Assembly: GCA_963740355.1 (NCBI GenBank)
Contig: CAVUDW010000002.1
Span: forward strand, 1,152,001-1,216,000
Source of the DNA: an uncultured Gemmatimonadaceae bacterium
GTDB lineage: Bacteria; Gemmatimonadota; Gemmatimonadetes; Gemmatimonadales; Gemmatimonadaceae
Reading direction: 5' to 3'
Length of the DNA: 64,000 nt
The notes below the pieces were generated by a model. It did no database searches. It was not told the origin of the DNA and saw only the letters and a program-made list of their open reading frames with translations. The position numbers and the translations under genes were made by a program. This document shows positions 1 through 64,000 of the stretch, one piece after another. How positions within the stretch are numbered: the stretch's first letter is position 1; the number at the start of each line of letters is the position of its first letter.

Positions 1-240
1 GAAATACAGGAAGGCCTTGCCCCCGACCTTTCCCACTTTCTTCAGGTCGACCATGTTGGCAATGCCCAGCACGATCGTGAGGAAGATGATCGGCCCGATG
101 ACCATCTTGACTAGCTTCACGAAGGTGTCGCCGAGCGGACGCATCGCCTTGCCGAGATCTGGCGCAAGGGCACCGAGCAGGACGCCAAGCGCGATGGCGA
201 AGAGCACCTGTGCGGTGAGGTTCGAGGCAAGGCGCTTCAT
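1..240 (-). CDS. dctA: Dicarboxylate/amino acid:cation symporter (DctA-like), N-terminal part; runs off the window edge
   Basis: Manual translation from ATG at 240: [23 protein letters not shown]...[46 protein letters not shown], typical of the DAACS family. Not in the ORF track. Confidence 0.85.
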
Positions 241-308
241 GCGGGACGGACTTGGGGAGCGAGCGATGACCGGGGCGGAATGGACTGGCGCGAATATAAG
301 GATGATCC

Positions 309-1103
309 GTGGTCGCTGACCTGCGGCAGCTGATTGGCGTGGTGGCGGCGTCGGTGCTTGGTGGCGCGGCGAATTCCGTCGCCGGTGGTGGCACGTTGCT
401 CACGTTCCCGGCGCTGGTGGGCCTTGGCGTGCCACCTGTGGCAGCGAATGCGACATCCACCGTCGCACTCTGGCCCGGTGGCCTGAGCTCGATGCTTGGG
501 TATCGCGACGCGCTGCGCGGCGCGCGCACGTGGGCGCGGACGCTGGTGATCCCGAGCCTGCTGGGAGGCCTGCTGGGCGCGTGGCTGCTCACACGCACCT
601 CCGATGCGCAGTTCAAGGCACTCGTCCCATGGCTGGTGCTTGGCGCGACGCTGCTGTTCCTGTCGCAGAAACGGCTTGGTGCGTGGTTGCGCGGTCGTGT
701 CGGTGCGGCCACACACGTGGAGAAGCTCGATAGCGACATGCCGCCGCCGCCGGGACGCTGGGCGGTGCTGGTGCAGTTCCTGGTGGCGGTCTATGGCGGC
801 TACTTCGGCGCTGGCGCAGGCATCGTCATGTTGGCAGCGTTTGGGCTGCTTGGGCTCACCAACGTCCACCAGATGAACGGCTTGAAGAACTTCCTCGCGC
901 TGATCTTCAACTTCGTGGCGATCCTGACCTTCGCGTTGTCGGGCCTCGTGCAATGGCCGATCGCGGTGGTGATGGCCATCGGTTCAGCTGTCGGTGGGCA
1001 CTACGCCGCTCGATTTGCACAGCGCACCAACCAGGACGTGATGCGTCAGCTGATCGGTGCGATCGGGATTGCGAGCGCAATCTGGCTTTTCCTGTCACGC
1101 TGA
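309..1103 (+). CDS. Sulfite exporter TauE/SafE family membrane protein
   Basis: [31 protein letters not shown] and NGLKN motifs; multiple TM segments. Confidence 0.85.
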
Positions 1104-1150
1104 CTGCGTCGTCGGACAGCGTCAGCGAGCGTCAGCGAGCGTCACACGTC

Positions 1151-2023
1151 TCAGAAGCTCGACTGCGGGAGATGACCCGTTTGTGCGAACGTCATCACGG
1201 CAGCCCAGAACGATCCGTCGGGGCGCACATGCCCATCCTCATGTTTGTAGCCGTGCACGCGAACGAACGCCTTGGGCTCGTTCGCCGCACTGAAGATCCG
1301 GCGGGGCATGCTGATCGGGAAAATCTGGTCTTCATCACTGTGGACGATCAGCAGCGGGACGTGCACGGCACCGATGCTCTCGACGGTATTCCAGAGATCA
1401 GGCAGGATGGGAGCGGCCCAGCCGGGGATCGTGCCGAAGGCAACCGCCGCCTCACGCGCCGACGAATAACTCGCCACCAGGGCCAGTCCTTGCGGCTCCG
1501 GCACCAGCGCGGGGAACTCGCCCACGACGAAGCCGGAGCCGAGCGAGTAGGCCAGCGCGATGCGTCGTTGTGCGTAGGGAAACTGGATGGCCGCGTCACG
1601 CCAGGCCTGCTTCACATCCTCGGCGATCACCTCCGCCTTGCGCTCGCCGCCGCTGTTGCCGAACCCGGAGTAGTCGAACACGTAGCTCGAGATCCCCGCC
1701 TTGTAGAGCAGCGCCTGCACGTCGGCCCAATACGACACCGACTCGGCCGAGCCGTGGAAGATCACGACGACCGGCGCACGGTCACTGATCTTCGTCACGA
1801 CACCGTCGAGGTGATACGACCCACGCGGTATCACGACACGATTGAACGGCACGCCGTAGGTGGCCGGCGTCTCGGGACCGACGGGTCGCGAGATTAGTCC
1901 GTTTTTCTCCACCATGCGAAAGGCCAACTGCCGGGCGGTCACCGGCAGGACCACGAAGAGCAGGAGCGGGACAATCAGCCATCGCCACCGGACGGCGCCT
2001 TCGGGGCGCTCCCGGACACTCAT
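1151..2023 (-). CDS. Alpha/beta hydrolase with N-terminal membrane anchor
   Basis: FHG, FDYSGFG, AYSLG nucleophile elbow, HSDED and C-terminal His; start placed at ATG 2023 just before the hydrophobic segment. Confidence 0.8.
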   Translation of the reverse strand: MSVRERPEGAVRWRWLIVPLLLFVVLPVTARQLAFRMVEKNGLISRPVGPETPATYGVPFNRVVIPRGSYHLDGVVTKISDRAPVVVIFHGSAESVSYWADVQALLYKAGISSYVFDYSGFGNSGGERKAEVIAEDVKQAWRDAAIQFPYAQRRIALAYSLGSGFVVGEFPALVPEPQGLALVASYSSAREAAVAFGTIPGWAAPILPDLWNTVESIGAVHVPLLIVHSDEDQIFPISMPRRIFSAANEPKAFVRVHGYKHEDGHVRPDGSFWAAVMTFAQTGHLPQSSF

Positions 2024-2241
2024 GGGCACCGTCCATAACACGATCCGGCGATCGGCAGGGTGCCGAGCACACAGTTGCAGATCGACTTGAGCGGGCTCAG
2101 CGAGAAAGCGGGCATCGCGTAGAGTGAGAAGCGAACGGCGGCTCAGGGTGGTGATGCGCCGGACAGATCGAATCTGTGGCGGAGTCGACGGTGAAAACAA
2201 CTAGTTCGGGTAACGGAGTGCGAATCGACCTGCGAAGTCGC

Positions 2242-2270
2242 TTGAGTGCACGCTGCAGCCCGGATAACCT
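2242..2270 (+). promoter_or_regulatory. Candidate sigma70-type promoter for gnd-zwf-pgl
   Basis: TTGAGT-17 nt-TAACCT, ending 63 nt before the gnd ATG. Confidence 0.45.
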
Positions 2271-2333
2271 GACGTATCGGTAGATCCGAGCGAAAAGCAG
2301 CACCAACTCTCCAAAACAGGCAGACAGGCTTCG

Positions 2334-3248
2334 ATGCAGCTCGGCATGATCGGATTGGGACGGATGGGCGCGAACATGACCACCCGGTTGCTCCGGGGCG
2401 GTCACACGGTGGCCGTCTTCGACCAGAATCCGCAGGCGGTGGCGACTGCCGCGGCTGACGGCGCGTCGAGCGCGACATCGCTGGCGGACCTGGTTGGCCA
2501 GCTGACGGCGCCGCGGGCGGTCTGGGTGATGGTTCCCTCCGGCGAGCCGACGGAGGCGACGGTGACGGCGCTGGCAGCCCTGCTGTCGGCCGGCGACACG
2601 ATCATCGATGGCGGCAACAGCAACTACAAGGACAGCATGCGACGCGGTGCGGCGCTGGCGGCGCAAGGCATCGCGTTCATCGACGCCGGCACCAGCGGCG
2701 GAGTGTGGGGACTGAAGGAGGGCTATGCCCTGATGATTGGCGGCGACGCCGACGCGGTGGAGCGCTTGCGCCCGATCTTCTCGACGCTGGCGCCGGCGGT
2801 CGATCGCGGCTGGGCACGGGTTGGCCCCAGTGGTGCCGGTCATTTCACGAAGATGGTGCACAACGGCATCGAATACGGGATGATGCAAGCCTATGCAGAG
2901 GGCTTCTCGATCCTTCAGCACAAGACGGAGATGCAGCTCGATCTGGCCCAGGTGGCCGAACTCTGGCGCCATGGCAGCGTGGTGCGCTCCTGGCTGCTCG
3001 ACCTGACCGCGCTTGCGCTGGCCGACAACCCGACGATGAAGGGCATCGCCCCGTATGTCTCCGACTCGGGTGAAGGTCGATGGACGGTGGCAGAAGCGAT
3101 CGACCTCGATGTGCCAGCGCCAGTGATCACCCTTTCGCTGCTGCAACGGCTTCGCTCACGCGACACCGACTCGTACGCCGACAAGTTGCTCTCGGCGATG
3201 CGCAATCAGTTCGGCGGGCACGCCATCAAGACGGAACCCACCACGTGA
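2334..3248 (+). CDS. gnd: 6-phosphogluconate dehydrogenase, decarboxylating (short type)
   Basis: GLGRMG, IIDGGNS, DAGTSGG, KMVHNGIEYG, SDSGEGRW, AMRNQFGGH. Confidence 0.95.
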   Translation: MQLGMIGLGRMGANMTTRLLRGGHTVAVFDQNPQAVATAAADGASSATSLADLVGQLTAPRAVWVMVPSGEPTEATVTALAALLSAGDTIIDGGNSNYKDSMRRGAALAAQGIAFIDAGTSGGVWGLKEGYALMIGGDADAVERLRPIFSTLAPAVDRGWARVGPSGAGHFTKMVHNGIEYGMMQAYAEGFSILQHKTEMQLDLAQVAELWRHGSVVRSWLLDLTALALADNPTMKGIAPYVSDSGEGRWTVAEAIDLDVPAPVITLSLLQRLRSRDTDSYADKLLSAMRNQFGGHAIKTEPTT

Positions 3249-4678
3249 GCAACGGCACACCCGGGTTGTCGCTGTTTGTCATCTTCGGTGCATCGGGCGA
3301 CCTCTCACGGCGAAAGATCCTCCCCGCGCTGTACCAGTTGTACGCCAATGACAGCACCAAGGCCGGCTGCGTGATTCTCGGCTTGTCGCGCAAGCCGGAT
3401 TTCGACGACTCCGGCTTTCGTGCGATCGGCGCGTCGGCGATCGGGGACAAGATTGCACCACCGGCCGATGTCGAGGCGTGGACGGCGAAGTTCTTCCACG
3501 GGCAGTCGATCGGCGAAGGCACCCCCGCCGACTATCTCGCGCTGCGCGACCGCATTGCAGCGCTGGAGCAGGAATTCGGCGCGATGACGGTGCGCGTGTT
3601 CTACGTCGCGCTGCCGCCGGAGAGTTTCCCCGCGGCGATCACTGGCCTCGGTGAGGCGGGGCTGGCAGAGCCGCAGGAGAGCACGCGGCTCGTGATCGAG
3701 AAGCCGTTCGGGCACGATCTCGCGTCGTCGCGGGCGCTGAGTGGCATCGTGCACAAGTACTTCGTCGAAGACCAGGTCTACCGCATCGATCACTATCTCG
3801 GCAAGGAGACGGTGCAGAACATGATGGTGTTCCGGTTCGCGAATGCGATGTTCGAGAACCTCTGGAACCGGAATCACATCGAGAGCGTGCAGATCACGGT
3901 GTCGGAGGACCTCGGCGTGGAAGGGCGCGCCGAGTACTACGAAAATGCTGGTGCGTTGCGGGACATGGTGCAGAGCCACCTGACGCAGTTGCTGGCGTTG
4001 GTGGCGATGGAAGTCCCGGGCTCGATGGATGCCAGCGCGATTCGCGCCGAGAAGATCAAGGCGCTGCGCGCGATCGCACCAGTCACACCATCCGATGCAG
4101 TGCTCGGCCAGTACTATGGTGGGCAGATCGATGGCAAGGATGTCATCGGTTATCGCGAGGAGCCCGGTGTGGCGGTGAATTCGCGCACGGAGACGTTCGC
4201 GGCGATTCGGCTGCACATCGAAAACTGGCGCTGGCAGGGCGTGCCGTTCTTCCTGCGTACGGGCAAGCGACTGGGCAAGCGGGTGACGGAGATCGAGGTG
4301 AAGTTCCGTCGGGCACCGGTGTGGATGTTCCGCGCCATGCACCAGGAAGAACTGCATCGCAACACGCTGGTGCTGACGCTGCAGCCGAACGAAGGGTTCA
4401 GCCTCTACTTCGATGTGAAGGCGCCCGGCGAGCCGTTCCGCGTGCAACGGCTGCCGCTGCATTTCGACTATGCCGAGGCCTTCAAGGAAATTCCGGAGGC
4501 GTACCAGACGTTATTGCTCGACGTGCTGCGCGGCGACCAGACGCTCTTCGTGCACGCGGAGGAGGTGGAAGTGGCATGGACGCTGTTCACACCCCTGCTC
4601 GACGGTGCGGTGGGCGTGCTGCCATACCCGGCTGGGAGCGACGGACCACTCGAAGCAGGATCGCTGTCATCACGATGA
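3245..4678 (+). CDS. zwf: Glucose-6-phosphate 1-dehydrogenase
   Basis: GASGDL, EKPFG, RIDHYLGKE, WQGVPFFLRTGK; GTG start overlaps gnd stop (GTGA). Confidence 0.95.
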   Translation: MSNGTPGLSLFVIFGASGDLSRRKILPALYQLYANDSTKAGCVILGLSRKPDFDDSGFRAIGASAIGDKIAPPADVEAWTAKFFHGQSIGEGTPADYLALRDRIAALEQEFGAMTVRVFYVALPPESFPAAITGLGEAGLAEPQESTRLVIEKPFGHDLASSRALSGIVHKYFVEDQVYRIDHYLGKETVQNMMVFRFANAMFENLWNRNHIESVQITVSEDLGVEGRAEYYENAGALRDMVQSHLTQLLALVAMEVPGSMDASAIRAEKIKALRAIAPVTPSDAVLGQYYGGQIDGKDVIGYREEPGVAVNSRTETFAAIRLHIENWRWQGVPFFLRTGKRLGKRVTEIEVKFRRAPVWMFRAMHQEELHRNTLVLTLQPNEGFSLYFDVKAPGEPFRVQRLPLHFDYAEAFKEIPEAYQTLLLDVLRGDQTLFVHAEEVEVAWTLFTPLLDGAVGVLPYPAGSDGPLEAGSLSSR

Positions 4679-5376
4679 AAGGAGCGCCACGCGAGGTTCT
4701 CGAATTCGAGGTGGTGTCGTACGCCGAGCAGACGGCCACGATGCTGGAATGGGTGATTCGTGATGCGGTGCTGGCACGCGGTGTGTGTCGCGCTGTGCTG
4801 GCGGGTGGGCGCACGCCGGCCGCCGTGTATCGCACCCTCGCCAAGCGTCCCGACATCCCGTGGGGCAACGTGGAGGTGTACATCGGCGATGAGCGGTGCG
4901 TTCCGCCGACGCATGCCGACAGCAACTACCGCATGATCGCCGAGACGTTGCTCGATCAGGTGGCAATTCCTGAGGCGCAGGTGCATCGCTTGCGCGGAGA
5001 GCTTGGTGCTGTGCAGGCGGCAGCGGAATACGAGGCGCTGATCGATCCGCTGCCGATGCCGAAGTTCGACCTCGTGCTGACGGGGGTGGGCGCGGATGGC
5101 CACACGGCGTCGCTCTTCCCTGGTGACTCACGCGTGAGCTCGTCGACCGCGTGGGCGATGGACGCGGTGGCACCTGCGGAGTTTGCGGTGGCAGAGCGCG
5201 TGGGCCTGACACTGCGCGCACTGTGTGCGTCGCGCGTGCTGGTGGTGTTGTGCACCGGGGCAGACAAGCGTGCCATTCGCACGGCGATCCTGGACGGAAC
5301 ACCGCACGGCCGCGCGCTGCCGGCCGCGCTGGTGTCCGGTCTCGAGCGGACGGTGTGGGTGGTCGATCCCGCCTGA
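4675..5376 (+). CDS. pgl: 6-phosphogluconolactonase
   Basis: LAGGRTP, GDERCVP...SNY, GVGADGHTASLFP; ATGA overlap with zwf. Confidence 0.92.
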   Translation: MKGAPREVLEFEVVSYAEQTATMLEWVIRDAVLARGVCRAVLAGGRTPAAVYRTLAKRPDIPWGNVEVYIGDERCVPPTHADSNYRMIAETLLDQVAIPEAQVHRLRGELGAVQAAAEYEALIDPLPMPKFDLVLTGVGADGHTASLFPGDSRVSSSTAWAMDAVAPAEFAVAERVGLTLRALCASRVLVVLCTGADKRAIRTAILDGTPHGRALPAALVSGLERTVWVVDPA

Positions 5377-5389
5377 GGTTCCGTTCGCG

Positions 5390-6400
5390 CTATTCGTCGA
5401 TTGCGAGCAGCGCGAAGGTCGCCAGCCAGTGTTCGCCCATGTAGTCACCAGCCACGTGGGCGAGGCTGGCGTCGAGATGACGAGCGGCGGCGTCGAGTGC
5501 GAGGCGCAGGCGCGGATCATCGACGGTCATCGTGCTCGCCAGATGGCGCCAGCACCAGGCGCGACTGAGGTTCAGCCCATCGAGATGCGCAATCTTGCCG
5601 TCAGTGCGATCGCTGACCGTGGCCGGCGTGAAGAGCGTGGCCGGCGCCGCATGGCTGATGTCGGGAAGAAACTGCGAGAGCCATGATGCGAACACCGCTG
5701 GCGGCAACACGCGACGCATGCACTCCGCTTCCATCAGCGCCGAGGAGAGAAATTCGTCGCTGCCGGGTTCCCACGCCTGACAGCGGGCATCGGTGCCGTA
5801 CCAGCGGCCGGCCGCGTCACGCAGCGCGGCGACGAGGGTCGATTCCCCTGCTGCTTCCGCGTACGTCAGGCTGAGCGCAATCGCGAAGGCCGTGTTGAAG
5901 TGCGTCCCGACCCGAATGGGGTAGGTGCATTTCGGCAGGAACGCCAACCATCGTGCCGTGAAGGTGTCGGCAAGTGGTTGCAGGGCCTGCGACCAGCGAC
6001 GTCCATCGTCCGAGTCGTGGAGGCGGAGTTCAGCCGCGAGCATGTGTGCCCACGCCCAGCCGTACGGTCGCTCGAACGTCGTGCGATGTGCGGGCGCGAG
6101 ATATGCCACTTCTCCAGCCACATTCTCCGCTGTGAAGTGTGTGTCGAACAGCGTGCGGATCGTCGCTGCCTCGGGAATGGCCGGCATGCGGCGCAGCAGG
6201 CGCGCGAGCAGCCAGTAGCCGTGCACACACGAATGCCAGTCATAGCTGCCGTAGAAAACCGGGTGCAACGCTCGAGGGGAGCGAAGATCCTCGGGCCCGG
6301 TGAGCACGTGCTCGAGTTTGTTCGGATACTCGCGCGTGATGTGCGACAGGGCCAGCGATGCAAACTTCGAGGCGAGGGCAGGCGTGAGCGGTGTCAGCAT
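5390..6400 (-). CDS. DUF2891 family protein
   Basis: EYPNK, HPVFYGSYDWHSCVHG, FERPYGWAW, HLDGLNLSRAW, YMGEHWLATF; last gene of the pxp cluster. Confidence 0.8.
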   Translation of the reverse strand: MLTPLTPALASKFASLALSHITREYPNKLEHVLTGPEDLRSPRALHPVFYGSYDWHSCVHGYWLLARLLRRMPAIPEAATIRTLFDTHFTAENVAGEVAYLAPAHRTTFERPYGWAWAHMLAAELRLHDSDDGRRWSQALQPLADTFTARWLAFLPKCTYPIRVGTHFNTAFAIALSLTYAEAAGESTLVAALRDAAGRWYGTDARCQAWEPGSDEFLSSALMEAECMRRVLPPAVFASWLSQFLPDISHAAPATLFTPATVSDRTDGKIAHLDGLNLSRAWCWRHLASTMTVDDPRLRLALDAAARHLDASLAHVAGDYMGEHWLATFALLAIDE

Positions 6401-6406
6401 CGGGCG

Positions 6407-7363
6407 TCAGCGCGGGAAGGCAAGGAAATAGATGAGGGCCGTGTTGACGGCCAGCAGCCAGAGCGCCGTCGGTATCTGCACACGGATCACGGCGTACCGA
6501 TCGGGTAGGTCGAGCAGCGCCACAGGCACGATGTTGAAGTTCGCGGCCATCGGCGTCATGAGCGTCCCGCAGAAACCGGAAAGCATGCCAATCGCAGCGA
6601 TGATGGTCGCGTTGCCGTGCAGCCCATTCACCAGCAGCGGCAAGCCAATGCCCAGTGTCATGACCGGGAATGCGGCGAAGGCATTACCCATCAGCATCGT
6701 CAGCAAGGCCATGCCAACCGTGTATGCGAGGACCGAGAGAAATGGTGCGCCGCCAGGAATCCAACTGGCCGCCAGGGTCGCGACCACCTTGCCCACGCCA
6801 GCGGCAGCGAACACGGCACCGAGCGCCGCCAGCAGCTGCGGCAGCATCGCCGCCCACCCGACAGAATCGAGCAGCCGTCGCGCCTCGGACAGCGGAGCGC
6901 TGAGGGGCGGCCGCAACATCCACATCGCAATCGCGAGCGACAACAGCGTGGCCACGCCGAGCGACACCAGTGTCACCTGCTTTGGCTCGACGAGCTTGGC
7001 ACCGTTGATGGTGACGTAGCCGAGCGTCGCGTTCGCGAGCAGCGTGACCAGCGGAACTGCCAGCGCGGGCAGGAAGAGCTTGTTGCCCCACCGCTTCGCA
7101 CTCGCGATGCGCTCCGCGATGGTCGTGCTCTCCGCGGATGTCGATCGCACGCCGCGGAAGGTGGCGACGGCAACCATGGCGAGAATGAGGATGCCGTTCG
7201 CGAGATCGGGAAGCCAGCTCCCTGCCAGAAACGACACCGTCCACAGCCCCCAGAAGGCCGCGTTCCAGATGCGGTTGGGATTGGCCGCGTCACGAAGGTT
7301 GATCACCGCCGCGGCACCCGTCAGGATGCCCATCAGGCGGTAGAGGAATTCGAGCGTGATCAT
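6407..7363 (-). CDS. DUF979 membrane protein (5-oxoproline transporter subunit)
   Basis: LPQLLAALG, MGNAFAAFPV, GTLMTPMAANFNIVP; context next to DUF969 and pxp genes. Confidence 0.85.
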   Translation of the reverse strand: MITLEFLYRLMGILTGAAAVINLRDAANPNRIWNAAFWGLWTVSFLAGSWLPDLANGILILAMVAVATFRGVRSTSAESTTIAERIASAKRWGNKLFLPALAVPLVTLLANATLGYVTINGAKLVEPKQVTLVSLGVATLLSLAIAMWMLRPPLSAPLSEARRLLDSVGWAAMLPQLLAALGAVFAAAGVGKVVATLAASWIPGGAPFLSVLAYTVGMALLTMLMGNAFAAFPVMTLGIGLPLLVNGLHGNATIIAAIGMLSGFCGTLMTPMAANFNIVPVALLDLPDRYAVIRVQIPTALWLLAVNTALIYFLAFPR

Positions 7364-8037
7364 GCGCTTGCCTTCGCTCGGCGCGCCTTCAGGCCTCGAT
7401 CGAGCAGCATCAGCCGGATGCCGTGGATCACGAAGGCGGCAATCGCTGTTGGGATGGCCCAGACGGCGAGCTCGGTTGGCAGGACGCGAATGCCAGCCTG
7501 CTCGAGCACCCCCTTGATGAGCAGGATCGAGCCGATTGCGATGAAGATGTCCTCGCCGAAGAAGACGCCGATGTTGTCGACCGCGGCGGCGTTGGCGCGA
7601 ATCACCTGCCGCGTGGCGTCATCGAGGTCGGGGACATCGCGATCGGCGGCTGCCTCTGCCATCGGCGCGATCAACGGGCGCACCATCTGCGGGTGCCCAC
7701 CGAGCGACACCAGACCGAGCGCCGCGGTGGCTTGCCGAAGCGCGAGGTATGCCAGCAGCACACGTCCAGTCGTTGCACCCTGCATGCGCATCACGACGTC
7801 GCGGGCGCGCTCCTTCAGTCCTGAACGCTCAAGCAGCCCGATCACTGGCAAGACGAGCCACACGATGGCGACGTAGCGACTTTCGGTGAAGGCGTGCCCG
7901 AGCGTCGTGAGTGTGGTCACGAACCCAAGGCCGCCCGCGAGCCCGGTGACGATGCCGGCGCAGGTGACGACCAGCAACGGATTGAGGCGGAACGCAAAAC
8001 CCAGCACAACAACGAGCAGCCCACTGAGGACGAGCAT
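7360..8037 (-). CDS. DUF969 membrane protein (5-oxoproline transporter subunit)
   Basis: LNPLLVV, LERSGL, LGGHPQMVRPLIAPM, DNIGVFFGED. Confidence 0.85.
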   Translation of the reverse strand: MLVLSGLLVVVLGFAFRLNPLLVVTCAGIVTGLAGGLGFVTTLTTLGHAFTESRYVAIVWLVLPVIGLLERSGLKERARDVVMRMQGATTGRVLLAYLALRQATAALGLVSLGGHPQMVRPLIAPMAEAAADRDVPDLDDATRQVIRANAAAVDNIGVFFGEDIFIAIGSILLIKGVLEQAGIRVLPTELAVWAIPTAIAAFVIHGIRLMLLDRGLKARRAKASA

Positions 8038-8085
8038 CGGCGGTGGTCGAGAGGGACGGTCGAAGGAAACAGTCGAAGGAAGCGG

Positions 8086-8859
8086 TCAGGCGGGCGGGGA
8101 CGCACCGAGCGGCAACACACTGACGCCCGCCACATGCAGCGCGGTGCGGATGCGCTCTGCAAACTGCGGCGCGCCCGGCGCGTCGCCATGGATGCAGATG
8201 GTCTCGGCCACAACTGCGACCTCAGTGCCATCGATGGCGCGGACGCGCTGTTCCCGCACCATGCGCACGGCGCGCTGCACTGCAACCTCGACGTCAGTGA
8301 CCATCGCGGACGGCTGGTGTCGCGGTACGAGCGTGCCATCGCCCTGGTAGTTGCGATCGGCAAATACTTCGCTCGATGTGCGCAGACCGAGTCGTGCGCC
8401 GGCGGCGATCAGCGCGCTGCCGGACAGTCCGACCAGCACCAGCGCCGCGTCGACGTCGAACACGGCGCGTGCAATGGCATCGGCGAGGTCGCGACGCACC
8501 GCAGCCATGTTGTAGAGCGCGCCGTGCGGCTTGACATGCTGCATCGACACACCGGCAGCAAAGGCCGTCGCCTGCAATGCACCGACCTGGTACACCACCA
8601 TGTCATACACTTCCTGCACCGTGACGGCGAGTTCGCGACGGCCGAACCCGACAAGGTCAGGGAGGCCGGGATGCGCCCCGACCGCCACGCGATGCGCGGC
8701 AGCCGCGTGCACGGTGGCGCGCATCACCGATGGATCACCGCCGTGAAATCCGCAGGCGATGTTGACGGACGACACATACGGCAACACGGCGGAGTCGTTG
8801 CCGATGGTCCAGGCACCGAAGCTTTCGCCCATGTCGCAATTCAGGTCAACGCGTGTCAT
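8086..8859 (-). CDS. pxpA: 5-oxoprolinase subunit A (LamB/YcsF family)
   Basis: DLNCDMGESFG, NIACGFHGGDP, HVKPHGALYN, EVFADR, ICIHGD; ATG at 8859. Confidence 0.93.
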   Translation of the reverse strand: MTRVDLNCDMGESFGAWTIGNDSAVLPYVSSVNIACGFHGGDPSVMRATVHAAAAHRVAVGAHPGLPDLVGFGRRELAVTVQEVYDMVVYQVGALQATAFAAGVSMQHVKPHGALYNMAAVRRDLADAIARAVFDVDAALVLVGLSGSALIAAGARLGLRTSSEVFADRNYQGDGTLVPRHQPSAMVTDVEVAVQRAVRMVREQRVRAIDGTEVAVVAETICIHGDAPGAPQFAERIRTALHVAGVSVLPLGASPPA

Positions 8860-9850
8860 CGGAGCCCGGTGGAAAGCGGAGGTGAATGGCGCGGCGCGCG
8901 GTTGCCAGGTCATGCTCGCGGCGCCGCAGCAGGTCGTGCGCATCATCGAGTGCGATCGGTGCGAACGAGACGTGATCACCCGGACGCAACTGCGCGAGCA
9001 GCGGCAGGTCGACGGAGATCACATCGCCGAGGCGCGGATAGCCACCGGTGGTCTGCCGATCGGCCATCAGCACGATCAACGCGCCGCCGGGCGGGAGTTG
9101 CATGGTACCGGCGGTCACGCCAGACGACAGCATTTCGCGGGGAGTCGAAAGGGAAAGCAGGTGGCCAGTGAGGCGGAATCCCATCCGGTCCGATTCCGGT
9201 GCGATGCGAAAGGTGTCACCGAGCAGCAGGGCACGCGACGCGTCCGTCATTTCCTCGAATTCAGGCCCGTGGATGAAACGCACCGTGGGTGCGGCCGCGT
9301 ACGACGGCAGCAGCGCCGGGCTGGCACTCCAGTTTGCGACGGCGCGACCGCGCTGCTCGAGGTGGCGGGCGATGCGCTCCCCGAGGGCTGTCGGCTCACC
9401 GACCGGCAGTACATCGTTGCGACGCAGCGCGCGCCCCTCCCATCCCCCAAACGCGGCCCGCAACGACGTTCCACGCCCATCGAGCACCACGCGCACGTCG
9501 AGCCCACCGGCAAAGGCAATCGTGGTGCGGCATCCGGTGTGAATCACCAACACCTGCCCGGTGTGCGCGAGGAACGGCCGCCACGCAGGAATCGGCGTCC
9601 CGTCGAGCGAGGCCGTGATGTCGCGTCCCGCGAGCGCCACCAGCGCCGCCGCATCGAACTGCAGTGCCACGCCGCCGAGCGTGCACTCGAGCGCAGCGGC
9701 GTCGTCGTCATTTCCCACCAGCAGGTTCGCTATCCGATGTGCACAGGGGTCCATCGCGCCGCCAACCGGTACGCCGATGTGCTGCCATCCCGGTCGTCCC
9801 AGGTCCTGCACGGTGGCCTGAATCCCGGGTTGACGCACCGTGATGCTCAC
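8846..9850 (-). CDS. pxpC: 5-oxoprolinase subunit C (AHS2 domain)
   Basis: TVQDLGR, GGAMD, ANLLVGN, SDRMG, DRQTTGGYP; GTG start at 9850 overlaps pxpB stop. Confidence 0.9.
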   Translation of the reverse strand: MSITVRQPGIQATVQDLGRPGWQHIGVPVGGAMDPCAHRIANLLVGNDDDAAALECTLGGVALQFDAAALVALAGRDITASLDGTPIPAWRPFLAHTGQVLVIHTGCRTTIAFAGGLDVRVVLDGRGTSLRAAFGGWEGRALRRNDVLPVGEPTALGERIARHLEQRGRAVANWSASPALLPSYAAAPTVRFIHGPEFEEMTDASRALLLGDTFRIAPESDRMGFRLTGHLLSLSTPREMLSSGVTAGTMQLPPGGALIVLMADRQTTGGYPRLGDVISVDLPLLAQLRPGDHVSFAPIALDDAHDLLRRREHDLATARRAIHLRFPPGSDDTR

Positions 9851-10533
9851 GCGCGTTCCTCGGCGGCGTCGTACGCCTCGCGCGAGATGGCAACGAAGCG
9901 CACACGATCGCCCGCCTGCAGCAGCGCGGGTGGGGTGCGCGTGGGTGCAAACAGTGCCAGCGGTGTGCGGCCGATGAGATGCCAACCACCAGGTGAGCTG
10001 CACGGGTAGATGCCGGTGCTGCTGCCGCCAATGCCAACACTGCCCACCGGCACCTTGGTGCGCGGCGACGAACGCCGTGGCGTATGCAGCGCGGGATCGA
10101 GGCCATCGAGATATGGGAAGCCCGGCAGGAATCCGATCATTGCGACGGTGTAGTCGCCGGCGGTGTGCGCGGCCACGATCGCGTCGCTGGTCGTGGCATG
10201 CGCCGCCGCCACATCCTCGAGATCGGGGCCGAACTCTCCGCCGTAACAAACCGGAATCACCACTGGCGTCCGCGGGGCGTCCTCCGTGATCTCGAGCGTG
10301 TCGAGGGTCTGCCCGAGATAGTGCTCGAGCGTCCTGAAATCGGTGTGGACGGGATCGTAGTGGAGTGTGAGGGCCCGAATGGCCGGGACGAGGCCACTCA
10401 CGCCCACCGGGCGCTCGGTTCGGAGTCGCGCCGTGAGGCTCCGGATGAGCGCGCGGGCCGGCGCGCCGTCGGCGTCGGGGAACTCGATCGTGAGTGCGCG
10501 ATCGCCGAGAGGGACAACGGTGCGGGGGCGCAT
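9847..10533 (-). CDS. pxpB: 5-oxoprolinase subunit B (AHS1 domain)
   Basis: PLGDRAL, IPVCYGGEFGPDL, GFLPGFPYL, GIYP..SPGGW.LIGRT; ATG at 10533. Confidence 0.92.
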   Translation of the reverse strand: MRPRTVVPLGDRALTIEFPDADGAPARALIRSLTARLRTERPVGVSGLVPAIRALTLHYDPVHTDFRTLEHYLGQTLDTLEITEDAPRTPVVIPVCYGGEFGPDLEDVAAAHATTSDAIVAAHTAGDYTVAMIGFLPGFPYLDGLDPALHTPRRSSPRTKVPVGSVGIGGSSTGIYPCSSPGGWHLIGRTPLALFAPTRTPPALLQAGDRVRFVAISREAYDAAEERA

Positions 10534-10625
10534 GGTCGGCACAGTATGCCCGTGCGGCACGGCGGGCGCGAGGCACCACGTCGATACATCAGGGCTGTCT
10601 GCCACGTGCATGATTGCCTGACGGG

Positions 10626-10637
10626 GTAACCGGTTAC
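10626..10637. promoter_or_regulatory. Perfect 12-bp palindrome GTAACCGGTTAC, candidate operator between divergent pxpB and pcs
   Basis: Seen directly; resembles LacI-family CG-centred operators. Confidence 0.45.
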
Positions 10638-10778
10638 TCCTCTGTTGTAACGCGAGGACTGGCAGTTTCGTCCTTGCCAGCACTGCTGGCACCCGACTTG
10701 TTTTGTCTGTTCACGTCGGGGTAGCCGCCGTGGTCGAATGTGCTGCACATCTTCCCGCCACCGCCCGGAGTAGCCGGC

Positions 10779-13700
10779 ATGGCCGTACTGGCAGATCCAT
10801 CCCTCGTCGATTCGACGGGGCCCCGCGTCGTGTCGCCACCTCAGGCGCGCCGCAATCCGATCCGGTCGCGCACCGACTGGGAGCGCATGCGGGCCGAGTG
10901 CCTCGCCGATCCGGGTCGCTTCCACGGCGAAATTGCGAAGCGTGAGCTGCACTGGTTCCATCCCGAGGTGGGACCCAACGGAGCCTGGATCACGTGGGAT
11001 GACGCCGCAAAGCAGTGGACCGGATGGGACGCTGCCACGGGTTTGGCCGTCGAGCCGGGCCTTGCCGCCGACTTCACACCGTGGAGCCGTGCCTTCAATG
11101 GCGACGCGGCCCCATTCTGGCGCTGGTTCGAAGGGGCGCTGACGAATGCGGGCTTCAACGAAGTGGATCGCCATGTGCTGGCGGGCCATGGGGATGAAGC
11201 GGCCCTGATCTTCGAAGGCGACCGGTGGGACATGTCGGTGGACAATGGTCGCGGTGGTCCGGTGGACTGTTATCCGGTCTCCCGTCGCACGCTGATGCTG
11301 GAAGCGGCCAAGTGTTCGATCGCGCTCGGGGCACTCGGTGTGAAGCGTGGCGATCGCATCGCGCTCAACATGCCGAACATTCCGGCGCAGCTGTTCTGGA
11401 CGGAAGGGGCAAAGCGAATCGGCGTGGTGTACACGCCAGTGTTCGGCGGATTCAGCGACAAGACGTTGAGCGATCGCATTCATGATGCGGGCGCGCGTGT
11501 GGTGATCACCTGCGACGGCGGCTATCGCAACGCGCAGATCGTCCCGTTCAAGACCGCATACACCGATCCAGCACTCGACGACTATGTCCCGCTGACATCG
11601 GCGCGCGGTGTCGTGGCCGAGACGCTGCAGGCGCTGCAACTGACGCCCGCCCGCATTGCGACATTGCTCGAGGCGATCGACGAGACGCTGGCCGGTGAGA
11701 TCACGGTGCAGCGCAGCGACGTGATGCGCGGAGTGGGTCGCGCCCTGCAGAAGTTGTCGGATGCGCATGACCTCCCCGCAAGCGAGGCGAGCCGGGTGCG
11801 CACCGCGATCGCCGCGGCGCTCGTCTCAACACCGCCACGCGTCGATGCGGTGGTGGTCGTGAAGCACAGTGGCATCGATGACATCGTGTGGCGCGAGGAG
11901 CGCGACCGTTGGAGCCACACGCTCACCGATGCGGCGCTGGAATCGATCCTCACAGCGGCGCGTGGCATCGGCATCGTGGTCGCATCGGAAGCCGAGTTGC
12001 TGGCATTGCCGGACGCGGAGTTCGTGCGCGCGATCTGGAGCGCGAGCGCGCCCGCGCCGCTGGATGCCGAGTTCCCACTGTTCTTCATCTACACCTCAGG
12101 CTCCACAGGCAAGCCGAAGGGCGTGGTCCATGTGCACGGCGGATACACCTCGGGCATCGCCTACTCGATGCGCGTGGCGTTCGACGCTGCGCCGGGCGAC
12201 GTGATGTACGTGGTGGCCGACCCGGGTTGGATCACAGGCCAGAGCTACATGATCTCGGCGGCACTCACGACCCGCGTCACGAGTGTGTTCACCGAAGGCG
12301 CGCCTGTCTTTCCGCACGCCGGTCGCTTCGCCTCGATCATCGAACGACACAAGGTCAGCATCTTCAAGGCCGGTGCGACGTTCCTCAAGAGCATCATGCA
12401 GGACCACCAGAACGCGGAGGACGTGCGTCGCTACGACCTGTCCACACTCCGCGTGTGCACGTTCTGCGCAGAACCCGTGTCGCCGGTGGTGCAGCAATTC
12501 GGCATGGACCTGCTGGCACCGTGGTACATCAATTCGTACTGGGCCACTGAGCACGGCGGCATCGCGTGGACGCACTTCTACGGGAACGGCGACTTCCCGC
12601 TGCGTGCCGATGCGCATACCTATGCGCTGCCCTGGATCGTGGGCGATGTGTGGACGGAGGCCTCCGTCGATGACGTGAATCCCGAGGCGCCACTGGCGTT
12701 GTATCGGCGGGCTGGTGACACCGGTACCGCGTTCCGGCGCGCCGCGCTGGACGAGAAGGGCGAGATCGTGATCTCGGCGCCGTATCCGTACCTGGCGCGG
12801 ACGGTGTGGGGCGACAGCGAACACTTCACCGTGGATGGAGCTCGCGTCTCACCGGCATGGCAGGGAGACATCGCGCGCTGGACCAGCACCTACTGGTCGC
12901 GCTGGAAAGGCGCGTGGGCCTATACGCAGGGCGACTTCGCGGTGCGGTACGCCGACGGGTCGTTCTCGCTGCATGGTCGCAGCGATGACGTGATCAACGT
13001 CTCGGGCCATCGCATGGGGACCGAGGAGATCGAGGGGGCGATCCTCCGGCACCGGCAGCTGGATCCCGACTCACCGGTGGGCAACGTGATCGTCGTGGGT
13101 GCGCCACATCGCGAGAAGGGATTGACGCCGCTTGCGTTCGTGAAGCCCAGCGCCGGCCGCACACTCACGCAGGACGACAAGCGCCGCCTGACGGAGTTGG
13201 TGCGCTTCGAGAAGGGTGCTGTCGCGGTACCGAGCGATTTCATCGAGGTCACCCAGTTCCCCGAGACGCGCAGTGGCAAGTACGTCCGCCGCATGGTGCG
13301 CGCCTTGGTGGAAGGCACCGATGTGGGCGACACCAGCACCCTGCGCAACCCGGAGTCGATTGGCGAGTTGCAGAAGGCGATCGCGGAATGGCAGCGACGC
13401 CAGAAGCTCTCGGAAGAGCAGCAGCTCTTCGAGCGCTACCGGTACTTCCGCGTGCAGTACAACACGCTCGCGCGCGGCGCCAAGGTGGCGACGGTCTACG
13501 TCACGAATCCGCCAGTGAACGCCCTCAACGAGCGAGCGCTGGACGAACTGAACATCGTGGTCGATCACCTCGCGCGGCGCGACGACGTGAAGGCCGTGGT
13601 CTTCACCGGCGACGGCACGTCATCGTTCGTGGCCGGTGCCGACATCCGGCAGTTCCTCGATGAGATACACACGCTGGAACAGGCGCGGGTGCTGCCGAAC

Positions 13701-16310
13701 AATGCGCAACTGGCGTTCCGCCGCATCGAGCGGATGGGCAAGCCGTGCATCGCGGCCATCCAGGGCGTGGCCCTCGGCGGCGGCATGGAGTTCGCGCTCG
13801 CCTGTCACTATCGCGTGGCGGAGCCCTACTCACAATTCGGTCAGCCGGAGATTCGCCTGCGGCTGCTGCCTGGCTACGGTGGCACCCAACGCTTGCCGCG
13901 GCTCCTCGCCGACCGTCGCGGGGCCGCGGGTGTGCGCGATGCGCTCGAGATGCTGCTCAGTGGTCGCAACGTGGACGGCGAACAGGCGCAGGAAATCGGA
14001 CTGGTGGACGAACTCAGTTCGGCCAGCAGCGATGTCCTGTCGTGCGCTCACGCCCGTGTGCGCGAGTGGTATCGCACCGGCGACGCGAGCGTGCTGGGGA
14101 AGGCACATCTCGGGCGGCTGGCCCAGGCGGATGCGTGGAATGAGCCAGCCACGATCGATCTCGATACGGTGCTTGCAGACAAGCATCTGCTGAACGTGCT
14201 CACGCAACTGACATGGGCGGAGCGTGCGATGGCCGGCGCACGTGTGCTCGACGCCGTGCGCACGGGATGGGCACAAGGGTTGGATGCAGGCCTGATCCGC
14301 GAAGCCGAGCTGTTCGCCGAAGGGGTCGTGGACCCGAACGGCGGCAAGGCCGGCATTCGGCAGTTCCTCGACAAGCAGAGTGCACCGTTGCCGATCAAGC
14401 GCGACGGCGTGCGACTGGTGAGCGAACAACAGGAATTCATCAAGTCGCGCCTGGCGGAGGGTGAGCTCCTCCGTGTCGGCGCGCCTTTCTATCCGGGCGT
14501 GACACAGATCCCGTCGTGGCAGTTTGCGTTCGGTGTGCCCAAGGACCAGAAGACGGGCGCCCCGCGGTTCGGTCCGCCGAACGTCGCCGAGCAGGAACTG
14601 ATCGTGCCAGTGGGCGAGCCGGGCGCGATGGAGGCGCTGGTCTACGTGCTGGCCTCGGAGGTGAACTTCAACGACATCTGGGCCATCACCGGTATCCCGG
14701 TGTCAAGCTTCGACAATCACGACCTCGATGTGCAGGTGACGGGGTCAGGCGGGCTCGGATTGGTCGCCGCACTTGGCAGTGATGCGAAGAGTGAAGGGCG
14801 ATTGAAGGTCGGCGACCTGGTGGCGATCTACAGTGGCCAGAGTGACCTGCTGTCACCGTTGGCGGCGCGTGATCCGATGTACGCCGACTTCGCCATCCAG
14901 GGATACGAGACGGACTTCGGCAGCCACTCACAGTTCATCGTGACACAGGCGCCGCAGCTGAACCCGATCCCGGGCGACCTGACTCTCGAGCAGGCTGGTT
15001 CGTACATCCTCAACCTCGGCACCATCGTGCGTGCCTTGTTCACGACGCTCAGGATCGAGGCCGGAAAGACGATGTTCGTCGAAGGTTCGGCCACCGGCAC
15101 CGGGCTCGAGGCGCTCAAGACCGCACTCAAAACCGGGGTGCAGGTGACGGGCCTCGTCTCGAGCAGTGAGCGTGCCGCTGCCGTGCGCGCGCTCGGCGCC
15201 ACCGCGACGCTGGATCGCAAGGATGCCCGCTTCGCCGACCTCTTCACCGTGGTACCGGAGGACGAGGCGGGGACGCGCGCCTGGCTCGCCGCGGGCGAAG
15301 TGCTGTGCGCCGAGTATCGCGCGCAGAATAACGGCCGCCTCGCAGACTACGTGGTGTCGCATGCTGGCGAGACGGCCTTTCCGCGGTCGTTCCAGCTGCT
15401 CGAACAGGGCGGCGAGTTGACGTTCTATGGTGCGTCGAGCGGCTATCACTTCACCTTCGTCGGCAAGTCGGGCACCTCGTCACCGGAAGCCATGCTGCGA
15501 CGTGCGGCGCTCCGCGCCGGCGAGGCCGTGCTGGTGTTCTATGGGCCACGCACCCGTGAACTCGTCGACCGCGTTGGACTCGAGATGATCGAAGCCGTGC
15601 GCGCGCTGCGTGGACGGTGTGTGGTGGCCACGACCACCGATGGTCAGCGGGAGTTCCTGCAGTCGCTGGGCTTCGAGGACGCCATTGCCGGTGTGGTGTC
15701 GCTGGAGGAGATCGGCCGGCGGAGCTCCGAGTTCGAGTGGCCGCTCACCATGCCTCGACTCCCCGATGCCAAGCAGCACACGGAGCGCTTCCGCCAATCG
15801 GTGCGTGATTTCCAGGATCACACGCTGAAGCCATTCGGTGCGGCGGTGGGCAAGCTGCTCCGCTCGCCGGACAACCCTCGCGGCGCACCGGACCTGATCA
15901 TGGAGCGCGCAGGGCATGATGCGCTCGGTGTGTCGACGTCGCTGGTCAAGCCGTTCACCGGCCGGGTGGTCTACTGCGAGGAAATGGAGGGCAAGCGGTA
16001 CGCGTTCTATGCACCGCAGGTGTGGACGCGGCAACGCAAGATTCTCATGCCCACCGCATCGATCCTTGGCACGCACCTCACGAATGCGTTCGAGGTGACG
16101 CGCATGAACGACATGATCTCGGCGGGGCTGCTCGACATCACGCCACCGACCGTGGTGCCGTGGCACGACTTGCCGACGGCCCACCAGGCGATGTGGGAGA
16201 ACAAGCACGCTGGCGCCAACTATCTCGTGAACCATGCGCTCCCCGCGCTTGGCTTGCGCAGCAAGGACGCGTTGCTGGAAGCGTGGGCGGCTACGGAGCA
16301 GGAATCATGA
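10779..16310 (+). CDS. pcs: Trifunctional propionyl-CoA synthase (3-hydroxypropionyl-CoA synthetase + dehydratase + acrylyl-CoA reductase), about 1843 aa
   Basis: AMP-binding domain (YTSGSTGKPKG, YWATEHG, GRSDDVINVSGHR, PETRSGK), crotonase domain (FVAGADI, ALGGGME, QPEIRLRLLPGYGGTQRL) and CCR-like MDR domain (SEVNFND, IQGYET, GTH); GGAG RBS before ATG 10779. Confidence 0.9.
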   Translation: MAVLADPSLVDSTGPRVVSPPQARRNPIRSRTDWERMRAECLADPGRFHGEIAKRELHWFHPEVGPNGAWITWDDAAKQWTGWDAATGLAVEPGLAADFTPWSRAFNGDAAPFWRWFEGALTNAGFNEVDRHVLAGHGDEAALIFEGDRWDMSVDNGRGGPVDCYPVSRRTLMLEAAKCSIALGALGVKRGDRIALNMPNIPAQLFWTEGAKRIGVVYTPVFGGFSDKTLSDRIHDAGARVVITCDGGYRNAQIVPFKTAYTDPALDDYVPLTSARGVVAETLQALQLTPARIATLLEAIDETLAGEITVQRSDVMRGVGRALQKLSDAHDLPASEASRVRTAIAAALVSTPPRVDAVVVVKHSGIDDIVWREERDRWSHTLTDAALESILTAARGIGIVVASEAELLALPDAEFVRAIWSASAPAPLDAEFPLFFIYTSGSTGKPKGVVHVHGGYTSGIAYSMRVAFDAAPGDVMYVVADPGWITGQSYMISAALTTRVTSVFTEGAPVFPHAGRFASIIERHKVSIFKAGATFLKSIMQDHQNAEDVRRYDLSTLRVCTFCAEPVSPVVQQFGMDLLAPWYINSYWATEHGGIAWTHFYGNGDFPLRADAHTYALPWIVGDVWTEASVDDVNPEAPLALYRRAGDTGTAFRRAALDEKGEIVISAPYPYLARTVWGDSEHFTVDGARVSPAWQGDIARWTSTYWSRWKGAWAYTQGDFAVRYADGSFSLHGRSDDVINVSGHRMGTEEIEGAILRHRQLDPDSPVGNVIVVGAPHREKGLTPLAFVKPSAGRTLTQDDKRRLTELVRFEKGAVAVPSDFIEVTQFPETRSGKYVRRMVRALVEGTDVGDTSTLRNPESIGELQKAIAEWQRRQKLSEEQQLFERYRYFRVQYNTLARGAKVATVYVTNPPVNALNERALDELNIVVDHLARRDDVKAVVFTGDGTSSFVAGADIRQFLDEIHTLEQARVLPNNAQLAFRRIERMGKPCIAAIQGVALGGGMEFALACHYRVAEPYSQFGQPEIRLRLLPGYGGTQRLPRLLADRRGAAGVRDALEMLLSGRNVDGEQAQEIGLVDELSSASSDVLSCAHARVREWYRTGDASVLGKAHLGRLAQADAWNEPATIDLDTVLADKHLLNVLTQLTWAERAMAGARVLDAVRTGWAQGLDAGLIREAELFAEGVVDPNGGKAGIRQFLDKQSAPLPIKRDGVRLVSEQQEFIKSRLAEGELLRVGAPFYPGVTQIPSWQFAFGVPKDQKTGAPRFGPPNVAEQELIVPVGEPGAMEALVYVLASEVNFNDIWAITGIPVSSFDNHDLDVQVTGSGGLGLVAALGSDAKSEGRLKVGDLVAIYSGQSDLLSPLAARDPMYADFAIQGYETDFGSHSQFIVTQAPQLNPIPGDLTLEQAGSYILNLGTIVRALFTTLRIEAGKTMFVEGSATGTGLEALKTALKTGVQVTGLVSSSERAAAVRALGATATLDRKDARFADLFTVVPEDEAGTRAWLAAGEVLCAEYRAQNNGRLADYVVSHAGETAFPRSFQLLEQGGELTFYGASSGYHFTFVGKSGTSSPEAMLRRAALRAGEAVLVFYGPRTRELVDRVGLEMIEAVRALRGRCVVATTTDGQREFLQSLGFEDAIAGVVSLEEIGRRSSEFEWPLTMPRLPDAKQHTERFRQSVRDFQDHTLKPFGAAVGKLLRSPDNPRGAPDLIMERAGHDALGVSTSLVKPFTGRVVYCEEMEGKRYAFYAPQVWTRQRKILMPTASILGTHLTNAFEVTRMNDMISAGLLDITPPTVVPWHDLPTAHQAMWENKHAGANYLVNHALPALGLRSKDALLEAWAATEQES

Positions 16311-19300
16311 GCGCACAGCCTGAGGGAACGTTGACACAGCCAGCACTTGGAGAGGCAATGGAGGCGACGGGTCGCGAGGGGCGTCTGAGCGGGAAGGTGG
16401 CACTGGTGACGGGTGCCGCCGGCAACCTTGGCGGCCACATCACTCGCCACTACCTGCGCGAAGGCGCCACGGTGATCCTCACTGGTCGCGAGCGCAATCG
16501 CGTCGAGGCGGCGCGACTCGACGCCATCCAGCAGACTGGTGTTCCCGATGACCGCGCCACCATCGTGACGCTCGACGGCGCCGATCCGGTGTCGGTGCGC
16601 GCCGCCTTCGCTGAGGCGATCGCGACGCATGGGCGCATCGACATCGTGGTGAACAACGCTGGCTCGGCCGGACCGCGACAGCCGTTGCGCAACGTGCCGA
16701 TCACGCGAGACGAGCTGGATGCACTGCGCGCCGCGGGATCGACCGACAGCGAGACGGTGGGTGATGCCATGCGCAGCATTCTCGGCGTCGCCTGGCATGT
16801 GGCCAACGCCGCCGCGCGGGTGATGCAGCCGGGCGGATCGGTGATCAACATCTCGACGATCTTCTCGCGCACCGAGTACTACGCGCGCTCTCCATACGTC
16901 GTCCCGAAGGCAGCGCTGAACGCGCTCTCACGTCAGCTGTCGTTCGAGCTGGGTGAGCGTGGCATTCGCGTAAACACGATCTATCCGGGGCCGATCCGCT
17001 CCGAGCGCATCCAGACCGTGTTTGCCGCGATGGACAAGATGCGCGGCGACGAACCGGGCACCACGGCGACGAGCTTCACCGGGTTGATGTCGCTGAAGCG
17101 GGCTGGCGAGGATCCCGCGGCGGGGCGCACCTTCCCGACACCGAAGGATGTTGCGAACACCTGTGTCTTCCTTGGCAGCGACGAGTCGGCCGCGTTCAAT
17201 GGGCACGACTTCGAGGTGACGCACGGCATGTGGGTGCGCAAGGAGAGCCGCTCGGAGTTCGTCTCGCGGCCGACGATGCGCACCGTGGATGGCAGTGGAC
17301 TCTCGGTGCTGGTCGCGTGCGGCGATGCCCTCGATGACGGCCTCGCGGTGGCGCGGATGCAGGCGGAGGTGGGTGCGGCCGTGCTGCTCGGCGTGCCGCG
17401 GGATGCGGACGTGGTGGCGATTCAGTCACAGCTCGAGTCGCGGGGCCATGACGCACAGATTCGCGTCGCCCGTTTCGACCGCAGTCAGCCGGCCATCATG
17501 GAGCAGGCGCTCAGCGACGGCCCAGCCGGCGGCGGCCCGATTCATGGTGCGATCATCCTGCCGGCCTTCGGTCCTGAGCGTTTTCGCGGGCTGGTGTCAG
17601 AAGCGCCCGACGACGACATCGAGACCTTCATCGACAACGAGCTCACCGGCGCAATCGCGCTGGCGCGCACGCTGAGCCGGTACTGGAGCGCTCGCACCGA
17701 CCTGCCGCGCAATCCGCGGTTCGTGATGATGTCGAACGGCCACGACGGCGCGTACAACTCGTACGCCGACATGATTCGTGCGGCACTCGAGTCGCTCACG
17801 CGTGTGTGGCGCGACGAGACCAAGGTCGATGTGAAGCATGGGCGGCGGCAGTGGATCGAGTGGGGCAACCAGATCATCCGCTACGGCAACACCGAACCGG
17901 AGAACCGTCGCTTTGCGGCCGGGCAGGCGGCGCGCCTCATCTACACCGATCGACGCATCCCGCAGGTGAACCTGTACATGCCGAAGTCGATCGTGAAGGC
18001 GACAGGCGCCAAGCGTTCGATGGTCGGATTCATGGAAAACATCACCGGCCTCCATCTCGGCAAGGTGGCACTGATCACCGGTGGATCGGCTGGCATTGGC
18101 GGACAGGTGGCGCGATTGCTGGCGATGGGCGGCGCCCGCGTGATGCTGGTGGCACGTCGCGAAAGCGAGCTGGAAGTGATGCGCTCACAGATCGTCGGTG
18201 AACTGGAAGACGTCGGCTACAGCGGCGCGGATCGCCGCGTTCTGACGATGGCTGGTGTGGACGTGGGTGATGTCTCGACGTTGCGGCGCGCCGTGGAAGG
18301 CACGTTGGCGGCCTTCGGTCGCATCGACTACCTGATCAACAACGCCGGTGTGTCAGGGGCAGAAGAGATGGTGGTCGACATGAGCCTCGATGCGTGGCGC
18401 TATACGCTCGACGCAAACCTCGTGTCGAATTATGCCCTGCTGAAGGAAGTGGTGCCGGTGATGCGGAAGCAGGGCAGCGGCTACATCCTCAACGTGTCGA
18501 GTTACTTCGGTGGCGAGAAGCACCTCGCCGTGGCGTATCCCAATCGTGCCGATTACGCAGTGTCGAAGGCCGGCCAGCGGGCGCTGGTCGAGACGCTCGC
18601 CCGTCACCTCGGGCCGGAGATCCAGATCAATGCGATCGCGCCAGGGCCTGTCGATGGTGATCGGTTGCGCGGCCTGGGCGGCAAGCCCGGGTTGTTCATG
18701 CGACGCGGCCGGCTGATCCTCGAGAACAAGCGCCTGAACGCGATCCACGCTGCGGTGGTGAAGACGGTGCGACGCGGGTTGCGCGTGGAGGCCGTGCTGG
18801 AGCGGCTGGCGGCGAACGATGTGCCTCTGCTCGTGGCGGATGCGGACGTGCCGCGCGAACTGCGCGACCTCGCGCTCCAGTGCCAGTCGGAAGGCGCTGA
18901 GGGATCGACGTGGGGCGCGTATCTCATGACGCCATTGATTGCAGCGCACCTCGTCGATCGACTGGAGCTGGGGGGCATCTTTCTCGACGCCGGTGACTGG
19001 ATTGCACCCACCGGCGACAGCTGGCTGCGCCGGACGCCGCCTGAGGAGACGCCGTTCCTCCCTGCGGCGATGATCACACGGGAAGCGGAGAAGGTGAATC
19101 GCGGTGTGATGTCGCTGCTGCACTTGCGGCGCATGCCAACCGAGGCGGAGGTCGCGCTGGCGACCGTGTTCTTCCTTGCCGATCGCGCCGTCAGCGGCGA
19201 GACCTTCATGCCGTCAGGTGGCTTGAACCTCGAGCGCTCGATCACGGATCGCGAACTGTTCGGCAGCGCGAAGCGTGAACGACTGGATCAGTTGCGCGGG

Positions 19301-20011
19301 CGCACGGTGTGGTTGATCGGTGAGCACCTGGCGCCGCATCTCGCCGAGGCGGTGCGACAGCTGGCGGAGCTCTGCCAGGTGGGGAAGGTGGTGCTGCTGA
19401 CGCGGACGATGGCAGGCGCGGATGGCATCGAGGCGCTGGTGCCGCGCGAGCTGCGACGGGTGCTGGTGAAGATCCCGTGCGGTGACGATATCGAGAGCGG
19501 CATGAATGCGGCGCTGCAGCAGGCGGGCAAGCCGACGACCGTGATCTCGACGCCGTTTGCGCCGTTGCCACCGGCGCTGTTCGGCACCGATGGTGAAGTG
19601 CTGGACGCCGCGACGTTCCGTGAGCTGGTGGAGGTGAACCTGACGCATCACTTCCGCGTGGCCCGCAAGGCCTCGTTGATCGATGACGCGCAGCTGGTGC
19701 TGGTGTCGCCAGATGTGCCGGCCGGCGGGCATCTCGAGACGTTCTCGCTCGCGAACTTCGTGAAGACTACGATGCATGCGTTGACCGCGACGCTGGCGGT
19801 CGAGAATGAGCGCCTGGTGAACGATGTGCCGGTGAACCAGATCAACCTCACCCGTCGCGTGCGGAGTGAAGAGCCGCGCGACGAGGAGGAGACGCTGGAA
19901 GAGGTTCGACGTTTTGCCCGCGCGGTCCTGCTGGCCGGTGCGCCGCTGCCGGATGCAGAGGATTCGCGGTACCGATCACGGATTTATCGCGGGATGGCGA
20001 TCACCGTGTGA
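16307..20011 (+). CDS. mcr: Bifunctional malonyl-CoA reductase (malonyl-CoA to 3-hydroxypropionate), about 1234 aa
   Basis: Tandem SDR domains: TGAAGNLG/NNAG/YYARSPYVVPK and TGGSAGIG/NNAG/YPNRADYAVSK; C-terminus RIYRGMAITV resembles Chloroflexus MCR; ATGA overlap with pcs. Confidence 0.9.
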   Translation: MSAQPEGTLTQPALGEAMEATGREGRLSGKVALVTGAAGNLGGHITRHYLREGATVILTGRERNRVEAARLDAIQQTGVPDDRATIVTLDGADPVSVRAAFAEAIATHGRIDIVVNNAGSAGPRQPLRNVPITRDELDALRAAGSTDSETVGDAMRSILGVAWHVANAAARVMQPGGSVINISTIFSRTEYYARSPYVVPKAALNALSRQLSFELGERGIRVNTIYPGPIRSERIQTVFAAMDKMRGDEPGTTATSFTGLMSLKRAGEDPAAGRTFPTPKDVANTCVFLGSDESAAFNGHDFEVTHGMWVRKESRSEFVSRPTMRTVDGSGLSVLVACGDALDDGLAVARMQAEVGAAVLLGVPRDADVVAIQSQLESRGHDAQIRVARFDRSQPAIMEQALSDGPAGGGPIHGAIILPAFGPERFRGLVSEAPDDDIETFIDNELTGAIALARTLSRYWSARTDLPRNPRFVMMSNGHDGAYNSYADMIRAALESLTRVWRDETKVDVKHGRRQWIEWGNQIIRYGNTEPENRRFAAGQAARLIYTDRRIPQVNLYMPKSIVKATGAKRSMVGFMENITGLHLGKVALITGGSAGIGGQVARLLAMGGARVMLVARRESELEVMRSQIVGELEDVGYSGADRRVLTMAGVDVGDVSTLRRAVEGTLAAFGRIDYLINNAGVSGAEEMVVDMSLDAWRYTLDANLVSNYALLKEVVPVMRKQGSGYILNVSSYFGGEKHLAVAYPNRADYAVSKAGQRALVETLARHLGPEIQINAIAPGPVDGDRLRGLGGKPGLFMRRGRLILENKRLNAIHAAVVKTVRRGLRVEAVLERLAANDVPLLVADADVPRELRDLALQCQSEGAEGSTWGAYLMTPLIAAHLVDRLELGGIFLDAGDWIAPTGDSWLRRTPPEETPFLPAAMITREAEKVNRGVMSLLHLRRMPTEAEVALATVFFLADRAVSGETFMPSGGLNLERSITDRELFGSAKRERLDQLRGRTVWLIGEHLAPHLAEAVRQLAELCQVGKVVLLTRTMAGADGIEALVPRELRRVLVKIPCGDDIESGMNAALQQAGKPTTVISTPFAPLPPALFGTDGEVLDAATFRELVEVNLTHHFRVARKASLIDDAQLVLVSPDVPAGGHLETFSLANFVKTTMHALTATLAVENERLVNDVPVNQINLTRRVRSEEPRDEEETLEEVRRFARAVLLAGAPLPDAEDSRYRSRIYRGMAITV

Positions 20012-20143
20012 GGGCAGGGCAGGTGCGATGTGATGGTGGCGCGGCGCGCGAGGCTCCGGTCGTGGTCGGTGAGCCGTCTTCTCCGGCCAGCTAGTTTCAA
20101 GGGTCGCCTGATTCGGGCGCGACCACCATCAACTCGTACTGGC

Positions 20144-21009
20144 ATGTCTGAATTCGTCGACGACCTGCTCGAGCTGCTCGATCTCGAGCCGCTCGAGGTG
20201 AACATCTATCGCGGGCAGAACCGCGACATCGGCACGGGTCGGGTCTTCGGTGGACAGGTGTTTGCGCAGGCCCTGGTCGCGGCGCGACGGACGGTGGAAG
20301 GCGAGCGCGAGGCGCACTCGGTGCATGGGTACTTCATCCTGCCGGGCGATCTGAAGGCACCGATCGTCTACTTCGTCGATCGGCTGCGCGACGGCAACAG
20401 CTTCACCACGCGGCGCGTGACGGCGATCCAGCATGGGCAGGCGATCTTCAACCTGTCGGTCTCGTTCCAGATCGCGGAGACGGGATTCGAGCATCAGGAT
20501 GCGATGGCGACGGTGCCGGGGCCGGAGAAGCTGACCTCGGAGCTGGAGTTGATCCGCGACATGGCGGCACGGATTCCCGAGCCGCTGCGACCCGGTGCTG
20601 ACGCAGGAACGACCGATCGACTTCCGGCCGGTGGATCCGGTCGATCCCTTCGATCCCAAGCCGCGTGCGCCGGTGCGCCATGTCTGGTTCCGGTCACATG
20701 GCCCGCTGCCTGACGATCCGCTCCTCCATCAGGCGGTGCTGGCGTATGCCTCCGATCATGGCCTGCTGGGCACGGCGCTGTTGCCGCATGGGCTCTCGCT
20801 TCCGCACGCCGGGCATGCAGCTCGCGTCGCTCGACCACTCGCTCTGGATGCACCGGCCCTTTCGGGTGGACGAGTGGCTGCTGTACTCGATGGACAGCCC
20901 GATCACTGCGGGGGCGCGTGGTTTCGTGCGCGGCAGCATCTACGCGCGTGACGGCACACTGGTGGCATCGGTGGCGCAGGAAGGGTTGATGCGGGTGCGA
21001 CCGGTGTAG
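20144..21009 (+). CDS. tesB: Acyl-CoA thioesterase II, split by two apparent +1 insertions (about 20592 and 20799)
   Basis: VFGGQV, HSVHGYF, LRDGNSF, AYASD, ASLDHSLW and VAQEG lie across three frames; removing 2 nt gives 287 aa. Confidence 0.85.
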
Positions 21010-21050
21010 TAACCGGGTTCAGCGATCCGCGCCGGGCCGCGTAGTCCCGA

Positions 21051-21079
21051 TTGACGCGCACTGCGCTGCGCGGCACTCT
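21051..21079 (+). promoter_or_regulatory. Candidate sigma70 promoter for the acylase gene
   Basis: TTGACG-17 nt-CACTCT, followed by an ATG at 21110 with GGAG RBS. Confidence 0.35.
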
Positions 21080-21109
21080 CGGAGCACCGCCTGAACCCGG
21101 AGACCTGCC

Positions 21110-23428
21110 ATGTCGTCCCTTCGCGCCCGCTTGCTGGGCTGTCTCGCCCTGATCACCTGCGCCATCACGCCGCGACTGGCCGCGAGTCAGTCAGCGCCGG
21201 TGGATTCGCTGCGGATCCCGGGCCTCACAGCAGCGGTGGAGGTGCGGCGGGATCGTTGGGGTGTGCCGCACATCTACGCGAAGAATCAGTCCGACCTGTT
21301 TTTTGCGCAGGGTTTCGTGGCCGCGCAGGATCGCCTCTTCCAGATGGAGATGTGGCGCCGCCAGGGCGAAGGGCGATTGGCGGAAGTGCTGGGACCTGCA
21401 GCCTTTCAGCGTGATCGCGCCGCGCGACTGTTCAGCTACCGCGGCAACATGGCGCGTGAATGGGCGGCATACGGCGCGGATACGAAGTCGATCGTGACCG
21501 CGTTCGTCGCCGGCGTCAATGCGTACATCGCGCAGGCCGGTGATGCACTGCCGGTAGAGTTCACCACGCTTGGCTTCAAGCCTGAGCCGTGGAGCATCAC
21601 GGTGCCACTCGCCCGCGCGACGGGCTTGAGCGGCGTCTCGAATGGCTCGAGCGAGGTGCTGCGTGCGCAACTCGTCGCGGCCCTCGGCGCCGCAAAGGTC
21701 GACTCGTTGCTCCCGGCCGATCCGGTGCGGCGGCTCGATCCCGCGCCGGGGCTGGATCTGGCTGGCATCGGCGCCGCCTCACTGGGCGGCTTCGAAGGCA
21801 CCTTCGGCGATGTGGCGTACAACCGCATCGAAGGGTCGAACAACTGGGTCGTGAGCGGTGCCAAGACGGCGACGGCCAAGCCGATTCTCGCCAACGATCC
21901 ACACCGCGTGATCACCAATCCGGCGGTGCGGTATCTCACGCATCTCGTGGCACCGGGCTGGAATGTCATCGGCGCTGGTGAACCGGCAGCGCCGGGGGTG
22001 GCGATCGGACACAACGATCGGATCGCCTTCGGCCTCACTGTCGTCGGCATGGATCAGCAGGACGTCTACGTCGAGGCGCTCGGCAGCTGTCCCGGCGCGG
22101 CAGCCGGCACGCTCGGTTGCTACAAGCACCGCAGCGCCATGCGCGCGATCAGCACCCGTATCGACACGATTCGCGTCAAGGGTGAATCACCGCGGGTGGT
22201 CACGCTGCAGTTCACCGTGCATGGGCCGATCGTGTCGATCGACAGCGCGCGCAAGCGTGCCTTTGCCATTCGCTCGGTGCACTCCGAGCCGGGCACGGCG
22301 AGTTACCTCGGCTCGCTGGCGATGGATCGTGCGCGCAACTGGGCACAGTTCGAAGCGGCGATGACACGCTGGTTGATGCCGAGTGAGAACATGATCTACG
22401 CCGATGTCGATGGAAACATCGGCTGGATTGCCGCTGGCCTTATGCCGAAGCGGGCCTGGAGTGGCCTGCTGCCGGTGCCGGGTGACGGTGCGTTCGAATG
22501 GACGGGCTTCGTTCCGGGCCGACAGTTGCCGCGCGCATACAACCCGAGCTCTGGCTTCATCAACACCTCGAACAACAACATCCTGCCGAAAGGCTACACG
22601 ACGCCGATTTCATACGAATGGGCGACGCGCTACCGGGTGGATCGTGTGCGCGATGTGCTGAGCCAGTCGAAGCGATTCACGATCGAGGATTTTGCGCAGC
22701 TGCAGCACGATGACCTGTCGTTGCTGGCAGGTGTGCTGGTACCGTCGCTGAAGACTGCGGCAGAGCGCGCGGGACTGGCGACGCGCGCCGACGTCAGCAT
22801 GCTCACGTCGTGGAACCAACGGATGTCGCGCGACCAGGTGGCTCCGACCCTTTTCTCGGCATGGGCGCCCGCGATCTATCGTCGGGCGATCGCGCGCGAA
22901 CTGGTCGGCCTGGGCGATGCGGCGAGAATGCTCGCCACGCGCCCGTCGTATGCCTGGCTGGAGCGGTATCTGCAACTGCACCAGGGGATGCCAGGAACCG
23001 ACTCGATCGTGCTCGGCGCCCTCGATGAGGCGACGGCCGAGGTGAACCGCCGGTTCGGCGCCGATCAGTCGGCATGGCGCTGGGGCACGGTGCATACCGC
23101 GCTGTTCAAGCACCCGCTGACGGCAGCCTATGACCTCAAGCCGGCGTCGCGGAGCGGTGACGGCAACACGGTCAACGTGACTGGCGGTGCAAACTTCAAG
23201 CAGACAGCCGGCGCCTCGTTCCGGGAAGTGATCGATCTCTCCGACTTCGACAAGTCGATCGTCACGAACGTGCCTGGCCAGTCGGCGGACCCGAGAAGTC
23301 CGCACTACTCCGACCTGCTCACGCTCTGGGCCGACGACAAGTACTTCCCGCTCGTGTACTCGCGCGAGCGGGTGGTGGCGGAGACGGAGCGGGTGACGTG
23401 GCTGATGCCGCGCAAGGGCGCGCGCTGA
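21110..23428 (+). CDS. Secreted penicillin acylase family (Ntn hydrolase) protein
   Basis: Signal peptide; RDRWGVPHIYA, AQDRLFQM, autocleavage GSNNW, LANDPH, PGQS..P.SPHY.D. Confidence 0.9.
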   Translation: MSSLRARLLGCLALITCAITPRLAASQSAPVDSLRIPGLTAAVEVRRDRWGVPHIYAKNQSDLFFAQGFVAAQDRLFQMEMWRRQGEGRLAEVLGPAAFQRDRAARLFSYRGNMAREWAAYGADTKSIVTAFVAGVNAYIAQAGDALPVEFTTLGFKPEPWSITVPLARATGLSGVSNGSSEVLRAQLVAALGAAKVDSLLPADPVRRLDPAPGLDLAGIGAASLGGFEGTFGDVAYNRIEGSNNWVVSGAKTATAKPILANDPHRVITNPAVRYLTHLVAPGWNVIGAGEPAAPGVAIGHNDRIAFGLTVVGMDQQDVYVEALGSCPGAAAGTLGCYKHRSAMRAISTRIDTIRVKGESPRVVTLQFTVHGPIVSIDSARKRAFAIRSVHSEPGTASYLGSLAMDRARNWAQFEAAMTRWLMPSENMIYADVDGNIGWIAAGLMPKRAWSGLLPVPGDGAFEWTGFVPGRQLPRAYNPSSGFINTSNNNILPKGYTTPISYEWATRYRVDRVRDVLSQSKRFTIEDFAQLQHDDLSLLAGVLVPSLKTAAERAGLATRADVSMLTSWNQRMSRDQVAPTLFSAWAPAIYRRAIARELVGLGDAARMLATRPSYAWLERYLQLHQGMPGTDSIVLGALDEATAEVNRRFGADQSAWRWGTVHTALFKHPLTAAYDLKPASRSGDGNTVNVTGGANFKQTAGASFREVIDLSDFDKSIVTNVPGQSADPRSPHYSDLLTLWADDKYFPLVYSRERVVAETERVTWLMPRKGAR

Positions 23429-23488
23429 TCCACGTCACCCACTGGAACATCAGTCCTGGTGCGTGCTTTCGTGTCAAGCCGTTCCTTC

Positions 23489-23510
23489 TGTCAGACCCGG
23501 GGGCGAAGTT
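23489..23510 (+). promoter_or_regulatory. Putative PafBC-dependent (RecA-NDp-like) promoter upstream of addB
   Basis: TGTCAG-ACCCGGGGGC-GA-AGT-T versus the actinobacterial TGTCRG-N10-TA-N3-T; one mismatch, exact spacing. Confidence 0.55.
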
Positions 23511-23580
23511 GAAGCATGCCCTCTACCTGTGCGCGCCATGATACCCATGCCCCCGGTTCGCCGAGGGTGAGCACTTCGCG

Positions 23581-26500
23581 ATGCCCGTGACCGATGCGCG
23601 CAATTCGCGGCTGCTGGAGTCGATCGTGCGCGTGAACGCGACACACCCGCACACGCGCAAGCGATTGCTGGGCGTGGACGTGAATCATGGCCGCGAGTTG
23701 TTGCTCGCCCTGGCGCGTCAGACGGGTGGCTGGGTTGGCTGGGAGGCCACCACGTTGCGCAGTATCGCTGACGACCTGTCCTTCGTGGCGCTCAGTGAGC
23801 GTGGCCTGCGCATCGCATCAGACGTCGAGCTGGCAGCGCTGGTGGCGGCCGCGTTCGAGCGTGTGATCGAGGCCGAGTTGGTGAGCCCGTCCTTTGCCGC
23901 GATGGCGCAGCACCGCGGTTTCCGCACCGCGCTGCAGGATTCGATCCTCGAGTTGCGGATGGCAGGCGTGACGGCATCGGAGCTTCGGGCCGCGTCAGAG
24001 GCCGGAAGTCCCGCGGCGCAGTTGGTGCCGGTGCTCCACGCCTACGACGCGGCATTGGTAGAGGCAGGGGTCGTCGATCCGGCCGGTGTCTTTCAGGTCG
24101 CGCTGGAGGCGTTTGCCGATGAAGCGCCATTCGTACTCGATGGTGTCACCGCACTGGTCCCCACACTCACCACGCGAGGGGTGGCCGGCGCATTGGTGCG
24201 CCGACTGGTCGATGCCGGCGCAATCCTGCTCGACGTCGATCGTGCCATGGCACGCAGTGCGAGTGAAATTGCAGGCGCCGCTGACGATTCTTTGCTGGCC
24301 CGACAAGACGATGACTTCGCGCGCTCGGTGCTCGGCTGGTCTCTGGCCACTCGCGTACCAGAGGCATCGCACCCGCAGTACGATGCATCACTGACGACGG
24401 TGGACCTGTTCGCGGCCTCGAGTCCGAGCGAAGAGTTGCGCGAGATCTGTCGGCGTGTGATGGGTGAACAACTGCGTTGGGACGACGTCGAGATCGCGAC
24501 CACCGACCCCGATACGTACGGAATCGCGCTCGATGCGTTGTGTCAGCAGCTGGGTATTGGCGCCACGATGCTGAAAGGCTTGCCGCTGGTTCGCACGCGG
24601 ATCGGTCGTGCGCTGGAGCGATGGTTTGCCTGGCTGGATAACGGCCTTCCCGCCGACGTGCTGCGTCAGGCGCTCGAGGCGGGTGAGATCTCGGTGAAGG
24701 CCACCAACATCGATGCGCACGACCTGGCACAGGAACTTCGCTCGCAGCGCGTGGGGTGGGGCAGGGCGCGCTACGACGACTTGCTGGCGCGGCTGGCTGC
24801 CGAGCATGCGGCGGTAGCGCTGGCTCGAGATGAGGACGAGACGCTCACGGAGCATCAGGTCCGGGCTGCAGCAAAGCTGCAGCGCGAGCGCGGCTTGGCG
24901 GATGTCGTGCGTGCGATGCTCGCGATCACGCCGCCGGTGCCTGAGCGCGGCAGTCACCTCGACGTGCCGACGACAGCGGCGCGTCTCGCCGCGGCCACAC
25001 TCCTCTACATCGCGCGGCTGGAACTGCGCGACGGCGCCGAGGAGCAGACCATGGAACGTCTCACGCGGCGACTGGGCCGATTGGCGGAGCTCGAGGAGGA
25101 CGAGGTCGACTTTGCCAGCGCGCTTGCGGGGCTGCGCGAGTCGCTCGCCGATTTACGCGCTTGGCCGCCGACTGGCATGGCGCGCAAGTCGTATCGCGCC
25201 GACGGTGGGATGTTGCACCTGACCGACCTGCCACATGCTGGTTCCAGTGGTCGGCGAAGGCTGTTCGTTACCGGCCTCGATGCGGAACGCACCAGTGGTA
25301 CGAGTCGACAGGATCCGCTGGTACCGGATGCCGTGCGTCGTGGTGTTGGCCGCGACCGGATGCCCGATACCGCCGATCGTCGGGCGCAGTGGCTGGAGCG
25401 GCTTGGCGTGTCACTGGCCTCGTTGCGTGGTCGCGTGACGCTGTCGTGGTCCACGCGCGGCGCTGATGGTCGCGATGCTGGCCCGTCGCCGCTGCTCCTG
25501 CAGGTGCAACGCGTTCTGGAGCACGATGCCACGCTGACCTTTGAACAGCTTCGACATCGCGTCTTGCCACCCGCCTGTGCCGTTCCGTCGACGTCCGGAG
25601 ACAACAGTGCACTGCTCGACGCACGAGATGTGTGGCTGCAGGCGATCGGTGGTGGAGCTCTGCTGCTCGATGCGACGGAGACGGTGCAGAGTGCATTCCC
25701 GATGCTCGATTCGGGATTGACGGCGCTTGACGCTGCGCAGTCAGGCGTGCTCTCCGCATTCCATGGTCTCGTTCCGGATGCTGGCCTTCGGCTCGATCCA
25801 ACGCGTTCCGATGCCAATGCGCTCTCACCGTCCGGCCTGGAAACACTGGGGAAGTGCCCGCTGCAGTGGTTCTACAGGTATGGACTTGGACTTCGCGCGC
25901 CGCAGGACCCGTCCTACGACACCGAGGCGTGGCTCGACGCCCTACAGCGTGGCAGCCTGCTCCACGAAGTCTTCGAGGCATTCGTCAAGGAACACATGGG
26001 CGCGCAGCAGCTGATTCTCGAACCGTCGGCGGACGATTCACTCAACACCATCGCGAAACGGACCATCGACCGCTGGCGCGCGCTCGTACCACCGCCCAGC
26101 GACAGTGTCTTTGCCGCCGAGTCGGCAGAGCTGCTCCGTGCCGCGCGGGCATTCCTCCAGATGGAGCGCGAGGCACTGCTCGGTGGCGGAGACGCCGAAT
26201 GGACGGCGATCGAATACGGGTTCGGCGAAACGACGCGTGCGACCTATCGCCTCGCTGACGGTCGCGAGATTTCGCTGCGCGGGCGCGCCGATCGCATCGA
26301 CCGGTTCGCCGACGGCTCGCTGCGCGTGGTTGACTACAAGACCGGCAAGCCTGCGAGCTACCAACCGGACGCGAAGAAGGCGGCATACAACGGCGGGCGC
26401 CTGTTGCAACCTGCACTCTACGCTGACGCGATTGGTGCTGCCCTGCAACAGTCGGTCCGGCGATTCGAGTACCGCTTTCCGACCGACCGAGGCGGCAACG

Positions 26501-26772
26501 CCATCGTTCCGTTCGACGCGGATGCCCTTGTCGATGCGCGCGGTGTGGTCACGTCGTTGGTGGATCACGTGCGCACTGGACGATTCCTGCCAACGACTGA
26601 TCCGCACGATTGTCGGCATTGCGATCACGCCCCCATCTGCCGTGTGTCGGTTTCGGATTTTGCGGTCGGGTCACCGCGCGCCGAGTGGGCGGCCGAGTTC
26701 GCGCTGTCGATACCGGAATACGACTCGATGCGTGCCCGTCGCGGCGAAACTGATGTGGAGGACACGGAATGA
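23581..26772 (+). CDS. addB: AddB-like subunit: degenerate helicase plus C-terminal PD-(D/E)XK nuclease with Fe-S cysteines
   Basis: LSPSGLE..GKCP, RGSLLH, LRGRADRID, VVDYKTG, LQPALY, CRHCDHAPIC; no Walker A motif. Confidence 0.85.
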   Translation: MPVTDARNSRLLESIVRVNATHPHTRKRLLGVDVNHGRELLLALARQTGGWVGWEATTLRSIADDLSFVALSERGLRIASDVELAALVAAAFERVIEAELVSPSFAAMAQHRGFRTALQDSILELRMAGVTASELRAASEAGSPAAQLVPVLHAYDAALVEAGVVDPAGVFQVALEAFADEAPFVLDGVTALVPTLTTRGVAGALVRRLVDAGAILLDVDRAMARSASEIAGAADDSLLARQDDDFARSVLGWSLATRVPEASHPQYDASLTTVDLFAASSPSEELREICRRVMGEQLRWDDVEIATTDPDTYGIALDALCQQLGIGATMLKGLPLVRTRIGRALERWFAWLDNGLPADVLRQALEAGEISVKATNIDAHDLAQELRSQRVGWGRARYDDLLARLAAEHAAVALARDEDETLTEHQVRAAAKLQRERGLADVVRAMLAITPPVPERGSHLDVPTTAARLAAATLLYIARLELRDGAEEQTMERLTRRLGRLAELEEDEVDFASALAGLRESLADLRAWPPTGMARKSYRADGGMLHLTDLPHAGSSGRRRLFVTGLDAERTSGTSRQDPLVPDAVRRGVGRDRMPDTADRRAQWLERLGVSLASLRGRVTLSWSTRGADGRDAGPSPLLLQVQRVLEHDATLTFEQLRHRVLPPACAVPSTSGDNSALLDARDVWLQAIGGGALLLDATETVQSAFPMLDSGLTALDAAQSGVLSAFHGLVPDAGLRLDPTRSDANALSPSGLETLGKCPLQWFYRYGLGLRAPQDPSYDTEAWLDALQRGSLLHEVFEAFVKEHMGAQQLILEPSADDSLNTIAKRTIDRWRALVPPPSDSVFAAESAELLRAARAFLQMEREALLGGGDAEWTAIEYGFGETTRATYRLADGREISLRGRADRIDRFADGSLRVVDYKTGKPASYQPDAKKAAYNGGRLLQPALYADAIGAALQQSVRRFEYRFPTDRGGNAIVPFDADALVDARGVVTSLVDHVRTGRFLPTTDPHDCRHCDHAPICRVSVSDFAVGSPRAEWAAEFALSIPEYDSMRARRGETDVEDTE

Positions 26773-29700
26773 TCGAGGCAGCGCCGGATCAGGCAGCGCG
26801 AGACCGTATTCAGACGGACCTGGCCACCAACCTGCTCGTCGAGGCGGGCGCGGGTTCGGGAAAGACAACCGCACTCGTCGCTCGGTTGCTCGAGCACGTG
26901 CTGAACGGAACGCCGGTCGAGCAGCTGGCGGCCGTGACGTTCACCCGCAAGGCCGCCGACGAACTGCGCGAGCGTTTCCAGATGCAGCTGGAACGGGTCG
27001 TGCGCGAGGGTGCTGGCAACAACGAACGAAACGAGCGCTGCGCGACTGCGTTGCGTGACCTCGAGCGGGCCTTCCTTGGCACGATTCACTCGTTCTGCGC
27101 GCGGCTGCTGCGTGAGCGCCCCATCGAGGTGGGCCTCGATCCTGATTTCGAGGAGATCGCCGACATCGAGGACGAGTCGCTGACGCGTGAATTCTGGCGC
27201 GACTGGATCGATGCGGCGCGACGACTCGACGCAGAGGACGTGCAGGCCCTCTACGCATGCGGGCTCGACCCGTCGGACCTGCACGACGCCTTCGCACGAG
27301 CCAAGACGTTCCACGACGTGGCGTTTCCAGCGCCACCCGTGGACATGCCGGACGTCGCCGCGTGTATGCAGCAGCTGTCGCTGTTGCTCGATCGCGCACG
27401 ACAGATGATGCCAGCGGTCCTGCCACCGGAAGGTCCGGATAAGCTGATGCAGCTGGTGCAGCGGCTCCAGTTCCATCGCAGTGTTGCCGACTGGAGCGAG
27501 CCGGTGACCGGATGTGCGCTGCTGGAGTCACTCACTGAATCGCAGATGGCGGTCGTGCAGAAGCGATGGAGTGCCGACAAGAGTGGCAAGGAGGCGGCCA
27601 AGCTCCTGGGCGAGGAGTTCGTTGCACTGCTCACGGACCGTGCGGCACCGCTGATTCGTGCATGGCGCGAGTATCGCTACCCCGTCGTGATGCGCGTCCT
27701 GCAACGCGCCGTGGGAGATTTCGCGGAGCAACGACACACCTCCGGGCGCCTCGGCTTCGATGACCTCCTGCTGCTCTGTGCCCGCCTGCTGCGGGAGCAT
27801 CCGGTGGTGCGAAACGAACTGGGTGAGCGCTATCGATATCTGCTCGTCGACGAGTTCCAGGACACCGATCCAGTGCAGGCGGAGGTATGCCTGTTGCTCT
27901 CCTCGGACGCCGCGCAAGGCAATGATTGGCAGGCTGTCACGCCACGTCCCGGCGCGCTCTTCGTGGTGGGCGACCCGAAACAGAGCATCTACCGCTTCCG
28001 CCGTGCTGACATCCAGATCTACGAACGGGTGAAGCAGCGATTCGAGAGTTTCGGTGCCACGTTGTCGCTGACGTCGAATTTCCGGTCGACGGCGGCGATC
28101 GGTGCGCTGGTGAACGCACACTTCGAGCAGGTGTTTCCGGCGGTGGCGAGTGGCCAGCAAGCGGCGTTCAGTCCACTCATCGCGACACGTGATGCGTCCG
28201 GCGCACCGACCGAAGGGATCAAGCGATACGTCGTGCAGTGGACGTCCGGCGGCGCGGAGGCCGTCGTGGCCGCAGACGCCACGCTCGTCTCGGCGTGGAT
28301 CGCATCCCGCATCGCGGCAGGTGAACTGCCTGGCAACTTCCTCGTGCTCACCGGTCGCAAGGCTCCGATCGCCAGTTATGCACGCGCATTGGCCGAGCGC
28401 AACATCCCGGTGACGACGACAGGCGCAAACCTGACGCAGGAACATGAACTGCTCGAAGTGCTGGTGGTGTTGCGCGCGCTCGCAGATCCGGGTAACGGGG
28501 TGCTGGTTGCAGCCGCGCTGGAAGGACTGTTCTTCGGGCTGAGTCCGGCCGATCTGTACGCGGCGCGGCAGGCCCACGTCGCGTTCTCGATTGCCGCGCC
28601 AGTGGTGGGCGACACACTTCCAGCGCAGCGCGCGCTGTCGGTCCTCCGACGCTGGTGGGAGTTCTCGCGTCAGCATCCGACCGATGTGCTGCTCGAGCGC
28701 ATCTTCGATGAGACCGGCTTGTTGTTCCACGCGGCCGGCTCGGTGCTTGGCGACGCACGAGCCGGTGCACTGCTGCACCTGGTCGAGGCCGTGCGCGCCG
28801 AGGCGAGTGTGGGGCGTAGCGGTTTGATCGAGGCCATGGAACTACTGCAGACGCTGCTCGATGGTGATGCGGACGATGCACCGTTGCGGCCGGGCCGCTC
28901 CGATGCCGTGCGGATCATGAACCTGCACAAGGCGAAGGGGCTCGAGGCGGAGATCGTGATTCTCGCCGCACCGACGGACCTGCGGGAACATGAGCCCGAC
29001 GTACACGTCACCCGCGCAGCACATGGCGCAGCCACTGGTGGCCTGCTCATTACACGCGGCAGTGGTAACCAGAAGCAGCGGCTGGCGCAGCCTGTCGGCT
29101 GGGATGAGATGCAGGCCACCGAATCGCTGTTCCAACGCGCCGAGGCGGAGCGGCTGCGGTACGTCGCGACGACGCGCGCAAAACGAGTGCTGGTGGTCGC
29201 GCAGGCCGAGAAGATCGGTACGTCGTCCAAGCCCGATGCCTCGATGTGGCGTCCGCTGGCCAAGACGGTCGACGCGATGGCCGGTGACCCGCTGGAAATC
29301 GCTGTGCGTCCCGCGGCAGGTCGGCTCACGCTCGACATCGGCGCTGATGCGCTCGTAGGTCGCGCAGAAGCGGCGCGCGAGCGAGTTGCGGCGGCGCGCA
29401 CACCGTCGCTGATCGTCGAGACGGTCACTGGTACGGTCAAGGGTGATAACGCCTACGCTGAGCCGGTGCCGAACCGGTCACGGCTCGAGGGTCGAAAGTG
29501 GGGCACCGCAGTGCATCGCTGCATCGATGCCCTGGTCCGCGGACGGACCGGTGCGGGCTTGCACAGCTTCGCCCGGGCCGTGCTCAGCGACGAGCGGCTC
29601 GATGCCAGTGTCTTGCCACGTCTGCTGCAGCTGCTCGACGACGTCGAGCGCTCCGAGACCTGGCGCACCCTTCGGGACGGTGGCGTGCCGCTGTCGGAAC

Positions 29701-29945
29701 TCTCGGTGATGCGCGCCGAGACTCGCGATGATCGCGTGGTCGTGACGGAAGGGGTGATCGACCTCGCCGTGGAGACCACGGCAGGCTGGCGCGTCGTCGA
29801 CTGGAAGTCTGACGTGACTGATGTGGTGGGCTGGGCCGATCGGGTGGTGAAGTACGAGGCGCAGGTCGCACGGTACGCCGAGTTGTTGGCGCAGGTGACG
29901 GGTCGACCAGGCGTTGGTGTGATCGAGAGGGTCGGTCAGGACTGA
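26769..29945 (+). CDS. addA: AddA-like UvrD helicase-nuclease
   Basis: EAGAGSGKT, TFTRKAA, TIHSFC, VDEFQDT, VGDPKQSIYRFRRAD, NFRS, LHKAKGLE, YVATTRA; nuclease GVIDL..VVDWK; ATGA overlap with addB. Confidence 0.9.
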   Translation: MIEAAPDQAARDRIQTDLATNLLVEAGAGSGKTTALVARLLEHVLNGTPVEQLAAVTFTRKAADELRERFQMQLERVVREGAGNNERNERCATALRDLERAFLGTIHSFCARLLRERPIEVGLDPDFEEIADIEDESLTREFWRDWIDAARRLDAEDVQALYACGLDPSDLHDAFARAKTFHDVAFPAPPVDMPDVAACMQQLSLLLDRARQMMPAVLPPEGPDKLMQLVQRLQFHRSVADWSEPVTGCALLESLTESQMAVVQKRWSADKSGKEAAKLLGEEFVALLTDRAAPLIRAWREYRYPVVMRVLQRAVGDFAEQRHTSGRLGFDDLLLLCARLLREHPVVRNELGERYRYLLVDEFQDTDPVQAEVCLLLSSDAAQGNDWQAVTPRPGALFVVGDPKQSIYRFRRADIQIYERVKQRFESFGATLSLTSNFRSTAAIGALVNAHFEQVFPAVASGQQAAFSPLIATRDASGAPTEGIKRYVVQWTSGGAEAVVAADATLVSAWIASRIAAGELPGNFLVLTGRKAPIASYARALAERNIPVTTTGANLTQEHELLEVLVVLRALADPGNGVLVAAALEGLFFGLSPADLYAARQAHVAFSIAAPVVGDTLPAQRALSVLRRWWEFSRQHPTDVLLERIFDETGLLFHAAGSVLGDARAGALLHLVEAVRAEASVGRSGLIEAMELLQTLLDGDADDAPLRPGRSDAVRIMNLHKAKGLEAEIVILAAPTDLREHEPDVHVTRAAHGAATGGLLITRGSGNQKQRLAQPVGWDEMQATESLFQRAEAERLRYVATTRAKRVLVVAQAEKIGTSSKPDASMWRPLAKTVDAMAGDPLEIAVRPAAGRLTLDIGADALVGRAEAARERVAAARTPSLIVETVTGTVKGDNAYAEPVPNRSRLEGRKWGTAVHRCIDALVRGRTGAGLHSFARAVLSDERLDASVLPRLLQLLDDVERSETWRTLRDGGVPLSELSVMRAETRDDRVVVTEGVIDLAVETTAGWRVVDWKSDVTDVVGWADRVVKYEAQVARYAELLAQVTGRPGVGVIERVGQD

Positions 29946-30025
29946 CACTGCGCCAGAGAAAGTATCAAAAACGTATGAAGCTGTAGTGCGCGATCTCGAC
30001 CTCCACGTCCTTCTCCGTCCATCTG

Positions 30026-32248
30026 ATGCCTGTCGCCACACCACCGAACGATCTGGGGAACGCCGACTTCGAGGGCGACGAGTTCGCCTACCGACCCTCG
30101 GGACCGCGCAATCCGCGACTCGCTCGCTGGATCGACCTGCTCGCTGCGCTCCTCGTTCGCAATATGCCCGCGACCTTCGACGAGCTGGTCGCCTCGGTGC
30201 CGGAGTACCAGCTCAAGTCCGACGCAATCGATGCTGAGGTGGATGCTGCGGCGAAGAAGAAGCTGGGTGAGTCCTTGAAGCGGGCCTTCGAGCGTGACAA
30301 GGATGAACTCCGCGCGCTCGGTGTCGCCATCGAGTCGTCGAAGGACGAGGGAGGCAACAGCGGCGGCGCCTATCGATTGCGGCGTGCCAACTTCTACCTA
30401 CCATACTTGTGTATCGCGGTGCCGGGAGCCGCACCGACGACGCCCGCGCGTATCGATCGCGACGGGTACAAGGCGCTCGAATCGCTGCTGCTGGAGCCGG
30501 ACGAACTGGAAGCGATCGTCGATGCCGCGGCCTCGGTGCGACGGCTCGGTGATCCACTATTGCAGTCCGATGTGGACTCTGCGATGCGAAAGTTGGCGAT
30601 CGACCTACCGTTGGATGTCTCCGAGCCGTCCGCTGATGTACCGCGCATCGTGGCCGCGCGGGCACAGCCGGACGCTGAGGTATTCGCGGTCCTGGGTGAG
30701 GCGATGCGCGCCCGAAAGGTGGTGACCTTCACCTACCTCGCCATGAGCACGGGCAAGCGCGATGAGCGCTCCGTCGAGGCGTACGGTCTCTTCTTCCTCA
30801 GTGGGCACTGGTACCTCGCCGCCCGGGATCAGACGCGCGGCGAGATGCGAAACTTCCGGCTCAATCGCATCAGCGGCGCGAAGGTGAACACCAAGTCGAA
30901 GCAAACGCCGGACTACACCATTCCATCCACCTTTCGCCTGCGCGATCACGCTCGCTCACGGCATGTGTGGGAGCTCGGCGATGGCGATGCCGATGAGGTG
31001 GTGGTGGAGTTCCTTGGCGTCACAGGGCCCGCGCTGGCGGCGGCTGGGCTTGGCGATCCGGTGGAGGGCGTGACGGGTTCGCGTCGCTTCAGCGTGCGAC
31101 GCACGGACAGCTTCGCGCGCTGGATTCTTTCCTTCGGTGGTGATGCCGTGGTGCGCTCGCCAGAATCGCTTGCGGCGCATGTGACCCAGCTCGCTGCGGC
31201 GACGCGCGCGATCTACGCGAATGAAGCTCCCACGGAGATGCCCGCACCCAGCGCTGCTGCCAGCGCCGCGTCCGCCGCTCGCATTCCGTGGCAACCGCGC
31301 GGGGCCGCAGCGCAGCTTCGACGAATCCTCCTCGTCGTTCCGCAGATCGCCGACGGCGAAGAACATTCGCTGCAGGAGGTCGCCGGTCGAATTGGTTCCG
31401 ATGTCGATACGCTCACCAGTGATCTCCATTCGCTGGTGGACCGGTACGACCTGCCGGCGGGCTTCGTGGAGGGAGTGCAGATCTTTCTCGAGCCGGATCG
31501 GGTTTCTGCGATGTCCAATCACCTGCGTCGCCCGATGCGCCTGACTGGCAACGAGCTGTGTGCGCTGGAACTGGGGCTGGCGGTGCTTCGCTCGCAGCGA
31601 CCGCCAGACGAGTACGCCCTGCTCGACCGGGCGCGGACGCGGCTCCAGAAGGTCATCGCACAACTGCCCGGTGATCCGATCCCGGACTCACTCTACAACG
31701 TCTCCGTCGGTGAGTACGGCAGCACGACATTCCTTCCGGTGGTCCGGCACGCGCTACGCAATCGCACCAAGCTTCGGCTCGGGTATCGGAAGTCAGGCAG
31801 CGCGACGACTGACGAGCGCGTGGTGTGCCCCTATGCGCTGGTCGCGGCCAGTGGCATGCTCTACCTCATCGCGTATTGCGACCGAAGTGCCGGCATCCGG
31901 GTGTTTCGCATGGATCGTGTGCAACTGGCGGAACCGACCGATCAATCGTTCGCGGCGCCAGCCGAGTTTTCCGTGGACGACGTGATGAAGGACGGACGCG
32001 TGTTCAGTGGCGACACCCCTGAGATCATGCTGGTGCGCTACTCGCCACGGATCGCCGGATGGATTGCAGAGCGCGAGGGACGCACGCTCGAGGCCGACGG
32101 AAGTTTGGTCCTCGAGCACCCGCTGGCGGACATGGAATGGGCGGTGCGACATGTCCTGCAGTACGGCCCGGAGGCGGAGGTGCTGCAGCCAGCGTCCTTG
32201 CGCCAGCGTCTGCGGGATCGACTCGATCGAGTAGTGAACGCGATGTGA
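30026..32248 (+). CDS. pafBC: Fused PafB-PafC-type transcriptional regulator (two HTH-WYL-WCX modules), 740 aa
   Basis: PafB-like FERDKDELRALG and HWYL...FRLNRI; Ala/Pro linker at about 31220-31300; PafC-like LRRILLVVP...LTSDL, LRRPMRLT and LYLIAYC...FRMDRV; each half ends in a WCX-like segment. Confidence 0.8.
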   Translation: MPVATPPNDLGNADFEGDEFAYRPSGPRNPRLARWIDLLAALLVRNMPATFDELVASVPEYQLKSDAIDAEVDAAAKKKLGESLKRAFERDKDELRALGVAIESSKDEGGNSGGAYRLRRANFYLPYLCIAVPGAAPTTPARIDRDGYKALESLLLEPDELEAIVDAAASVRRLGDPLLQSDVDSAMRKLAIDLPLDVSEPSADVPRIVAARAQPDAEVFAVLGEAMRARKVVTFTYLAMSTGKRDERSVEAYGLFFLSGHWYLAARDQTRGEMRNFRLNRISGAKVNTKSKQTPDYTIPSTFRLRDHARSRHVWELGDGDADEVVVEFLGVTGPALAAAGLGDPVEGVTGSRRFSVRRTDSFARWILSFGGDAVVRSPESLAAHVTQLAAATRAIYANEAPTEMPAPSAAASAASAARIPWQPRGAAAQLRRILLVVPQIADGEEHSLQEVAGRIGSDVDTLTSDLHSLVDRYDLPAGFVEGVQIFLEPDRVSAMSNHLRRPMRLTGNELCALELGLAVLRSQRPPDEYALLDRARTRLQKVIAQLPGDPIPDSLYNVSVGEYGSTTFLPVVRHALRNRTKLRLGYRKSGSATTDERVVCPYALVAASGMLYLIAYCDRSAGIRVFRMDRVQLAEPTDQSFAAPAEFSVDDVMKDGRVFSGDTPEIMLVRYSPRIAGWIAEREGRTLEADGSLVLEHPLADMEWAVRHVLQYGPEAEVLQPASLRQRLRDRLDRVVNAM

Positions 32249-32259
32249 CGGTGACGCGT

Positions 32260-32294
32260 CATCGCGCCAGTCCGAACATCCGACTGGCGCGATG
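32260..32294. terminator. 13-bp-stem hairpin between convergent pafBC and fasciclin genes
   Basis: CATCGCGCCAGTC-9 nt-GACTGGCGCGATG; no U-tract. Confidence 0.5.
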
Positions 32295-32307
32295 GCACAT
32301 GTCTCGA

Positions 32308-33117
32308 TCAGCGCCCGCTGGTGACTTCCATCATCCCGCTGATGCTGCGCCGCGCGTCGTCGAGCCCACCGCGCAGGGTGAAGGCGCGATCCCGGACGCT
32401 GCCGCTGGTGTTGCCGAGCGCGGCGCGCAACGCGCGACGACCGTCATCGGGGACCACGTTGCCGAGCGCGAGCAGCCCCTTCGACGTAATTTCGTAGATG
32501 GCGACCGTGGCGTCGGGTTGCCCATCGTTGAACAGCGGCACGCCGCGCTGAATGGCGAGGTCGATCAGTTCGAGCGCGCTCCGGCCGGCACCGCTGCCGT
32601 TGCTGGCAGCACGTTCCGCCGGCAACAACACTCGATCGATCACATGGATCAGGCCATTGCTGGCCGGCACGTCGGCGATCCGCACGACCGCGTCGTTGAT
32701 CCGGAGCTGGTCACCGCTGGTCGTGATGCGCACACTCTGGCCCGCCACCGTCTCGGCGCTATTTACGCCTCGGGCTTGTGCGGCGGTCACGCGGCCTGCG
32801 ATCACGTGATAGGTGAGGATCGTGCGGAGCTTGTCGCGATTCTCCGGCTTCAGGAGATCCTGCACCGTGCCATTGGGCAGCCGCGCGAACGCCTCGTCGG
32901 TCGGGGCGAAAAGTGTGTACGGTCCGCGGCCGAGCAGCGTCTCGGTGAGGCCGGCGGCATCGACGGCGGCAAGCAAGGTGGTAAACTGTCCGGCAGTCTT
33001 GGCGACCTGCGGAATCGACGGGCTGCGTGACGGGTGCTGGGCGGTGAGCGGTGATGCGCAGGCCAGCAGCAGGCCAGCGGCGAGTGTCGGTAGTGTTGGC
33101 GAGAACGTGACACGCAT
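32308..33117 (-). CDS. Secreted fasciclin (FAS1) domain protein with extra C-terminal helical domain
   Basis: Signal peptide; FTTLLAAV, YTLFAPTDEAF, ILTYHV, NGLIHVIDRVL; GGAG RBS before ATG 33117. Confidence 0.88.
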   Translation of the reverse strand: MRVTFSPTLPTLAAGLLLACASPLTAQHPSRSPSIPQVAKTAGQFTTLLAAVDAAGLTETLLGRGPYTLFAPTDEAFARLPNGTVQDLLKPENRDKLRTILTYHVIAGRVTAAQARGVNSAETVAGQSVRITTSGDQLRINDAVVRIADVPASNGLIHVIDRVLLPAERAASNGSGAGRSALELIDLAIQRGVPLFNDGQPDATVAIYEITSKGLLALGNVVPDDGRRALRAALGNTSGSVRDRAFTLRGGLDDARRSISGMMEVTSGR

Positions 33118-33179
33118 GGAGTGGCTCCGTGAGGCGAGATGAGGTGCAGCAAAGGGACGGGACATCGTGATGCCCTGCG

Positions 33180-33210
33180 GTTCGCCGGGTGGCAGGAACC
33201 GGATGCAGCC
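33180..33210 (-). promoter_or_regulatory. ECF-sigma promoter for the fasciclin gene
   Basis: Minus strand GGCTGCATCCG-N15-CGAAC, same elements and spacing as the plus-strand copy. Confidence 0.7.
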
Positions 33211-33228
33211 TGTCTCGGCGGCCAATCG

Positions 33229-33259
33229 GGCTGCATCCGAAACCATCGGCGCGACGAAC
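33229..33259 (+). promoter_or_regulatory. ECF-sigma autoregulatory promoter for the sigma/anti-sigma operon
   Basis: GGCTGCATCCG-N15-CGAAC upstream of the sigma gene. Confidence 0.7.
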
Positions 33260-33302
33260 TGCTTCAGCATTCAGGCATTGACGAGGCCGATTTGGAGCAG
33301 GC

Positions 33303-33965
33303 ATGGCGCAAGGACGACCCGCGGGGATGGATGACATGACGCGAGCCACCGGTGGTGAGCCGGCGCGCGGGCATCTGGCATTGGTGTCCGATGTTGCGGT
33401 GCCCGGCAGTGCGCCACTCGATCCGTTGCTGCCGCGCATTGCGGCGGGCGACGAGCGTGCGGTGCGCGATTGTGTCGCGCGTTATGGCGCGTTGGTCTGG
33501 TCGCTGGCACGACGCTGGTCGGCCGAGTCGGGCGACGCCGAGGACGCGGTGCAGGAAATCTTCATCGACCTGTGGCGGACGGCCGCGCGGTATGACACGT
33601 CGCGTACGAGCGAGGCAGGGTGGGTGGCAATGATCGCTCGTCGCCGACTGATCGACCGTGCACGGAAGCGGGAGCGGTTGCCGGCGCTGGAATCCATGCC
33701 TGAGGACTTCGACGTAGCGAGTGAGTCCGAGCGCGACCTCGATCGCGAGTGGCGCGCGGAGCAGGCTCGCGCCGTGTTGCGCGAGTTGCCGCCCGCGCAG
33801 CGCCGGATGCTCGAACTCTCGCTCGTGCACGGCCGCACGCACGACGAGATCGCACGTGAGACAGAAACACCGCTGGGGACCGTCAAGTCGCACATCCGTC
33901 GTGGGCTGCAACGCGCTCGCGACCTTCTGGCGGAACGGGCCCCGAACGACGCTGGAGAGGCATAG
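33303..33965 (+). CDS. ECF sigma factor (SigK-like)
   Basis: Region 2 DAEDAVQEIFIDLW, IARRRLIDR; region 4 THDEIA..TPLGTVKSHIRRGL. Confidence 0.9.
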   Translation: MAQGRPAGMDDMTRATGGEPARGHLALVSDVAVPGSAPLDPLLPRIAAGDERAVRDCVARYGALVWSLARRWSAESGDAEDAVQEIFIDLWRTAARYDTSRTSEAGWVAMIARRRLIDRARKRERLPALESMPEDFDVASESERDLDREWRAEQARAVLRELPPAQRRMLELSLVHGRTHDEIARETETPLGTVKSHIRRGLQRARDLLAERAPNDAGEA

Positions 33966-34792
33966 TGCAGAACGACATGGAAGACGAACGGCTGGGCGAG
34001 TTGCTGATGCAACGTGCGATCGGTGCACTGAGCGCACCGGAAGCCGATGCACTCGCGCAGGCACTGGCCAAACTGCCGCCAGGCGAAGTGGCGCGATGGG
34101 AAGCCGCAGCCGCCGAGCTGGCCGCGGCGTTCAACGCTGATGCCAGCTCGCAAGAGCTGCTGCCACCGTCACTGGCCGATCGCGTGATCAGTGCCGGCGA
34201 GGCGATCGTGCGGTCACAACCCCGCGTGATGCCGATGCAGGCCACCGTGGCAGCGCCCGTGGCGCCAGCGCCGGTACCTCGGGTGAGCGCGATGGCCTGG
34301 ACGGGATGGTTTGCCGCAGCGGCCGCCTTGCTGCTCTGGCTCGCCCCGCCGCGCTCACCGGCCGCGGTGCCCGTCGACGCACGGGTGAGCGGCATCGCGA
34401 AGCTGCGCGATTCCTTGCTGATCGTCGACATCGCCACCAAGCACCTGGCGTGGAACGCCACCACCGACAGCTCGGCCATCGGTGCCAGCGGCGATGTGGT
34501 GTGGAGCGATCACGCGCAGCGGGGTGTGATGCGGATCGCCGGCTTGAAGCCGAACGATCGGACCCGTTGGCAGTACCAGCTCTGGATCTTCGACGCCAAG
34601 CGTGACCAGAAGTATCCGGTCGATGGCGGCGTGTTCGACATCCCGGCCGGGCAATCCGAGGTGCTGGTGCCGATCGACGCCCGCGTGCCGGTTGGCGACG
34701 CGGTGATGTTTGCCGTGACCGTCGAGCCCGCGGGTGGTGTGGTGGTGTCCACCCGCGAGCGAATCGCACTTCTCGCGCAGCGCGGCACCTGA
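33965..34792 (+). CDS. RskA-type anti-sigma factor
   Basis: N-terminal helical domain, one TM (WFAAAAALLLWL), C-terminal YQLWI...DGGVF...FAVTVEPAGG. Confidence 0.85.
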   Translation: MQNDMEDERLGELLMQRAIGALSAPEADALAQALAKLPPGEVARWEAAAAELAAAFNADASSQELLPPSLADRVISAGEAIVRSQPRVMPMQATVAAPVAPAPVPRVSAMAWTGWFAAAAALLLWLAPPRSPAAVPVDARVSGIAKLRDSLLIVDIATKHLAWNATTDSSAIGASGDVVWSDHAQRGVMRIAGLKPNDRTRWQYQLWIFDAKRDQKYPVDGGVFDIPAGQSEVLVPIDARVPVGDAVMFAVTVEPAGGVVVSTRERIALLAQRGT

Positions 34793-34821
34793 GCCGCACC
34801 GCGCGAGACGTGCCTCGTGCC

Positions 34822-36126
34822 TCACGCGATGGCGAACGGCTGCTCGAGGCTGCGTGACTGCGGGGTGAGCAGGCGAGCGCCGTTCTCGGTGATGACCATG
34901 TCATCCTCGAGCCGGATGCCGAACTCGCCGGGGATGTAGATGCCTGGCTCGTCCGAGAACACCATGCCGGTTTGCAGCGGCATGGTGTTGCCCTTCACCA
35001 GGTACGGCCACTCATGGCCGTCCATGCCCATGCCGTGCCCCACGCGATGCGTGAAGTACTTGTATCCCGGGCCGAAGCCCCCATCGGCGATCACCTTGCG
35101 GGCGGCTGCGTCCACTGATTCGGCCGGCACTCCTGGCTTCGCGGCGGCCAGCGCGGCGCTCTGGGCGCGGAATTCGATCTCGAACACATCCTTCATTCGC
35201 TGCGTTGCCTTGCCGAGCACGAAGGTGCGCGAGATGTCGGAGCAGTAGCCTTCCACCTTGCAGCCGCCGTCGATCAGTACGATCGAACCTTCGCGGATGA
35301 CCTGCGGCTTGGCGGAGCCATGAGGAAGGGCGGAGAACTCGCCGACCTGCGCACCGGCGCTGCCATCGTAGCCCAACTGCTTGTGTGCGTCCTGCACCAG
35401 CACCTGGAACTGTGATTGCGTCATGCCATCGGTGAGCGACTTCCAGGCGGCTTCGTAGGCAGCCAGCGTCACCTTGGACGCATGCTCCATCAGCGCGATC
35501 TCGTGTGCATCCTTCACCATCCGGCAGCCGGCGCTGATCGGCGTGCCGCTGACGAAGCGGCCGCCCGGAAGCGCCTTCGACATGTTGTCGGCAAACACGA
35601 AGCGCGTGGTTTCCTCCACGCCGACGGTTGCCGTGGCGAGCCCGCGCTCGCGAAAGCCCTTCGCAATCAGCGCGTGCGGATTTTCATCTTCCTCCCACGC
35701 GTAGACCTGCGCGTCGGAGCCCAGCGGGCCTTCGTGCGCCTGCTCCATGGCACGCCCTTCCTCGAACTTCGGCGTCACGAGGAATGCCGAGCCGCGCACC
35801 GGAATCACCGCTGCCAACATGCGTTCGCTGACGCCCCAGCGGATGCCGGTGAAATACTCCATCGAGGTGCCGCCCGTCAGCACCAGCGCGTCGATCTTCG
35901 CTTCGCGCATCAGCTTGCGCGCCTTCTCGATGCGTGCGCGGCGTTCATCGACGCTGATCGGTGTCACGCCGGCGGTCATTGGCCGGAGTGCGCGGATCGG
36001 CGCGGGAAGCGCGGAGTGCGCGACATCTGCCGTGGCGGCGTGCAGATCGGTTGGACGCATGCCGAGCGCGGCTCCGGCCAGCGTGACGGATGATGCAGAA
36101 AGGAACTGACGACGCGACGAGGACAT
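34822..36126 (-). CDS. Tat-exported M24 Xaa-Pro peptidase
   Basis: SRRQFL twin-arginine signal; LIDGG, YCSDISRT, HRVGHG.GMDGHE, SDEPGIY, RLED. Confidence 0.9.
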   Translation of the reverse strand: MSSSRRQFLSASSVTLAGAALGMRPTDLHAATADVAHSALPAPIRALRPMTAGVTPISVDERRARIEKARKLMREAKIDALVLTGGTSMEYFTGIRWGVSERMLAAVIPVRGSAFLVTPKFEEGRAMEQAHEGPLGSDAQVYAWEEDENPHALIAKGFRERGLATATVGVEETTRFVFADNMSKALPGGRFVSGTPISAGCRMVKDAHEIALMEHASKVTLAAYEAAWKSLTDGMTQSQFQVLVQDAHKQLGYDGSAGAQVGEFSALPHGSAKPQVIREGSIVLIDGGCKVEGYCSDISRTFVLGKATQRMKDVFEIEFRAQSAALAAAKPGVPAESVDAAARKVIADGGFGPGYKYFTHRVGHGMGMDGHEWPYLVKGNTMPLQTGMVFSDEPGIYIPGEFGIRLEDDMVITENGARLLTPQSRSLEQPFAIA

Positions 36127-36350
36127 GGCGGAGCGGGGCGAAGGGCTCGGAAGGGATCGGCCGACGGGCGGCGGACTGCGTCGTCCGCGCTCCGAGAATA
36201 TGCGAGCCTGCCACGTTGCGCGCACACCCTCTGACATGTCAGCTGCGAGGGCGTTTGCCACAACGTTCCGCCTGATGCCCCCGCTATACCTTTGCCGGCG
36301 ACCACGCCCGTCGTACCCGGTCGCCTTGCGCTCCCTTCAGTCCGATCCCA

Positions 36351-37658
36351 GTGCTGCGAATTCTGTGCGCCCGCGTGCTCCTCTGTCTTGCCTCCCTCGC
36401 ACTCGCGGCCTGCGGCAAGGGCAAGGAGTCGCCGACGGCAGTGGTGGTGGTTCCGCCGCCACCGCAGGTCGACCTGCAAGCCGCCACGCAGAAACTTCCG
36501 CTGCTCAGCATCACCACCGCGACCGGTGCTGACATCACGTCGAAGCTGATCTACGTGCCAGCGACGTTGGCCATCGCAGACTCGACGGGGGCTACGATCG
36601 TGCAGGGGGCGATGGAAATCCGCGGGCGTGGTAACACCACCTGGGAGATGCCGAAGAAGCCCTATCGCCTCAAGCTCACCACCAGCACCTCGTTGCTCGG
36701 AATGCCCGCGAACAAGAATTGGGTGTTGCTGGCGAACTATTCCGACAAGACGATGCTGCGCAATGACCTCACGTTCGAGCTCAGTCGGATGGTGGGCCTG
36801 GCGTGGACCCCGAGATCACGATTCGTCGATGTGCAGCTCAACGGTCGCTATCAGGGCGTCTACCAACTGGTGGAGCATGTGCGCGTGGCCCCGGAGCGCG
36901 TGAACATCACCGCGATGAAGATCACGGATACGTCGGCCACCAACATCACGGGTGGTTACCTGCTGGAGGTGGACGAGCGGCGCGGCGAGACGTTCTGCTT
37001 CAACTCGACGAAGACGACGATGGTGTTTTGCGTCGGCGATCCTGACGCGTTGCTGGATCCGGGATGGGAGCGGCAACGCGCCTACATCACCAACTACATG
37101 GCGCGCACCGACACCGCCATCTTCGCCAGTAATTTCGCAGACCCGACCGCGGGCTACGCAGCCTTTCTCGATGTCGAGTCGGTGATCAACTACTACATCG
37201 TGCAGGAAGTGGTGAAGAACGTCGATGGCAACCTCCGCTTCGGTGGCTACATGTACAAGCCACGCGAAGGGAAGCTGACCTTTGGCCCAGTGTGGGACTT
37301 CGACCTCGCGATCGGCAACGTCAACTACAATGGCGCTGATCGGACCGATGGCTGGTATGCGCGTCAGGCGCAGTGGTACACGCGGCTGATGCAGGACCCC
37401 GCCTTCAAGGCGCGGTTCACGGCGCGATATGGGGAGTTGAAGAGTTCCGGCAAGCTCGATTCCCTGAAGAACCTCGTCTTCTCGCGCGCGAACTACCTGA
37501 GCGTGGTGCAGGTGCGGAATTTCGAGCGCTGGCCCATCCTCGGCACCTGGGTCTGGCCCAATCGCGTGGTGACGGGCTCGTACGACGGCGAGACGATCGC
37601 GCTCAAGACCTGGTTGATCGATCGCATCAACTGGATGGACGCCGAAGTCGCTCGGTGA
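36351..37658 (+). CDS. CotH kinase family lipoprotein
   Basis: LAAC lipobox; RGRGNTTW, KKPY, WVLLAN, GPVWDFDL. Confidence 0.85.
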   Translation: MLRILCARVLLCLASLALAACGKGKESPTAVVVVPPPPQVDLQAATQKLPLLSITTATGADITSKLIYVPATLAIADSTGATIVQGAMEIRGRGNTTWEMPKKPYRLKLTTSTSLLGMPANKNWVLLANYSDKTMLRNDLTFELSRMVGLAWTPRSRFVDVQLNGRYQGVYQLVEHVRVAPERVNITAMKITDTSATNITGGYLLEVDERRGETFCFNSTKTTMVFCVGDPDALLDPGWERQRAYITNYMARTDTAIFASNFADPTAGYAAFLDVESVINYYIVQEVVKNVDGNLRFGGYMYKPREGKLTFGPVWDFDLAIGNVNYNGADRTDGWYARQAQWYTRLMQDPAFKARFTARYGELKSSGKLDSLKNLVFSRANYLSVVQVRNFERWPILGTWVWPNRVVTGSYDGETIALKTWLIDRINWMDAEVAR

Positions 37659-37792
37659 GGCGCTCCGGCCGCTGACCAGCCACGGTGTCTCGAGGCGGTC
37701 GGGCCGGTGGCCGTTGTCGGTGCGGTCGGGGGGGAGGTATGATCCGTGAGGCGCCTGTGGCGCCCGCCCTCACTCCCCCACCGGATCGGCTC

Positions 37793-39220
37793 ATGTCCAG
37801 CGCTCGACGCCAGCTTGCCTCCCTGCTTGCCGGGTTACTCCTCCCCGTTGCCGCCACGGCGCAAGCGACGCCGCTCACGCCGCACCAGAAGGCGGCGCGC
37901 GACATCTACGAGCAACTGGTCGAGATCAACACCGTCGACTCGGTGGGGTCCGTCACCAACGCGGTCCAGGCCATGGCCGCCCGCTTCCGCGCGGCCGGGT
38001 TTCCAGCAGCAGACATCCATGTCCTCATTCCGCCGGGCGCGCCGACAAAGGGCAACCTGGTGGTGCGCTATCGCGGTCGCGCCGGCACACTCAAGCCGCT
38101 GCTGTTGCTTGCCCACCTCGACGTCGTCGCGGCCCTTCGCACCGATTGGTCGCGAGATCCGTTCGAGCTGCAGGAAGCGAACGGCTTCTTCTACGGTCGC
38201 GGCACGGCGGACGACAAGGCGATGGCATCGATGTTCGTCGCCAACCTCCTTCGCTACAAGAAGGAAGGGTTCGTGCCGGCGCGTGACCTGATTCTGGCGC
38301 TCACGGCGGACGAGGAAGGCGGCGCATCGAATGGCGTCGAGTTCCTGGTCAAGAATCATCGGTCGCTGATCGACGCGGCCTACGCCATCAACGAAGGTGG
38401 TGGTGGCACGCTGAATGGCACCACGCCGCTCTTCCACTCCGTGCAGGCGGCCGAGAAGGTGCCGGTGAACTTCACGCTCACGGTGCTCAATCCAGGCGGG
38501 CATTCGAGCGTGCCGCGGCCCGACAACGCGATCAACCAGCTCGCGGCCGGCCTCGTCAACCTTGCGCGTTACACCTTCCCGGTCGCGCTGAACGCCATCA
38601 CCAAGCCATTCCTCGAAGAGACGGCCAAGGTCGAGAAGCCGGAAGTTGCGGCAGCGATGCGCGCCGTGGCCGCGAATCCGCGCGATAGTGTCGCGGCCGC
38701 CGCACTGTCGCGTGACCCACGCTACGCCTCGATGCTCCGCACGTCCTGCGTGGCCACGCGACTGGGCGGTGGGCATGCCTACAATGCGCTGCCGCAAACG
38801 GCCACGGCGAACGTGAACTGTCGCATCGTGCCGACGTCGACGCTGGAAGAAGTGAAGGCAACCATCGAGCGCGTGATCGACGACACCTCGGTTCACGTGA
38901 CGCTGATGAAGGAGACCACAGAAAAGTTCGGCGTCGCGCCGGATGCGATCGATCCCACGTTGCTTGGCAGCGCCACCGCGCTGACGAAGCAGATGTGGGG
39001 CGATATCCCGGTGATCCCGACGATGAGCACAGGTGCCACCGACGGGCGCTTCCTGCGGGCCGTTGGCATCCCGACCTACGGTGTGAGCGGCATCTTCTCG
39101 CAGCCGGGCGAGAACAACGCGCATGGACGCGATGAGAAGCTGCGCACCCGTTCGTACTACGAGGGGCTCGACTTCCTCTACAACCTCGTGAAGCAGGTCG
39201 CGGGCACGATCGCGATGTGA
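37793..39220 (+). CDS. Secreted M20/M25/M40 metallopeptidase
   Basis: LLAHLDVV, GRGTADDK, ADEEGG, INEGGG, GATDG, AHGRDE. Confidence 0.88.
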   Translation: MSSARRQLASLLAGLLLPVAATAQATPLTPHQKAARDIYEQLVEINTVDSVGSVTNAVQAMAARFRAAGFPAADIHVLIPPGAPTKGNLVVRYRGRAGTLKPLLLLAHLDVVAALRTDWSRDPFELQEANGFFYGRGTADDKAMASMFVANLLRYKKEGFVPARDLILALTADEEGGASNGVEFLVKNHRSLIDAAYAINEGGGGTLNGTTPLFHSVQAAEKVPVNFTLTVLNPGGHSSVPRPDNAINQLAAGLVNLARYTFPVALNAITKPFLEETAKVEKPEVAAAMRAVAANPRDSVAAAALSRDPRYASMLRTSCVATRLGGGHAYNALPQTATANVNCRIVPTSTLEEVKATIERVIDDTSVHVTLMKETTEKFGVAPDAIDPTLLGSATALTKQMWGDIPVIPTMSTGATDGRFLRAVGIPTYGVSGIFSQPGENNAHGRDEKLRTRSYYEGLDFLYNLVKQVAGTIAM

Positions 39221-39330
39221 GCCGTGGCTCCGAGGCGGGCGTCGCACGACGCGTCCGTCTCCGAGCTGAGCTCGACCGTGCCGCCGCTGCCACCGTGCTG
39301 CGGGATGGTGCAATTTGAGTCACCGTGAAC

Positions 39331-41748
39331 ATGGCCCTCCGTTTCACTCGTCCTGGTCGCTTCCTGCTGCTGGCCTGCTGCGCCGCTGGTGCGCTGTCGG
39401 CGCAGCAGCCGGCGGCGCGACTTCGGCTGAGCGGCTACGTTCGGAGCCTCGCCAGTCGCGAGGTGGTGCGACGCGCTGAGATCAGCGTCGACGGCGACCT
39501 GTCGCGCGTCGAGAGCAACGACGACGGCTTCTATTCGCTCCTGCTGGCCAGCGGCCGGCATCGGATCCGCATCCGCGCCATCGGGTTCGTGCCGCTCGAC
39601 ACGACGGTGATGATCAGTGCCGTCACCGCACACGACTTCCTGCTTGCGACGCGCAAGGTCACGCTCGCATCCGTCACGGTCGCGGCCGATGGTGACGGTG
39701 ATCGCCCCGACCTCGATCCGCGCACGCCGGACATGAGTGTGGTGCGGCTCGACCTGGCGGCGATGAAGCTGCTGCCGCCCGTGCTTGGTGAGCCCGATCC
39801 TATTCGCAGCCTGACACTGTTGCCGGGCGTGTCGCTCTCCAGTGACGCATCAACCGCCTTCAGCGTGCGCGGTGGCGCCGCCGACCAGAATCTCTTCCTG
39901 CTCGACGAGGCGACGATCTACAACCCGAGTCACATCCTCGGCTTCCTGTCGACCTTCAACAGCGATGCCGTGGACAATGTGATGCTCTACAAGGGGGCCA
40001 TCCCGCCGCGGTTCGGTGGGCGCCTGTCGTCGGTCGTGGATGTTCGCCAGCGCGAAGGCAATGCCAACGAGTTCGTCGGCTCGGCTGCCATCGGGCTGCT
40101 GGCGAGTCGGCTGGCTTTGGAAGGGCCGCTGCCGCGTGGCCTTCGCGGTTCGTACATGTTCGCCGCGCGCCGATCCTACGCCGACCTCTTCACCCGCTTC
40201 TCGAGTGACTCGAGTGTGCGCGATGCGAAGGCCTATTTCTACGACATCAACGCGAAAACGAACCTGCGACTGGGCCAGAGCGGTGCCCTGCTGTTGTCGG
40301 GCTATCTGGGGCGCGATCGTTTTGCGCCGAACGCGGAACTGGGCGCTGGGTGGGGGAACAAGGCCGCCACCGTGCGGTGGAACCAGGCGATTGCAGGGCG
40401 CCTGTTTTCGAAGGTCACGACGTCATGGGGCGACTACGACTATCGCCTCGACCTGGCCATCGCCCCGCGCGACTCCGTGGCCTGGCGATCGCGCATCCGC
40501 AGCCTCGACGTGAAGGTCGATGAAACGTTGTACCTGTCGGCGAACAACTCCATCGAATTCGGCGTGCAGTACACCGACCAGGAGTTTCGTCCCGGCACCG
40601 TCGAGCCCCGCTCGGCATCGCAGACATTCCATCGCCGCGAAGTCTCACCCCGTTTCGGCATCTCGCCGGCTGTCTACATCGGGCAGGAACTCACGGTCGG
40701 CCCGCGCGTCGCGCTGCACTATGGGCTACGGTATGCGGGCTTCGTGCGGCGCGGCGGCGCCACGATCTACGAGTACCGCGACAACGCGCCGGTAGTCTAC
40801 AACGCAGCGCTCGCGCGTTATGAGCCGGGCACCTTGCTCGACAGCACCGTGTACCGCTCCGGTGCCACGGTGGAGTCATTCCGCGGGTTCGAACCGCGGT
40901 TGTCGGGACGCGTGCTGCTCACGGAGACGTCGAGCCTGAAGGCCAGCTATGCGCGAACGCAGCAGTTCCTGTTGCTGGCATCGAAGACGAATTCCATCAG
41001 CCCACTCGACGTCTGGGAACCGGTCGGTCCGTATGTGAAGCCGCAGGTCGCCGATCAGTACGCCGTTGGATTCAGTCGAGCGGGCACTGCGTGGGAGCTG
41101 TCGATGGAGGCGTACTGGAAGAAGGCGAAGAACGTCGTCGACTTCATCGATGGAGCGGACGTGGTGCTCAATCCGCGAATCGAGACACTGCTCGTGCAAG
41201 GCGAGGGGCGCGCATATGGCGTGGAGCTGCTGGCGCGCAGGTCGACAGGTCTCGTGACGGGGTGGATCAGTTACACCCTGGGCCGCTCCGAGCAGCGGTT
41301 CCCTGTGCCCGCACGATCAGGCGCAGTCTCTGGTGGCGGGATCAATGGAGGCCGGTACTACGCGAGTCCTTTCGACAAGACACACAACCTGTCGGTCGTG
41401 GCGCTCCGACCGTTGGGTCCGAAATGGACGCTGGGCGGCACGTTCTCTCTTGCCAGCGGACTGCCGGCCACCTTCCCGGTGGCGCGCTACCTGATCGATG
41501 GCCTGCTGGTCACCGAATATGGGGCACGCAATTCATCGCGCCTGCCGGTGTATCACCGTCTCGACCTGAGCGCGACGCGTACGTTCTCGCGCGGTGAGCT
41601 GCAGCTGGGCGTGTTGAATGCCTACAACCGGTTCAACGCGCAGGCCCTGCGTTTTCGGCAACAGGTGGCCAACCCGTTGGTCGCCGAGGCCGTGCAGACC
41701 GCAATTTTCGGCATCGTGCCGAGTATCACATACGTCTTCCATTTCTGA
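39331..41748 (+). CDS. TonB-dependent receptor with N-terminal carboxypeptidase-regulatory-like domain
   Basis: Plug motif LPGV..VRGG..DQNL.LLD, YGGRLS-like FGGRLSSV, YHRLDL, C-terminal F. Confidence 0.88.
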   Translation: MALRFTRPGRFLLLACCAAGALSAQQPAARLRLSGYVRSLASREVVRRAEISVDGDLSRVESNDDGFYSLLLASGRHRIRIRAIGFVPLDTTVMISAVTAHDFLLATRKVTLASVTVAADGDGDRPDLDPRTPDMSVVRLDLAAMKLLPPVLGEPDPIRSLTLLPGVSLSSDASTAFSVRGGAADQNLFLLDEATIYNPSHILGFLSTFNSDAVDNVMLYKGAIPPRFGGRLSSVVDVRQREGNANEFVGSAAIGLLASRLALEGPLPRGLRGSYMFAARRSYADLFTRFSSDSSVRDAKAYFYDINAKTNLRLGQSGALLLSGYLGRDRFAPNAELGAGWGNKAATVRWNQAIAGRLFSKVTTSWGDYDYRLDLAIAPRDSVAWRSRIRSLDVKVDETLYLSANNSIEFGVQYTDQEFRPGTVEPRSASQTFHRREVSPRFGISPAVYIGQELTVGPRVALHYGLRYAGFVRRGGATIYEYRDNAPVVYNAALARYEPGTLLDSTVYRSGATVESFRGFEPRLSGRVLLTETSSLKASYARTQQFLLLASKTNSISPLDVWEPVGPYVKPQVADQYAVGFSRAGTAWELSMEAYWKKAKNVVDFIDGADVVLNPRIETLLVQGEGRAYGVELLARRSTGLVTGWISYTLGRSEQRFPVPARSGAVSGGGINGGRYYASPFDKTHNLSVVALRPLGPKWTLGGTFSLASGLPATFPVARYLIDGLLVTEYGARNSSRLPVYHRLDLSATRTFSRGELQLGVLNAYNRFNAQALRFRQQVANPLVAEAVQTAIFGIVPSITYVFHF

Positions 41749-41750
41749 CG

Positions 41751-42606
41751 ATGCGTCGCCTGCGTCCACTGCTACTCATCTGCGCGATCCTGCTCAGTGC
41801 GTGCGAGCGCGTGGTGAGCCTCACGGTGCCGGAATCGGAACCGCGCCTGGTGGTGGAGGCGCGCCTCGAGCGGGTGCGCAATGCGGTGAGCGGCCGGCAA
41901 CGCGTGAAGTTGACGACCACTGGCAGCTACTTCAGTGTCGCGTCACCGGCGCCGGTACGTGGTGCCGTGGTTCGGGTGGCAGACGACTCCGGTCGCGTGG
42001 TGACGTTTGCGGAATCGGCGACGGAGCCAGGTGTGTATCTGTCCACGTTCTTCGTGATCACCGTCGGCCGCACCTATACGTTGCGGATCACGCACGACGG
42101 CGATGAGTATGCGTCCACCGAGACCGCGCTGGGCGGGGTGCCGATCGACTCGGTGTATTTTCGCGAGCGCACCGTGGCGGTGGGGCCGGTGGATGGCTTG
42201 CGCGCGACGATCGCCCTCAGGGATCCCGTCGGCGTGAAGAATTTCTATCTCTGGGACCAGTTCGTGGATGGCCGGCGGTTGGTGTCGCCCGACAGCGAGT
42301 CATACTCGCGTGTGGTGGCGTCCGATGACTTTCGTGACGGCACGCGGATCAGGGATTTCCAACCATACGCCGGCATCGTGGTGCGGCCAGGGGCAGGAGG
42401 TGCTGGTGCGTCAGGTGTCGATTTCCGAGCCCGCGTATCAGTTCTATCGCGCGTTGTCGGAACAGTCGCTCAACGATGGCTCGCCGTTCGGCGTTCAGCC
42501 CGCGAACCTTCGTGGAAATGTGGCAAATCTCACCTCGCCGTCGAGATATGCACTCGGCTATTTCATCGTCGCAGAAGTGACCGAGGCGGCGGGAATCGTA
42601 CTGTAG
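41751..42606 (+). CDS. DUF4249-like lipoprotein with one apparent +1 frameshift in the G run at 42390-42393
   Basis: LSAC lipobox; the C-terminus continues in another frame as ...QPANLRGNV...ALGYF; 284 aa when repaired. Confidence 0.7.
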
Positions 42607-42880
42607 CGGTCGATGCGCTAAGTGTTTCCTCATCAAACACTTATGCCATCCGCAGGCCCGCGTGCCGGGTGACCCGGGCGAGGGTCATTCGTCTGCTTGA
42701 TTGGCGGATCTGCACATCCGAAGTTCCTCCATCTCGATCGTGGTACGCGTCTTGCTCAGGGAGGGTTCTGGGCTTTCTCGCGTGATCGACGTGGATGACG
42801 CGGCGCCACCCAATTTCGATGCACCAACGGCTCCGTATGTAGTCCACGACGTTCGCAGTACGCACGCCTCCCACGTGAGG

Positions 42881-42980
42881 CCGCGACAAAGGCATAGCCG
42901 GTGAAAACCGGCGACGCAAAGCTACGAGGCTAATGCAGTGCGACAAGTCGGTCGCGTGTTATGCCAGTCGGGCTACCCGG
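42881..42980 (+). ncRNA. Cyclic di-GMP-I (GEMM-I) riboswitch
   Basis: GGCATA-GCCGGT-GAAA-ACCGGC-GACGCAAAGC...GGCTAA...TATGCCAG...GCTACC: GNRA-capped P2, conserved GACGCAAAGC core and TAA/ATG tetraloop receptor, directly upstream of a CDS. Confidence 0.85.
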
Positions 42981-43006
42981 TTAAGCAAATACTCATCGGA
43001 GAAGGC

Positions 43007-44482
43007 ATGCATACGCACCGGAAGATTTTTGCGGCGGCGCTCGTCGCGCTCGCGGCGGTCACGACGGGCTGTTCCGACAAGAGCGCGGACGCCACCAGCG
43101 AGCCACAGCTCGCCATCTCACGCCTTGCCGGCGTGAGCGTCTCGCCAGCCCTCGATACAGTGGCCGTGGGCAGCACCGCACAGCTCAAGGCAACGGCGCG
43201 CGATCGACGCGGTCGCACTATCAGCGGCGCGGTGATCACATGGTCAACCGCGACGCCTGGTGTCGCCACAGTTTCCTCCACGGGTTTGGTGAAGGGTGTC
43301 GCGGCCGGTACGGTCAAGATCACCGCCATCTACGGCAGCTACACCTCGAGCGCGCAGCTGCTTGTGACGGGTGCGGTGACGGTCGACACCTTGCCGACGC
43401 CGGTTCCTGTCCCGACGCCGACGCCAACCACCGGTCGCTGGGTCTCCGGCTATTACATCGGATACCAGCGCAGCCTGTACCCGGAAACGGCGATCGACTT
43501 CTCCCTCATGACGCACATCCTCGTCGGCGCGATCCAGACGTCGCCCACGGGTGTGATCAACACCGACTTCTACATCGATGCGGTCAACGGACCGGCGATG
43601 GCGAAGACGATCGCGACCCGCGCGCATGCCGCCGGTCGGAAGGCGATCCTGATGCTCGGCGGCGACGGTGCCCGCGCCAACCTGCTGTCCGCCACCTCGT
43701 CCGCCAACATGTCGACGTTCGTGACGAATCTCATCACGACGATGAACACGCTCGGCTACGATGGCATCGATGTCGACTGGGAGCCGATCGCCGTCTCCGA
43801 CCAGCCGCAGCTGCTCGACCTGTTGAAGCGCCTGAAGGCCGCGAAGCCGAACATCATCCTCACCGTGCCGTTGCCGTGGGCTCCGCCCGTCAGCAGCTGG
43901 TATGCACAGATGGCTGCCGTGGTGGACCAGGTCAACATCATGTCGTACGGCATGGCTGGAAACTGGGGTGGTTGGGACAGCTGGCACGGTGCCGCGCTCC
44001 GTGGTGAAACTGCCACGCGCCCGACGTCCGTCTCGAAGGCTGTGAGCATGTATACCGCGGTCGGCGTGCCGGCCGCCAAGATCGGTGTGGGCATCGGCTT
44101 CTACGGCTCGTGCTGGCGTGGCGTGAACACCATGGGTGTGCCGCTCGTCTCGGGTGCCGACGTCTATGCAGGCGACAACTCGATGAGCTACACGAACATC
44201 ATGAACAGCTACTACTCATCGGCAGCGTACAAGTGGGATGCCACGGCGAGCGCGGGTTACCTCTCGTTCGCGAGTGCCACGGGTCCGCAGTCGTGCAACA
44301 TGGTGTCGTACGAGGACGTGCAGTCGATCACGGCGAAGGGAGCCTACGTGAAGAGCGCCGGCCTCGGTGGCGCGATTCTCTGGACGATCAACCAGGCCTA
44401 TTTCCCGAACGCTGCGCTTGGGTCACGTGATCCGCTCGATGAAGGCGGCCTACACCTCGATCGTCCCCTGAACCATCGATAG
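43007..44482 (+). CDS. GH18 chitinase-like lipoprotein with Ig-like (Big_2) domain and Pro/Thr linker
   Basis: TTGC lipobox; WS...VATV...G.V Ig motif; DGIDVDWE catalytic motif; NIMSY; GGAILW. The true stop may be 44471 if an extra base lies near 44448. Confidence 0.88.
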   Translation: MHTHRKIFAAALVALAAVTTGCSDKSADATSEPQLAISRLAGVSVSPALDTVAVGSTAQLKATARDRRGRTISGAVITWSTATPGVATVSSTGLVKGVAAGTVKITAIYGSYTSSAQLLVTGAVTVDTLPTPVPVPTPTPTTGRWVSGYYIGYQRSLYPETAIDFSLMTHILVGAIQTSPTGVINTDFYIDAVNGPAMAKTIATRAHAAGRKAILMLGGDGARANLLSATSSANMSTFVTNLITTMNTLGYDGIDVDWEPIAVSDQPQLLDLLKRLKAAKPNIILTVPLPWAPPVSSWYAQMAAVVDQVNIMSYGMAGNWGGWDSWHGAALRGETATRPTSVSKAVSMYTAVGVPAAKIGVGIGFYGSCWRGVNTMGVPLVSGADVYAGDNSMSYTNIMNSYYSSAAYKWDATASAGYLSFASATGPQSCNMVSYEDVQSITAKGAYVKSAGLGGAILWTINQAYFPNAALGSRDPLDEGGLHLDRPLNHR

Positions 44483-44501
44483 GGTCGAAGTGGCTGGAAC
44501 G

Positions 44502-44538
44502 AGCGGGGCGCCGAGAAGATCGGCGCCCCGCTTTTTTT
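44502..44538 (+). terminator. Intrinsic terminator after the GH18 gene
   Basis: AGCGGGGCGCCGA-GAAGA-TCGGCGCCCCGCT followed by a T run. Confidence 0.9.
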
Positions 44539-44642
44539 GTGCGACGGGCCAGTTTTGCCGATGAGGCCTCGCGCCCCGTCGCTTCAGGTAAGAGTTTAGG
44601 GAGGCTACTCCCAGGCCCTCAACTCGTCCCGGACTTCCTGAC

Positions 44643-47600
44643 ATGCGGCTCGTTCGCCTGAACCTCGCTCCCACCGTTTGGCTGACCGCGGCGGTGTTGA
44701 TTGCGGTTTCTCACGCTTCTGCCCAGCGCGCGGGCACCGGTGCCCCGCGTACGGCCGCGGCGCCGGCCTACGACCCGAGCCTCTACTCGTCGCCCACGGC
44801 CACCAGCGGGGCCCTGAAGGCGCTGCGCTGGCGCAATGTCGGCCCCACCCGCGGTGGTCGCGCGAACGCAGTGGTGGGTGATCCAACAAAACCGTTCGTC
44901 TTCTACTTCGGTGGCGTCAATGGCGGCATCTGGCGGACGGCGAACGCTGGACAGACGTGGCAGAACATCACCGACGGCAAGACTGACATCTCCTCGGTTG
45001 GCGCGCTCGCGATCGCACCCTCCGATCCCAATGTGATCTACGCGGGCACCGGTGAATCGCAGCTCCGTGAGGACCTCACCTTCGGCACCGGCATCTATCG
45101 CTCGACCGACGCAGGCACGACCTGGCAGAAGCTCGGCCTCTCCGACTCGCACCAGATCGCGGACATCGTCGTCGATCCGCGCGATCCGGATCGCGTGATG
45201 GTCGCCGTGATGGGGCACGCCTTCGGCCCGAATGCCGAACGTGGTGTGTTCCGCACGCTCGACGGCGGCAAGTCGTGGAAGAAGGTGCTCTTCATCAACG
45301 ACTCGACCGGCGCCAATGATCTGTCGATCGATCCGTCGAATCCCCGGATCATGTACGCATCCATGTACAAGTTCCAGCGCACGCCGTGGTCGATGATCTC
45401 GGGCGGTGGTCGCAGCGGCATCTGGAAGACCGTCGATGGTGGTGACACGTGGACCGAACTGACGTTCCGCCCCGGGATTCCGTCCACGCCGCTGGGCAAG
45501 ATCGGCATCGACGTCTCGCCGGCGAACCCGAATCGGCTCTACGCCAGTATCGAGGCGCCTGATTCCTCGGGTGGCATCTTCCGCTCGGATGATGCCGGTG
45601 AATCGTGGGAGCGCATGAACACCGACGCGCGGTTCTGGGTGCGCGCCTGGTACTACTCGCAGGTCACCGCCGATCCGCTGAACGAGAACACCGTATACGT
45701 CATGAACCTCGGCGTGTATCGATCGATCGATGGCGGCAAGTCGTTCTCGCGCCTGCGGGTGCCACACGGCGACACCCATGCCATGTGGATCGATCCGAAG
45801 GACAGCAAGCGGATGATCAACTCGAATGACGGCGGCGGTACCATTTCGCTCGATGGTGGCACGACCTGGTCGAGCATCTACAATCAGCCGACGGCGCAGT
45901 TCTATCACGTCACCACCGACAACCAGTTCCCCTATCGCATCTACGGCGCGCAGCAGGACAACAGCGCCATCTCGATCGCCAGCCGCTCCGACGACGGCGT
46001 GATCGGTGAGCGCGACTACTACAGCGTGGCAGGCTGTGAAAATGCGACCGTTGCCGTCGACCCGCGCAATCCGCTGATCACCTACGGCGGCTGCTACATG
46101 GGGGCGTTCTCGCGGTATGATCACGGCCGCCGCCAGGAACGCGATATCTCGGTGGGCTTGCGCAACTACGATGGCTGGGCCGCTGGAGACGTGCCGGAAC
46201 GCTTCCAGTGGACGTTCCCGGTGCTCGTCTCGCCGCACGATCCGCAAACGCTCTACGTCACCTCGCAGCACGTCTGGCGCACCCGCAACGAAGGGGCGAG
46301 CTGGGAGAAGATCTCGCCTGATCTCACCACGCATGATCCCGCCACGCTGAAGCGCACCGGCGGGCCAATCCACGGCGAGATGACCGGCGCCGAGTGGTAC
46401 GCCACGATCTATGCGTTCGCCGAATCGCCAAAGGTGAAGGGTGTGTTGTGGGCAGGGTCGGACGACGGCATGCTGAGCGTCTCGAAGGACGGTGGCGCGA
46501 CGTGGCAGAACGTGACACCGCCCGGCTACGGCAAGCTCACGCGCACCGCGCACATCGATCCGTCACCGCATGATCCCGCGGTGGTGTATGTGGCCGCGAA
46601 TCGGTATCAGCAGGACGACTTTGCGCCGTATCTCTGGAAGAGTGCCGACTACGGCAAGACCTGGACGAAGATCGTGACCGGGATTCCGTCGAACGCCTTC
46701 ACACGGGTGGTGCGTGAGGATCCGGTTCGCCGCGGATTGCTGTACGCAGGCACCGAGTACGGTGTGTGGGTGAGCATGGACGACGGTGGGTCGTGGCAGC
46801 CGATGCAGCTCAACCTGCCGCGCGTCAGCGTGCGTGACCTGACGGTGCATGGCAACGACCTGATCGCCGCGACGCATGGGCGTGCGTTCTGGGTGATCGA
46901 TGATCTGTCACCATTGCGTGGCTTGACGGATGCGGTGATGAAGACGCCGGTGCACCTCTTCCAGCCCGCGACGGCGATCCTGTGGGATGGTTATGGATGG
47001 CAGCGTGATGGTGCGGCGGGTGAAAATCCACCGCCGGGCGCACTGGTCGACTATTGGCTGAAGGAGAAGCCTGCCGCCGGCACGGCCGTGACGGTGCAAT
47101 TCCTCGATGCCAAGGGCGCGATCATTCGCAGCTTTGCGGCTGACAACGCGGCCGACACGTCGCGTGCAGCCGGTGACTCGATCGCTGCGAGGAAGGTGGT
47201 GACCGACAGCCTGTCGTATTACGCGGCCGACTCCATTCTTCGCATCAAGGCCGGGACGAATCGCTTCGTCTGGAACCTGCGATATCCCGATGCGCGTGAA
47301 CTGCGCAATACCGTCATCGACGAAGGGAGCCTCAGTGGTCCCAAGGTGCCGCCAGGCACGTATACCGTGCGATTGATCGTCGGCAAGGATTCGTCGAGCC
47401 GGCAGTTCGCCGTTGTTGCCGATCCGCGGTCGACATCCACCACCGCTGACCTGACGCAGCAGTTCGAGACGGCGCAGCGTGTGCGCGCTCGCCTCAATGA
47501 ACTGGTGGAGCGCGTCGAGCGGCTCGAGGACCTGCAGTCACAGCTCGATGCGCGTGTCTCGCAGACCAAGGGGCAGGCGTACGCGGCGCAGGTTGCGGAT

Positions 47601-47921
47601 GCCGCCAAGGCGGCGCGAGCCAAGCTCGAGGTGGTGCGCTCCGAGCTGTACGAAACGGCGTGTCATGTCGACCAGTGCACACTCGATCAGCCAGTCCGCT
47701 TGTACAACTGGTTCATCACGCTCAACTCGCAGGTCCAGACTGGCGCCTACGCGCCGACGCAGCAGCACGGCGACATCCTCACCGACCTCTCGGGCAAGCT
47801 GGACGTCCAGTTGAAGGCGCTGGAACGGATCGAGCAGGATGACATCGCAAAATTCAATGCGATGCTGCAGGGCCTGGGCATCCCGAGTGTGTTCGTGAAG
47901 CCGAAGCCGCCGATCAGCTGA
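44643..47921 (+). CDS. Secreted VPS10/BNR Asp-box beta-propeller protein (glycosyl hydrolase-like)
   Basis: WRNVGP..GGR; many S/T-x-D-x-G-x-T/S-W Asp boxes; ATHGRAFW; C-terminal coiled region. Confidence 0.85.
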   Translation: MRLVRLNLAPTVWLTAAVLIAVSHASAQRAGTGAPRTAAAPAYDPSLYSSPTATSGALKALRWRNVGPTRGGRANAVVGDPTKPFVFYFGGVNGGIWRTANAGQTWQNITDGKTDISSVGALAIAPSDPNVIYAGTGESQLREDLTFGTGIYRSTDAGTTWQKLGLSDSHQIADIVVDPRDPDRVMVAVMGHAFGPNAERGVFRTLDGGKSWKKVLFINDSTGANDLSIDPSNPRIMYASMYKFQRTPWSMISGGGRSGIWKTVDGGDTWTELTFRPGIPSTPLGKIGIDVSPANPNRLYASIEAPDSSGGIFRSDDAGESWERMNTDARFWVRAWYYSQVTADPLNENTVYVMNLGVYRSIDGGKSFSRLRVPHGDTHAMWIDPKDSKRMINSNDGGGTISLDGGTTWSSIYNQPTAQFYHVTTDNQFPYRIYGAQQDNSAISIASRSDDGVIGERDYYSVAGCENATVAVDPRNPLITYGGCYMGAFSRYDHGRRQERDISVGLRNYDGWAAGDVPERFQWTFPVLVSPHDPQTLYVTSQHVWRTRNEGASWEKISPDLTTHDPATLKRTGGPIHGEMTGAEWYATIYAFAESPKVKGVLWAGSDDGMLSVSKDGGATWQNVTPPGYGKLTRTAHIDPSPHDPAVVYVAANRYQQDDFAPYLWKSADYGKTWTKIVTGIPSNAFTRVVREDPVRRGLLYAGTEYGVWVSMDDGGSWQPMQLNLPRVSVRDLTVHGNDLIAATHGRAFWVIDDLSPLRGLTDAVMKTPVHLFQPATAILWDGYGWQRDGAAGENPPPGALVDYWLKEKPAAGTAVTVQFLDAKGAIIRSFAADNAADTSRAAGDSIAARKVVTDSLSYYAADSILRIKAGTNRFVWNLRYPDARELRNTVIDEGSLSGPKVPPGTYTVRLIVGKDSSSRQFAVVADPRSTSTTADLTQQFETAQRVRARLNELVERVERLEDLQSQLDARVSQTKGQAYAAQVADAAKAARAKLEVVRSELYETACHVDQCTLDQPVRLYNWFITLNSQVQTGAYAPTQQHGDILTDLSGKLDVQLKALERIEQDDIAKFNAMLQGLGIPSVFVKPKPPIS

Positions 47922-47947
47922 GCGAGCTGACGGTAAACGCGGGGCGG

Positions 47948-48529
47948 TCAGTGCGTGGCGCTGGCCGCATCCGGCATGCCGGCGAAGGCGAGATGACGAA
48001 ACATGCGGTCGACGTCGGCGGCGGGCAGCGGGGTTTCGCTGGTCATCCACCAGACGACCGTCGACCAGAGCGCACCGACGATGTACTCGGTGACCATCGC
48101 CACGGGCATCACGGCACCGTGGCGTGGCGCGTGTGCGGCCACGTCAGCCTGGGTCATCTCGCGCAGCATGCGGCGAATGAGCCTGCCGACCGTCACCTCA
48201 CCCCGCTTGCCGGCGGTCATGCGGTAGATCTGTGCGTGGCTCTCGAGGTGTTCGAAGAACGGCCGTGAAAAACCAAGTCGCTCGCTGGGGCGAGCGGCCG
48301 CTTCCCGCACCAGCCAGGCCCGCAGCCCTCCGATACTGGCCTCCAGCAATGCGTCCTTGCTGTCGAAGTGCGAGTAGAACGTGGCGCGCCCCACACCGCT
48401 CAGGTCGAGGATGTTCTGGATCGTGAGCCGCTCGTAGCCACGGTCCTGGATCAGCCGCACCAAGGACTCGAGCAGCAGCGCGCGCGTGCGCTGGATCCGG
48501 CGATCTGCCGTCTTTTCGGCGATGGGCAT
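47948..48529 (-). CDS. TetR/AcrR family transcriptional regulator
   Basis: DRRIQRTR, LTIQNI...VGRATFYSHFDSK HTH. Confidence 0.9.
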   Translation of the reverse strand: MPIAEKTADRRIQRTRALLLESLVRLIQDRGYERLTIQNILDLSGVGRATFYSHFDSKDALLEASIGGLRAWLVREAAARPSERLGFSRPFFEHLESHAQIYRMTAGKRGEVTVGRLIRRMLREMTQADVAAHAPRHGAVMPVAMVTEYIVGALWSTVVWWMTSETPLPAADVDRMFRHLAFAGMPDAASATH

Positions 48530-48539
48530 GGGTCGTTCC

Positions 48540-48593
48540 TGAACAGAAGTGATGCGGTTATTCGGAAACGAACAAGAATCCACAGGCTGTGCG
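48540..48593. promoter_or_regulatory. Two imperfect inverted repeats, candidate TetR operators
   Basis: TGAACA-N13-TATTCG (48540-48564) and CGAACA-N13-TGTGCG (48569-48593) between divergent tetR and ABC genes. Confidence 0.45.
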
Positions 48594-48653
48594 GGGATTC
48601 ATCGGTGCGCCTCAGTATGCTCGACTCCATGTCCCTCAACAAGGAGCAGAAGC

Positions 48654-49385
48654 GTGCTGCAAGGTTCACCGATCGGCCCGTTCGTCCGCCTGCGCGGCGT
48701 CTCGAAATCCTACGGCGTGGCCAGCGGTGCGGCACGGCAATTCGTGGCCCTGCATGCGATCTCGCTCGACATCGCGGCCGGTGAGTGTGTCGCCGTCGTG
48801 GGAAAATCGGGGAGCGGCAAGACGACGCTCATCAACCTGCTGACGGGGATCGACACGCCGTCCAGTGGCAGCATCGACATCGGACCCTACGCGGTGCACC
48901 AGCTCTCGCAGAACGAGCTGGCTGCGTGGCGTGGCAAACACGTCGGCATCGTGTTCCAGTTCTTCCAACTGCTGCCAACGCTGACGATTGCCGAAAACGT
49001 GATGTTGCCGATGGATTTCTGCAGCGCATTTCCTCGTCGGGAGCGACGGCCGCGGGCACTCGCACTCCTCGACCGCCTCGACATCATCGAGCAGGCCGAC
49101 AAGATCCCTGCCGATCTTTCTGGCGGGCAGCAGCAGCGCGCAGCGATTGCACGGGCGCTGGCAAACGATCCACCGCTGATCGTGGCCGATGAACCAACGG
49201 GCAACCTCGATTCGGCCACGTCTGATGACGTGATGTCGTTCCTTGCCAGCCTGGCGCGCGACGGAAAGACAGTGATCACCGTGTCGCACGAACGCGAGCT
49301 CGAGCGCTACTTCACGCGCACCATCAGCCTGCGCGATGGCCTCGTGGTCGAGGATACCGCTACGCCACTCGAGGTCACGCGATGA
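48654..49385 (+). CDS. ABC transporter ATP-binding protein (LolD/MacB type)
   Basis: [38 protein letters not shown] before GTG 48654. Confidence 0.92.
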
Positions 49386-51787
49386 ACACTCGGTGGGTAA
49401 AGATGCTGCGTGACGTGTCGGTTGCTCGCGGCCGGATGGGCATGGTGGCAGCGGCGATGGCGGTGAGCATCTGCGCGGTGGTCACGATGCTCACGACCTA
49501 CACGGTGCTGCGGCGTGAGGTGCCGCAGAGCTACATCGGCTCCAATCCGGCGTCGGCGCAACTCGCGATGGCTGGCAGTGTGCCGGATACCCTGCTCGCG
49601 GCCGTCCGCCGCATGCCCAACATCGCCGACGCTGAACTGGCCACCACCGTGATGGCGCGCATCGATGTTGGTGCAGGGGAGTGGCTTCCGTTGCTGCTCT
49701 TCGTCCGTCCGGATGTGGCGGCGTCGCGTATCAACACGTTGCATCCTGAGAGTGGTGCCTGGCCGCTTCAGGATGGCGGTATCGCGATCGAGCGCAGCGC
49801 CATGGCCCTCACCAGAAGCGAGGTTGGTCGTACGGTCACGATCGACCTGCCAGGGGCCGGCCGCCGGTCGCTGCTGCTCGCTGGCAGCGTGCACGATCCG
49901 GGCGTGGCGCCCGCGTGGCAGGAACAGGTCGTGTACGGCTATGTGTCAGCCGCGACGCTTTCGCGCGTTGGGCACACCACACCACTCGATGTGATCGCGT
50001 TGGTGGTGCGCGACGGGGCCGCGGATGCCGCTGCAATCGAGCGCACGGTGCGCCAGGTCAGCGCCGCGCTGACAGTTGCTGGGCACCCGGTGCTGGAGGC
50101 GCGAATCCCTCCGCCGCAGCGCCACCCGCACCAGTCGCAGATGAATGCCGTGATCACGATGCTGCTGGTGTTCAGCCTGCTCGTGCTGGTACTTGGCGCC
50201 TTGTTGACGGGAGGGGTCATCAATGCATGGCTCGCGCAACAGTCACGCCAGATTGCGATCATGAAGGCGATTGGCGCACAAACGGCACAGATCTCGACCC
50301 TCTACGTCGTGGTCGTGGTGATGCTCGGTACCCTTGCCACCGCCGTTGGCCTGCCGCTGGGGCTTGGCGCGGGACGACAGTTCATCGCGCTGGTGGCGCA
50401 GTTGCTCAACCTGCGACTGGTGAGCGTTGCCACGCCGTGGTGGGTCGGTGCACTCGCACTTGTGCTTGGCATCGGTGCACCCGTGCTTGCTGCTGCGCTG
50501 CCGATCCGTCTCGCGTCGCGTCGTTCGGTGCGCGACACGATCGATGACAACGGCGCCCGCCCGCGTACCAGCGAAGCGAATCGACTGGTGCGCATGATCG
50601 CGCGATGGCGGCTCCCGGATCCGGCCATCACACTCGCCATCCGCAACACCTTTCGTCGCCGTGCGCGTCTCGTGATGACGGCCTCGCTGCTGGCGGGAGC
50701 GGGGGCGATGTTCATCGCCAGCCTCGATCTGAAGGCGGCCTGGGAGCGCAACGTGACGGATGCGCGGCGCGACCGGCTGTTCGACCTCGAGGTGCGACTG
50801 CAACGCAATTCGCCAACGGCGACAGTCCGCACAGCCGCTGCATCCGTGGGTGGGGTCACGCGGGTCGAGTCATGGGAAGCCGCGCATGCGGCACGCGGGG
50901 GCGCGGACGGTCTGGAGATCGAAGGCACCTATCCAGATGGATCGCATGGCGGATTCACGCTGCGCGCGGCCCCACCAGACACGCGACTCATCGCCCATCA
51001 GATGGCGGAAGGCCGCTGGCTTCAGCAAGGTGACATGGCCACCGCCGTCATCAACACGATGGCCCGCCGACTCTCCTTCCGCGACCTGAAGATGGGCGAC
51101 TCGGTCGCGATGCTGGTCAATCGGAAGCCGGTCACCGTGCGAATCGTCGGGGTGCTGTCCGAGCCGCTGACGCCTGCCACGTTGCTCGTGACACCAGGCT
51201 TTTTCGCCAGCTTGTCCGAGGTGCCGGGCACCACCAATACCCTGCGCCTGCAGCTTGCCGATACAGCGTCGGAGTCACGTGTCGTGCGCGAGGTCGGGGC
51301 GGCGCTCGAGCGCGCGGGTGGCCCGGTGAAGGTCGTGATCACCGAAGCCCGCTTTGCGGCGGCGCAAGGTGGGCATGTCTACATCCTGGTGTACGCACTG
51401 GCTTTCATCGCGATGGTGATGGCTATCGTCGGCCTGATCGGACTCACCTCATCGCTCGGGGTATCGGTCCTGGAGCGCACGCGCGAATTCGGCGTGATGC
51501 GCGCGATCGGCTGCAGCACGTCGATGATCGTGCGCACCGTCATCGCCGAGGGAATCGTGATCGCAACAGTGAGTGTCGTGATTGCCTCGATCGTCTCGCG
51601 CATCATCTCCTCGACCGTCGGCCGAGTGCTGGCGTCGATCACGGCGCAGGACCTGACACTCAGCCTCTGGCCGCGGGGTGTGGCGCTCTGGGTCGCCGGA
51701 CTGCTGGTAGGCACTGTGTTGGTCAGCTGTATCCCCGCCCTTCGCGCCGCGCGCCTCACCGTGCGTGACGCTCTCTCGTACGTCTGA
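49382..51787 (+). CDS. MacB/FtsX-type ABC permease (duplicated)
   Basis: Two FtsX repeats (IAIMKAIG, ERTREFGVMRAIG) with large periplasmic domains. Confidence 0.9.
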   Translation: MNTRWVKMLRDVSVARGRMGMVAAAMAVSICAVVTMLTTYTVLRREVPQSYIGSNPASAQLAMAGSVPDTLLAAVRRMPNIADAELATTVMARIDVGAGEWLPLLLFVRPDVAASRINTLHPESGAWPLQDGGIAIERSAMALTRSEVGRTVTIDLPGAGRRSLLLAGSVHDPGVAPAWQEQVVYGYVSAATLSRVGHTTPLDVIALVVRDGAADAAAIERTVRQVSAALTVAGHPVLEARIPPPQRHPHQSQMNAVITMLLVFSLLVLVLGALLTGGVINAWLAQQSRQIAIMKAIGAQTAQISTLYVVVVVMLGTLATAVGLPLGLGAGRQFIALVAQLLNLRLVSVATPWWVGALALVLGIGAPVLAAALPIRLASRRSVRDTIDDNGARPRTSEANRLVRMIARWRLPDPAITLAIRNTFRRRARLVMTASLLAGAGAMFIASLDLKAAWERNVTDARRDRLFDLEVRLQRNSPTATVRTAAASVGGVTRVESWEAAHAARGGADGLEIEGTYPDGSHGGFTLRAAPPDTRLIAHQMAEGRWLQQGDMATAVINTMARRLSFRDLKMGDSVAMLVNRKPVTVRIVGVLSEPLTPATLLVTPGFFASLSEVPGTTNTLRLQLADTASESRVVREVGAALERAGGPVKVVITEARFAAAQGGHVYILVYALAFIAMVMAIVGLIGLTSSLGVSVLERTREFGVMRAIGCSTSMIVRTVIAEGIVIATVSVVIASIVSRIISSTVGRVLASITAQDLTLSLWPRGVALWVAGLLVGTVLVSCIPALRAARLTVRDALSYV

Positions 51788-51798
51788 GGATCGTCGAC

Positions 51799-51912
51799 AT
51801 GTCGCTCAAGATTGCAGTACGCTCACTCGCGGTGCTCGCCATCGTCGCGTTAGCCTGGTTGGCGCACCGCGTCGACGGACTGGCGATGCTGAAGCGATTG
51901 CATGGTGGGTGA
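51799..51912 (+). CDS. Small 37-aa single-pass membrane protein
   Basis: GAGGA RBS; MSLKIAVRSLAVLAIVALAWLAHRVDGLAMLKRLHGG; below the ORF-track size cutoff. Confidence 0.65.
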   Translation: MSLKIAVRSLAVLAIVALAWLAHRVDGLAMLKRLHGG

Positions 51913-52048
51913 CAGGCGCGGAGGTCTGGACTGGTGGCCGCTCCAGGAACCAGGGCGGGACCAGCGTGGGAACCAGTGCAGGCAGTGACGGATATCGTCG
52001 GTTCCGCCGTCGTCGCTCCCCCTGCCGTTTCCCCCCGCCGGTTCGCCT

Positions 52049-52462
52049 GTGCAGACATCCGCCCTCCTCTTTCTCCGCGTTTCGCTCGGTGGCCTGATGG
52101 TCTACTGGGGTGTCGACAAGCTGATCAACGTCAAGCACGGCATCGGCGTCGCGGCGAAGTTCTATGGCGGCGTGCCGGTGGCCGAGTCGCTGATGCAGGG
52201 CTTCGGGGTCGCCCAGATCGCGCTCGGTGCCTTGATCATCGCGGGCCTCTACCGCCGCGTAGCATATCCAGCACTCCTGCTCGTGACGGGGACCACGTTG
52301 CTGGCGGTCTGGAAGTCGATCATCGATCCGTTCAAGCTGCTGCTCGATGGCGGGAACCTGATCTTCTACCCGTCGCTCATCATCTTTGCCGGCGCCGTCG
52401 TGCTGTTGGCATTCCGCGAACTCGACGTGCTGTCGATCGATGCGCGGCGACGTCGTGCCTAG
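52049..52462 (+). CDS. DoxX family membrane protein
   Basis: LRVSLG...WGVDKL; four hydrophobic segments; SID near the C-terminus. Confidence 0.75.
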   Translation: MQTSALLFLRVSLGGLMVYWGVDKLINVKHGIGVAAKFYGGVPVAESLMQGFGVAQIALGALIIAGLYRRVAYPALLLVTGTTLLAVWKSIIDPFKLLLDGGNLIFYPSLIIFAGAVVLLAFRELDVLSIDARRRRA

Positions 52463-53418
52463 TGCGCTGCGACCCCTGAACGTGTGAGCTGCGCGGCAAA
52501 GAACCCGAGCACGAGCGCCGAACCGTTCACATCCGGCGTCGGCTTCTGCCCGAACCACCACGTGCTATGGCCGCCGGGCCAGGCATGCGGATGGTCGGGG
52601 ATCGACACGATGCGCACCGCACCGCCAGCGACACAGCCTGTGGCGATGCGTGTCCGCACCTGAACGCGCGGCGGCCGACGTACAACGCTGACATCACGCC
52701 CGGTACAGTGGTTCTCGCGTTCCCAGAAGGCAGCGGCTGAATCGAGCGATGTCGCGTACGGCGGTGCCCCTTCCGCCTTCTGTGTGGCGTGATCCTCTCG
52801 CAGGTCATCATCATCGTCGCCCCGGACCAGCAGCACGCCGATGGGTGCGGTGGCAGTGCACGGTTCATTCGGCATCGCGCCGGCCAGGTCTGCCACAGCC
52901 CGCACCACACCCGCGCGCTGGCACGCCACCTTGAGCGCCAGCATCCCTCCGGCAGAAAAGCCGGCCGCAAAAATTGCCGTGCTGTCGATGCGGCCACTTC
53001 GTACAAGTGCCGCCCGGATGGTGTCGATGAAGGCGATCTCGTCGACGTTGTGCTGCTGGGCCCAGCCGCAACAGGTCCCGACGTTCCACGACAGACCGAT
53101 GCCGTGCACCCGACCACTGCCGTCGGCATACGCGATGGCCATGCCAAGCGAGTCCGCCACCGCATTCATCCGTGAGCTCCGCTGTGCGACGTCGGCGTTG
53201 CCAGTGTGCCCGTGAAACATGAAGACCAACGGCACGCGCCGTGTTGCTGCGGCAGGGGGCAGGTGCAGCAGGAAGGTGCGATTGGTGGTCCCCACACGCA
53301 CTGCATGGAATGTCGTTCGACCTGCGGTGGCGTCGTTCAGCGCGCGCGGTGTTCGCAGCGTGGTGCACCCGGCAAGCGCCGCAACGGTGCACAGCAGTCC
53401 GGCGCCTCGCGCGACCAT
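52459..53418 (-). CDS. LpqC/PHB-depolymerase-like esterase, probable lipoprotein
   Basis: LAGC lipobox; FHG, WNVGTCCG, GFSAGG nucleophile, HAWPGG; abuts the mprF stop. Confidence 0.8.
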   Translation of the reverse strand: MVARGAGLLCTVAALAGCTTLRTPRALNDATAGRTTFHAVRVGTTNRTFLLHLPPAAATRRVPLVFMFHGHTGNADVAQRSSRMNAVADSLGMAIAYADGSGRVHGIGLSWNVGTCCGWAQQHNVDEIAFIDTIRAALVRSGRIDSTAIFAAGFSAGGMLALKVACQRAGVVRAVADLAGAMPNEPCTATAPIGVLLVRGDDDDDLREDHATQKAEGAPPYATSLDSAAAFWERENHCTGRDVSVVRRPPRVQVRTRIATGCVAGGAVRIVSIPDHPHAWPGGHSTWWFGQKPTPDVNGSALVLGFFAAQLTRSGVAAH

Positions 53419-56165
53419 CACTTGTGGACCACTCCCGTCACGCCACCGGAGATGAGTGTCGTGACGTTCGCGAGCACACGGGGCAACGCAAAGCCGCCAG
53501 GGGATGCGAGATACCGAGGTACCCACACTGGCGAGAACTTCTCCTTGAACGCGCGCAGTCCCTGGAAATTGTAGAACTGTTCACCGCGGCCGTAGAGGAA
53601 CGCTCCCGCACGCGACCAGAGCGGGGCGAGCTCGGGACGAGCCAGCGTCGGCGACGCGAGCCCGGCCAGCGGTGCCATGCCGAGGTTCGCCATCGAGTAC
53701 CCCTGCTGCTGTCCCCAGAGCAGCAGCTGGATGAACAGGAAGTCCATCACACCGCGTGGCGCATGTGCCGATCGTCGCATCAGGTCTGGCGACACTTCAC
53801 CGCCGGGTGCACCGCACCAGATATTCGCGAACGCCACGATCTCCCGCCCCCCATCACAGGGCGCGTAGACGAGCGCCATCGGGAAGTGCTTCAGGTACGC
53901 CTCATCGAATCGCCCGAGCGAAAACCCCTTCTCGCGCGTCGCCTTGCTGCCCAGCCATTCATCCGAGATGAGACGCAGCGTAGGGAGCAGCGCAGGAACG
54001 GCGCTCGCGGGGACGACCTCGAAGGTCATCCCCGCCTTCTCGGCATCGGTCTGGTTGCGCCGCATCCATCGGTGCGATGCACCACTGAGACTGAAGCTCG
54101 AAAGTGGCACGAACGCCTCCTCGCCGAGCTTGAGCAGGGTCAGCCCCAGGTCGATGTAGAGCGGCAGTCGCTCGGCTCCCACCTGATAGAACACAGGCCA
54201 TGCGCCATGCGAATCCGCCTCGAGCTTGAAGCGCCACGCCGCGTCGGTACCGGCGTCGATCGGGCCGACGGGATCACCCATCGCGATCCAGCTGCGGCCT
54301 GCGACGCCATACATCACAAAGCCCTTGCCGGTGTCGTCGTAGAGCAGCGTCTTGTCACCGAGGAGCGCGAGGGATGCGGTGCTGCTGGGAGACGCCGCAA
54401 CGATCGTGGCGGCATGGGTGATCTCGTCCGGCGTCGGACGAGCGGGTGTGTAGGTGGCGTGGCGCAGCAGTCGTGACAGGCCAACCAGCATCACGGCACC
54501 CACCACACCAGCGGTGGCCCGCAGGAATCGCGGCGCGTTGCCGCGGGCTGCAAACTCCCACCACATCTCCGACGAATAATCCACGTGGCGATAGGCGAAC
54601 AGGCCGATCCAGATGCTGGCGCCCACCACGCCCACGATTCCCGCAATCCATCCCGGTGAGAGCGGCTCGCTCGTCAGCGCCGTCTTGCGGTAGAAGGCAC
54701 CACGCGCCGGCAGGATCACCAACAGCACGGCACCAAGCGCCATCGCTTCCTCGTAGTCGAGCCCCTTGAGCAGCGACGACACGATGCCGACGCACAGCAG
54801 CACGATGGTCAGTCCCCACGCGGCATCGAGCCGGCGACGTAGCGCCCAGCCAAGCACCAGCAGGCCGACACCGACGATGCTCGCGATGAAGTGTGAAAAC
54901 TCCACCAGGCCAAGCGGAAGCACTGCCGTCAGTGTTCGCACTCGCCCGTGCGCCGCCGGTGTCGCACCCGAGAACAGCAGGATCACGCCACCGAGGAATG
55001 TCGAGGTGCCGATCGCGGTTGGCAGCAGCGGTTGCAGCACCTTCATCCACTGCGACACCGCCGAGAGCGTGGCTTGCGTTCGATCGATCAGTGCCGGAAC
55101 ACGCGCCCGCTGGCGTGCCAATTCGAGGAGGAGCAACGTGAGAACGGCGCCGACGAAGGGCACCAGGTAGTACACCGCGCGATACGCGAGCAGCGCGACC
55201 AGCGTTTCCTGCGCCGGAATGAGGGGTTGCAATGCCAGTACCATCAACGTTTCGACCACACCCAGGCCACCGGGCACATGGCTGATCACGCCGATCGTCT
55301 GCGCGAGCACGAACACACCGAGAAACGGCACCCATTCGACATGGTGCCCATTTGGTAGCAGCACGAACAACACCAGGCTCGCCACCGCCCAGTCCACCAG
55401 TGCCAGCACGATCTGCGCGATTGCGGTGCGCAACGTCGGTACCGGGAACTCCCAACCCGCGATGCGGAACGGCGTATCCGTGCGCCGTGCCGCCCACACG
55501 ACGTACACCGTCGTGACCAGCAGCAACGCCACGCCGACCACGCGCGCCAGCGCATCGGGCAGGTGCAGCAACTGCAGCGTCCCCTCCGGCTCGATCAGTA
55601 GTGCCAAGCCGCTTACCGTGATGATGCCGACGGTGAACGTCGCGCTGACCGAGGCGGCGGCGCGTGCCATCTCTTCCGTCGACAATCCCCACGCACTCCA
55701 GAAACGCACACGCACGGCATTGCCGGTGAGCAGCGGGAAGCCGAGCGTCTGGCTGATGCCATACGACAGGGACGACGACAGCAGCACGCGTGCGGGGTTG
55801 ATGCGGGCGCCGATGTAGTCCAATGCGATCAGGTCATAGCCTGACAGCAGGACGTACGCGACCACCGTCAAGGCGAGGGCGCCGGCGACCTGTGATGTCG
55901 GCAGCGCGGCCAGGGCCGTCATCACCTTGTGATAGCCGCTGCCGGCCAGCTCGTTGCGCAGCAGGACCAATGCCAGCGCGAGAATCGCGGTCATGGCGAT
56001 GGCACCGGCCCATGGCTTGTATTTCAGCCAGCGGGATTCACGGGGCTCGTCGAGCGACGTCACGGCGTCGGGCGTGACAGGGGACGGTGGCGTTGCTGCG
56101 CCGGGCATCGAGGGCAAAGCAGTGCGGGGGGAGTCGGTGCCGGGTGCGGTCGTGCCGTCGCGCAT
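53418..56165 (-). CDS. mprF: Bifunctional aminoacyl-phosphatidylglycerol flippase/synthase
   Basis: Multi-TM flippase (ISHVPGGLGVVE, YRAVYY); synthase LGDK, MGDPVG, KLGEEA, EKGFSLG, DLMR, LGMAPL, YNFQGLRAFKEKF. Confidence 0.93.
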   Translation of the reverse strand: MRDGTTAPGTDSPRTALPSMPGAATPPSPVTPDAVTSLDEPRESRWLKYKPWAGAIAMTAILALALVLLRNELAGSGYHKVMTALAALPTSQVAGALALTVVAYVLLSGYDLIALDYIGARINPARVLLSSSLSYGISQTLGFPLLTGNAVRVRFWSAWGLSTEEMARAAASVSATFTVGIITVSGLALLIEPEGTLQLLHLPDALARVVGVALLLVTTVYVVWAARRTDTPFRIAGWEFPVPTLRTAIAQIVLALVDWAVASLVLFVLLPNGHHVEWVPFLGVFVLAQTIGVISHVPGGLGVVETLMVLALQPLIPAQETLVALLAYRAVYYLVPFVGAVLTLLLLELARQRARVPALIDRTQATLSAVSQWMKVLQPLLPTAIGTSTFLGGVILLFSGATPAAHGRVRTLTAVLPLGLVEFSHFIASIVGVGLLVLGWALRRRLDAAWGLTIVLLCVGIVSSLLKGLDYEEAMALGAVLLVILPARGAFYRKTALTSEPLSPGWIAGIVGVVGASIWIGLFAYRHVDYSSEMWWEFAARGNAPRFLRATAGVVGAVMLVGLSRLLRHATYTPARPTPDEITHAATIVAASPSSTASLALLGDKTLLYDDTGKGFVMYGVAGRSWIAMGDPVGPIDAGTDAAWRFKLEADSHGAWPVFYQVGAERLPLYIDLGLTLLKLGEEAFVPLSSFSLSGASHRWMRRNQTDAEKAGMTFEVVPASAVPALLPTLRLISDEWLGSKATREKGFSLGRFDEAYLKHFPMALVYAPCDGGREIVAFANIWCGAPGGEVSPDLMRRSAHAPRGVMDFLFIQLLLWGQQQGYSMANLGMAPLAGLASPTLARPELAPLWSRAGAFLYGRGEQFYNFQGLRAFKEKFSPVWVPRYLASPGGFALPRVLANVTTLISGGVTGVVHK

Positions 56166-56353
56166 GGGGAGGGCAGAAGGTGAGGATTCGCTGCACGGCA
56201 GCGATTGGTGTTACAACTCCGCAGTTGGCACCGAGGTCCACGCGACCGACGATCTGATGCGACGCCAGCGGTGTACGACCGCGCATCGCACGATCTGCAT
56301 CGACATCCCGTGATGCTTCGACGCGCGCGGCTCCGACAATCAACTGCAAACGA

Positions 56354-57094
56354 ATGCACAACATGCTTCAATCCGGCGATGTCCTGCGGCGGACAGCGCG
56401 CCGTCTGATCGTGATGATAATGAGTTGTCTGTTGCTGGCCGCGCCATCGCACGCGCAGGGCCGACCTGAGTCGCTCGACGACATCCCGCTGACCGAAGTT
56501 CCGGCCGCCAGCGGACAGACGCTGGCGATCTTCTGGAGTGGCGACGGCGGCTGGGCCGCGCTCGCCTCGACGGTGTCCAAGCAACTCGCCGCCAATGGTA
56601 TTGCCGTGGTCGGGATCAACTCGCGCACCTGGCTCGAACATGGCAAGCGCGGACCGGATGACGTGGCGCATGACAGCGAGCGCCTCCTGCGCGCCTATCT
56701 CACGAAGTGGTCACGGTCCCGAATCATCCTCGTTGGGTACTCGCGCGGCGCGGACTTCCTGCCGTTCATCGTGACGCGCCTGCCCGCCGACCTGCGCGAA
56801 CGGGTTGACCTGGTTGCCATGCTGGGCGCTGCGCCCGCCGCCAGCTTCGAGTTCCACCTGCTCGACCTCGTCCGCGACAGTGCACGTCCCACCGACATGC
56901 CGCTGATGCCGGAACTGCAGCGCAGCACGGGCACCCGCTACCTGTGCATGTATGGCACGGCGGAGACGAGCACGCTGTGCCCACAGCTCGACGCGGGCAA
57001 GTACAAGATCGTTGCGCGCACCGGTGATCATCACTTCGATCGCAACTATCCCGAGATCGCCCAGGACATTCTGCGCGCACTTCCATCGCGCTGA
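56354..57094 (+). CDS. acvB: AcvB/VirJ family lysyl-phosphatidylglycerol hydrolase
   Basis: Signal peptide; SGDGGW, GYSRGAD, CMYG..E...C, GDHHFD; divergent from mprF; start uncertain. Confidence 0.85.
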   Translation: MHNMLQSGDVLRRTARRLIVMIMSCLLLAAPSHAQGRPESLDDIPLTEVPAASGQTLAIFWSGDGGWAALASTVSKQLAANGIAVVGINSRTWLEHGKRGPDDVAHDSERLLRAYLTKWSRSRIILVGYSRGADFLPFIVTRLPADLRERVDLVAMLGAAPAASFEFHLLDLVRDSARPTDMPLMPELQRSTGTRYLCMYGTAETSTLCPQLDAGKYKIVARTGDHHFDRNYPEIAQDILRALPSR

Positions 57095-57104
57095 CGATCG
57101 AACG

Positions 57105-58250
57105 TCAGGCGCCGATCGGCACCATCGCGGCACGCGCCGCGCGGAGGAACGTCGACACCTTGGGCAGCCCCAGTTCGAGATTGCGTCGCGCATTGGCGTA
57201 TCCGATGCGGACATGTCCTTCCATGTCCATCGCGCTGCCAGGCACGAACATCACGCCGGTCTCCTTCAGCAGGCGAAGGCAGAACTCCACCGACGGCATC
57301 GGCAGGTCGTACTTCACAAGCGCCGTCGTACCCGACTTCGGTGCGACGTACGACAGCCCCGGCTCCGACGTGATCCAGGCATCGAGCAGGGTGAGGTTGT
57401 CGCGAAGGATGGTCCGGTTGCGACGCAGGATCGCATCCCGATGCTCGAGCGCCATCGTGGCAAAGAGATCGTCCAGCATTCCGACACTGATCGTGTTGTA
57501 GTGCCGGTGCACCGTCACCTGCTTGAGGAATTCAGCTGGCCCGACGATCCACCCCAGGCGCAACCCAGCCAGTGAATACGCTTTCGACATGCTGCCAGTG
57601 CTGATGCCCTTGTCGTACAGGTCCGCAATCGATGCCGTGAATCCCGTGCCATTGAGATCGATACCGCGGTACACCTCGTCGCTCAGGATCCAGGCCCCGG
57701 TCGGCTCGACCAGCTTCACGATCGCCGCCAGCATTGCCTGATCCATCAACGACCCTGTGGGGTTGTTCGGGTTGCTGAACACCACCATCCGGGTCTGCGG
57801 CGTGAGCATGGCGCGCAGGACCTCGAGATTCGGCAGGTAGCGGTCTTCCTCGCGCAGATGCAGCAATTCCACGCGCGCGCCAAAACTTTCTGGAATCGAG
57901 TAGTGCTGCTGATAGGCGGGCACCAGCGAGATGATGTGGTCGCCTGGCCGCACCAGCGTCTCGTAGACGAGCGCATTGGCACCAGCGGCGCCGTGTGTGA
58001 TCGTCACGTTCTCGCGCCGCTGGCCAGAGAAGAGTGAGGCCACCTGGTCGCGCAGCCCTGCCGAACCCTCGATGGCCCCGTACGTGAGCTTGAGGCCACG
58101 CAGCTCGTCGAGAATCGTGTCACTCCGCCCTGCCATCGCCAGCAGCTCGTGCATGTGCAACGAGTCGACGCAGGTCTCGGCGAGATTGAACTCGCAATGA
58201 TCCTCATGCGTGTCCATCCAGCGCTCGACGCCAAACTCACGAATGTCCAT
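57105..58250 (-). CDS. PLP-dependent aminotransferase class I/II
   Basis: NPNNPTG, SDEVY, SMSKAYSLAGLRLGW. Confidence 0.9.
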   Translation of the reverse strand: MDIREFGVERWMDTHEDHCEFNLAETCVDSLHMHELLAMAGRSDTILDELRGLKLTYGAIEGSAGLRDQVASLFSGQRRENVTITHGAAGANALVYETLVRPGDHIISLVPAYQQHYSIPESFGARVELLHLREEDRYLPNLEVLRAMLTPQTRMVVFSNPNNPTGSLMDQAMLAAIVKLVEPTGAWILSDEVYRGIDLNGTGFTASIADLYDKGISTGSMSKAYSLAGLRLGWIVGPAEFLKQVTVHRHYNTISVGMLDDLFATMALEHRDAILRRNRTILRDNLTLLDAWITSEPGLSYVAPKSGTTALVKYDLPMPSVEFCLRLLKETGVMFVPGSAMDMEGHVRIGYANARRNLELGLPKVSTFLRAARAAMVPIGA

Positions 58251-58289
58251 CGGCCGTGTTCCCGTTGGTGGAAGGTGCGTGGTCCAGCG

Positions 58290-59246
58290 CTATGCGGCGC
58301 CCTGCGTCGCCAGGTCGAGCAGTGCCTTCGCCATCGCGACATCTTCCAGGCCGAGGCCGATGGAGCGGAAGAAGGTGTGTGTATCGGGCGTCGGCGTCGG
58401 CGCACGACCGGTGACGACCTCACCGAGATCACCCACGATATCACTCGACGTCCATCCTTCCTCGGCGGTGGCGAGCACCATCTCGCCCGCCACCAGCGGC
58501 GTGCCGTTGCGGTCATCGCAGTACACGTCCATCGAGTGCAGCGACACCGGCGGGACTTCATGTGCGAGAGTGGCGTTCGTGCTCACCGACGTGATCAGCG
58601 CGCGCTTGGTGAGGTAGGTCGGGTCGAGCACCGTCGTCGCTGACGATGTGCAGAGCATCACCACGTCAGCGCCATCCACGGCTTCCTCGATCGTGCCGCA
58701 GAGCATCACGCGCGGGTCCAGCGCGTGCAACGGCTCGTGGGCATCCAGCGTCCGCATCAACTTCCGCGAGAACATGCGGATCTCGCCCCAGTCGCGCAGC
58801 GCTCGCACGTGGCGCAGGTGTGCCTGTGCAATCGGGCCGGTGCCGATGATCGCAAGTCGTCGCGCCTGCAACGATGACAGGCTGCGCACCGCCAGCGCGG
58901 TCGTGGCGGCGGTCCGTTCGATGGTGAGCTGCGTCGAGTCGACCAGCATCAGCGGGCGACCCGTCTCCATCGACATCAACGTGGTCCAGGCGGTGACCAG
59001 CGCACCGCCCGGTCGGGTGATGTACGGCGAGAGCTTGGCGCCGAACACCTGCGATTCCTCGAGCACGCCAAGGTAGGTGATGAAGTCGCCGCCCCCGCCG
59101 GGGAAGAGGGCCAGCGTCTGCGGTGGCTGTGTCGCCTTCCCATCGCCCAACGCCACGAACAGGCGGCGCATCACCTCGAGCACATCGAGTCGCCCGATCA
59201 GGCGTGCCACTTCGTCGGCCTCCATTATCCGGACCTGCTCGCTCAT
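58290..59246 (-). CDS. Ornithine cyclodeaminase/mu-crystallin family protein
   Basis: LT.ERTAA, IIGTGPIA, ADVVMLCTSS, FRSIGLGLED; ATG at 59246. Confidence 0.88.
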   Translation of the reverse strand: MSEQVRIMEADEVARLIGRLDVLEVMRRLFVALGDGKATQPPQTLALFPGGGGDFITYLGVLEESQVFGAKLSPYITRPGGALVTAWTTLMSMETGRPLMLVDSTQLTIERTAATTALAVRSLSSLQARRLAIIGTGPIAQAHLRHVRALRDWGEIRMFSRKLMRTLDAHEPLHALDPRVMLCGTIEEAVDGADVVMLCTSSATTVLDPTYLTKRALITSVSTNATLAHEVPPVSLHSMDVYCDDRNGTPLVAGEMVLATAEEGWTSSDIVGDLGEVVTGRAPTPTPDTHTFFRSIGLGLEDVAMAKALLDLATQGAA

Positions 59247-59378
59247 CACCGACTCCGTGCGCACCGTGGCGCATGCTGGGGGCAGCCCGCCGCGAAATGC
59301 GAGCAGGGACTGTGGCGGGGAATCTAGAAGGGAGCACCTCAGGCTCATCGTGACCCATCAGGGTCCGCGTCGCCGTGT

Positions 59379-60731
59379 TTGGTGGCATCATTCCTCTCAT
59401 GCGCCTCCCGATCTCTCGCCCTGCTCGGCCTCACCTGTGCCCCGTTGCTGGCCGCCCAGGCGCCCAACACCCCGCCACTCCCGGCTGGTGTCACCCGTGA
59501 CCTTGCAGCGCGGGTGGTGGCGGTGACGCCCAAGGTGGTGGCATGGCGTCGCGACCTGCACGCCAACCCGGAACTGAGCGGCCTCGAGACGCGCACGGCA
59601 GGTGTGGTGGCGGCGCACCTCAAGGCGCTTGGCCTCGAGGTGAAAACAGATGTTGGCGGCGCGCACGGCGTGATCGCGATCCTGCGTGGCGGTCGCCCCG
59701 GTCCCGCCGTCGCGCTGCGGGCCGACATGGATGCGCTGCCGGTGACGGAACAGACCGGCCTCCCGTTCGCCTCGAAGGTCACCACGCAGTACAACGGCCA
59801 GACGGTCGGTGTGATGCATGCCTGTGGGCATGACGCACACACGGCGATCCTGATGGGTGTGGCCGAAGTGCTGGCAGGGATGCGGGCAACGCTTCCCGGC
59901 ACTGTGACCTTCCTCTTTCAGCCGGACGAAGAGGGGAATGGCGGGGCACAGCGGATGCTCGACGCGGGGGCCTTCGACTCGCCGCGTGTCGAGGTGGTGT
60001 ATGGACTGCACACCTGGCCCGGCCCCATCGGCACCATCTCCACGCGCAGCGGCGGCATGATGGCCAGCATCGATTCGTGGCGCGTGGTGGTGCATGGCAA
60101 GCAGGCGCACGGTGCGCAGCCATGGCGCAGCGTCGACCCGATCGTGGTCGGCTCGCAGATCGTCAACGACTTGCAGACCATCGTCAGCCGCAACGTCGAC
60201 CTGACGGCAGGACCCGCCGTCGTGACGGTCGGCATCTTCAATGGCGGCGTGCGCGAGAACATCATCCCCGACAGTGCCGTGATGTCCGGCACCTATCGCA
60301 CCTTCAACGCCACCGCGCGTGAAACGGTGAAGCGACAGATTGCGAACATCGCCACCAGCATCGCCACGGCGGGTGGCGCGACGGCGACCGTGACACTCAC
60401 CGATGATGGCTATCCGGCCACCGTGAACGATCCGCGCTGGTTCGGTCGGTCGACCAATGTGCTCCGCAACACACTCGGCGCTGCCAACGTGCTGGAGAGT
60501 GCGCCGTCGATGCCGGGCGAGGACTTCTCGGTCTTGCTGCAGCGCGTACCGGGGCTTTTCATCTTTCTCGGCGTGACGCCCCGCGGAGTGGATCCCAGCA
60601 CAGTGCCGGCGAACCACTCACCACTGTTCGTGGTTGACGAGCGTGCACTTCCCACCGGGATCACGGCCCTGTCGAGCCTCACGCTCGACGCGCTGTTGAA
60701 CGGTGTTCCGAAGCTTGCACCCACGCCATGA
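59379..60731 (+). CDS. Secreted M20D amidohydrolase
   Basis: RRDLHANPELS, LRADMDALP, MHACGHDAH, FQPDEE, GEDF, NHSP; start uncertain. Confidence 0.9.
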   Translation: MVASFLSCASRSLALLGLTCAPLLAAQAPNTPPLPAGVTRDLAARVVAVTPKVVAWRRDLHANPELSGLETRTAGVVAAHLKALGLEVKTDVGGAHGVIAILRGGRPGPAVALRADMDALPVTEQTGLPFASKVTTQYNGQTVGVMHACGHDAHTAILMGVAEVLAGMRATLPGTVTFLFQPDEEGNGGAQRMLDAGAFDSPRVEVVYGLHTWPGPIGTISTRSGGMMASIDSWRVVVHGKQAHGAQPWRSVDPIVVGSQIVNDLQTIVSRNVDLTAGPAVVTVGIFNGGVRENIIPDSAVMSGTYRTFNATARETVKRQIANIATSIATAGGATATVTLTDDGYPATVNDPRWFGRSTNVLRNTLGAANVLESAPSMPGEDFSVLLQRVPGLFIFLGVTPRGVDPSTVPANHSPLFVVDERALPTGITALSSLTLDALLNGVPKLAPTP

Positions 60732-60794
60732 CGCACCTGGCAATTGCAGTGGTTCACTCATGCAACGTCTCCCTCGCTCTCCCGTGATCCCGTC

Positions 60795-62410
60795 ATGACG
60801 TATTCGCCACGCCAGCTGATCGCTGCATTGCTGCTGCTTGCCGCCTGCCAGGCGCCATCATCCCGCCCTGCGGTCGCAGTCGCGCCCGCTGCTGCGTACA
60901 ACGAGCCGCACCGACCTTCATATCACTTCACGCCGGCCGCGAAGTGGATGAATGACCCCAACGGCATGGTGTTCTATGAAGGGGAGTACCACCTCTTCTA
61001 CCAGTTCTATCCAGACAGCACCGTCTGGGGCCCGATGCACTGGGGGCACGCAGTCAGCACGGATCTGGTGCACTGGCAACATCTTCCCATCGCACTCTAT
61101 CCAGATTCGCTGGGCCTGATCTTCTCCGGGAGTGCGGTCATCGACTGGAAGAACACCAGTGGATTCGGCGTCGGGGGCAAGCCACCGATGGTCGCGATGT
61201 TCACCTACCACGACATGGCGCGCGAAAAGGGTGGCGCGGCAACCTGGCAGACGCAGGGCATTGCGTACAGCAATGATCGCGGCCGCACCTGGACGAAGTA
61301 CAAAGGCAATCCCGTCATTCCCAATCCCGGACTGCGCGACTTCCGCGACACGAAGGTCATCTGGCACGAGGCCTCACAGCGCTGGATCATGGTGCTGGCC
61401 GCGGGTGATCGGCTGCGCCTGTACGCGTCCGAGAACCTGCGCGAGTGGCAGCAGGTGAGTGAATTCGGCGCCAACCTTGGTGCACATGGCGGCGTGTGGG
61501 AGTGCCCGGATCTGTTCCCGCTGAAGGTCGAGGGCACCGGCGAAACGAAGTGGGTGCTGCTGGTGAGCATCAATCCTGGCGGCCCGAATGGCGGGTCGGC
61601 CACGCAGTACTTCGTCGGCAACTTCGATGGCTCGACCTTCACGCTCGATCCCGCGTTCGCCCCGTCCGTTGGCGCGGCCGGCAAGGAGCCGTCGCGCGGG
61701 GTGTGGATCGACCACGGGCGTGACAACTACGCTGGCGTCACCTGGTCCGACATACCAGCGGAGGATGGGCGCCGCATCTTCATCGGCTGGATGAGCAACT
61801 GGGACTACGCGACCGTGGTGCCGACTGAAGTGTGGCGCAGTGCCATGACGATTCCACGCACACTGACGCTGCATCGCACGGCGGCCGGCCCGCGACTCTT
61901 CTCGACGCCCGTGAATGAGATGCGCCTGCTGCGTGGCGAGACCGTGACGATTCCTGGCCGACGGTTCGACGGCGCACTACCCCTGCGCTTGCCCAATGGT
62001 GCAACCGCTGCGGCCGCAGAAGTCGACCTCGAGTTTCTGGTGCCGCCGGGAACGACGCCGAATCTGGCGCTGGAACTCACCAATGCCGCTGGGGAGGTCT
62101 ATCGCGTCGGCTACGATGCGGCGGCCAAGCAGTTCTTCAGCGATCGCACGTCAACGCCGCATAGCTTTCTCGCCGACGTTCGCGACCACCGTGCACCACG
62201 CGCCACGAATTGCGCACTGACTCGATCGTGCGGATGCATGTGTATCTCGATCGTGCGTCGATGGAGCTGTTTGCCGACGGTGGCGCGACCGCACTGACCG
62301 ACATCGTCTTCCCAACGCAGGACTTCGCAACGATGCGCCTCGTCGTGAAGGGCGCGCCGGTATCGCTGAAGTACGCCACCATTTCTGGCCTCAGGTCGAG
62401 CTGGCGGTGA
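60795..62410 (+). CDS. GH32 beta-fructofuranosidase/levanase lipoprotein, with two apparent +1 insertions near 62163 and 62216
   Basis: LAAC lipobox; WMNDPNG, WGHAVS, FSGSA, RDTK, WECPDL; C-terminal LDRASMELF lies in another frame; about 537 aa when repaired. Confidence 0.85.
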
Positions 62411-62972
62411 AGACGCGACCCTGCGGCGTTGCCTCCACGCTGCCATCGTCTCGCTGGTTCTGGCGCCGCCGAACGCGTGGGCGCAGTCGGGACAGCGGTT
62501 CCCCGAGAGCTGGAGCGGACGCTGGACGGGGACACTCGTCACGTACTCGCCGCCGGATTCCGTCCGGAATCGGATTCCGATCACGCTCGAGATTGCGCGT
62601 GAAGGTGGCGGTAGTGGCTATCTCTGGCGTACCGTCTTCAATGCCGATACTGTGCGCGGGCTACGCCCATATCGCCTGATAGTGGAGGATGTCGCGAAGG
62701 GGCACTACGCCACCGATGAGGGCAAGGGTGTACTGCTCGACGAGACCTATATCGCCGGTGTCCTGACGAGTGTGTTCCAGGTGCAGACGCGCGTGCTCGA
62801 GAGCCGCTACACGCTCCGTGGTGACACTCTCACACACGAGCTGACCTGGTGGGACGCCGCGCCGTCGAGATCGGTGAAGGGCAGTGGTGCGAACGCCGAG
62901 GGCGGCGCGGAGATTCGCTCGTTCCGCGTGCAGGGGATGCAGCGCAGTGTGATGGTTCGACAGCGGGACTGA
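62407..62972 (+). CDS. Hypothetical secreted protein; start region probably frameshifted
   Basis: The frame of ORF 62652 stays open upstream: LRRCLHAAIVSLVLAPPNAWAQSGQRFPESWSGRWTG..., a signal-peptide-like sequence; the GTG at 62407 is out of frame. Confidence 0.55.
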
Positions 62973-63005
62973 CCGGCAGGTTCACCTTCAATCGACTCCG
63001 TCGCC

Positions 63006-64000
63006 ATGTGCGTTGACTCCCTGAGCGCCAGACTTCGTGTGCGTCGCCACTCGCTCCTGCATCTGGCGACTTGCGTGCTGGCGTTCGCCGTTTCGGCGCC
63101 GAAGGTCGAGGCGCAAGCGCCCGTGGCCGGCGCTGCCGCTCGTGCTGCGGCCCGCGTGTATCGCGAACAACACGAAGGGGCGATCCTGACCGAGTTCGCT
63201 GAGCTGCTGTCGCTCCCGAACCTCGCCACGGATTCCGTGAATATCCGGCGCAATGCGGATTTCCTCGTGCGGATGCTGCAAGGCCGAGGCTTCACGAATA
63301 CCAGGCTGCTCACGGTGCCCGGTGGTCCGCCCGCCGTGTACGGTGAGCTGATGCAGCCCGGCGCGACGAAGACGCTCGTGCTCTACGCGCACTACGACGG
63401 ACAGCCGGTGGACGCCACCAAGTGGACCACGCCGCCCTGGTCCCCGGTGCTGCGCACGAAGGAGGTGCACCTTGGCGGTACCACCATCCCCATCCCGAGT
63501 GGGAGTGGTCGAGTGGACGGCGAGGCGCGCATCTACGGACGGTCCGCCGGTGATGACAAGGGATCGATCCAGGCGATTCTCTCAGCGCTCGACGCGATGA
63601 AGGCATCGCAGATGGCGCCATCGGTGAACCTGAAGGTGTTCTTCGAAGGGGAGGAGGAGGCAGGTTCGGGACACCTGCAGCAGATCCTCACCACCTACGC
63701 CGCGCAACTCACGGGTGATGCGTGGTTGTTCTGCGATGGGCCCGTGCACCAGAGTGGACGCCCGCAGCTGTCGTTCGGGCAGCGTGGTTCCTCCGGCTTC
63801 GAGCTCACCTTGTACGGTCCGACGCGCGCGTTGCACAGTGGCCACTACGGCAACTGGGCCCCGAATCCGGCGATGATGATCGCCACGCTGATCGCCAGCA
63901 TGCGTGACGATGATGGCCGCATCAAGATTGCGGGGTACTACGACGATGTGAAGCCGGTCAGCGCCGCCGAACACCGCGCGGTGGCCGAACTACCGAAGTA
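63006..64000 (+). CDS. Secreted M20 family peptidase, truncated by the window end
   Basis: Manual translation: YAHYDGQPV, YGRSAGDDKG, FEGEEEAGS, LHSGHYGNW. Confidence 0.85.
   Translation, partial: MCVDSLSARLRVRRHSLLHLATCVLAFAVSAPKVEAQAPVAGAAARAAARVYREQHEGAILTEFAELLSLPNLATDSVNIRRNADFLVRMLQGRGFTNTRLLTVPGGPPAVYGELMQPGATKTLVLYAHYDGQPVDATKWTTPPWSPVLRTKEVHLGGTTIPIPSGSGRVDGEARIYGRSAGDDKGSIQAILSALDAMKASQMAPSVNLKVFFEGEEEAGSGHLQQILTTYAAQLTGDAWLFCDGPVHQSGRPQLSFGQRGSSGFELTLYGPTRALHSGHYGNWAPNPAMMIATLIASMRDDDGRIKIAGYYDDVKPVSAAEHRAVAELPK

What the first reader, a model, noticed from the sequence alone, without database searches (positions are those of the whole stretch)
10779..20011. Coupled pcs-mcr: both signature enzymes of the 3-hydroxypropionate route
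Seen: a full three-domain PCS and a full two-active-site MCR with ATGA overlap. Known: these enzymes convert malonyl-CoA to 3-hydroxypropionate to propionyl-CoA in the Chloroflexus 3-HP bi-cycle, and also occur in bacteria with only a partial pathway. Inference: the surrounding genes look heterotrophic, so this may support mixotrophic CO2 co-assimilation, acetate or 3-HP assimilation, or NADPH disposal. The remaining bi-cycle genes are not in this window, so autotrophy is not shown.
Basis: partly seen in the sequence, partly recalled or inferred. Interest (0 to 1): 0.75.

Follow-up and report, generated by a model that had tools for sequence, protein, structure and literature searches.

The report
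3-HP bi-cycle in phototrophic Gemmatimonadota
The two overlapping genes are real and intact, and the same genome also carries every other gene of the Chloroflexus-type 3-hydroxypropionate CO2-fixation cycle plus a bacteriochlorophyll photosynthesis cluster, so a light-harvesting bacterium of a phylum regarded as heterotrophic may be able to build biomass from bicarbonate.

Summary
Observation confirmed. pcs (10779-16310, 1843 aa) and mcr (16307-20011, 1234 aa) overlap by ATGA. Both match solved enzymes over their full length, and all 13 checked MCR catalytic residues are kept.

The genome's nearest named relatives are Gemmatimonadaceae MAGs. It also holds:
- a photosynthesis gene cluster about 0.3 Mb away (pufLMC, puhA, bch genes, acsF);
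- on another contig, meh / smtA-smtB-mct-mcl-mch, where Mct, Mcl and Mch match solved Chloroflexus-type enzymes at 600-680 bits;
- a carboxylase set, methylmalonyl-CoA epimerase and mutase, and a [NiFe]-hydrogenase locus.

RuBisCO, isocitrate lyase and a second Ccr-like reductase were not found.

In 301 genomes of the family, MCR occurs in 21 of 40 with reaction-centre genes against 5 of 261 without. All 20 genomes with Mct also have MCR. Some Burkholderiales carry the same nine genes as one contiguous cluster.

Surveys from 2022 and 2026 already list 3-HP bi-cycle genes in Gemmatimonadota, so this is a new member of a known kind. No expression or physiology data exist. Mixotrophic, light-assisted bicarbonate and organic-acid assimilation is the most likely role; full autotrophy is possible but unshown.

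The parts
10779..16310 (+). pcs, trifunctional propionyl-CoA synthase (1843 aa, P0001)
   Evidence: 2704 bits to PDB 6eqo over residues 27-1841. Relatives align from residue 1.
11280..13280 (+). PCS acyl-CoA synthetase (ligase) part
   Evidence: Pfam AMP-binding 168-605 and AMP-binding_C 765-834. The YTSGSTGKPKG motif starts at residue 438.
13479..14090 (+). PCS enoyl-CoA hydratase (3-HP-CoA dehydratase) part
   Evidence: Pfam ECH_1 901-1104.
14565..16214 (+). PCS enoyl-CoA reductase part (Ccr-like)
   Evidence: TIGR01751 over residues 1263-1560. ADH_zinc_N 1440-1555 and ADH_zinc_N_2 1705-1812.
16307..16310 (+). ATGA: mcr start codon overlapping the pcs stop codon
   Evidence: The same -4 junction was called in 13 of 15 same-genus-type loci that include the junction, and all 15 have ATGA or TTGA at the pcs stop.
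16307..20011 (+). mcr, bifunctional malonyl-CoA reductase (1234 aa, P0002)
   Evidence: 1170 bits to 8hi4 over residues 26-1234.
16412..17230 (+). MCR SDR1 (malonate-semialdehyde reductase site)
   Evidence: adh_short_C2 36-308. T184, Y191, R194, Y197 and K201 are conserved.
18062..18661 (+). MCR SDR3 (malonyl-CoA reductase, CoA-acylating site)
   Evidence: adh_short 586-785. S732, Y744, R747, Y750 and K754 are conserved, and R786, L796 and R800 lie just beyond.
20144..21009 (+). tesB-like acyl-CoA thioesterase II, conserved neighbour, read in two frames here (apparent frameshift between about 20594 and 20791)
   Evidence: only positions 1-149 of 286 of the TesB model match the first frame; the C-terminal part lies in another frame, and the spacing is 197 nt against 196 nt in L004. 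The probable ATG is at 20144.
8086..10692 (-). pxpA/pxpC/pxpB-like 5-oxoprolinase genes, divergent upstream neighbours (context, not part of the pathway)
   Evidence: Pfam LamB_YcsF, CT_A_B and CT_C_D. Found upstream of pcs in the 7 same-genus-type loci (L010, L011, L013, L014, L017, L018 and, no hit in L019) where a hit was returned: 6 loci in all.

Best explanation
pcs-mcr is a translationally coupled two-gene unit. MCR reduces malonyl-CoA with 2 NADPH to 3-hydroxypropionate. PCS activates, dehydrates and reduces that to propionyl-CoA.

In this genome the unit is one of three separate loci that together encode a complete Chloroflexus-type 3-hydroxypropionate bi-cycle:
- ACC-type and PCC-type carboxylases, methylmalonyl-CoA epimerase and mutase with MeaB;
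- SmtAB, Mcl, Mch, Mct and Meh.

The organism is an aerobic bacteriochlorophyll-a phototroph whose nearest named relatives are Gemmatimonadaceae. Its photosynthesis cluster includes acsF.

Most likely use: light-generated ATP and reductant drive co-assimilation of bicarbonate with acetate, propionate, 3-HP or glyoxylate (mixotrophy). RuBisCO, isocitrate lyase and a second Ccr-like reductase were not found, so the bi-cycle is the only recognisable route here for net C2 assimilation or CO2 fixation.

Shown: gene identities, completeness of the set, co-occurrence with reaction-centre genes, and cluster architecture shared with Burkholderiales. Inferred: activity, expression and physiological role.
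For: Identity of PCS and MCR.

Salvage cluster on C3 (locus L003):
- meh candidate at 6550-7452 (-). Its homologues at 64-84% identity are named 3-methylfumaryl-CoA hydratase by JGI, and it is 65-67% identical to Chloroflexales proteins.
- smtA at 7557-8816 and smtB at 8813-10042. Proteins named succinyl-CoA:(S)-malate CoA-transferase subunit B are 82-87% identical to the latter.
- mct at 10011-11309: TIGR04253 full length at 709 bits, and 683 bits to PDB 8apq, '2-methylfumaryl-CoA isomerase'.
- mcl at 11361-12410: 673 and 667 bits to 6kin and 4l7z, against 212 bits to 4l9y. It is the only HpcH hit in the genome.
- mch at 12407-13471: 602 bits to 4e3e and 453 bits to 8hgn, 'beta-methylmalyl-CoA dehydratase'.

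Carboxylation and rearrangement:
- carboxyltransferase plus biotin carboxylase on C4, a second carboxyltransferase beside split mcm and meaB, and accA- and accD-like hits;
- epimerase at 125.5 bits, above the cut-off of 114.95.

Phototrophy: pufL, pufM, pufC, puhA, bchXY, bchLNB, bchHDM, bchFGP, acsF and ppsR lie in C2:1436001-1496000.

Not found, in a genome estimated 94.5% complete: RuBisCO large subunit, isocitrate lyase, and a further ECR/Ccr-like gene at E<1e-25.

Distribution in 301 genomes of the family, compared by handle:
- MCR in 26, Photo_RC in 40, Mct in 20;
- MCR in 21 of 40 RC+ genomes against 5 of 261 RC- genomes;
- by genus, 7 of 15 RC+ against 1 of 62 RC-;
- all 20 Mct+ genomes are MCR+.

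Architecture: the same order, meh(-) smtA smtB mct mcl mch, follows pcs-mcr directly in Burkholderiales loci L028 and L049, at 65-86% identity. It also occurs in other Gemmatimonadaceae, in L087 and L088.

Possible inorganic donor: a [NiFe]-hydrogenase large subunit with hypB, hypD, hypF and a maturation protease.
Against: - No expression or activity data: no RNA run holds the stretch.
- The papers read describe cultured phototrophic Gemmatimonadota as photoheterotrophs. PMC11316326 states that there is no physiological confirmation of autotrophy in the phylum.
- The 2026 survey preprint reports that 3-HPB-positive Pseudomonadota and Gemmatimonadota showed no enrichment for photoautotrophy.
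- Mct scores 709 bits, just under NCBIfam's cut-off of 725. No genome searched reached it: the best was 718.6.
- SmtA, SmtB and Meh rest on homology to proteins that were annotated, not assayed.
- The substrate specificity of the carboxylases is not known.
- pcs-mcr, the salvage cluster and the photosynthesis cluster are three separate loci, so nothing shows common regulation. No sigma-70-like promoter and no terminator count above chance was found.
- SoxB and form I CoxL were not found, so the hydrogenase is the only candidate inorganic donor seen.
- 5 of 26 MCR+ genomes lack RC hits and 6 lack Mct. These are MAGs 74-95% complete.
- Related genomes are not independent, so the Fisher values overstate the association.
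Confidence: 0.6

Rival explanations
1. Heterotrophic or partial use only. pcs-mcr and the salvage genes serve to assimilate or detoxify 3-hydroxypropionate, acrylate, propionate, acetate or glyoxylate, or to dump excess NADPH in the light. There is no meaningful net CO2 fixation.
For: - In 46 of 50 proteobacterial pcs-mcr carriers searched, no strong Mct was found. The two-gene unit therefore functions without the second cycle in many light-harvesting heterotrophs, and 46 of those 50 genomes have pufLM.
- The window around the genes is rich in peptidases, glycoside hydrolases and TonB receptors.
- The phylum's cultured phototrophs are described as photoheterotrophs.
Against: - In this family mcr comes with mct in 20 of 26 genomes, and mct was never found without mcr.
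- The complete set, including Chloroflexus-type Mcl, Mch, Mct and Meh, is present here.
- Isocitrate lyase and Ccr were not found. Even heterotrophic C2 assimilation would therefore have to run through the carboxylating route, which fixes bicarbonate.
Confidence: 0.2
2. Full photo(litho)autotrophy. The organism can grow on CO2/bicarbonate alone, using the oxygen-tolerant bi-cycle, the type-2 reaction centre and an inorganic donor such as H2.
For: - A complete gene set together with a photosynthesis cluster.
- A [NiFe]-hydrogenase with maturation genes.
- No RuBisCO, so this would be the only fixation route.
- Garritano et al. 2022 predicted autotrophy for two Gemmatimonadales MAGs carrying all the genes.
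Against: - No autotrophic Gemmatimonadota has been shown physiologically.
- acsF and oxygen-dependent hemF point to an aerobic phototroph of the kind that, from my own knowledge, uses light as an auxiliary energy source.
- SoxB and form I CoxL were not found.
- The hydrogenase class was not determined.
Confidence: 0.17
3. Artefact or relic. The genes were mis-binned from a proteobacterium, or they are decaying and silent.
For: - The tesB gene next to mcr is read in two frames.
- An IS3-family transposase sits beside the salvage cluster.
- MCR of this genus is the sister group of proteobacterial MCR in the tree.
Against: - pcs-mcr lies on a 2.55-Mb contig that also carries the photosynthesis cluster, and the salvage cluster lies on a 2.58-Mb contig.
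- G+C is even across the window, 0.63-0.68.
- The flanks (tesB, penicillin amidase, addB; pxp genes upstream) recur in MAGs labelled Gemmatimonadaceae or Gemmatimonadales.
- 7 of 8 other genomes of the genus carry MCR at 82-89% identity with open frames.
- Both reading frames are intact with catalytic residues kept.
- Estimated contamination is 1.81%.
Confidence: 0.03

Closest known systems
3-hydroxypropionate bi-cycle of Chloroflexus/Roseiflexus (Chloroflexota)
   Same: Same enzyme set and the same enzyme types.
- Bifunctional MCR: 1170 bits to 8hi4.
- Chloroflexus-type Mcl at 667-673 bits, Mct at 678-683 bits, Mch at 602 bits.
- Meh and SmtB are 65-67% and 82-86% identical to Chloroflexales proteins.
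- A type-2 reaction centre is present in the same organism.
   Different: - Different phylum.
- Aerobic-type pigment synthesis, with acsF and oxygen-dependent hemF.
- pcs and mcr are fused into one overlapping unit. That they lie apart in Chloroflexus is recalled, not tested.
- In the trees, MCR and Meh fall in a clade with proteobacterial sequences, outside the Chloroflexus-type sequences.
- No physiology is known.
pcs-mcr unit of aerobic anoxygenic phototrophic Proteobacteria (PCS of PDB 6eqo; MCR of PDB 6k8s; sphingomonads, Burkholderiales)
   Same: - pcs lies directly upstream of mcr in 68 of 77 loci. The other 9 have mcr at a contig edge.
- PCS scores 2704 bits to 6eqo. PCS and MCR are 60-70% identical to the proteobacterial proteins.
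- 46 of the 50 carriers searched have pufLM.
- Four Burkholderiales carry the whole set, and in L028 and L049 it forms one contiguous nine-gene cluster in the same gene order.
   Different: - Most proteobacterial carriers searched (46 of 50) lack a strong Mct, which means a partial pathway.
- Here the set is complete but split over two contigs.
- The junction is usually an intergenic gap in Proteobacteria, and ATGA in this genus.
- The organism names for 6eqo (Erythrobacter sp. NAP1) and 6k8s (Porphyrobacter dokdonensis) are recalled. The latter is also named in PMC10470521.
Gemmatimonadales MAGs with all 3-HP bi-cycle genes (Garritano et al. 2022, PMC9802188); 3-HPB markers in freshwater Gemmatimonadota (bioRxiv 10.64898/2026.09.02.748891); mcr in a glacier Gemmatimonas MAG (PMC13184969)
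   Same: Same phylum and same pathway call, and a glyoxylate-salvage operon arrangement 'similar to reference organisms' (passages read).
   Different: These surveys do not tie the pathway to the photosynthesis cluster. Garritano et al. suggest inorganic donors, and the preprint reports no enrichment for photoautotrophy.

Here the link to reaction-centre genes, the two MCR lineages within the family and the shared cluster architecture with Burkholderiales are shown on samples.

The supplements of these papers were not read, so I cannot say whether this genome or its genus is among their MAGs.

Membership tests
Trifunctional propionyl-CoA synthase (PCS) | Ligase, enoyl-CoA hydratase and enoyl-CoA reductase parts in one chain of about 1800 aa | tested here: met
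   Pfam AMP-binding/AMP-binding_C, ECH_1, and ADH_zinc_N/ADH_zinc_N_2, in that order. The protein is 1843 aa.
Trifunctional propionyl-CoA synthase (PCS) | Full-length similarity to a structurally characterised PCS | tested here: met
   2704 bits to PDB 6eqo, query residues 27-1841 against chain residues 22-1844.
Trifunctional propionyl-CoA synthase (PCS) | 3-HP + ATP + CoA + NADPH gives propionyl-CoA (activity) | not testable with these tools
   Needs an enzyme assay.
Bifunctional malonyl-CoA reductase (MCR, Chloroflexus type) | Chain of about 1220 aa with N-terminal (alcohol-forming) and C-terminal (aldehyde-forming) SDR modules | tested here: met
   Two SDR regions. Full-length matches to 8hi4 and 8hjw, and half-length matches to the N and C fragments 6k8v and 6k8s.
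Bifunctional malonyl-CoA reductase (MCR, Chloroflexus type) | Catalytic and substrate residues of both sites (RfxMCR T165/Y172/R175/Y178/K182; S731/Y743/R746/Y749/K753/R785/L795/R799; R1164) | tested here: met
   13 of the 13 residues visible in the alignment are conserved. R1164 lies beyond the printed alignment and was not checked.
Bifunctional malonyl-CoA reductase (MCR, Chloroflexus type) | [quoted passage not shown] | not testable with these tools
   Needs an enzyme assay.
Complete 3-HP bi-cycle | Mesaconyl-CoA C1-C4 CoA transferase (Mct), the most pathway-specific enzyme | tested here: inconclusive
   TIGR04253 matches positions 1-403 of 403 at 709 bits, under the curated cut-off of 725. 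Against that, 683 bits full length to PDB 8apq, '2-methylfumaryl-CoA isomerase'. I read it as Mct.
Complete 3-HP bi-cycle | Chloroflexus-type (trifunctional) malyl-CoA lyase Mcl | tested here: met
   673 bits to 6kin and 667 bits to 4l7z over the full length, against 212 bits to 4l9y. No NCBIfam equivalog reached its cut-off. That 4l7z is the Chloroflexus enzyme is recalled.
Complete 3-HP bi-cycle | Mesaconyl-C1-CoA hydratase Mch | tested here: met
   PF19315 MC_hydratase at 51 bits, above its cut-off of 26.5. 602 bits to 4e3e, and 453 bits to 8hgn, 'beta-methylmalyl-CoA dehydratase'.
Complete 3-HP bi-cycle | Mesaconyl-C4-CoA hydratase Meh | tested here: met
   A double hot-dog protein of 285-300 aa. 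Many of the 120 listed homologues are named 3-methylfumaryl-CoA hydratase by JGI, and it is 65-67% identical to Chloroflexales proteins. Its position beside smtA is conserved across phyla. This rests on annotation, not assay.
Complete 3-HP bi-cycle | Succinyl-CoA:(S)-malate CoA transferase SmtAB | tested here: met
   Two adjacent family-III CoA transferases. Proteins 82-87% identical to the second are named succinyl-CoA:(S)-malate CoA-transferase subunit B by JGI or UniRef. The first (SmtA) is assigned by position only.
Complete 3-HP bi-cycle | Acetyl-CoA and propionyl-CoA carboxylases, methylmalonyl-CoA epimerase and mutase | tested here: met
   - Four Carboxyl_trans hits.
- Two biotin carboxylases.
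- Split MCM with MeaB, and a second MCM.
- Epimerase above its cut-off.

Which carboxylase takes which substrate was not tested.
Complete 3-HP bi-cycle | Net autotrophic CO2 fixation through the cycle | not testable with these tools
   Needs labelling or growth experiments.
Bacteriochlorophyll-based (type-2 reaction centre) phototroph | pufL, pufM and puhA with BChl synthesis genes in one cluster | tested here: met
   - pufL at 413 bits, pufM at 525, pufC at 340 and puhA at 216, all above their cut-offs.
- bchX, Y, L, N, B (TIGR model), H, D, M, F, G, P; acsF; ppsR.
- Photo_RC hits.

The most novel reading that the evidence does not exclude
Some aerobic, bacteriochlorophyll-containing Gemmatimonadaceae are facultative photo(litho)autotrophs or strong mixotrophs that fix bicarbonate through an oxygen-tolerant 3-HP bi-cycle. 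That would be the first use of this pathway for carbon fixation outside Chloroflexota.

The nine pathway-specific genes would behave as a transferable module that accompanies type-2 reaction-centre phototrophy across phyla. They are contiguous in some Burkholderiales and split in Gemmatimonadaceae. MCR of Gemmatimonadaceae is not monophyletic, so either transfer happened more than once or it ran from Gemmatimonadota into Proteobacteria.
Probability: 0.25. Interest if true: 0.85.

Novelty: new member of a known kind. Interest (0 to 1): 0.6.

Why it matters
Aerobic anoxygenic phototrophs and phototrophic Gemmatimonadota are treated as photoheterotrophs in carbon budgets, and the 3-HP bi-cycle is treated as a Chloroflexota speciality.

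This is a near-complete genome (5 contigs, 94.5% complete) in which the full pathway, a photosynthesis cluster and a hydrogenase sit together with no RuBisCO found. In its family, mcr and mct track the reaction-centre genes. Together these turn a survey-level hint into a concrete, testable case.

A protein 88% identical to SmtB is on record from the cultured species Gemmatimonas groenlandica. The description of that species never mentions the pathway. A laboratory test may therefore already be possible.

Tried and rejected
- **Expression.** The look-up of sequencing runs listed no RNA holder. The five DNA holders share 0.05-0.34 of the sampled words. I did not lay reads, so nothing can be said on expression or habitat.
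- **Promoters and terminators.** No sigma-70-like sites were found. Four terminator-like sites compare with 3.9 expected by chance, so the scan is not informative.
- **Failed genome searches.** Two family-wide searches failed on the server and were repeated. Part of the genome quota was charged for them.
- **Representative search.** The representatives P0127 and P0128 turned out not to be the solved Chloroflexus/Roseiflexus proteins. P0126 is the Chloroflexus-type representative.
- **Handles limit.** I dropped 11 loci, mostly on short contigs: L024, L026, L029, L030, L036, L051, L055, L058, L068, L072, L077.
- **Rejected assignments.**
  - A + strand ORF at L003:6346-7515 is spurious: Arg-rich and with no family. 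The real gene is on the - strand.
  - The SoxB hits at 91 bits against a cut-off of 550, and the CoxL hits at 37 bits or less against 991, are not these enzymes.
- **Earlier notes.** This scan has none on this genome.
- **Papers not held.** Zarzycki & Fuchs 2011 and Shih et al. 2017 are not in the library. What I say of them is recalled or taken from reference lists.
- **Trees.**
  - The MCR tree is a quick LG+G4 search on 50 rows: 43 of the 78 full-length loci, plus the window and 6 representatives. The other 35 loci, mostly sphingomonads, were left out to save time.
  - The outgroup rows are long branches.
  - The AU test group was named after the tree had been seen.
  - The direction of transfer is therefore left open.

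Full report
**1.

Two long + strand frames fill 10740-20011. The first, read from the ATG at 10779, gives 1843 residues. The second, from the ATG at 16307, gives 1234 residues. The DNA at the junction reads GAA TCA TGA with ATG at 16307-16309, so stop and start share ATGA.

PCS:
- Pfam finds an acyl-CoA synthetase, an enoyl-CoA hydratase and a zinc-type reductase module in order. NCBIfam adds a crotonyl-CoA carboxylase/reductase-like match for the last part.
- It aligns over residues 27-1841 with the chain of PDB 6eqo at 2704 bits.

MCR:
- It has two SDR halves. It aligns over its full length with 8hi4 (1170 bits) and 8hjw (1118 bits), and half by half with the fragment structures 6k8v and 6k8s.
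- I used the residues that the RfxMCR paper gives as catalytic or substrate-binding (PMC10470521, passages read) and the printed alignment to 8hi4. All 13 visible positions are conserved: T184, Y191, R194, Y197, K201, and S732, Y744, R747, Y750, K754, R786, L796, R800.

Both genes are single copy.

**2. What organism this is**

The window is G000:C2:1152001-1216000, in a 5.45-Mb, 65% G+C genome of five contigs. Completeness is estimated at 94.5% and contamination at 1.8%.

The nearest MCR homologues, at 79-91% identity, lie in 16 loci from MAGs labelled Gemmatimonadaceae, Gemmatimonadales or Gemmatimonadota. Those loci share the flanks:
- tesB, a penicillin amidase and addB downstream;
- pxp genes upstream, in the six loci where a hit was returned.

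The next tier, at 60-66% identity, is proteobacterial: sphingomonads, Burkholderiales, Caulobacterales and Parvularculaceae.

**3. The rest of the pathway is in the genome**

The single HpcH/HpaI hit of the genome, three of its four family-III CoA-transferase hits and a double MaoC hit all fall within C3:605629-611303. In locus L003 the order is as follows.

| Gene | L003 coordinates | Evidence |
|---|---|---|
| IS3-family transposase | 5573-6286 | |
| meh candidate | 6550-7452 (-) | divergent hot-dog hydratase |
| smtA | 7557-8816 | family-III CoA transferase |
| smtB | 8813-10042 | family-III CoA transferase |
| mct | 10011-11309 | TIGR04253 over 1-403 of 403, 709 bits, cut-off 725 |
| mcl | 11361-12410 | HpcH/HpaI |
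| mch | 12407-13471 | MaoC and MC_hydratase |
| unknown ORF, 177 aa | 13476-14009 | no family |

Against solved structures:
- Mct scores 683 bits to 8apq, '2-methylfumaryl-CoA isomerase'.
- Mcl scores 673 and 667 bits to 6kin and 4l7z, but only 212 bits to the Rhodobacter-type malyl-CoA lyase 4l9y.
- Mch scores 602 bits to 4e3e and 453 bits to 8hgn, 'beta-methylmalyl-CoA dehydratase'.

By annotation of homologues:
- Many homologues of the meh candidate are named 3-methylfumaryl-CoA hydratase by JGI. They include Chloroflexales proteins at 65-67% identity.
- Proteins 82-87% identical to smtB carry the name succinyl-CoA:(S)-malate CoA-transferase subunit B.

Elsewhere in the genome:
- a carboxyltransferase with a biotin carboxylase on C4;
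- a second carboxyltransferase next to a split methylmalonyl-CoA mutase and MeaB;
- a further mutase, accA- and accD-like hits and a second biotin carboxylase;
- a methylmalonyl-CoA epimerase above its cut-off.

Not found: RuBisCO large subunit, isocitrate lyase, and any further Ccr-like reductase.

**4. It is a phototroph**

pufL and pufM lie at C2:1468473-1470131, about 0.3 Mb from pcs-mcr on the same contig. The 60 kb around them hold:
- bchP, bchG, ppsR, bchF, bchN, bchB, bchH, bchL, bchM;
- acsF, puhA, a phytoene-synthase-like gene, pufC, pufM, pufL;
- bchY, bchX and bchD;
- next to them hemA, hemE, an oxygen-dependent hemF and a protoporphyrinogen oxidase.

acsF and hemF point to pigment synthesis in air.

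A [NiFe]-hydrogenase large subunit with a maturation protease and hypB, hypD and hypF is on C3. SoxB and form I CoxL were not found.

**5. Distribution**

In 301 genomes drawn from the family, G000 included:

| Marker | Genomes with a hit |
|---|---|
| MCR | 26 |
| Photo_RC | 40 |
| Mct (E <= 1e-100) | 20 |
| RuBisCO large subunit | 25 |

Comparing handles:
- 21 genomes have both MCR and RC, 5 have MCR only, 19 have RC only and 256 have neither.
- Of the 5 with MCR only, four belong to a genus in which another member is RC+. All five are MAGs 79-94% complete.
- By genus, MCR occurs in 7 of 15 RC+ genera and in 1 of 62 RC- genera.
- Fisher values are 6e-17 by genome and 2e-5 by genus. These overstate the case, because related genomes are not independent.
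- All 20 Mct+ genomes are MCR+. Six MCR+ genomes, 74-95% complete, lack Mct.
- In the window's genus, 7 of 8 other genomes have MCR and Mct, 8 of 8 have RC, and 0 of 8 have RuBisCO.
- RuBisCO hits of 400 bits or more occur in 10 genomes, four of them RC+. One of those (G151) also has MCR and Mct.

In a sample of the phylum, MCR was found in 7 of 88 genomes of this family and in 0 of 292 genomes of 11 other families.

- 46 have pufLM;
- only 4, all Burkholderiales, have a strong Mct of 690 bits or more.

**6. Architecture and history**

pcs lies directly upstream of mcr in 68 of 77 loci. The other 9 begin with mcr at a contig edge.

The ATGA or TTGA junction was called in 13 of the 15 same-genus-type loci that include it, and the motif is present at the pcs stop in all 15. 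Most proteobacterial loci have a gap of 1-160 nt instead.

The salvage genes sit in different places:
- In Burkholderiales loci L028 and L049 they follow mcr directly, in the same order and orientation as on C3 here, at 65-86% identity. In L050 they precede pcs.
- In six other Gemmatimonadaceae genomes pcs-mcr is adjacent, at 57-60% (MCR) and 64-66% (PCS) identity to ours.
- In four of those six the salvage cluster was also fetched, and it lies at a different place in the genome.

Trees:
- A quick maximum-likelihood tree of MCR puts the Chloroflexus-type representative (P0126) outside a fully supported clade of Gemmatimonadaceae plus Proteobacteria.
- Inside that clade, the window's genus (support 100) is sister to the Proteobacteria (support 85). 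The other Gemmatimonadaceae branch earlier.
- An AU test rejects a single Gemmatimonadaceae clade at p = 3.7e-5. The group was named after the tree had been seen, and the outgroups are long branches.
- A careful tree of Meh likewise separates a Gemmatimonadaceae plus Burkholderiaceae clade (support 99/98) from Chloroflexales sequences, and is unresolved inside it.

I conclude that horizontal transfer between Proteobacteria and Gemmatimonadaceae happened, probably more than once. I leave the direction open.

**7. Mechanism**

Established biochemistry of these enzymes, from my own knowledge and from PMC10470521 for MCR:
- acetyl-CoA is carboxylated to malonyl-CoA;
- MCR reduces it in two NADPH-dependent steps, first at the C-terminal site and then at the N-terminal site, to 3-HP;
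- PCS converts 3-HP to propionyl-CoA;
- carboxylation, epimerisation and mutase give succinyl-CoA;
- SmtAB and Mcl release glyoxylate and regenerate acetyl-CoA;
- Mcl, Mch, Mct and Meh, then Mcl again, turn glyoxylate plus propionyl-CoA into pyruvate and acetyl-CoA.

The genes for every step are shown here. Activity, expression and flux are inferred.

Neither a glyoxylate shunt nor an ethylmalonyl-CoA route is recognisable, so even growth on acetate would have to use this carboxylating route. I therefore rank light-assisted mixotrophic co-assimilation first, at 0.6. The alternatives are purely heterotrophic or partial use at 0.2, full autotrophy at 0.17, and artefact or relic at 0.03.

**8. 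What is known already**

Papers that report the pathway in the phylum (passages read):
- Garritano et al. 2022 (PMC9802188) reported all bi-cycle genes in two Gemmatimonadales MAGs 'for the first time', and in Burkholderiaceae MAGs.
- A 2026 preprint (10.64898/2026.09.02.748891) found mcr plus mcl in freshwater Pseudomonadota and Gemmatimonadota, with no enrichment for photoautotrophy.
- A 2026 glacier study found mcr in a Gemmatimonas MAG (PMC13184969).

Term searches within papers that turned up no mention:
- The description of G. groenlandica (PMC7844134) has no occurrence of hydroxypropionate, malonyl, carbon fixation or autotroph.
- The phylum-wide ecogenomics paper (PMC10581226), the phylum review (PMC8779627) and the 2025 light-harvesting paper (PMC12817894) do not mention the pathway.
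- The marine survey found no complete pathway in its MAGs (PMC11316326).

My seven text searches found no paper that analyses the link between the photosynthesis cluster and the bi-cycle in this phylum. Supplements were not read. Subscription papers such as Zarzycki & Fuchs 2011 and Shih et al. 2017 were not available.

That agrees.

**9. Verdict**

The module itself is known, and its presence in Gemmatimonadota has been listed in surveys, so the class is 'new member of a known kind'.

The added value lies in three points:
- a complete pathway in a near-complete phototroph genome with no RuBisCO found;
- the pathway tracks reaction-centre genes within the family;
- it shares its cluster architecture with Burkholderiales.

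Together these make the question 'is the 3-HP bi-cycle used by aerobic phototrophs outside Chloroflexota?' directly testable. Interest 0.6.

Noticed in passing
window 20144-21009 (+); L088:2177-2977: The tesB-like thioesterase after mcr is read in two frames here: the spacing between its halves is 197 nt against 196 nt in L004. This could be a frameshift or an assembly indel. In L004 the two halves lie in one frame. A tesB homologue (71-79% identity) also lies about 3 kb from the salvage cluster in another Gemmatimonadaceae genome (G154), which hints at a functional tie to the pathway.
   Followed up: partly
L003:5573-6286 (G000:C3:603573-604286): An IS3-family transposase (198 bits) lies directly beside the meh/smtAB/mct/mcl/mch cluster.
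   Followed up: no
L003:13476-14009 (P0124): A 177-aa ORF directly after mch has no Pfam or NCBIfam match even at E<=1, and no counterpart in the Burkholderiales loci.
   Followed up: partly
L097 (G000:C3:1688001-1704000): A [NiFe]-hydrogenase locus: large subunit at 8036-9661, a likely small subunit at 7048-8103, a maturation protease, hypF, hypB and hypD, and a two-component system between them. The hydrogenase class was not determined.
   Followed up: partly
That would be two candidate fixation routes in one phototroph.
   Followed up: no
L028:4515-20622; L049; L050: In Burkholderiales MAGs all nine pathway-specific genes (pcs, mcr, meh, smtA, smtB, mct, mcl, mch) form one contiguous cluster of about 16 kb.
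   Followed up: partly
window 30026-32248 (+): A 740-aa protein with two WYL domains, WCX and a PafC-type HTH lies directly after addB/addA (23581-29945).
   Followed up: no
window 5390-10692 (-): DUF2891, DUF979, DUF969 and pxpA/C/B-like genes form a block divergent from pcs. Further upstream lie gnd-like, zwf and pgl genes (2334-5376, +), a possible NADPH source.
   Followed up: no
window 53418-57094: An MprF-like lysyl-phosphatidylglycerol synthase (915 aa, - strand) lies next to a VirJ-like protein.
   Followed up: no

Follow-up and report, generated by a model that had tools for sequence, protein, structure and literature searches.

The 64,000-nt stretch of Gemmatimonadaceae DNA analyzed here (the window) encodes, directly behind an addB-addA pair, a 740-aa protein that by sequence is a true PafBC, a regulator that, like its mode of activation, has to our knowledge been investigated in mycobacteria to date and regarded as actinobacterial. 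We consider it probable that addB, addA and pafBC form one transcription unit under a PafBC-dependent hybrid promoter. The broader reading, to which we give somewhat less than even weight, is that PafBC sigma adaptation extends across phyla and that in Gemmatimonadota it would work as a Pup-free, self-amplifying sensor of single-stranded DNA (ssDNA), driving resection enzymes, its own synthesis and a few nuclease or ADP-ribose conflict genes via TGTCA[G/C]ACCCC-N6-nAnnnT. Since this promoter type recurs beside PafBC across the phylum, a mechanism known only from mycobacteria and related bacteria would seem to be active elsewhere. A full-text literature search returned no paper combining PafBC, or the WYL domain, with Gemmatimonad-. 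All four items listed in a preliminary description of this DNA were confirmed in the sequence, and its interpretation is supported as far as sequence comparison tests it.

The fused regulator and its host

The regulator gene (30026..32248, + strand) begins 80 nt after addA on the same strand, where a co-oriented tandem-WYL gene had been described, and is the only WYL gene of the host genome, its two WYL domains being the sole matches. Pfam detects HTH_PafC (residues 430–541) together with two WYL and two WCX stretches, and the chain divides into a PafB-like half (residues 1–414, approximately) and a PafC-like half (approximately 415–740), each comprising HTH, WYL and WCX. The best solved match, collinear over residues 180–735 albeit at low identity, is the fused PafBC of Arthrobacter (A. 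aurescens; 6sj9, E 5e-37), while residues 64–389 match M. smegmatis PafB (7p5x_AY, E 2.4e-14) and residues 429–736 match PafC (7p5x_AX, E 6.9e-12). It is these PDB sequence matches that settle the membership of the family. A tree of 34 halves placed the 17 N halves and the 17 C halves in two separate groups (100/99 support), so that the proposed PafB and PafC character of the halves stands on both the chain matches and the tree; the six distant fused sequences of this tree are called actinobacterial-type from two JGI names, their taxonomy not being given.

The residues expected to read DNA and to sense the ligand are conserved. R86 and R90 (in ‘kRafeRdk’), invariant in 13 sequences, align with R46 and R50 of M. 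smegmatis PafB, which read the GTC triplet according to the available part of PMC8635444. The WYL-loop residues R275, F277 and R278, as well as R625, F627 and R628, are invariant and their loops align with those of 6sj9, and the WYL tyrosines Y263 and Y613 are invariant or nearly so; the R-x-F-R loop and the WYL tyrosine are both described as functionally important in the accessible sections of PMC6789036. By analogy, the protein would be activated by ssDNA and would insert between the promoter and sigma domain 4 (sigma adaptation).

Gemmatimonadaceae or Gemmatimonadota appear in the titles of the nearest homologs and loci, and TonB-dependent receptors are encoded in the host genome. Both observations bear out the earlier view of a diderm, non-actinobacterial organism: the host is a soil-type, Gram-negative, diderm and non-actinobacterial member of the Gemmatimonadaceae. 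Its genome also contains three LexA matches. Actinobacterial PafBC is tied to the Pup-proteasome locus, an adjacency that is not found for pafBC here. The statement that neither pafA nor pup accompanies the regulator, made initially for the window, holds genome-wide, since a search of the whole host genome (94.5% complete) gave no Pup_ligase match. Within the phylum, Pup ligase occurs in 6 of 201 genomes and pafBC, with a patchy distribution, in 56 of them, and the two sets do not overlap. Adjacency to pafA is a context feature of actinobacteria and no property of the PafBC protein.

The addB-addA pair and the structure of the probable operon

The addB-type gene (23581..26772, + strand) encodes a subunit of 1063 aa and the addA-type gene (26769..29945, + strand) one of 1058 aa, the addA start overlapping the addB stop by 4 nt. 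AddA consists of an SF1 UvrD-like motor and a C-terminal RecB-family nuclease (Pfam UvrD-helicase, E 3e-54; UvrD_C; PDDEXK_1), and direct reading of its sequence found GAGSGKT, DEFQD and a C-terminal GVIDL...VDWK, which we take to be the Walker A, DExQD and RecB-family nuclease motifs, respectively. AddB carries a C-terminal RecB-family nuclease (PDDEXK_1, E 7e-37) in which GRADRID...VDYK can be read, and shows no Walker A on direct reading and no UvrD motor by Pfam. Its four cysteines (C759 and C1011-X2-C1014-X5-C1020) presumably represent the AddB iron–sulfur pattern, and the subunit may bind such a cluster. The 4-nt overlap and the two nuclease signatures agree with the coupled pair with intact nuclease motifs that had been claimed.

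All NCBIfam equivalog models for AddA, AddB and RecB scored far below their cut-offs (addB_alphas 54.8 against 486.5; addA_Gpos 229.7 against 707.65), for which reason this AddAB appears to be a divergent lineage, and we file the pair as AddAB-type by its architecture, outside the NCBIfam equivalog families. Of 80 other genomes of the family, 6 have this AddB type, at 51% identity or less, and a metagenome scan added two addB loci of 46–48% identity, both devoid of the promoter site described below. Neither the family scan nor the metagenome scan yielded a near relative that has this operon. With the L004 pair as query, no second AddAB-like pair appeared in the host genome, the matches being the window's genes and one UvrD-like gene. 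As a side observation, P0002 is a relative at 91% identity.

Between addA and pafBC lies an 80-nt, A+T-richer spacer (29946..30025, + strand) in which a scan found no terminator-like hairpin and whose predicted fold is no better than that of shuffled sequences (z −0.15); an internal promoter may be located in it. A scan of 23300–32500 detected neither a sigma-70 consensus promoter nor a terminator-like hairpin. The operon is flanked by a penicillin-amidase-family gene upstream (21110..23428, + strand; mentioned for context only) and by a fasciclin-domain gene, both assigned by Pfam, and Pfam on the window genes revealed no phage or mobile-element genes at its flanks. The penicillin amidase gene stands immediately ahead of pafBC, with addBA absent between them, in L001, the closest locus, and in G010, a genome of the same genus.

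An extended promoter motif in Gemmatimonadota

The predicted PafBC-type hybrid promoter (23489..23510, + strand), defined from the sequence and from a matrix built on other genomes, reads TGTCAG-ACCCGGGGGC-GA-AGT-T. Counted from the addB ATG at 23581, its 5′ end lies 92 nt and its 3′ end 70 nt upstream, just where TGTCAG-N10-GA-N3-T had been reported about 70 nt ahead of addB. It comprises a −26 element, TGTCAGACCC (23489–23498, + strand), and a −10-like hexamer, GAAGTT (23505–23510, + strand), and transcription is predicted to start near 23517. The loose pattern TGTCRG-N10-NA-N3-T is by itself at chance level in the window: it occurs 5 times versus an expectation of 2.8, and 16 of 100 shuffled sequences reach this count. 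An early reading of the addB site as a chance match drew on these counts, on those of the strict actinobacterial pattern and on the lack of repair genes behind the loose pattern in the genome (both given below), and was dropped once an extended motif had emerged at the pafBC loci of other genomes.

This extended motif, cTGTCA[G/C]ACCCC-N6-nAnnnT, was derived entirely from other genomes. The sample comprised 52 non-actinobacterial loci around pafBC (0.71 Mb, 12.7% intergenic), in which the 9-mer TGTCA[GC]ACC occurs 35 times, 31 of them in intergenic DNA. Among the intergenic copies, an A at +17 is found in 30 of 31 and a T at +21 in 28 of 31, neither being demanded by the count; the matrix had been seeded with a pattern requiring ACC and A/T, and the 9-mer count lifts the A/T requirement only. 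Matrix matches of at least 14 bits in the same loci are intergenic in 39 of 42 cases, mostly 20–90 nt ahead of a gene on the same strand. The first base of the −10 element varies among the seed sites (T 44%, C 32%, G 23%). The spacing is that of the mycobacterial PafBC promoters, given as tGTCgg(N10)tA(N3)T in the portion of PMC8635444 at hand. Judged by sequence, the addB site has the features of a hybrid promoter, namely a GTC-containing −26 element, 10 nt, an A...T −10 and no −35, and the initial proposal of a PafBC-type promoter gains from the comparison, the same −26 element and −10-like A/T recurring phylum-wide.

Of 41 evaluable loci, 27 have a site ahead of the pafBC operon, versus 2 of 62 operon-first genes located more than 6 kb away, although the compared loci are relatives, so that the counts are non-independent samples, and their gene calls and starts come from our own crude caller. 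Extra sites lie ahead of pafB(C) in G022, G069 and G250. The survey of synteny with addAB advised in the preliminary description found, in 18 of the 52 loci, resection enzymes no more than three genes away from pafBC, namely AddAB-like pairs, RecCBD or an SF1 helicase carrying an RNase_H_2-superfamily domain. Of the 16 neighboring helicase-nuclease operons tested, 10 have an upstream site, against the same 2 of 62 controls. Gene orders include motif-rmuC-addB-addA-pafBC (L016), motif-two genes-addB-addA (L012) and motif-pafB-pafC-addB-addA (G022). No site stands immediately upstream of the distant addB orthologs of L016, L071 and L012; those of L016 and L012 are found one or two genes farther upstream, while the addB-addA-pafBC operon of L071 has no preceding site. 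A site is likewise lacking before all four addB orthologs unlinked to pafBC (G072, G054, L121 and L122), and pafBC of the same-genus G010, which is without addBA, has no clear motif. Conservation of the motif in orthologous addB promoters, put forward earlier as a test, held for most of the helicase-nuclease operons tested beside pafBC and failed for the four unlinked addB genes. The comparison supports the phylum motif as a real promoter type tied to pafBC and to resection-enzyme operons.

Scanning of the 5.45-Mb host genome with the 26-nt matrix, which includes other genomes only, gave the addB site a score of 16.1 bits and rank 6 genome-wide. Six matches reach at least 16 bits, all of them intergenic and the addB site the weakest, whereas a first-order Markov null of intergenic DNA yielded 0.65 (maximum 2 in 20 runs); on these figures the fit of the addB site to the extended motif exceeds chance. 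Simple arithmetic from the null sets the probability of a match of at least 16 bits on the correct strand of the 152-nt spacer before addB at ∼7.5e-5. The site is also one of only four intergenic copies of TGTCA[GC]ACC in the genome that have both the A at +17 and the T at +21, a combination found in 0 of 32 coding 9-mers. It has TGTCAGACCC in common with the seed consensus and departs from TAnnnT by the initial G of its −10, a minority base among the seed sites.

Further high-scoring sites of the host precede a recJ operon, an ECF-type sigma gene (second best, 21.5 bits) and genes encoding EVE/NOV_C, HSDR_N/NOV_C and an ADP-ribosylglycohydrolase-phosphatase (with PTP-SAK), and one motif-preceded gene showed a weak REase-ARP match (E 1.2e-5, below cut-off). 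Two of the four full sites belong to a region containing type I restriction-modification fragments. In other loci, the motif is found ahead of ARPP-1 (L037 and L052) and DUF2779 (L049) genes. Only 13 copies of the strict actinobacterial pattern are present in the host genome, 5 of them upstream of genes, and the loose pattern precedes 20 other genes there, none of them repair genes. The suggestion that the motif would stand before recA, uvr, ruv and ssb did not hold: recA has an ordinary −35/−10 promoter and no motif, and no uvr, ruv or ssb gene is among the annotated genes downstream of intergenic matches of at least 12.9 bits. The regulon of the host looks small, with ∼4–9 predicted promoters and recA excluded. 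Mycobacterial PafBC controls RecBCD, AdnAB and two sigma factors, and its M. smegmatis regulon exceeds 150 genes, as stated in the part of PMC8223512 available; the host would accordingly offer a smaller regulon for study.

The proposed circuit, its alternatives and related systems

In the mechanism that we propose, the PafB-type HTH of the fused regulator would read GTC within the −26 element, and RNA polymerase with the housekeeping sigma factor would use the −10-like GAAGTT, 10 nt downstream, with no −35 element, a geometry equal to that of the mycobacterial ‘sigma adaptation’ promoters. Binding of ssDNA to both WYL domains would switch the regulator on, and the switched-on operon would raise the levels of the AddAB end-resection enzyme and of PafBC itself. 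As resection yields ssDNA, a positive loop can be envisaged, in which resection, ssDNA and active PafBC lead to more resection enzyme and more PafBC. We infer that the protein activates instead of repressing, that its ligand is ssDNA, that pafBC is co-transcribed with addBA and that the feedback loop operates. Such a circuit would raise the questions of how a positive ssDNA loop shuts off without proteasomal clearance, whether sigma adaptation needs the actinobacterial partners RbpA and CarD, and why PafBC goes with the proteasome in one phylum but with resection nucleases in the other.

The same parts could serve mainly against foreign or phage DNA instead of chromosomal damage, PafBC sensing the ssDNA of infection or plasmid entry and inducing AddAB against linear DNA together with conflict genes. 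Several motif-controlled genes are indeed of the defense or conflict type (ADP-ribosylglycohydrolase with PTP-SAK, EVE/NOV_C, HSDR_N/NOV_C, ARPP-1 and DUF2779), restriction-modification fragments accompany half of the full sites, both pafBC and the addAB type are patchily distributed, and WYL regulators adjoining defense systems are known, from what is accessible of PMC9122601 and PMC11662680. However, recJ, rmuC, RecCBD and AddAB are ordinary repair genes as well, and the flanks of the operon are free of phage and mobile-element genes. Defense and repair roles are compatible rather than exclusive, and a module devoted mainly to defense appears unlikely. We hold it rather improbable that the motif is an operator and the protein a repressor released by ssDNA, in the manner of CapW/BrxR and with no sigma adaptation. 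The motif overlaps the core promoter, which would suit a repressor too, ssDNA-sensing WYL repressors exist (PMC11662680, in the same part), and RbpA and CarD, partners in the actinobacterial in vitro system of PMC11804915 (as given in its available text), are presumed absent in the host. Nevertheless, the motif is not palindromic, it keeps a fixed 10-nt spacing to the −10-like A/T, a promoter of this kind with no −35 consensus would be expected to be weak without an activator, and the protein, with its PafB and PafC halves, is orthologous to PafBC, an activator.

A chance match in the window, with addBA and pafBC transcribed from ordinary, unrecognized promoters and the motif being real only elsewhere, would agree with the chance-level counts of the loose pattern, with the G-start −10 and lowest rank of the site among the top six, with the ∼0.65 false matches of at least 16 bits expected genome-wide, and with the absence of the motif from G010 and from unlinked addB orthologs. 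We regard it as very improbable, since the site is placed as in other genomes, upstream of an operon holding pafBC, where the null gives so low a probability, shares its −26 element with the seed consensus and is one of only four intergenic full sites, with none in coding DNA. Hardly any weight can be given to the idea that the motif serves an alternative, ECF-type sigma factor as its promoter, independently of PafBC. The second-best host site does precede an ECF-like sigma gene, and ECF sigma genes often control themselves, but the upstream element lies just 10 nt from the −10-like hexamer, far under the 15–20 nt that separate −35 and −10 in promoters of the sigma-70 family. Besides, the motif accompanies pafBC in 27 of 41 loci and no sigma gene adjoins pafBC in the annotated loci. 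Mycobacterial PafBC controls sigma genes too, according to that portion of PMC8223512.

Compared with actinobacterial PafBC (M. smegmatis PafB/PafC, 7p5x and 9fnd; fused A. aurescens PafBC, 6sj9), the Gemmatimonadota protein has the same double HTH-WYL-WCX arrangement in PafB-then-PafC order and retains the DNA-reading arginine pair as well as, in both halves, the WYL-loop R-x-F-R and the WYL tyrosine. The GTC-containing element 10 nt ahead of an A...T −10 is likewise common to both, and the predicted regulon again touches end-resection enzymes and a sigma factor. In contrast, the phylum is diderm and its PafBC-positive genomes lack Pup ligase, the −26 element is longer (TGTCA[G/C]ACCCC) and the opening base of the −10 is variable, the predicted regulon appears small and lacks a site at recA, and the N half of the host protein is ∼80 residues longer. 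Furthermore, pafBC is physically linked to helicase-nucleases and the motif is found before pafBC itself, implying autoregulation. These comparisons suggest that the two-paralog regulator, the residues with which it reads DNA and the unusual −26/−10 geometry stay together in a second phylum, without pupylation.

The enzyme resembles the AddAB of Bacillus and alphaproteobacterial types in its two ∼1060-aa subunits encoded by overlapping genes, in the UvrD-like motor and RecB nuclease of AddA and in the C-terminal RecB nuclease with C...CX2CX5C of AddB, and differs from them in its equivalog scores, in an AddB that lacks Walker A and in its patchy occurrence; unlike AdnA of the mycobacterial AdnAB, its AddB has no UvrD motor detectable by Pfam. 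Among WYL regulators, DriD of Caulobacter, one of several single-chain WYL activators of damage responses independent of SOS, is switched on by ssDNA alongside a LexA system, as far as the partial source goes, and here ssDNA would be the ligand and LexA is encoded in the genome. DriD is, however, a homodimer of one HTH-WYL-WCX chain with its own target site, whereas the present protein is a single-chain PafB–PafC pseudo-heterodimer, paired with a PafBC-type hybrid promoter. CapW and BrxR, in the excerpts available on them, are HTH-WYL-WCX regulators located beside the genes they control, some of them ssDNA-sensing, and some of the targets predicted here are of a similar conflict-system type; these proteins are single-chain homodimeric repressors, and it is the paralogous halves and the promoter geometry of the present system that favor activation over repression of the CapW/BrxR type.

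The addB-addA-pafBC locus and its regulator

The genes addB (23581-26772, + strand) and addA (26769-29945, +) overlap by 4 nt, and 80 nt beyond addA begins the co-oriented gene of a 740-aa regulator (30026-32248, +) containing HTH_PafC, two WYL and two WCX stretches. The preliminary description had placed a coupled addB-addA pair with intact nuclease motifs and a tandem-WYL gene behind a TGTCAG-N10-GA-N3-T element, and all of these features were recovered, the element reading TGTCAG-ACCCGGGGGC-GA-AGT-T at 23489-23510, upstream of addB. A penicillin-amidase-family gene (Pfam; 21110-23428, +) precedes the locus and a fasciclin-domain gene (32308-33270) follows it on the opposite strand. Further upstream of the amidase gene, our gene calls contain two very long co-oriented ORFs of 1856 and 1242 aa (10740-20011); in L001, the closest locus from another genome, a 1242-aa gene with two short-chain dehydrogenase domains occupies the corresponding position. 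Direct reading of AddA revealed GAGSGKT, DEFQD and GVIDL...VDWK, the last of which we take to be the nuclease motif, while AddB contains GRADRID...VDYK and the cysteine set C759/C1011-X2-C1014-X5-C1020 but no Walker A. Judged by its architecture, the pair is of AddAB type, and it represents a divergent lineage, since the NCBIfam AddA, AddB and RecB models all scored far under their cut-offs.

Membership of the regulator in the PafBC family is firm, and comparison of its halves supports the proposed PafB-PafC fusion. Residues 64-389 match PafB of Mycobacterium smegmatis and residues 429-736 match PafC, and the nearest solved structure is the naturally fused PafBC of A. aurescens (6sj9, E 5e-37), collinear with residues 180-735. 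When 17 fused proteins were cut at the column of residue 415 into 34 halves, the N halves separated without exception from the C halves (support 100/99); the set comprised 11 Gemmatimonadota-type proteins and six distant ones, called actinobacterial-type from two JGI names. A paper on sigma adaptation (PMC8635444) reports that PafB R46 and R50 read both guanines of the GTC triplet; the aligned residues R86 and R90 are invariant in our 13-sequence alignment. The R-x-F-R of the WYL loop and the WYL tyrosine are also retained in both halves; a 2019 paper (PMC6789036), which describes the fused class as actinobacterial, shows them to be functionally important.

The host, as previously claimed, is not an actinobacterium, the close homologs of the regulator and their loci being titled Gemmatimonadaceae, Gemmatimonadales, Longimicrobiales or Gemmatimonadota. 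No pafA or pup had been noted in the window (G000:C2:1152001-1216000), and a search of the whole host genome (5.45 Mb, 65% G+C, five contigs, 94.5% complete) gave no match to the Pup-ligase family. The only WYL matches of this genome are the two stretches of the regulator; LexA gave three matches and RecA is present. Among 201 genomes of the phylum at least 90% complete, 56 encode a PafBC relative and six a Pup-ligase-family gene, with zero overlap. Most positive genomes carry two adjacent, often overlapping genes, pafB and pafC, and a full-length single-frame PafBC occurs in four of the 56 (the host, G061, G069 and G250); fused-length proteins are nonetheless numerous in metagenomes. Our literature searches retrieved no paper joining PafBC or 'WYL domain' with Gemmatimonad*.

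A probable PafBC-type promoter motif in Gemmatimonadota

The element before addB was initially read as a chance match, because the loose pattern TGTCRG-N10-NA-N3-T showed no excess over chance in the window (5 seen, 2.8 expected), the strict mycobacterial pattern TGTCRG-N10-TAN3T occurred 13 times in the host genome, and the 20 other genes behind loose-pattern matches there were non-repair genes encoding TonB receptors, a chaperonin, an Nramp transporter and similar products. That reading was abandoned once an extended motif recurred in the pafBC loci of other genomes. We scanned 73 loci around pafBC relatives, 21 titled actinobacteria and 52 treated as Gemmatimonadota (three of these titled merely 'uncultured bacterium'), and the pattern lay repeatedly right before pafB, fused pafBC or their neighbours with the extended consensus cTGTCA[G/C]ACCCC. 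A search without any -10 requirement, over both strands of the 52 loci (0.71 Mb), gave 35 copies of the 9-mer TGTCA[GC]ACC, 31 of them intergenic, when intergenic DNA makes up 12.7% by our own gene calls. Of the 31 intergenic copies, 30 have A at +17 and 28 have T at +21. This A/T pair has the same spacing as in the mycobacterial motif, given in PMC8635444 as tGTCgg(N10)tA(N3)T with its 3' part as the -10 element.

A 26-nt weight matrix built on 31 seed sites, whose seed pattern demanded ACC, yielded 42 matches of at least 14 bits in the 52 loci, 39 of them intergenic and mostly 20-90 nt 5' of a same-strand gene. Walking through closely spaced same-strand genes, we found a site upstream of the pafB or fused pafBC operon in 27 of 41 evaluable loci, and several of the remaining 14 (L011, L022, L026, L038) are start-codon or gap artefacts of the gene caller. 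As a control, a site preceded 2 of 62 operon-first genes more than 6 kb away from pafBC. The genomes G022, G069 and G250 also carry sites before pafB or pafBC. These counts come from our own gene calls, and the loci, being related to one another, do not amount to independent samples. The prediction that the motif is a phylum-wide PafBC-type hybrid promoter, combining a -26 element with a -10-like hexamer 10 nt downstream, is strongly supported by sequence comparison.

Predicted regulon in the host genome

The matrix contained no host sequence, and its scan of the host covered 10.9 million positions. Six matches reached at least 16 bits, all intergenic, the addB site being the sixth (16.1 bits); a Markov null of intergenic DNA gave 0.65 such matches expected, with a maximum of two in 20 runs, and the chance of one in the addB spacer and strand is about 7.5e-5. 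The 9-mer with the A/T pair occurs at four intergenic positions of the host, versus 0 of 32 coding 9-mers. A point against the addB site is that its -10 hexamer, GAAGTT, opens with G, the rarest base at that position among the seeds (23%). Very probably, the addB site is one of the PafBC-type promoters of the phylum. The other three full sites precede an ADP-ribosylglycohydrolase gene with PTP-SAK and a 268-aa gene whose match to REase-ARP is sub-threshold, both in the region G000:C3:2533432-2557000, and, at 368 nt, a rhamnosidase gene. Further high matrix matches lie before HSDR_N/NOV_C genes, a recJ operon, an ECF-type sigma gene and a small gene that is itself followed by an EVE/NOV_C gene. 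In mycobacteria, RecBCD, AdnAB and two sigma factors belong to the PafBC regulon (PMC8223512). The further sites sought before recA, uvr, ruv and ssb did not materialize: recA has no site but an ordinary TTGACG-17-TATTCT promoter, and none of uvr, ruv or ssb is among the annotated top matrix matches.

Several minor features of the host genome were observed in passing. The regions upstream of recA (C1:90050-90165) and lexA (C2:2522166-2522273) display ordinary-looking -35/-10 pairs with 17-nt spacers. In both, (T)CTTCGG repeats overlap or follow the -10 hexamer; these might represent a LexA operator or have another role. The region G000:C3:2533432-2557000 (loci L119 and L120), outside the window, resembles a decayed island: its YgjP-like genes are split, HsdR and N6-methylase are present as fragments, and it also holds one kinase-SWIB and one HD-domain gene. 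An identical stretch of about 50 nt is found at G000:C4:95264 and G000:C5:22631, and one of 26 nt at G000:C2:1271936 and G000:C2:2312357; these could be overlapping contig ends or repeat copies.

Resection enzymes and other genes near pafBC

Within three genes of pafBC, helicase-nuclease genes appeared in 18 of the 52 loci, and many of the other loci have short flanks. Ten contain an AddB-like plus AddA-like pair (L003, L004, L012, L016, L019, L028, L032, L045, L046, L071), three a lone member (AddA-like in L015, a PDDEXK nuclease in L036, addA with a cut addB in L054), L002 RecC-RecB-RecD, L013 a convergent addA fragment, and L017, L042 and L043 a ~1140-aa SF1 helicase with an RNase_H_2-superfamily domain. 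The gene order varies: site, rmuC, addB, addA, pafBC in L016; site, AddB-like, AddA-like, pafB, pafC in L003 (titled Gemmatimonas aurantiaca); site, pafB, pafC, addB, addA in G022; and site, two small genes, addB, addA, divergent to pafBC, in L012. L001 (66% identity) has the amidase gene, a TGTCAG site and then pafBC, without addBA. The window arrangement is an instance of a general pattern in which a PafBC-type promoter precedes cargo genes and pafBC. Conservation of the motif before orthologous addB genes held in part: a site lies upstream of 10 of the 16 pafBC-adjacent helicase-nuclease operons tested, but of none of four unlinked addB orthologs (G072, whose pafBC is on a different contig, G054, L121 and L122), nor of addB-addA-pafBC in L071. 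Two more results speak against the proposed module: the same-genus genome G010 has pafBC (67% identity) without addBA or a clear site, and AddB of the window type occurs in just 6 of 80 other genomes of the family.

Co-transcription of addBA and pafBC is plausible from the sequence, because no sigma-70 consensus promoter or terminator-like hairpin was found in the addA-pafBC spacer, which folds no better than shuffles; this A+T-richer spacer could nevertheless conceal a promoter. Were addBA and pafBC to share a transcript, with single-stranded DNA activating PafBC and sigma adaptation operating in this host, resection might generate single-stranded DNA that feeds back on PafBC.

Other genes also recur near pafBC. 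A von Willebrand A-domain gene of ~420-430 aa lies behind a 24-30-bit site adjoining pafBC in seven loci (L012:7061-8353(-), L018:2803-4053, L021:3303-4601, L026:8480-9775, L027:4865-6124, L031:8949-10214(-), L049:3499-4770) and appears to be a conserved member of the predicted regulon. ARPP-1 (ARG and rhodanese-phosphatase-associated) genes follow sites of 30.7 bits (L037:7522-8607) and 28.0 bits (L052:1015-2154), which, together with the ARG-phosphatase target in the host, suggests that this control extends to ADP-ribose conflict systems. In L002, L008, L022, L035, L043 and L052, genes for large Ser/Thr protein kinases are found within a few genes of pafBC, with TPR repeats in L002, L008 and L052 and PD40 repeats in L043; the kinase gene of L052 has a weak site (14.3 bits) 170 nt upstream.
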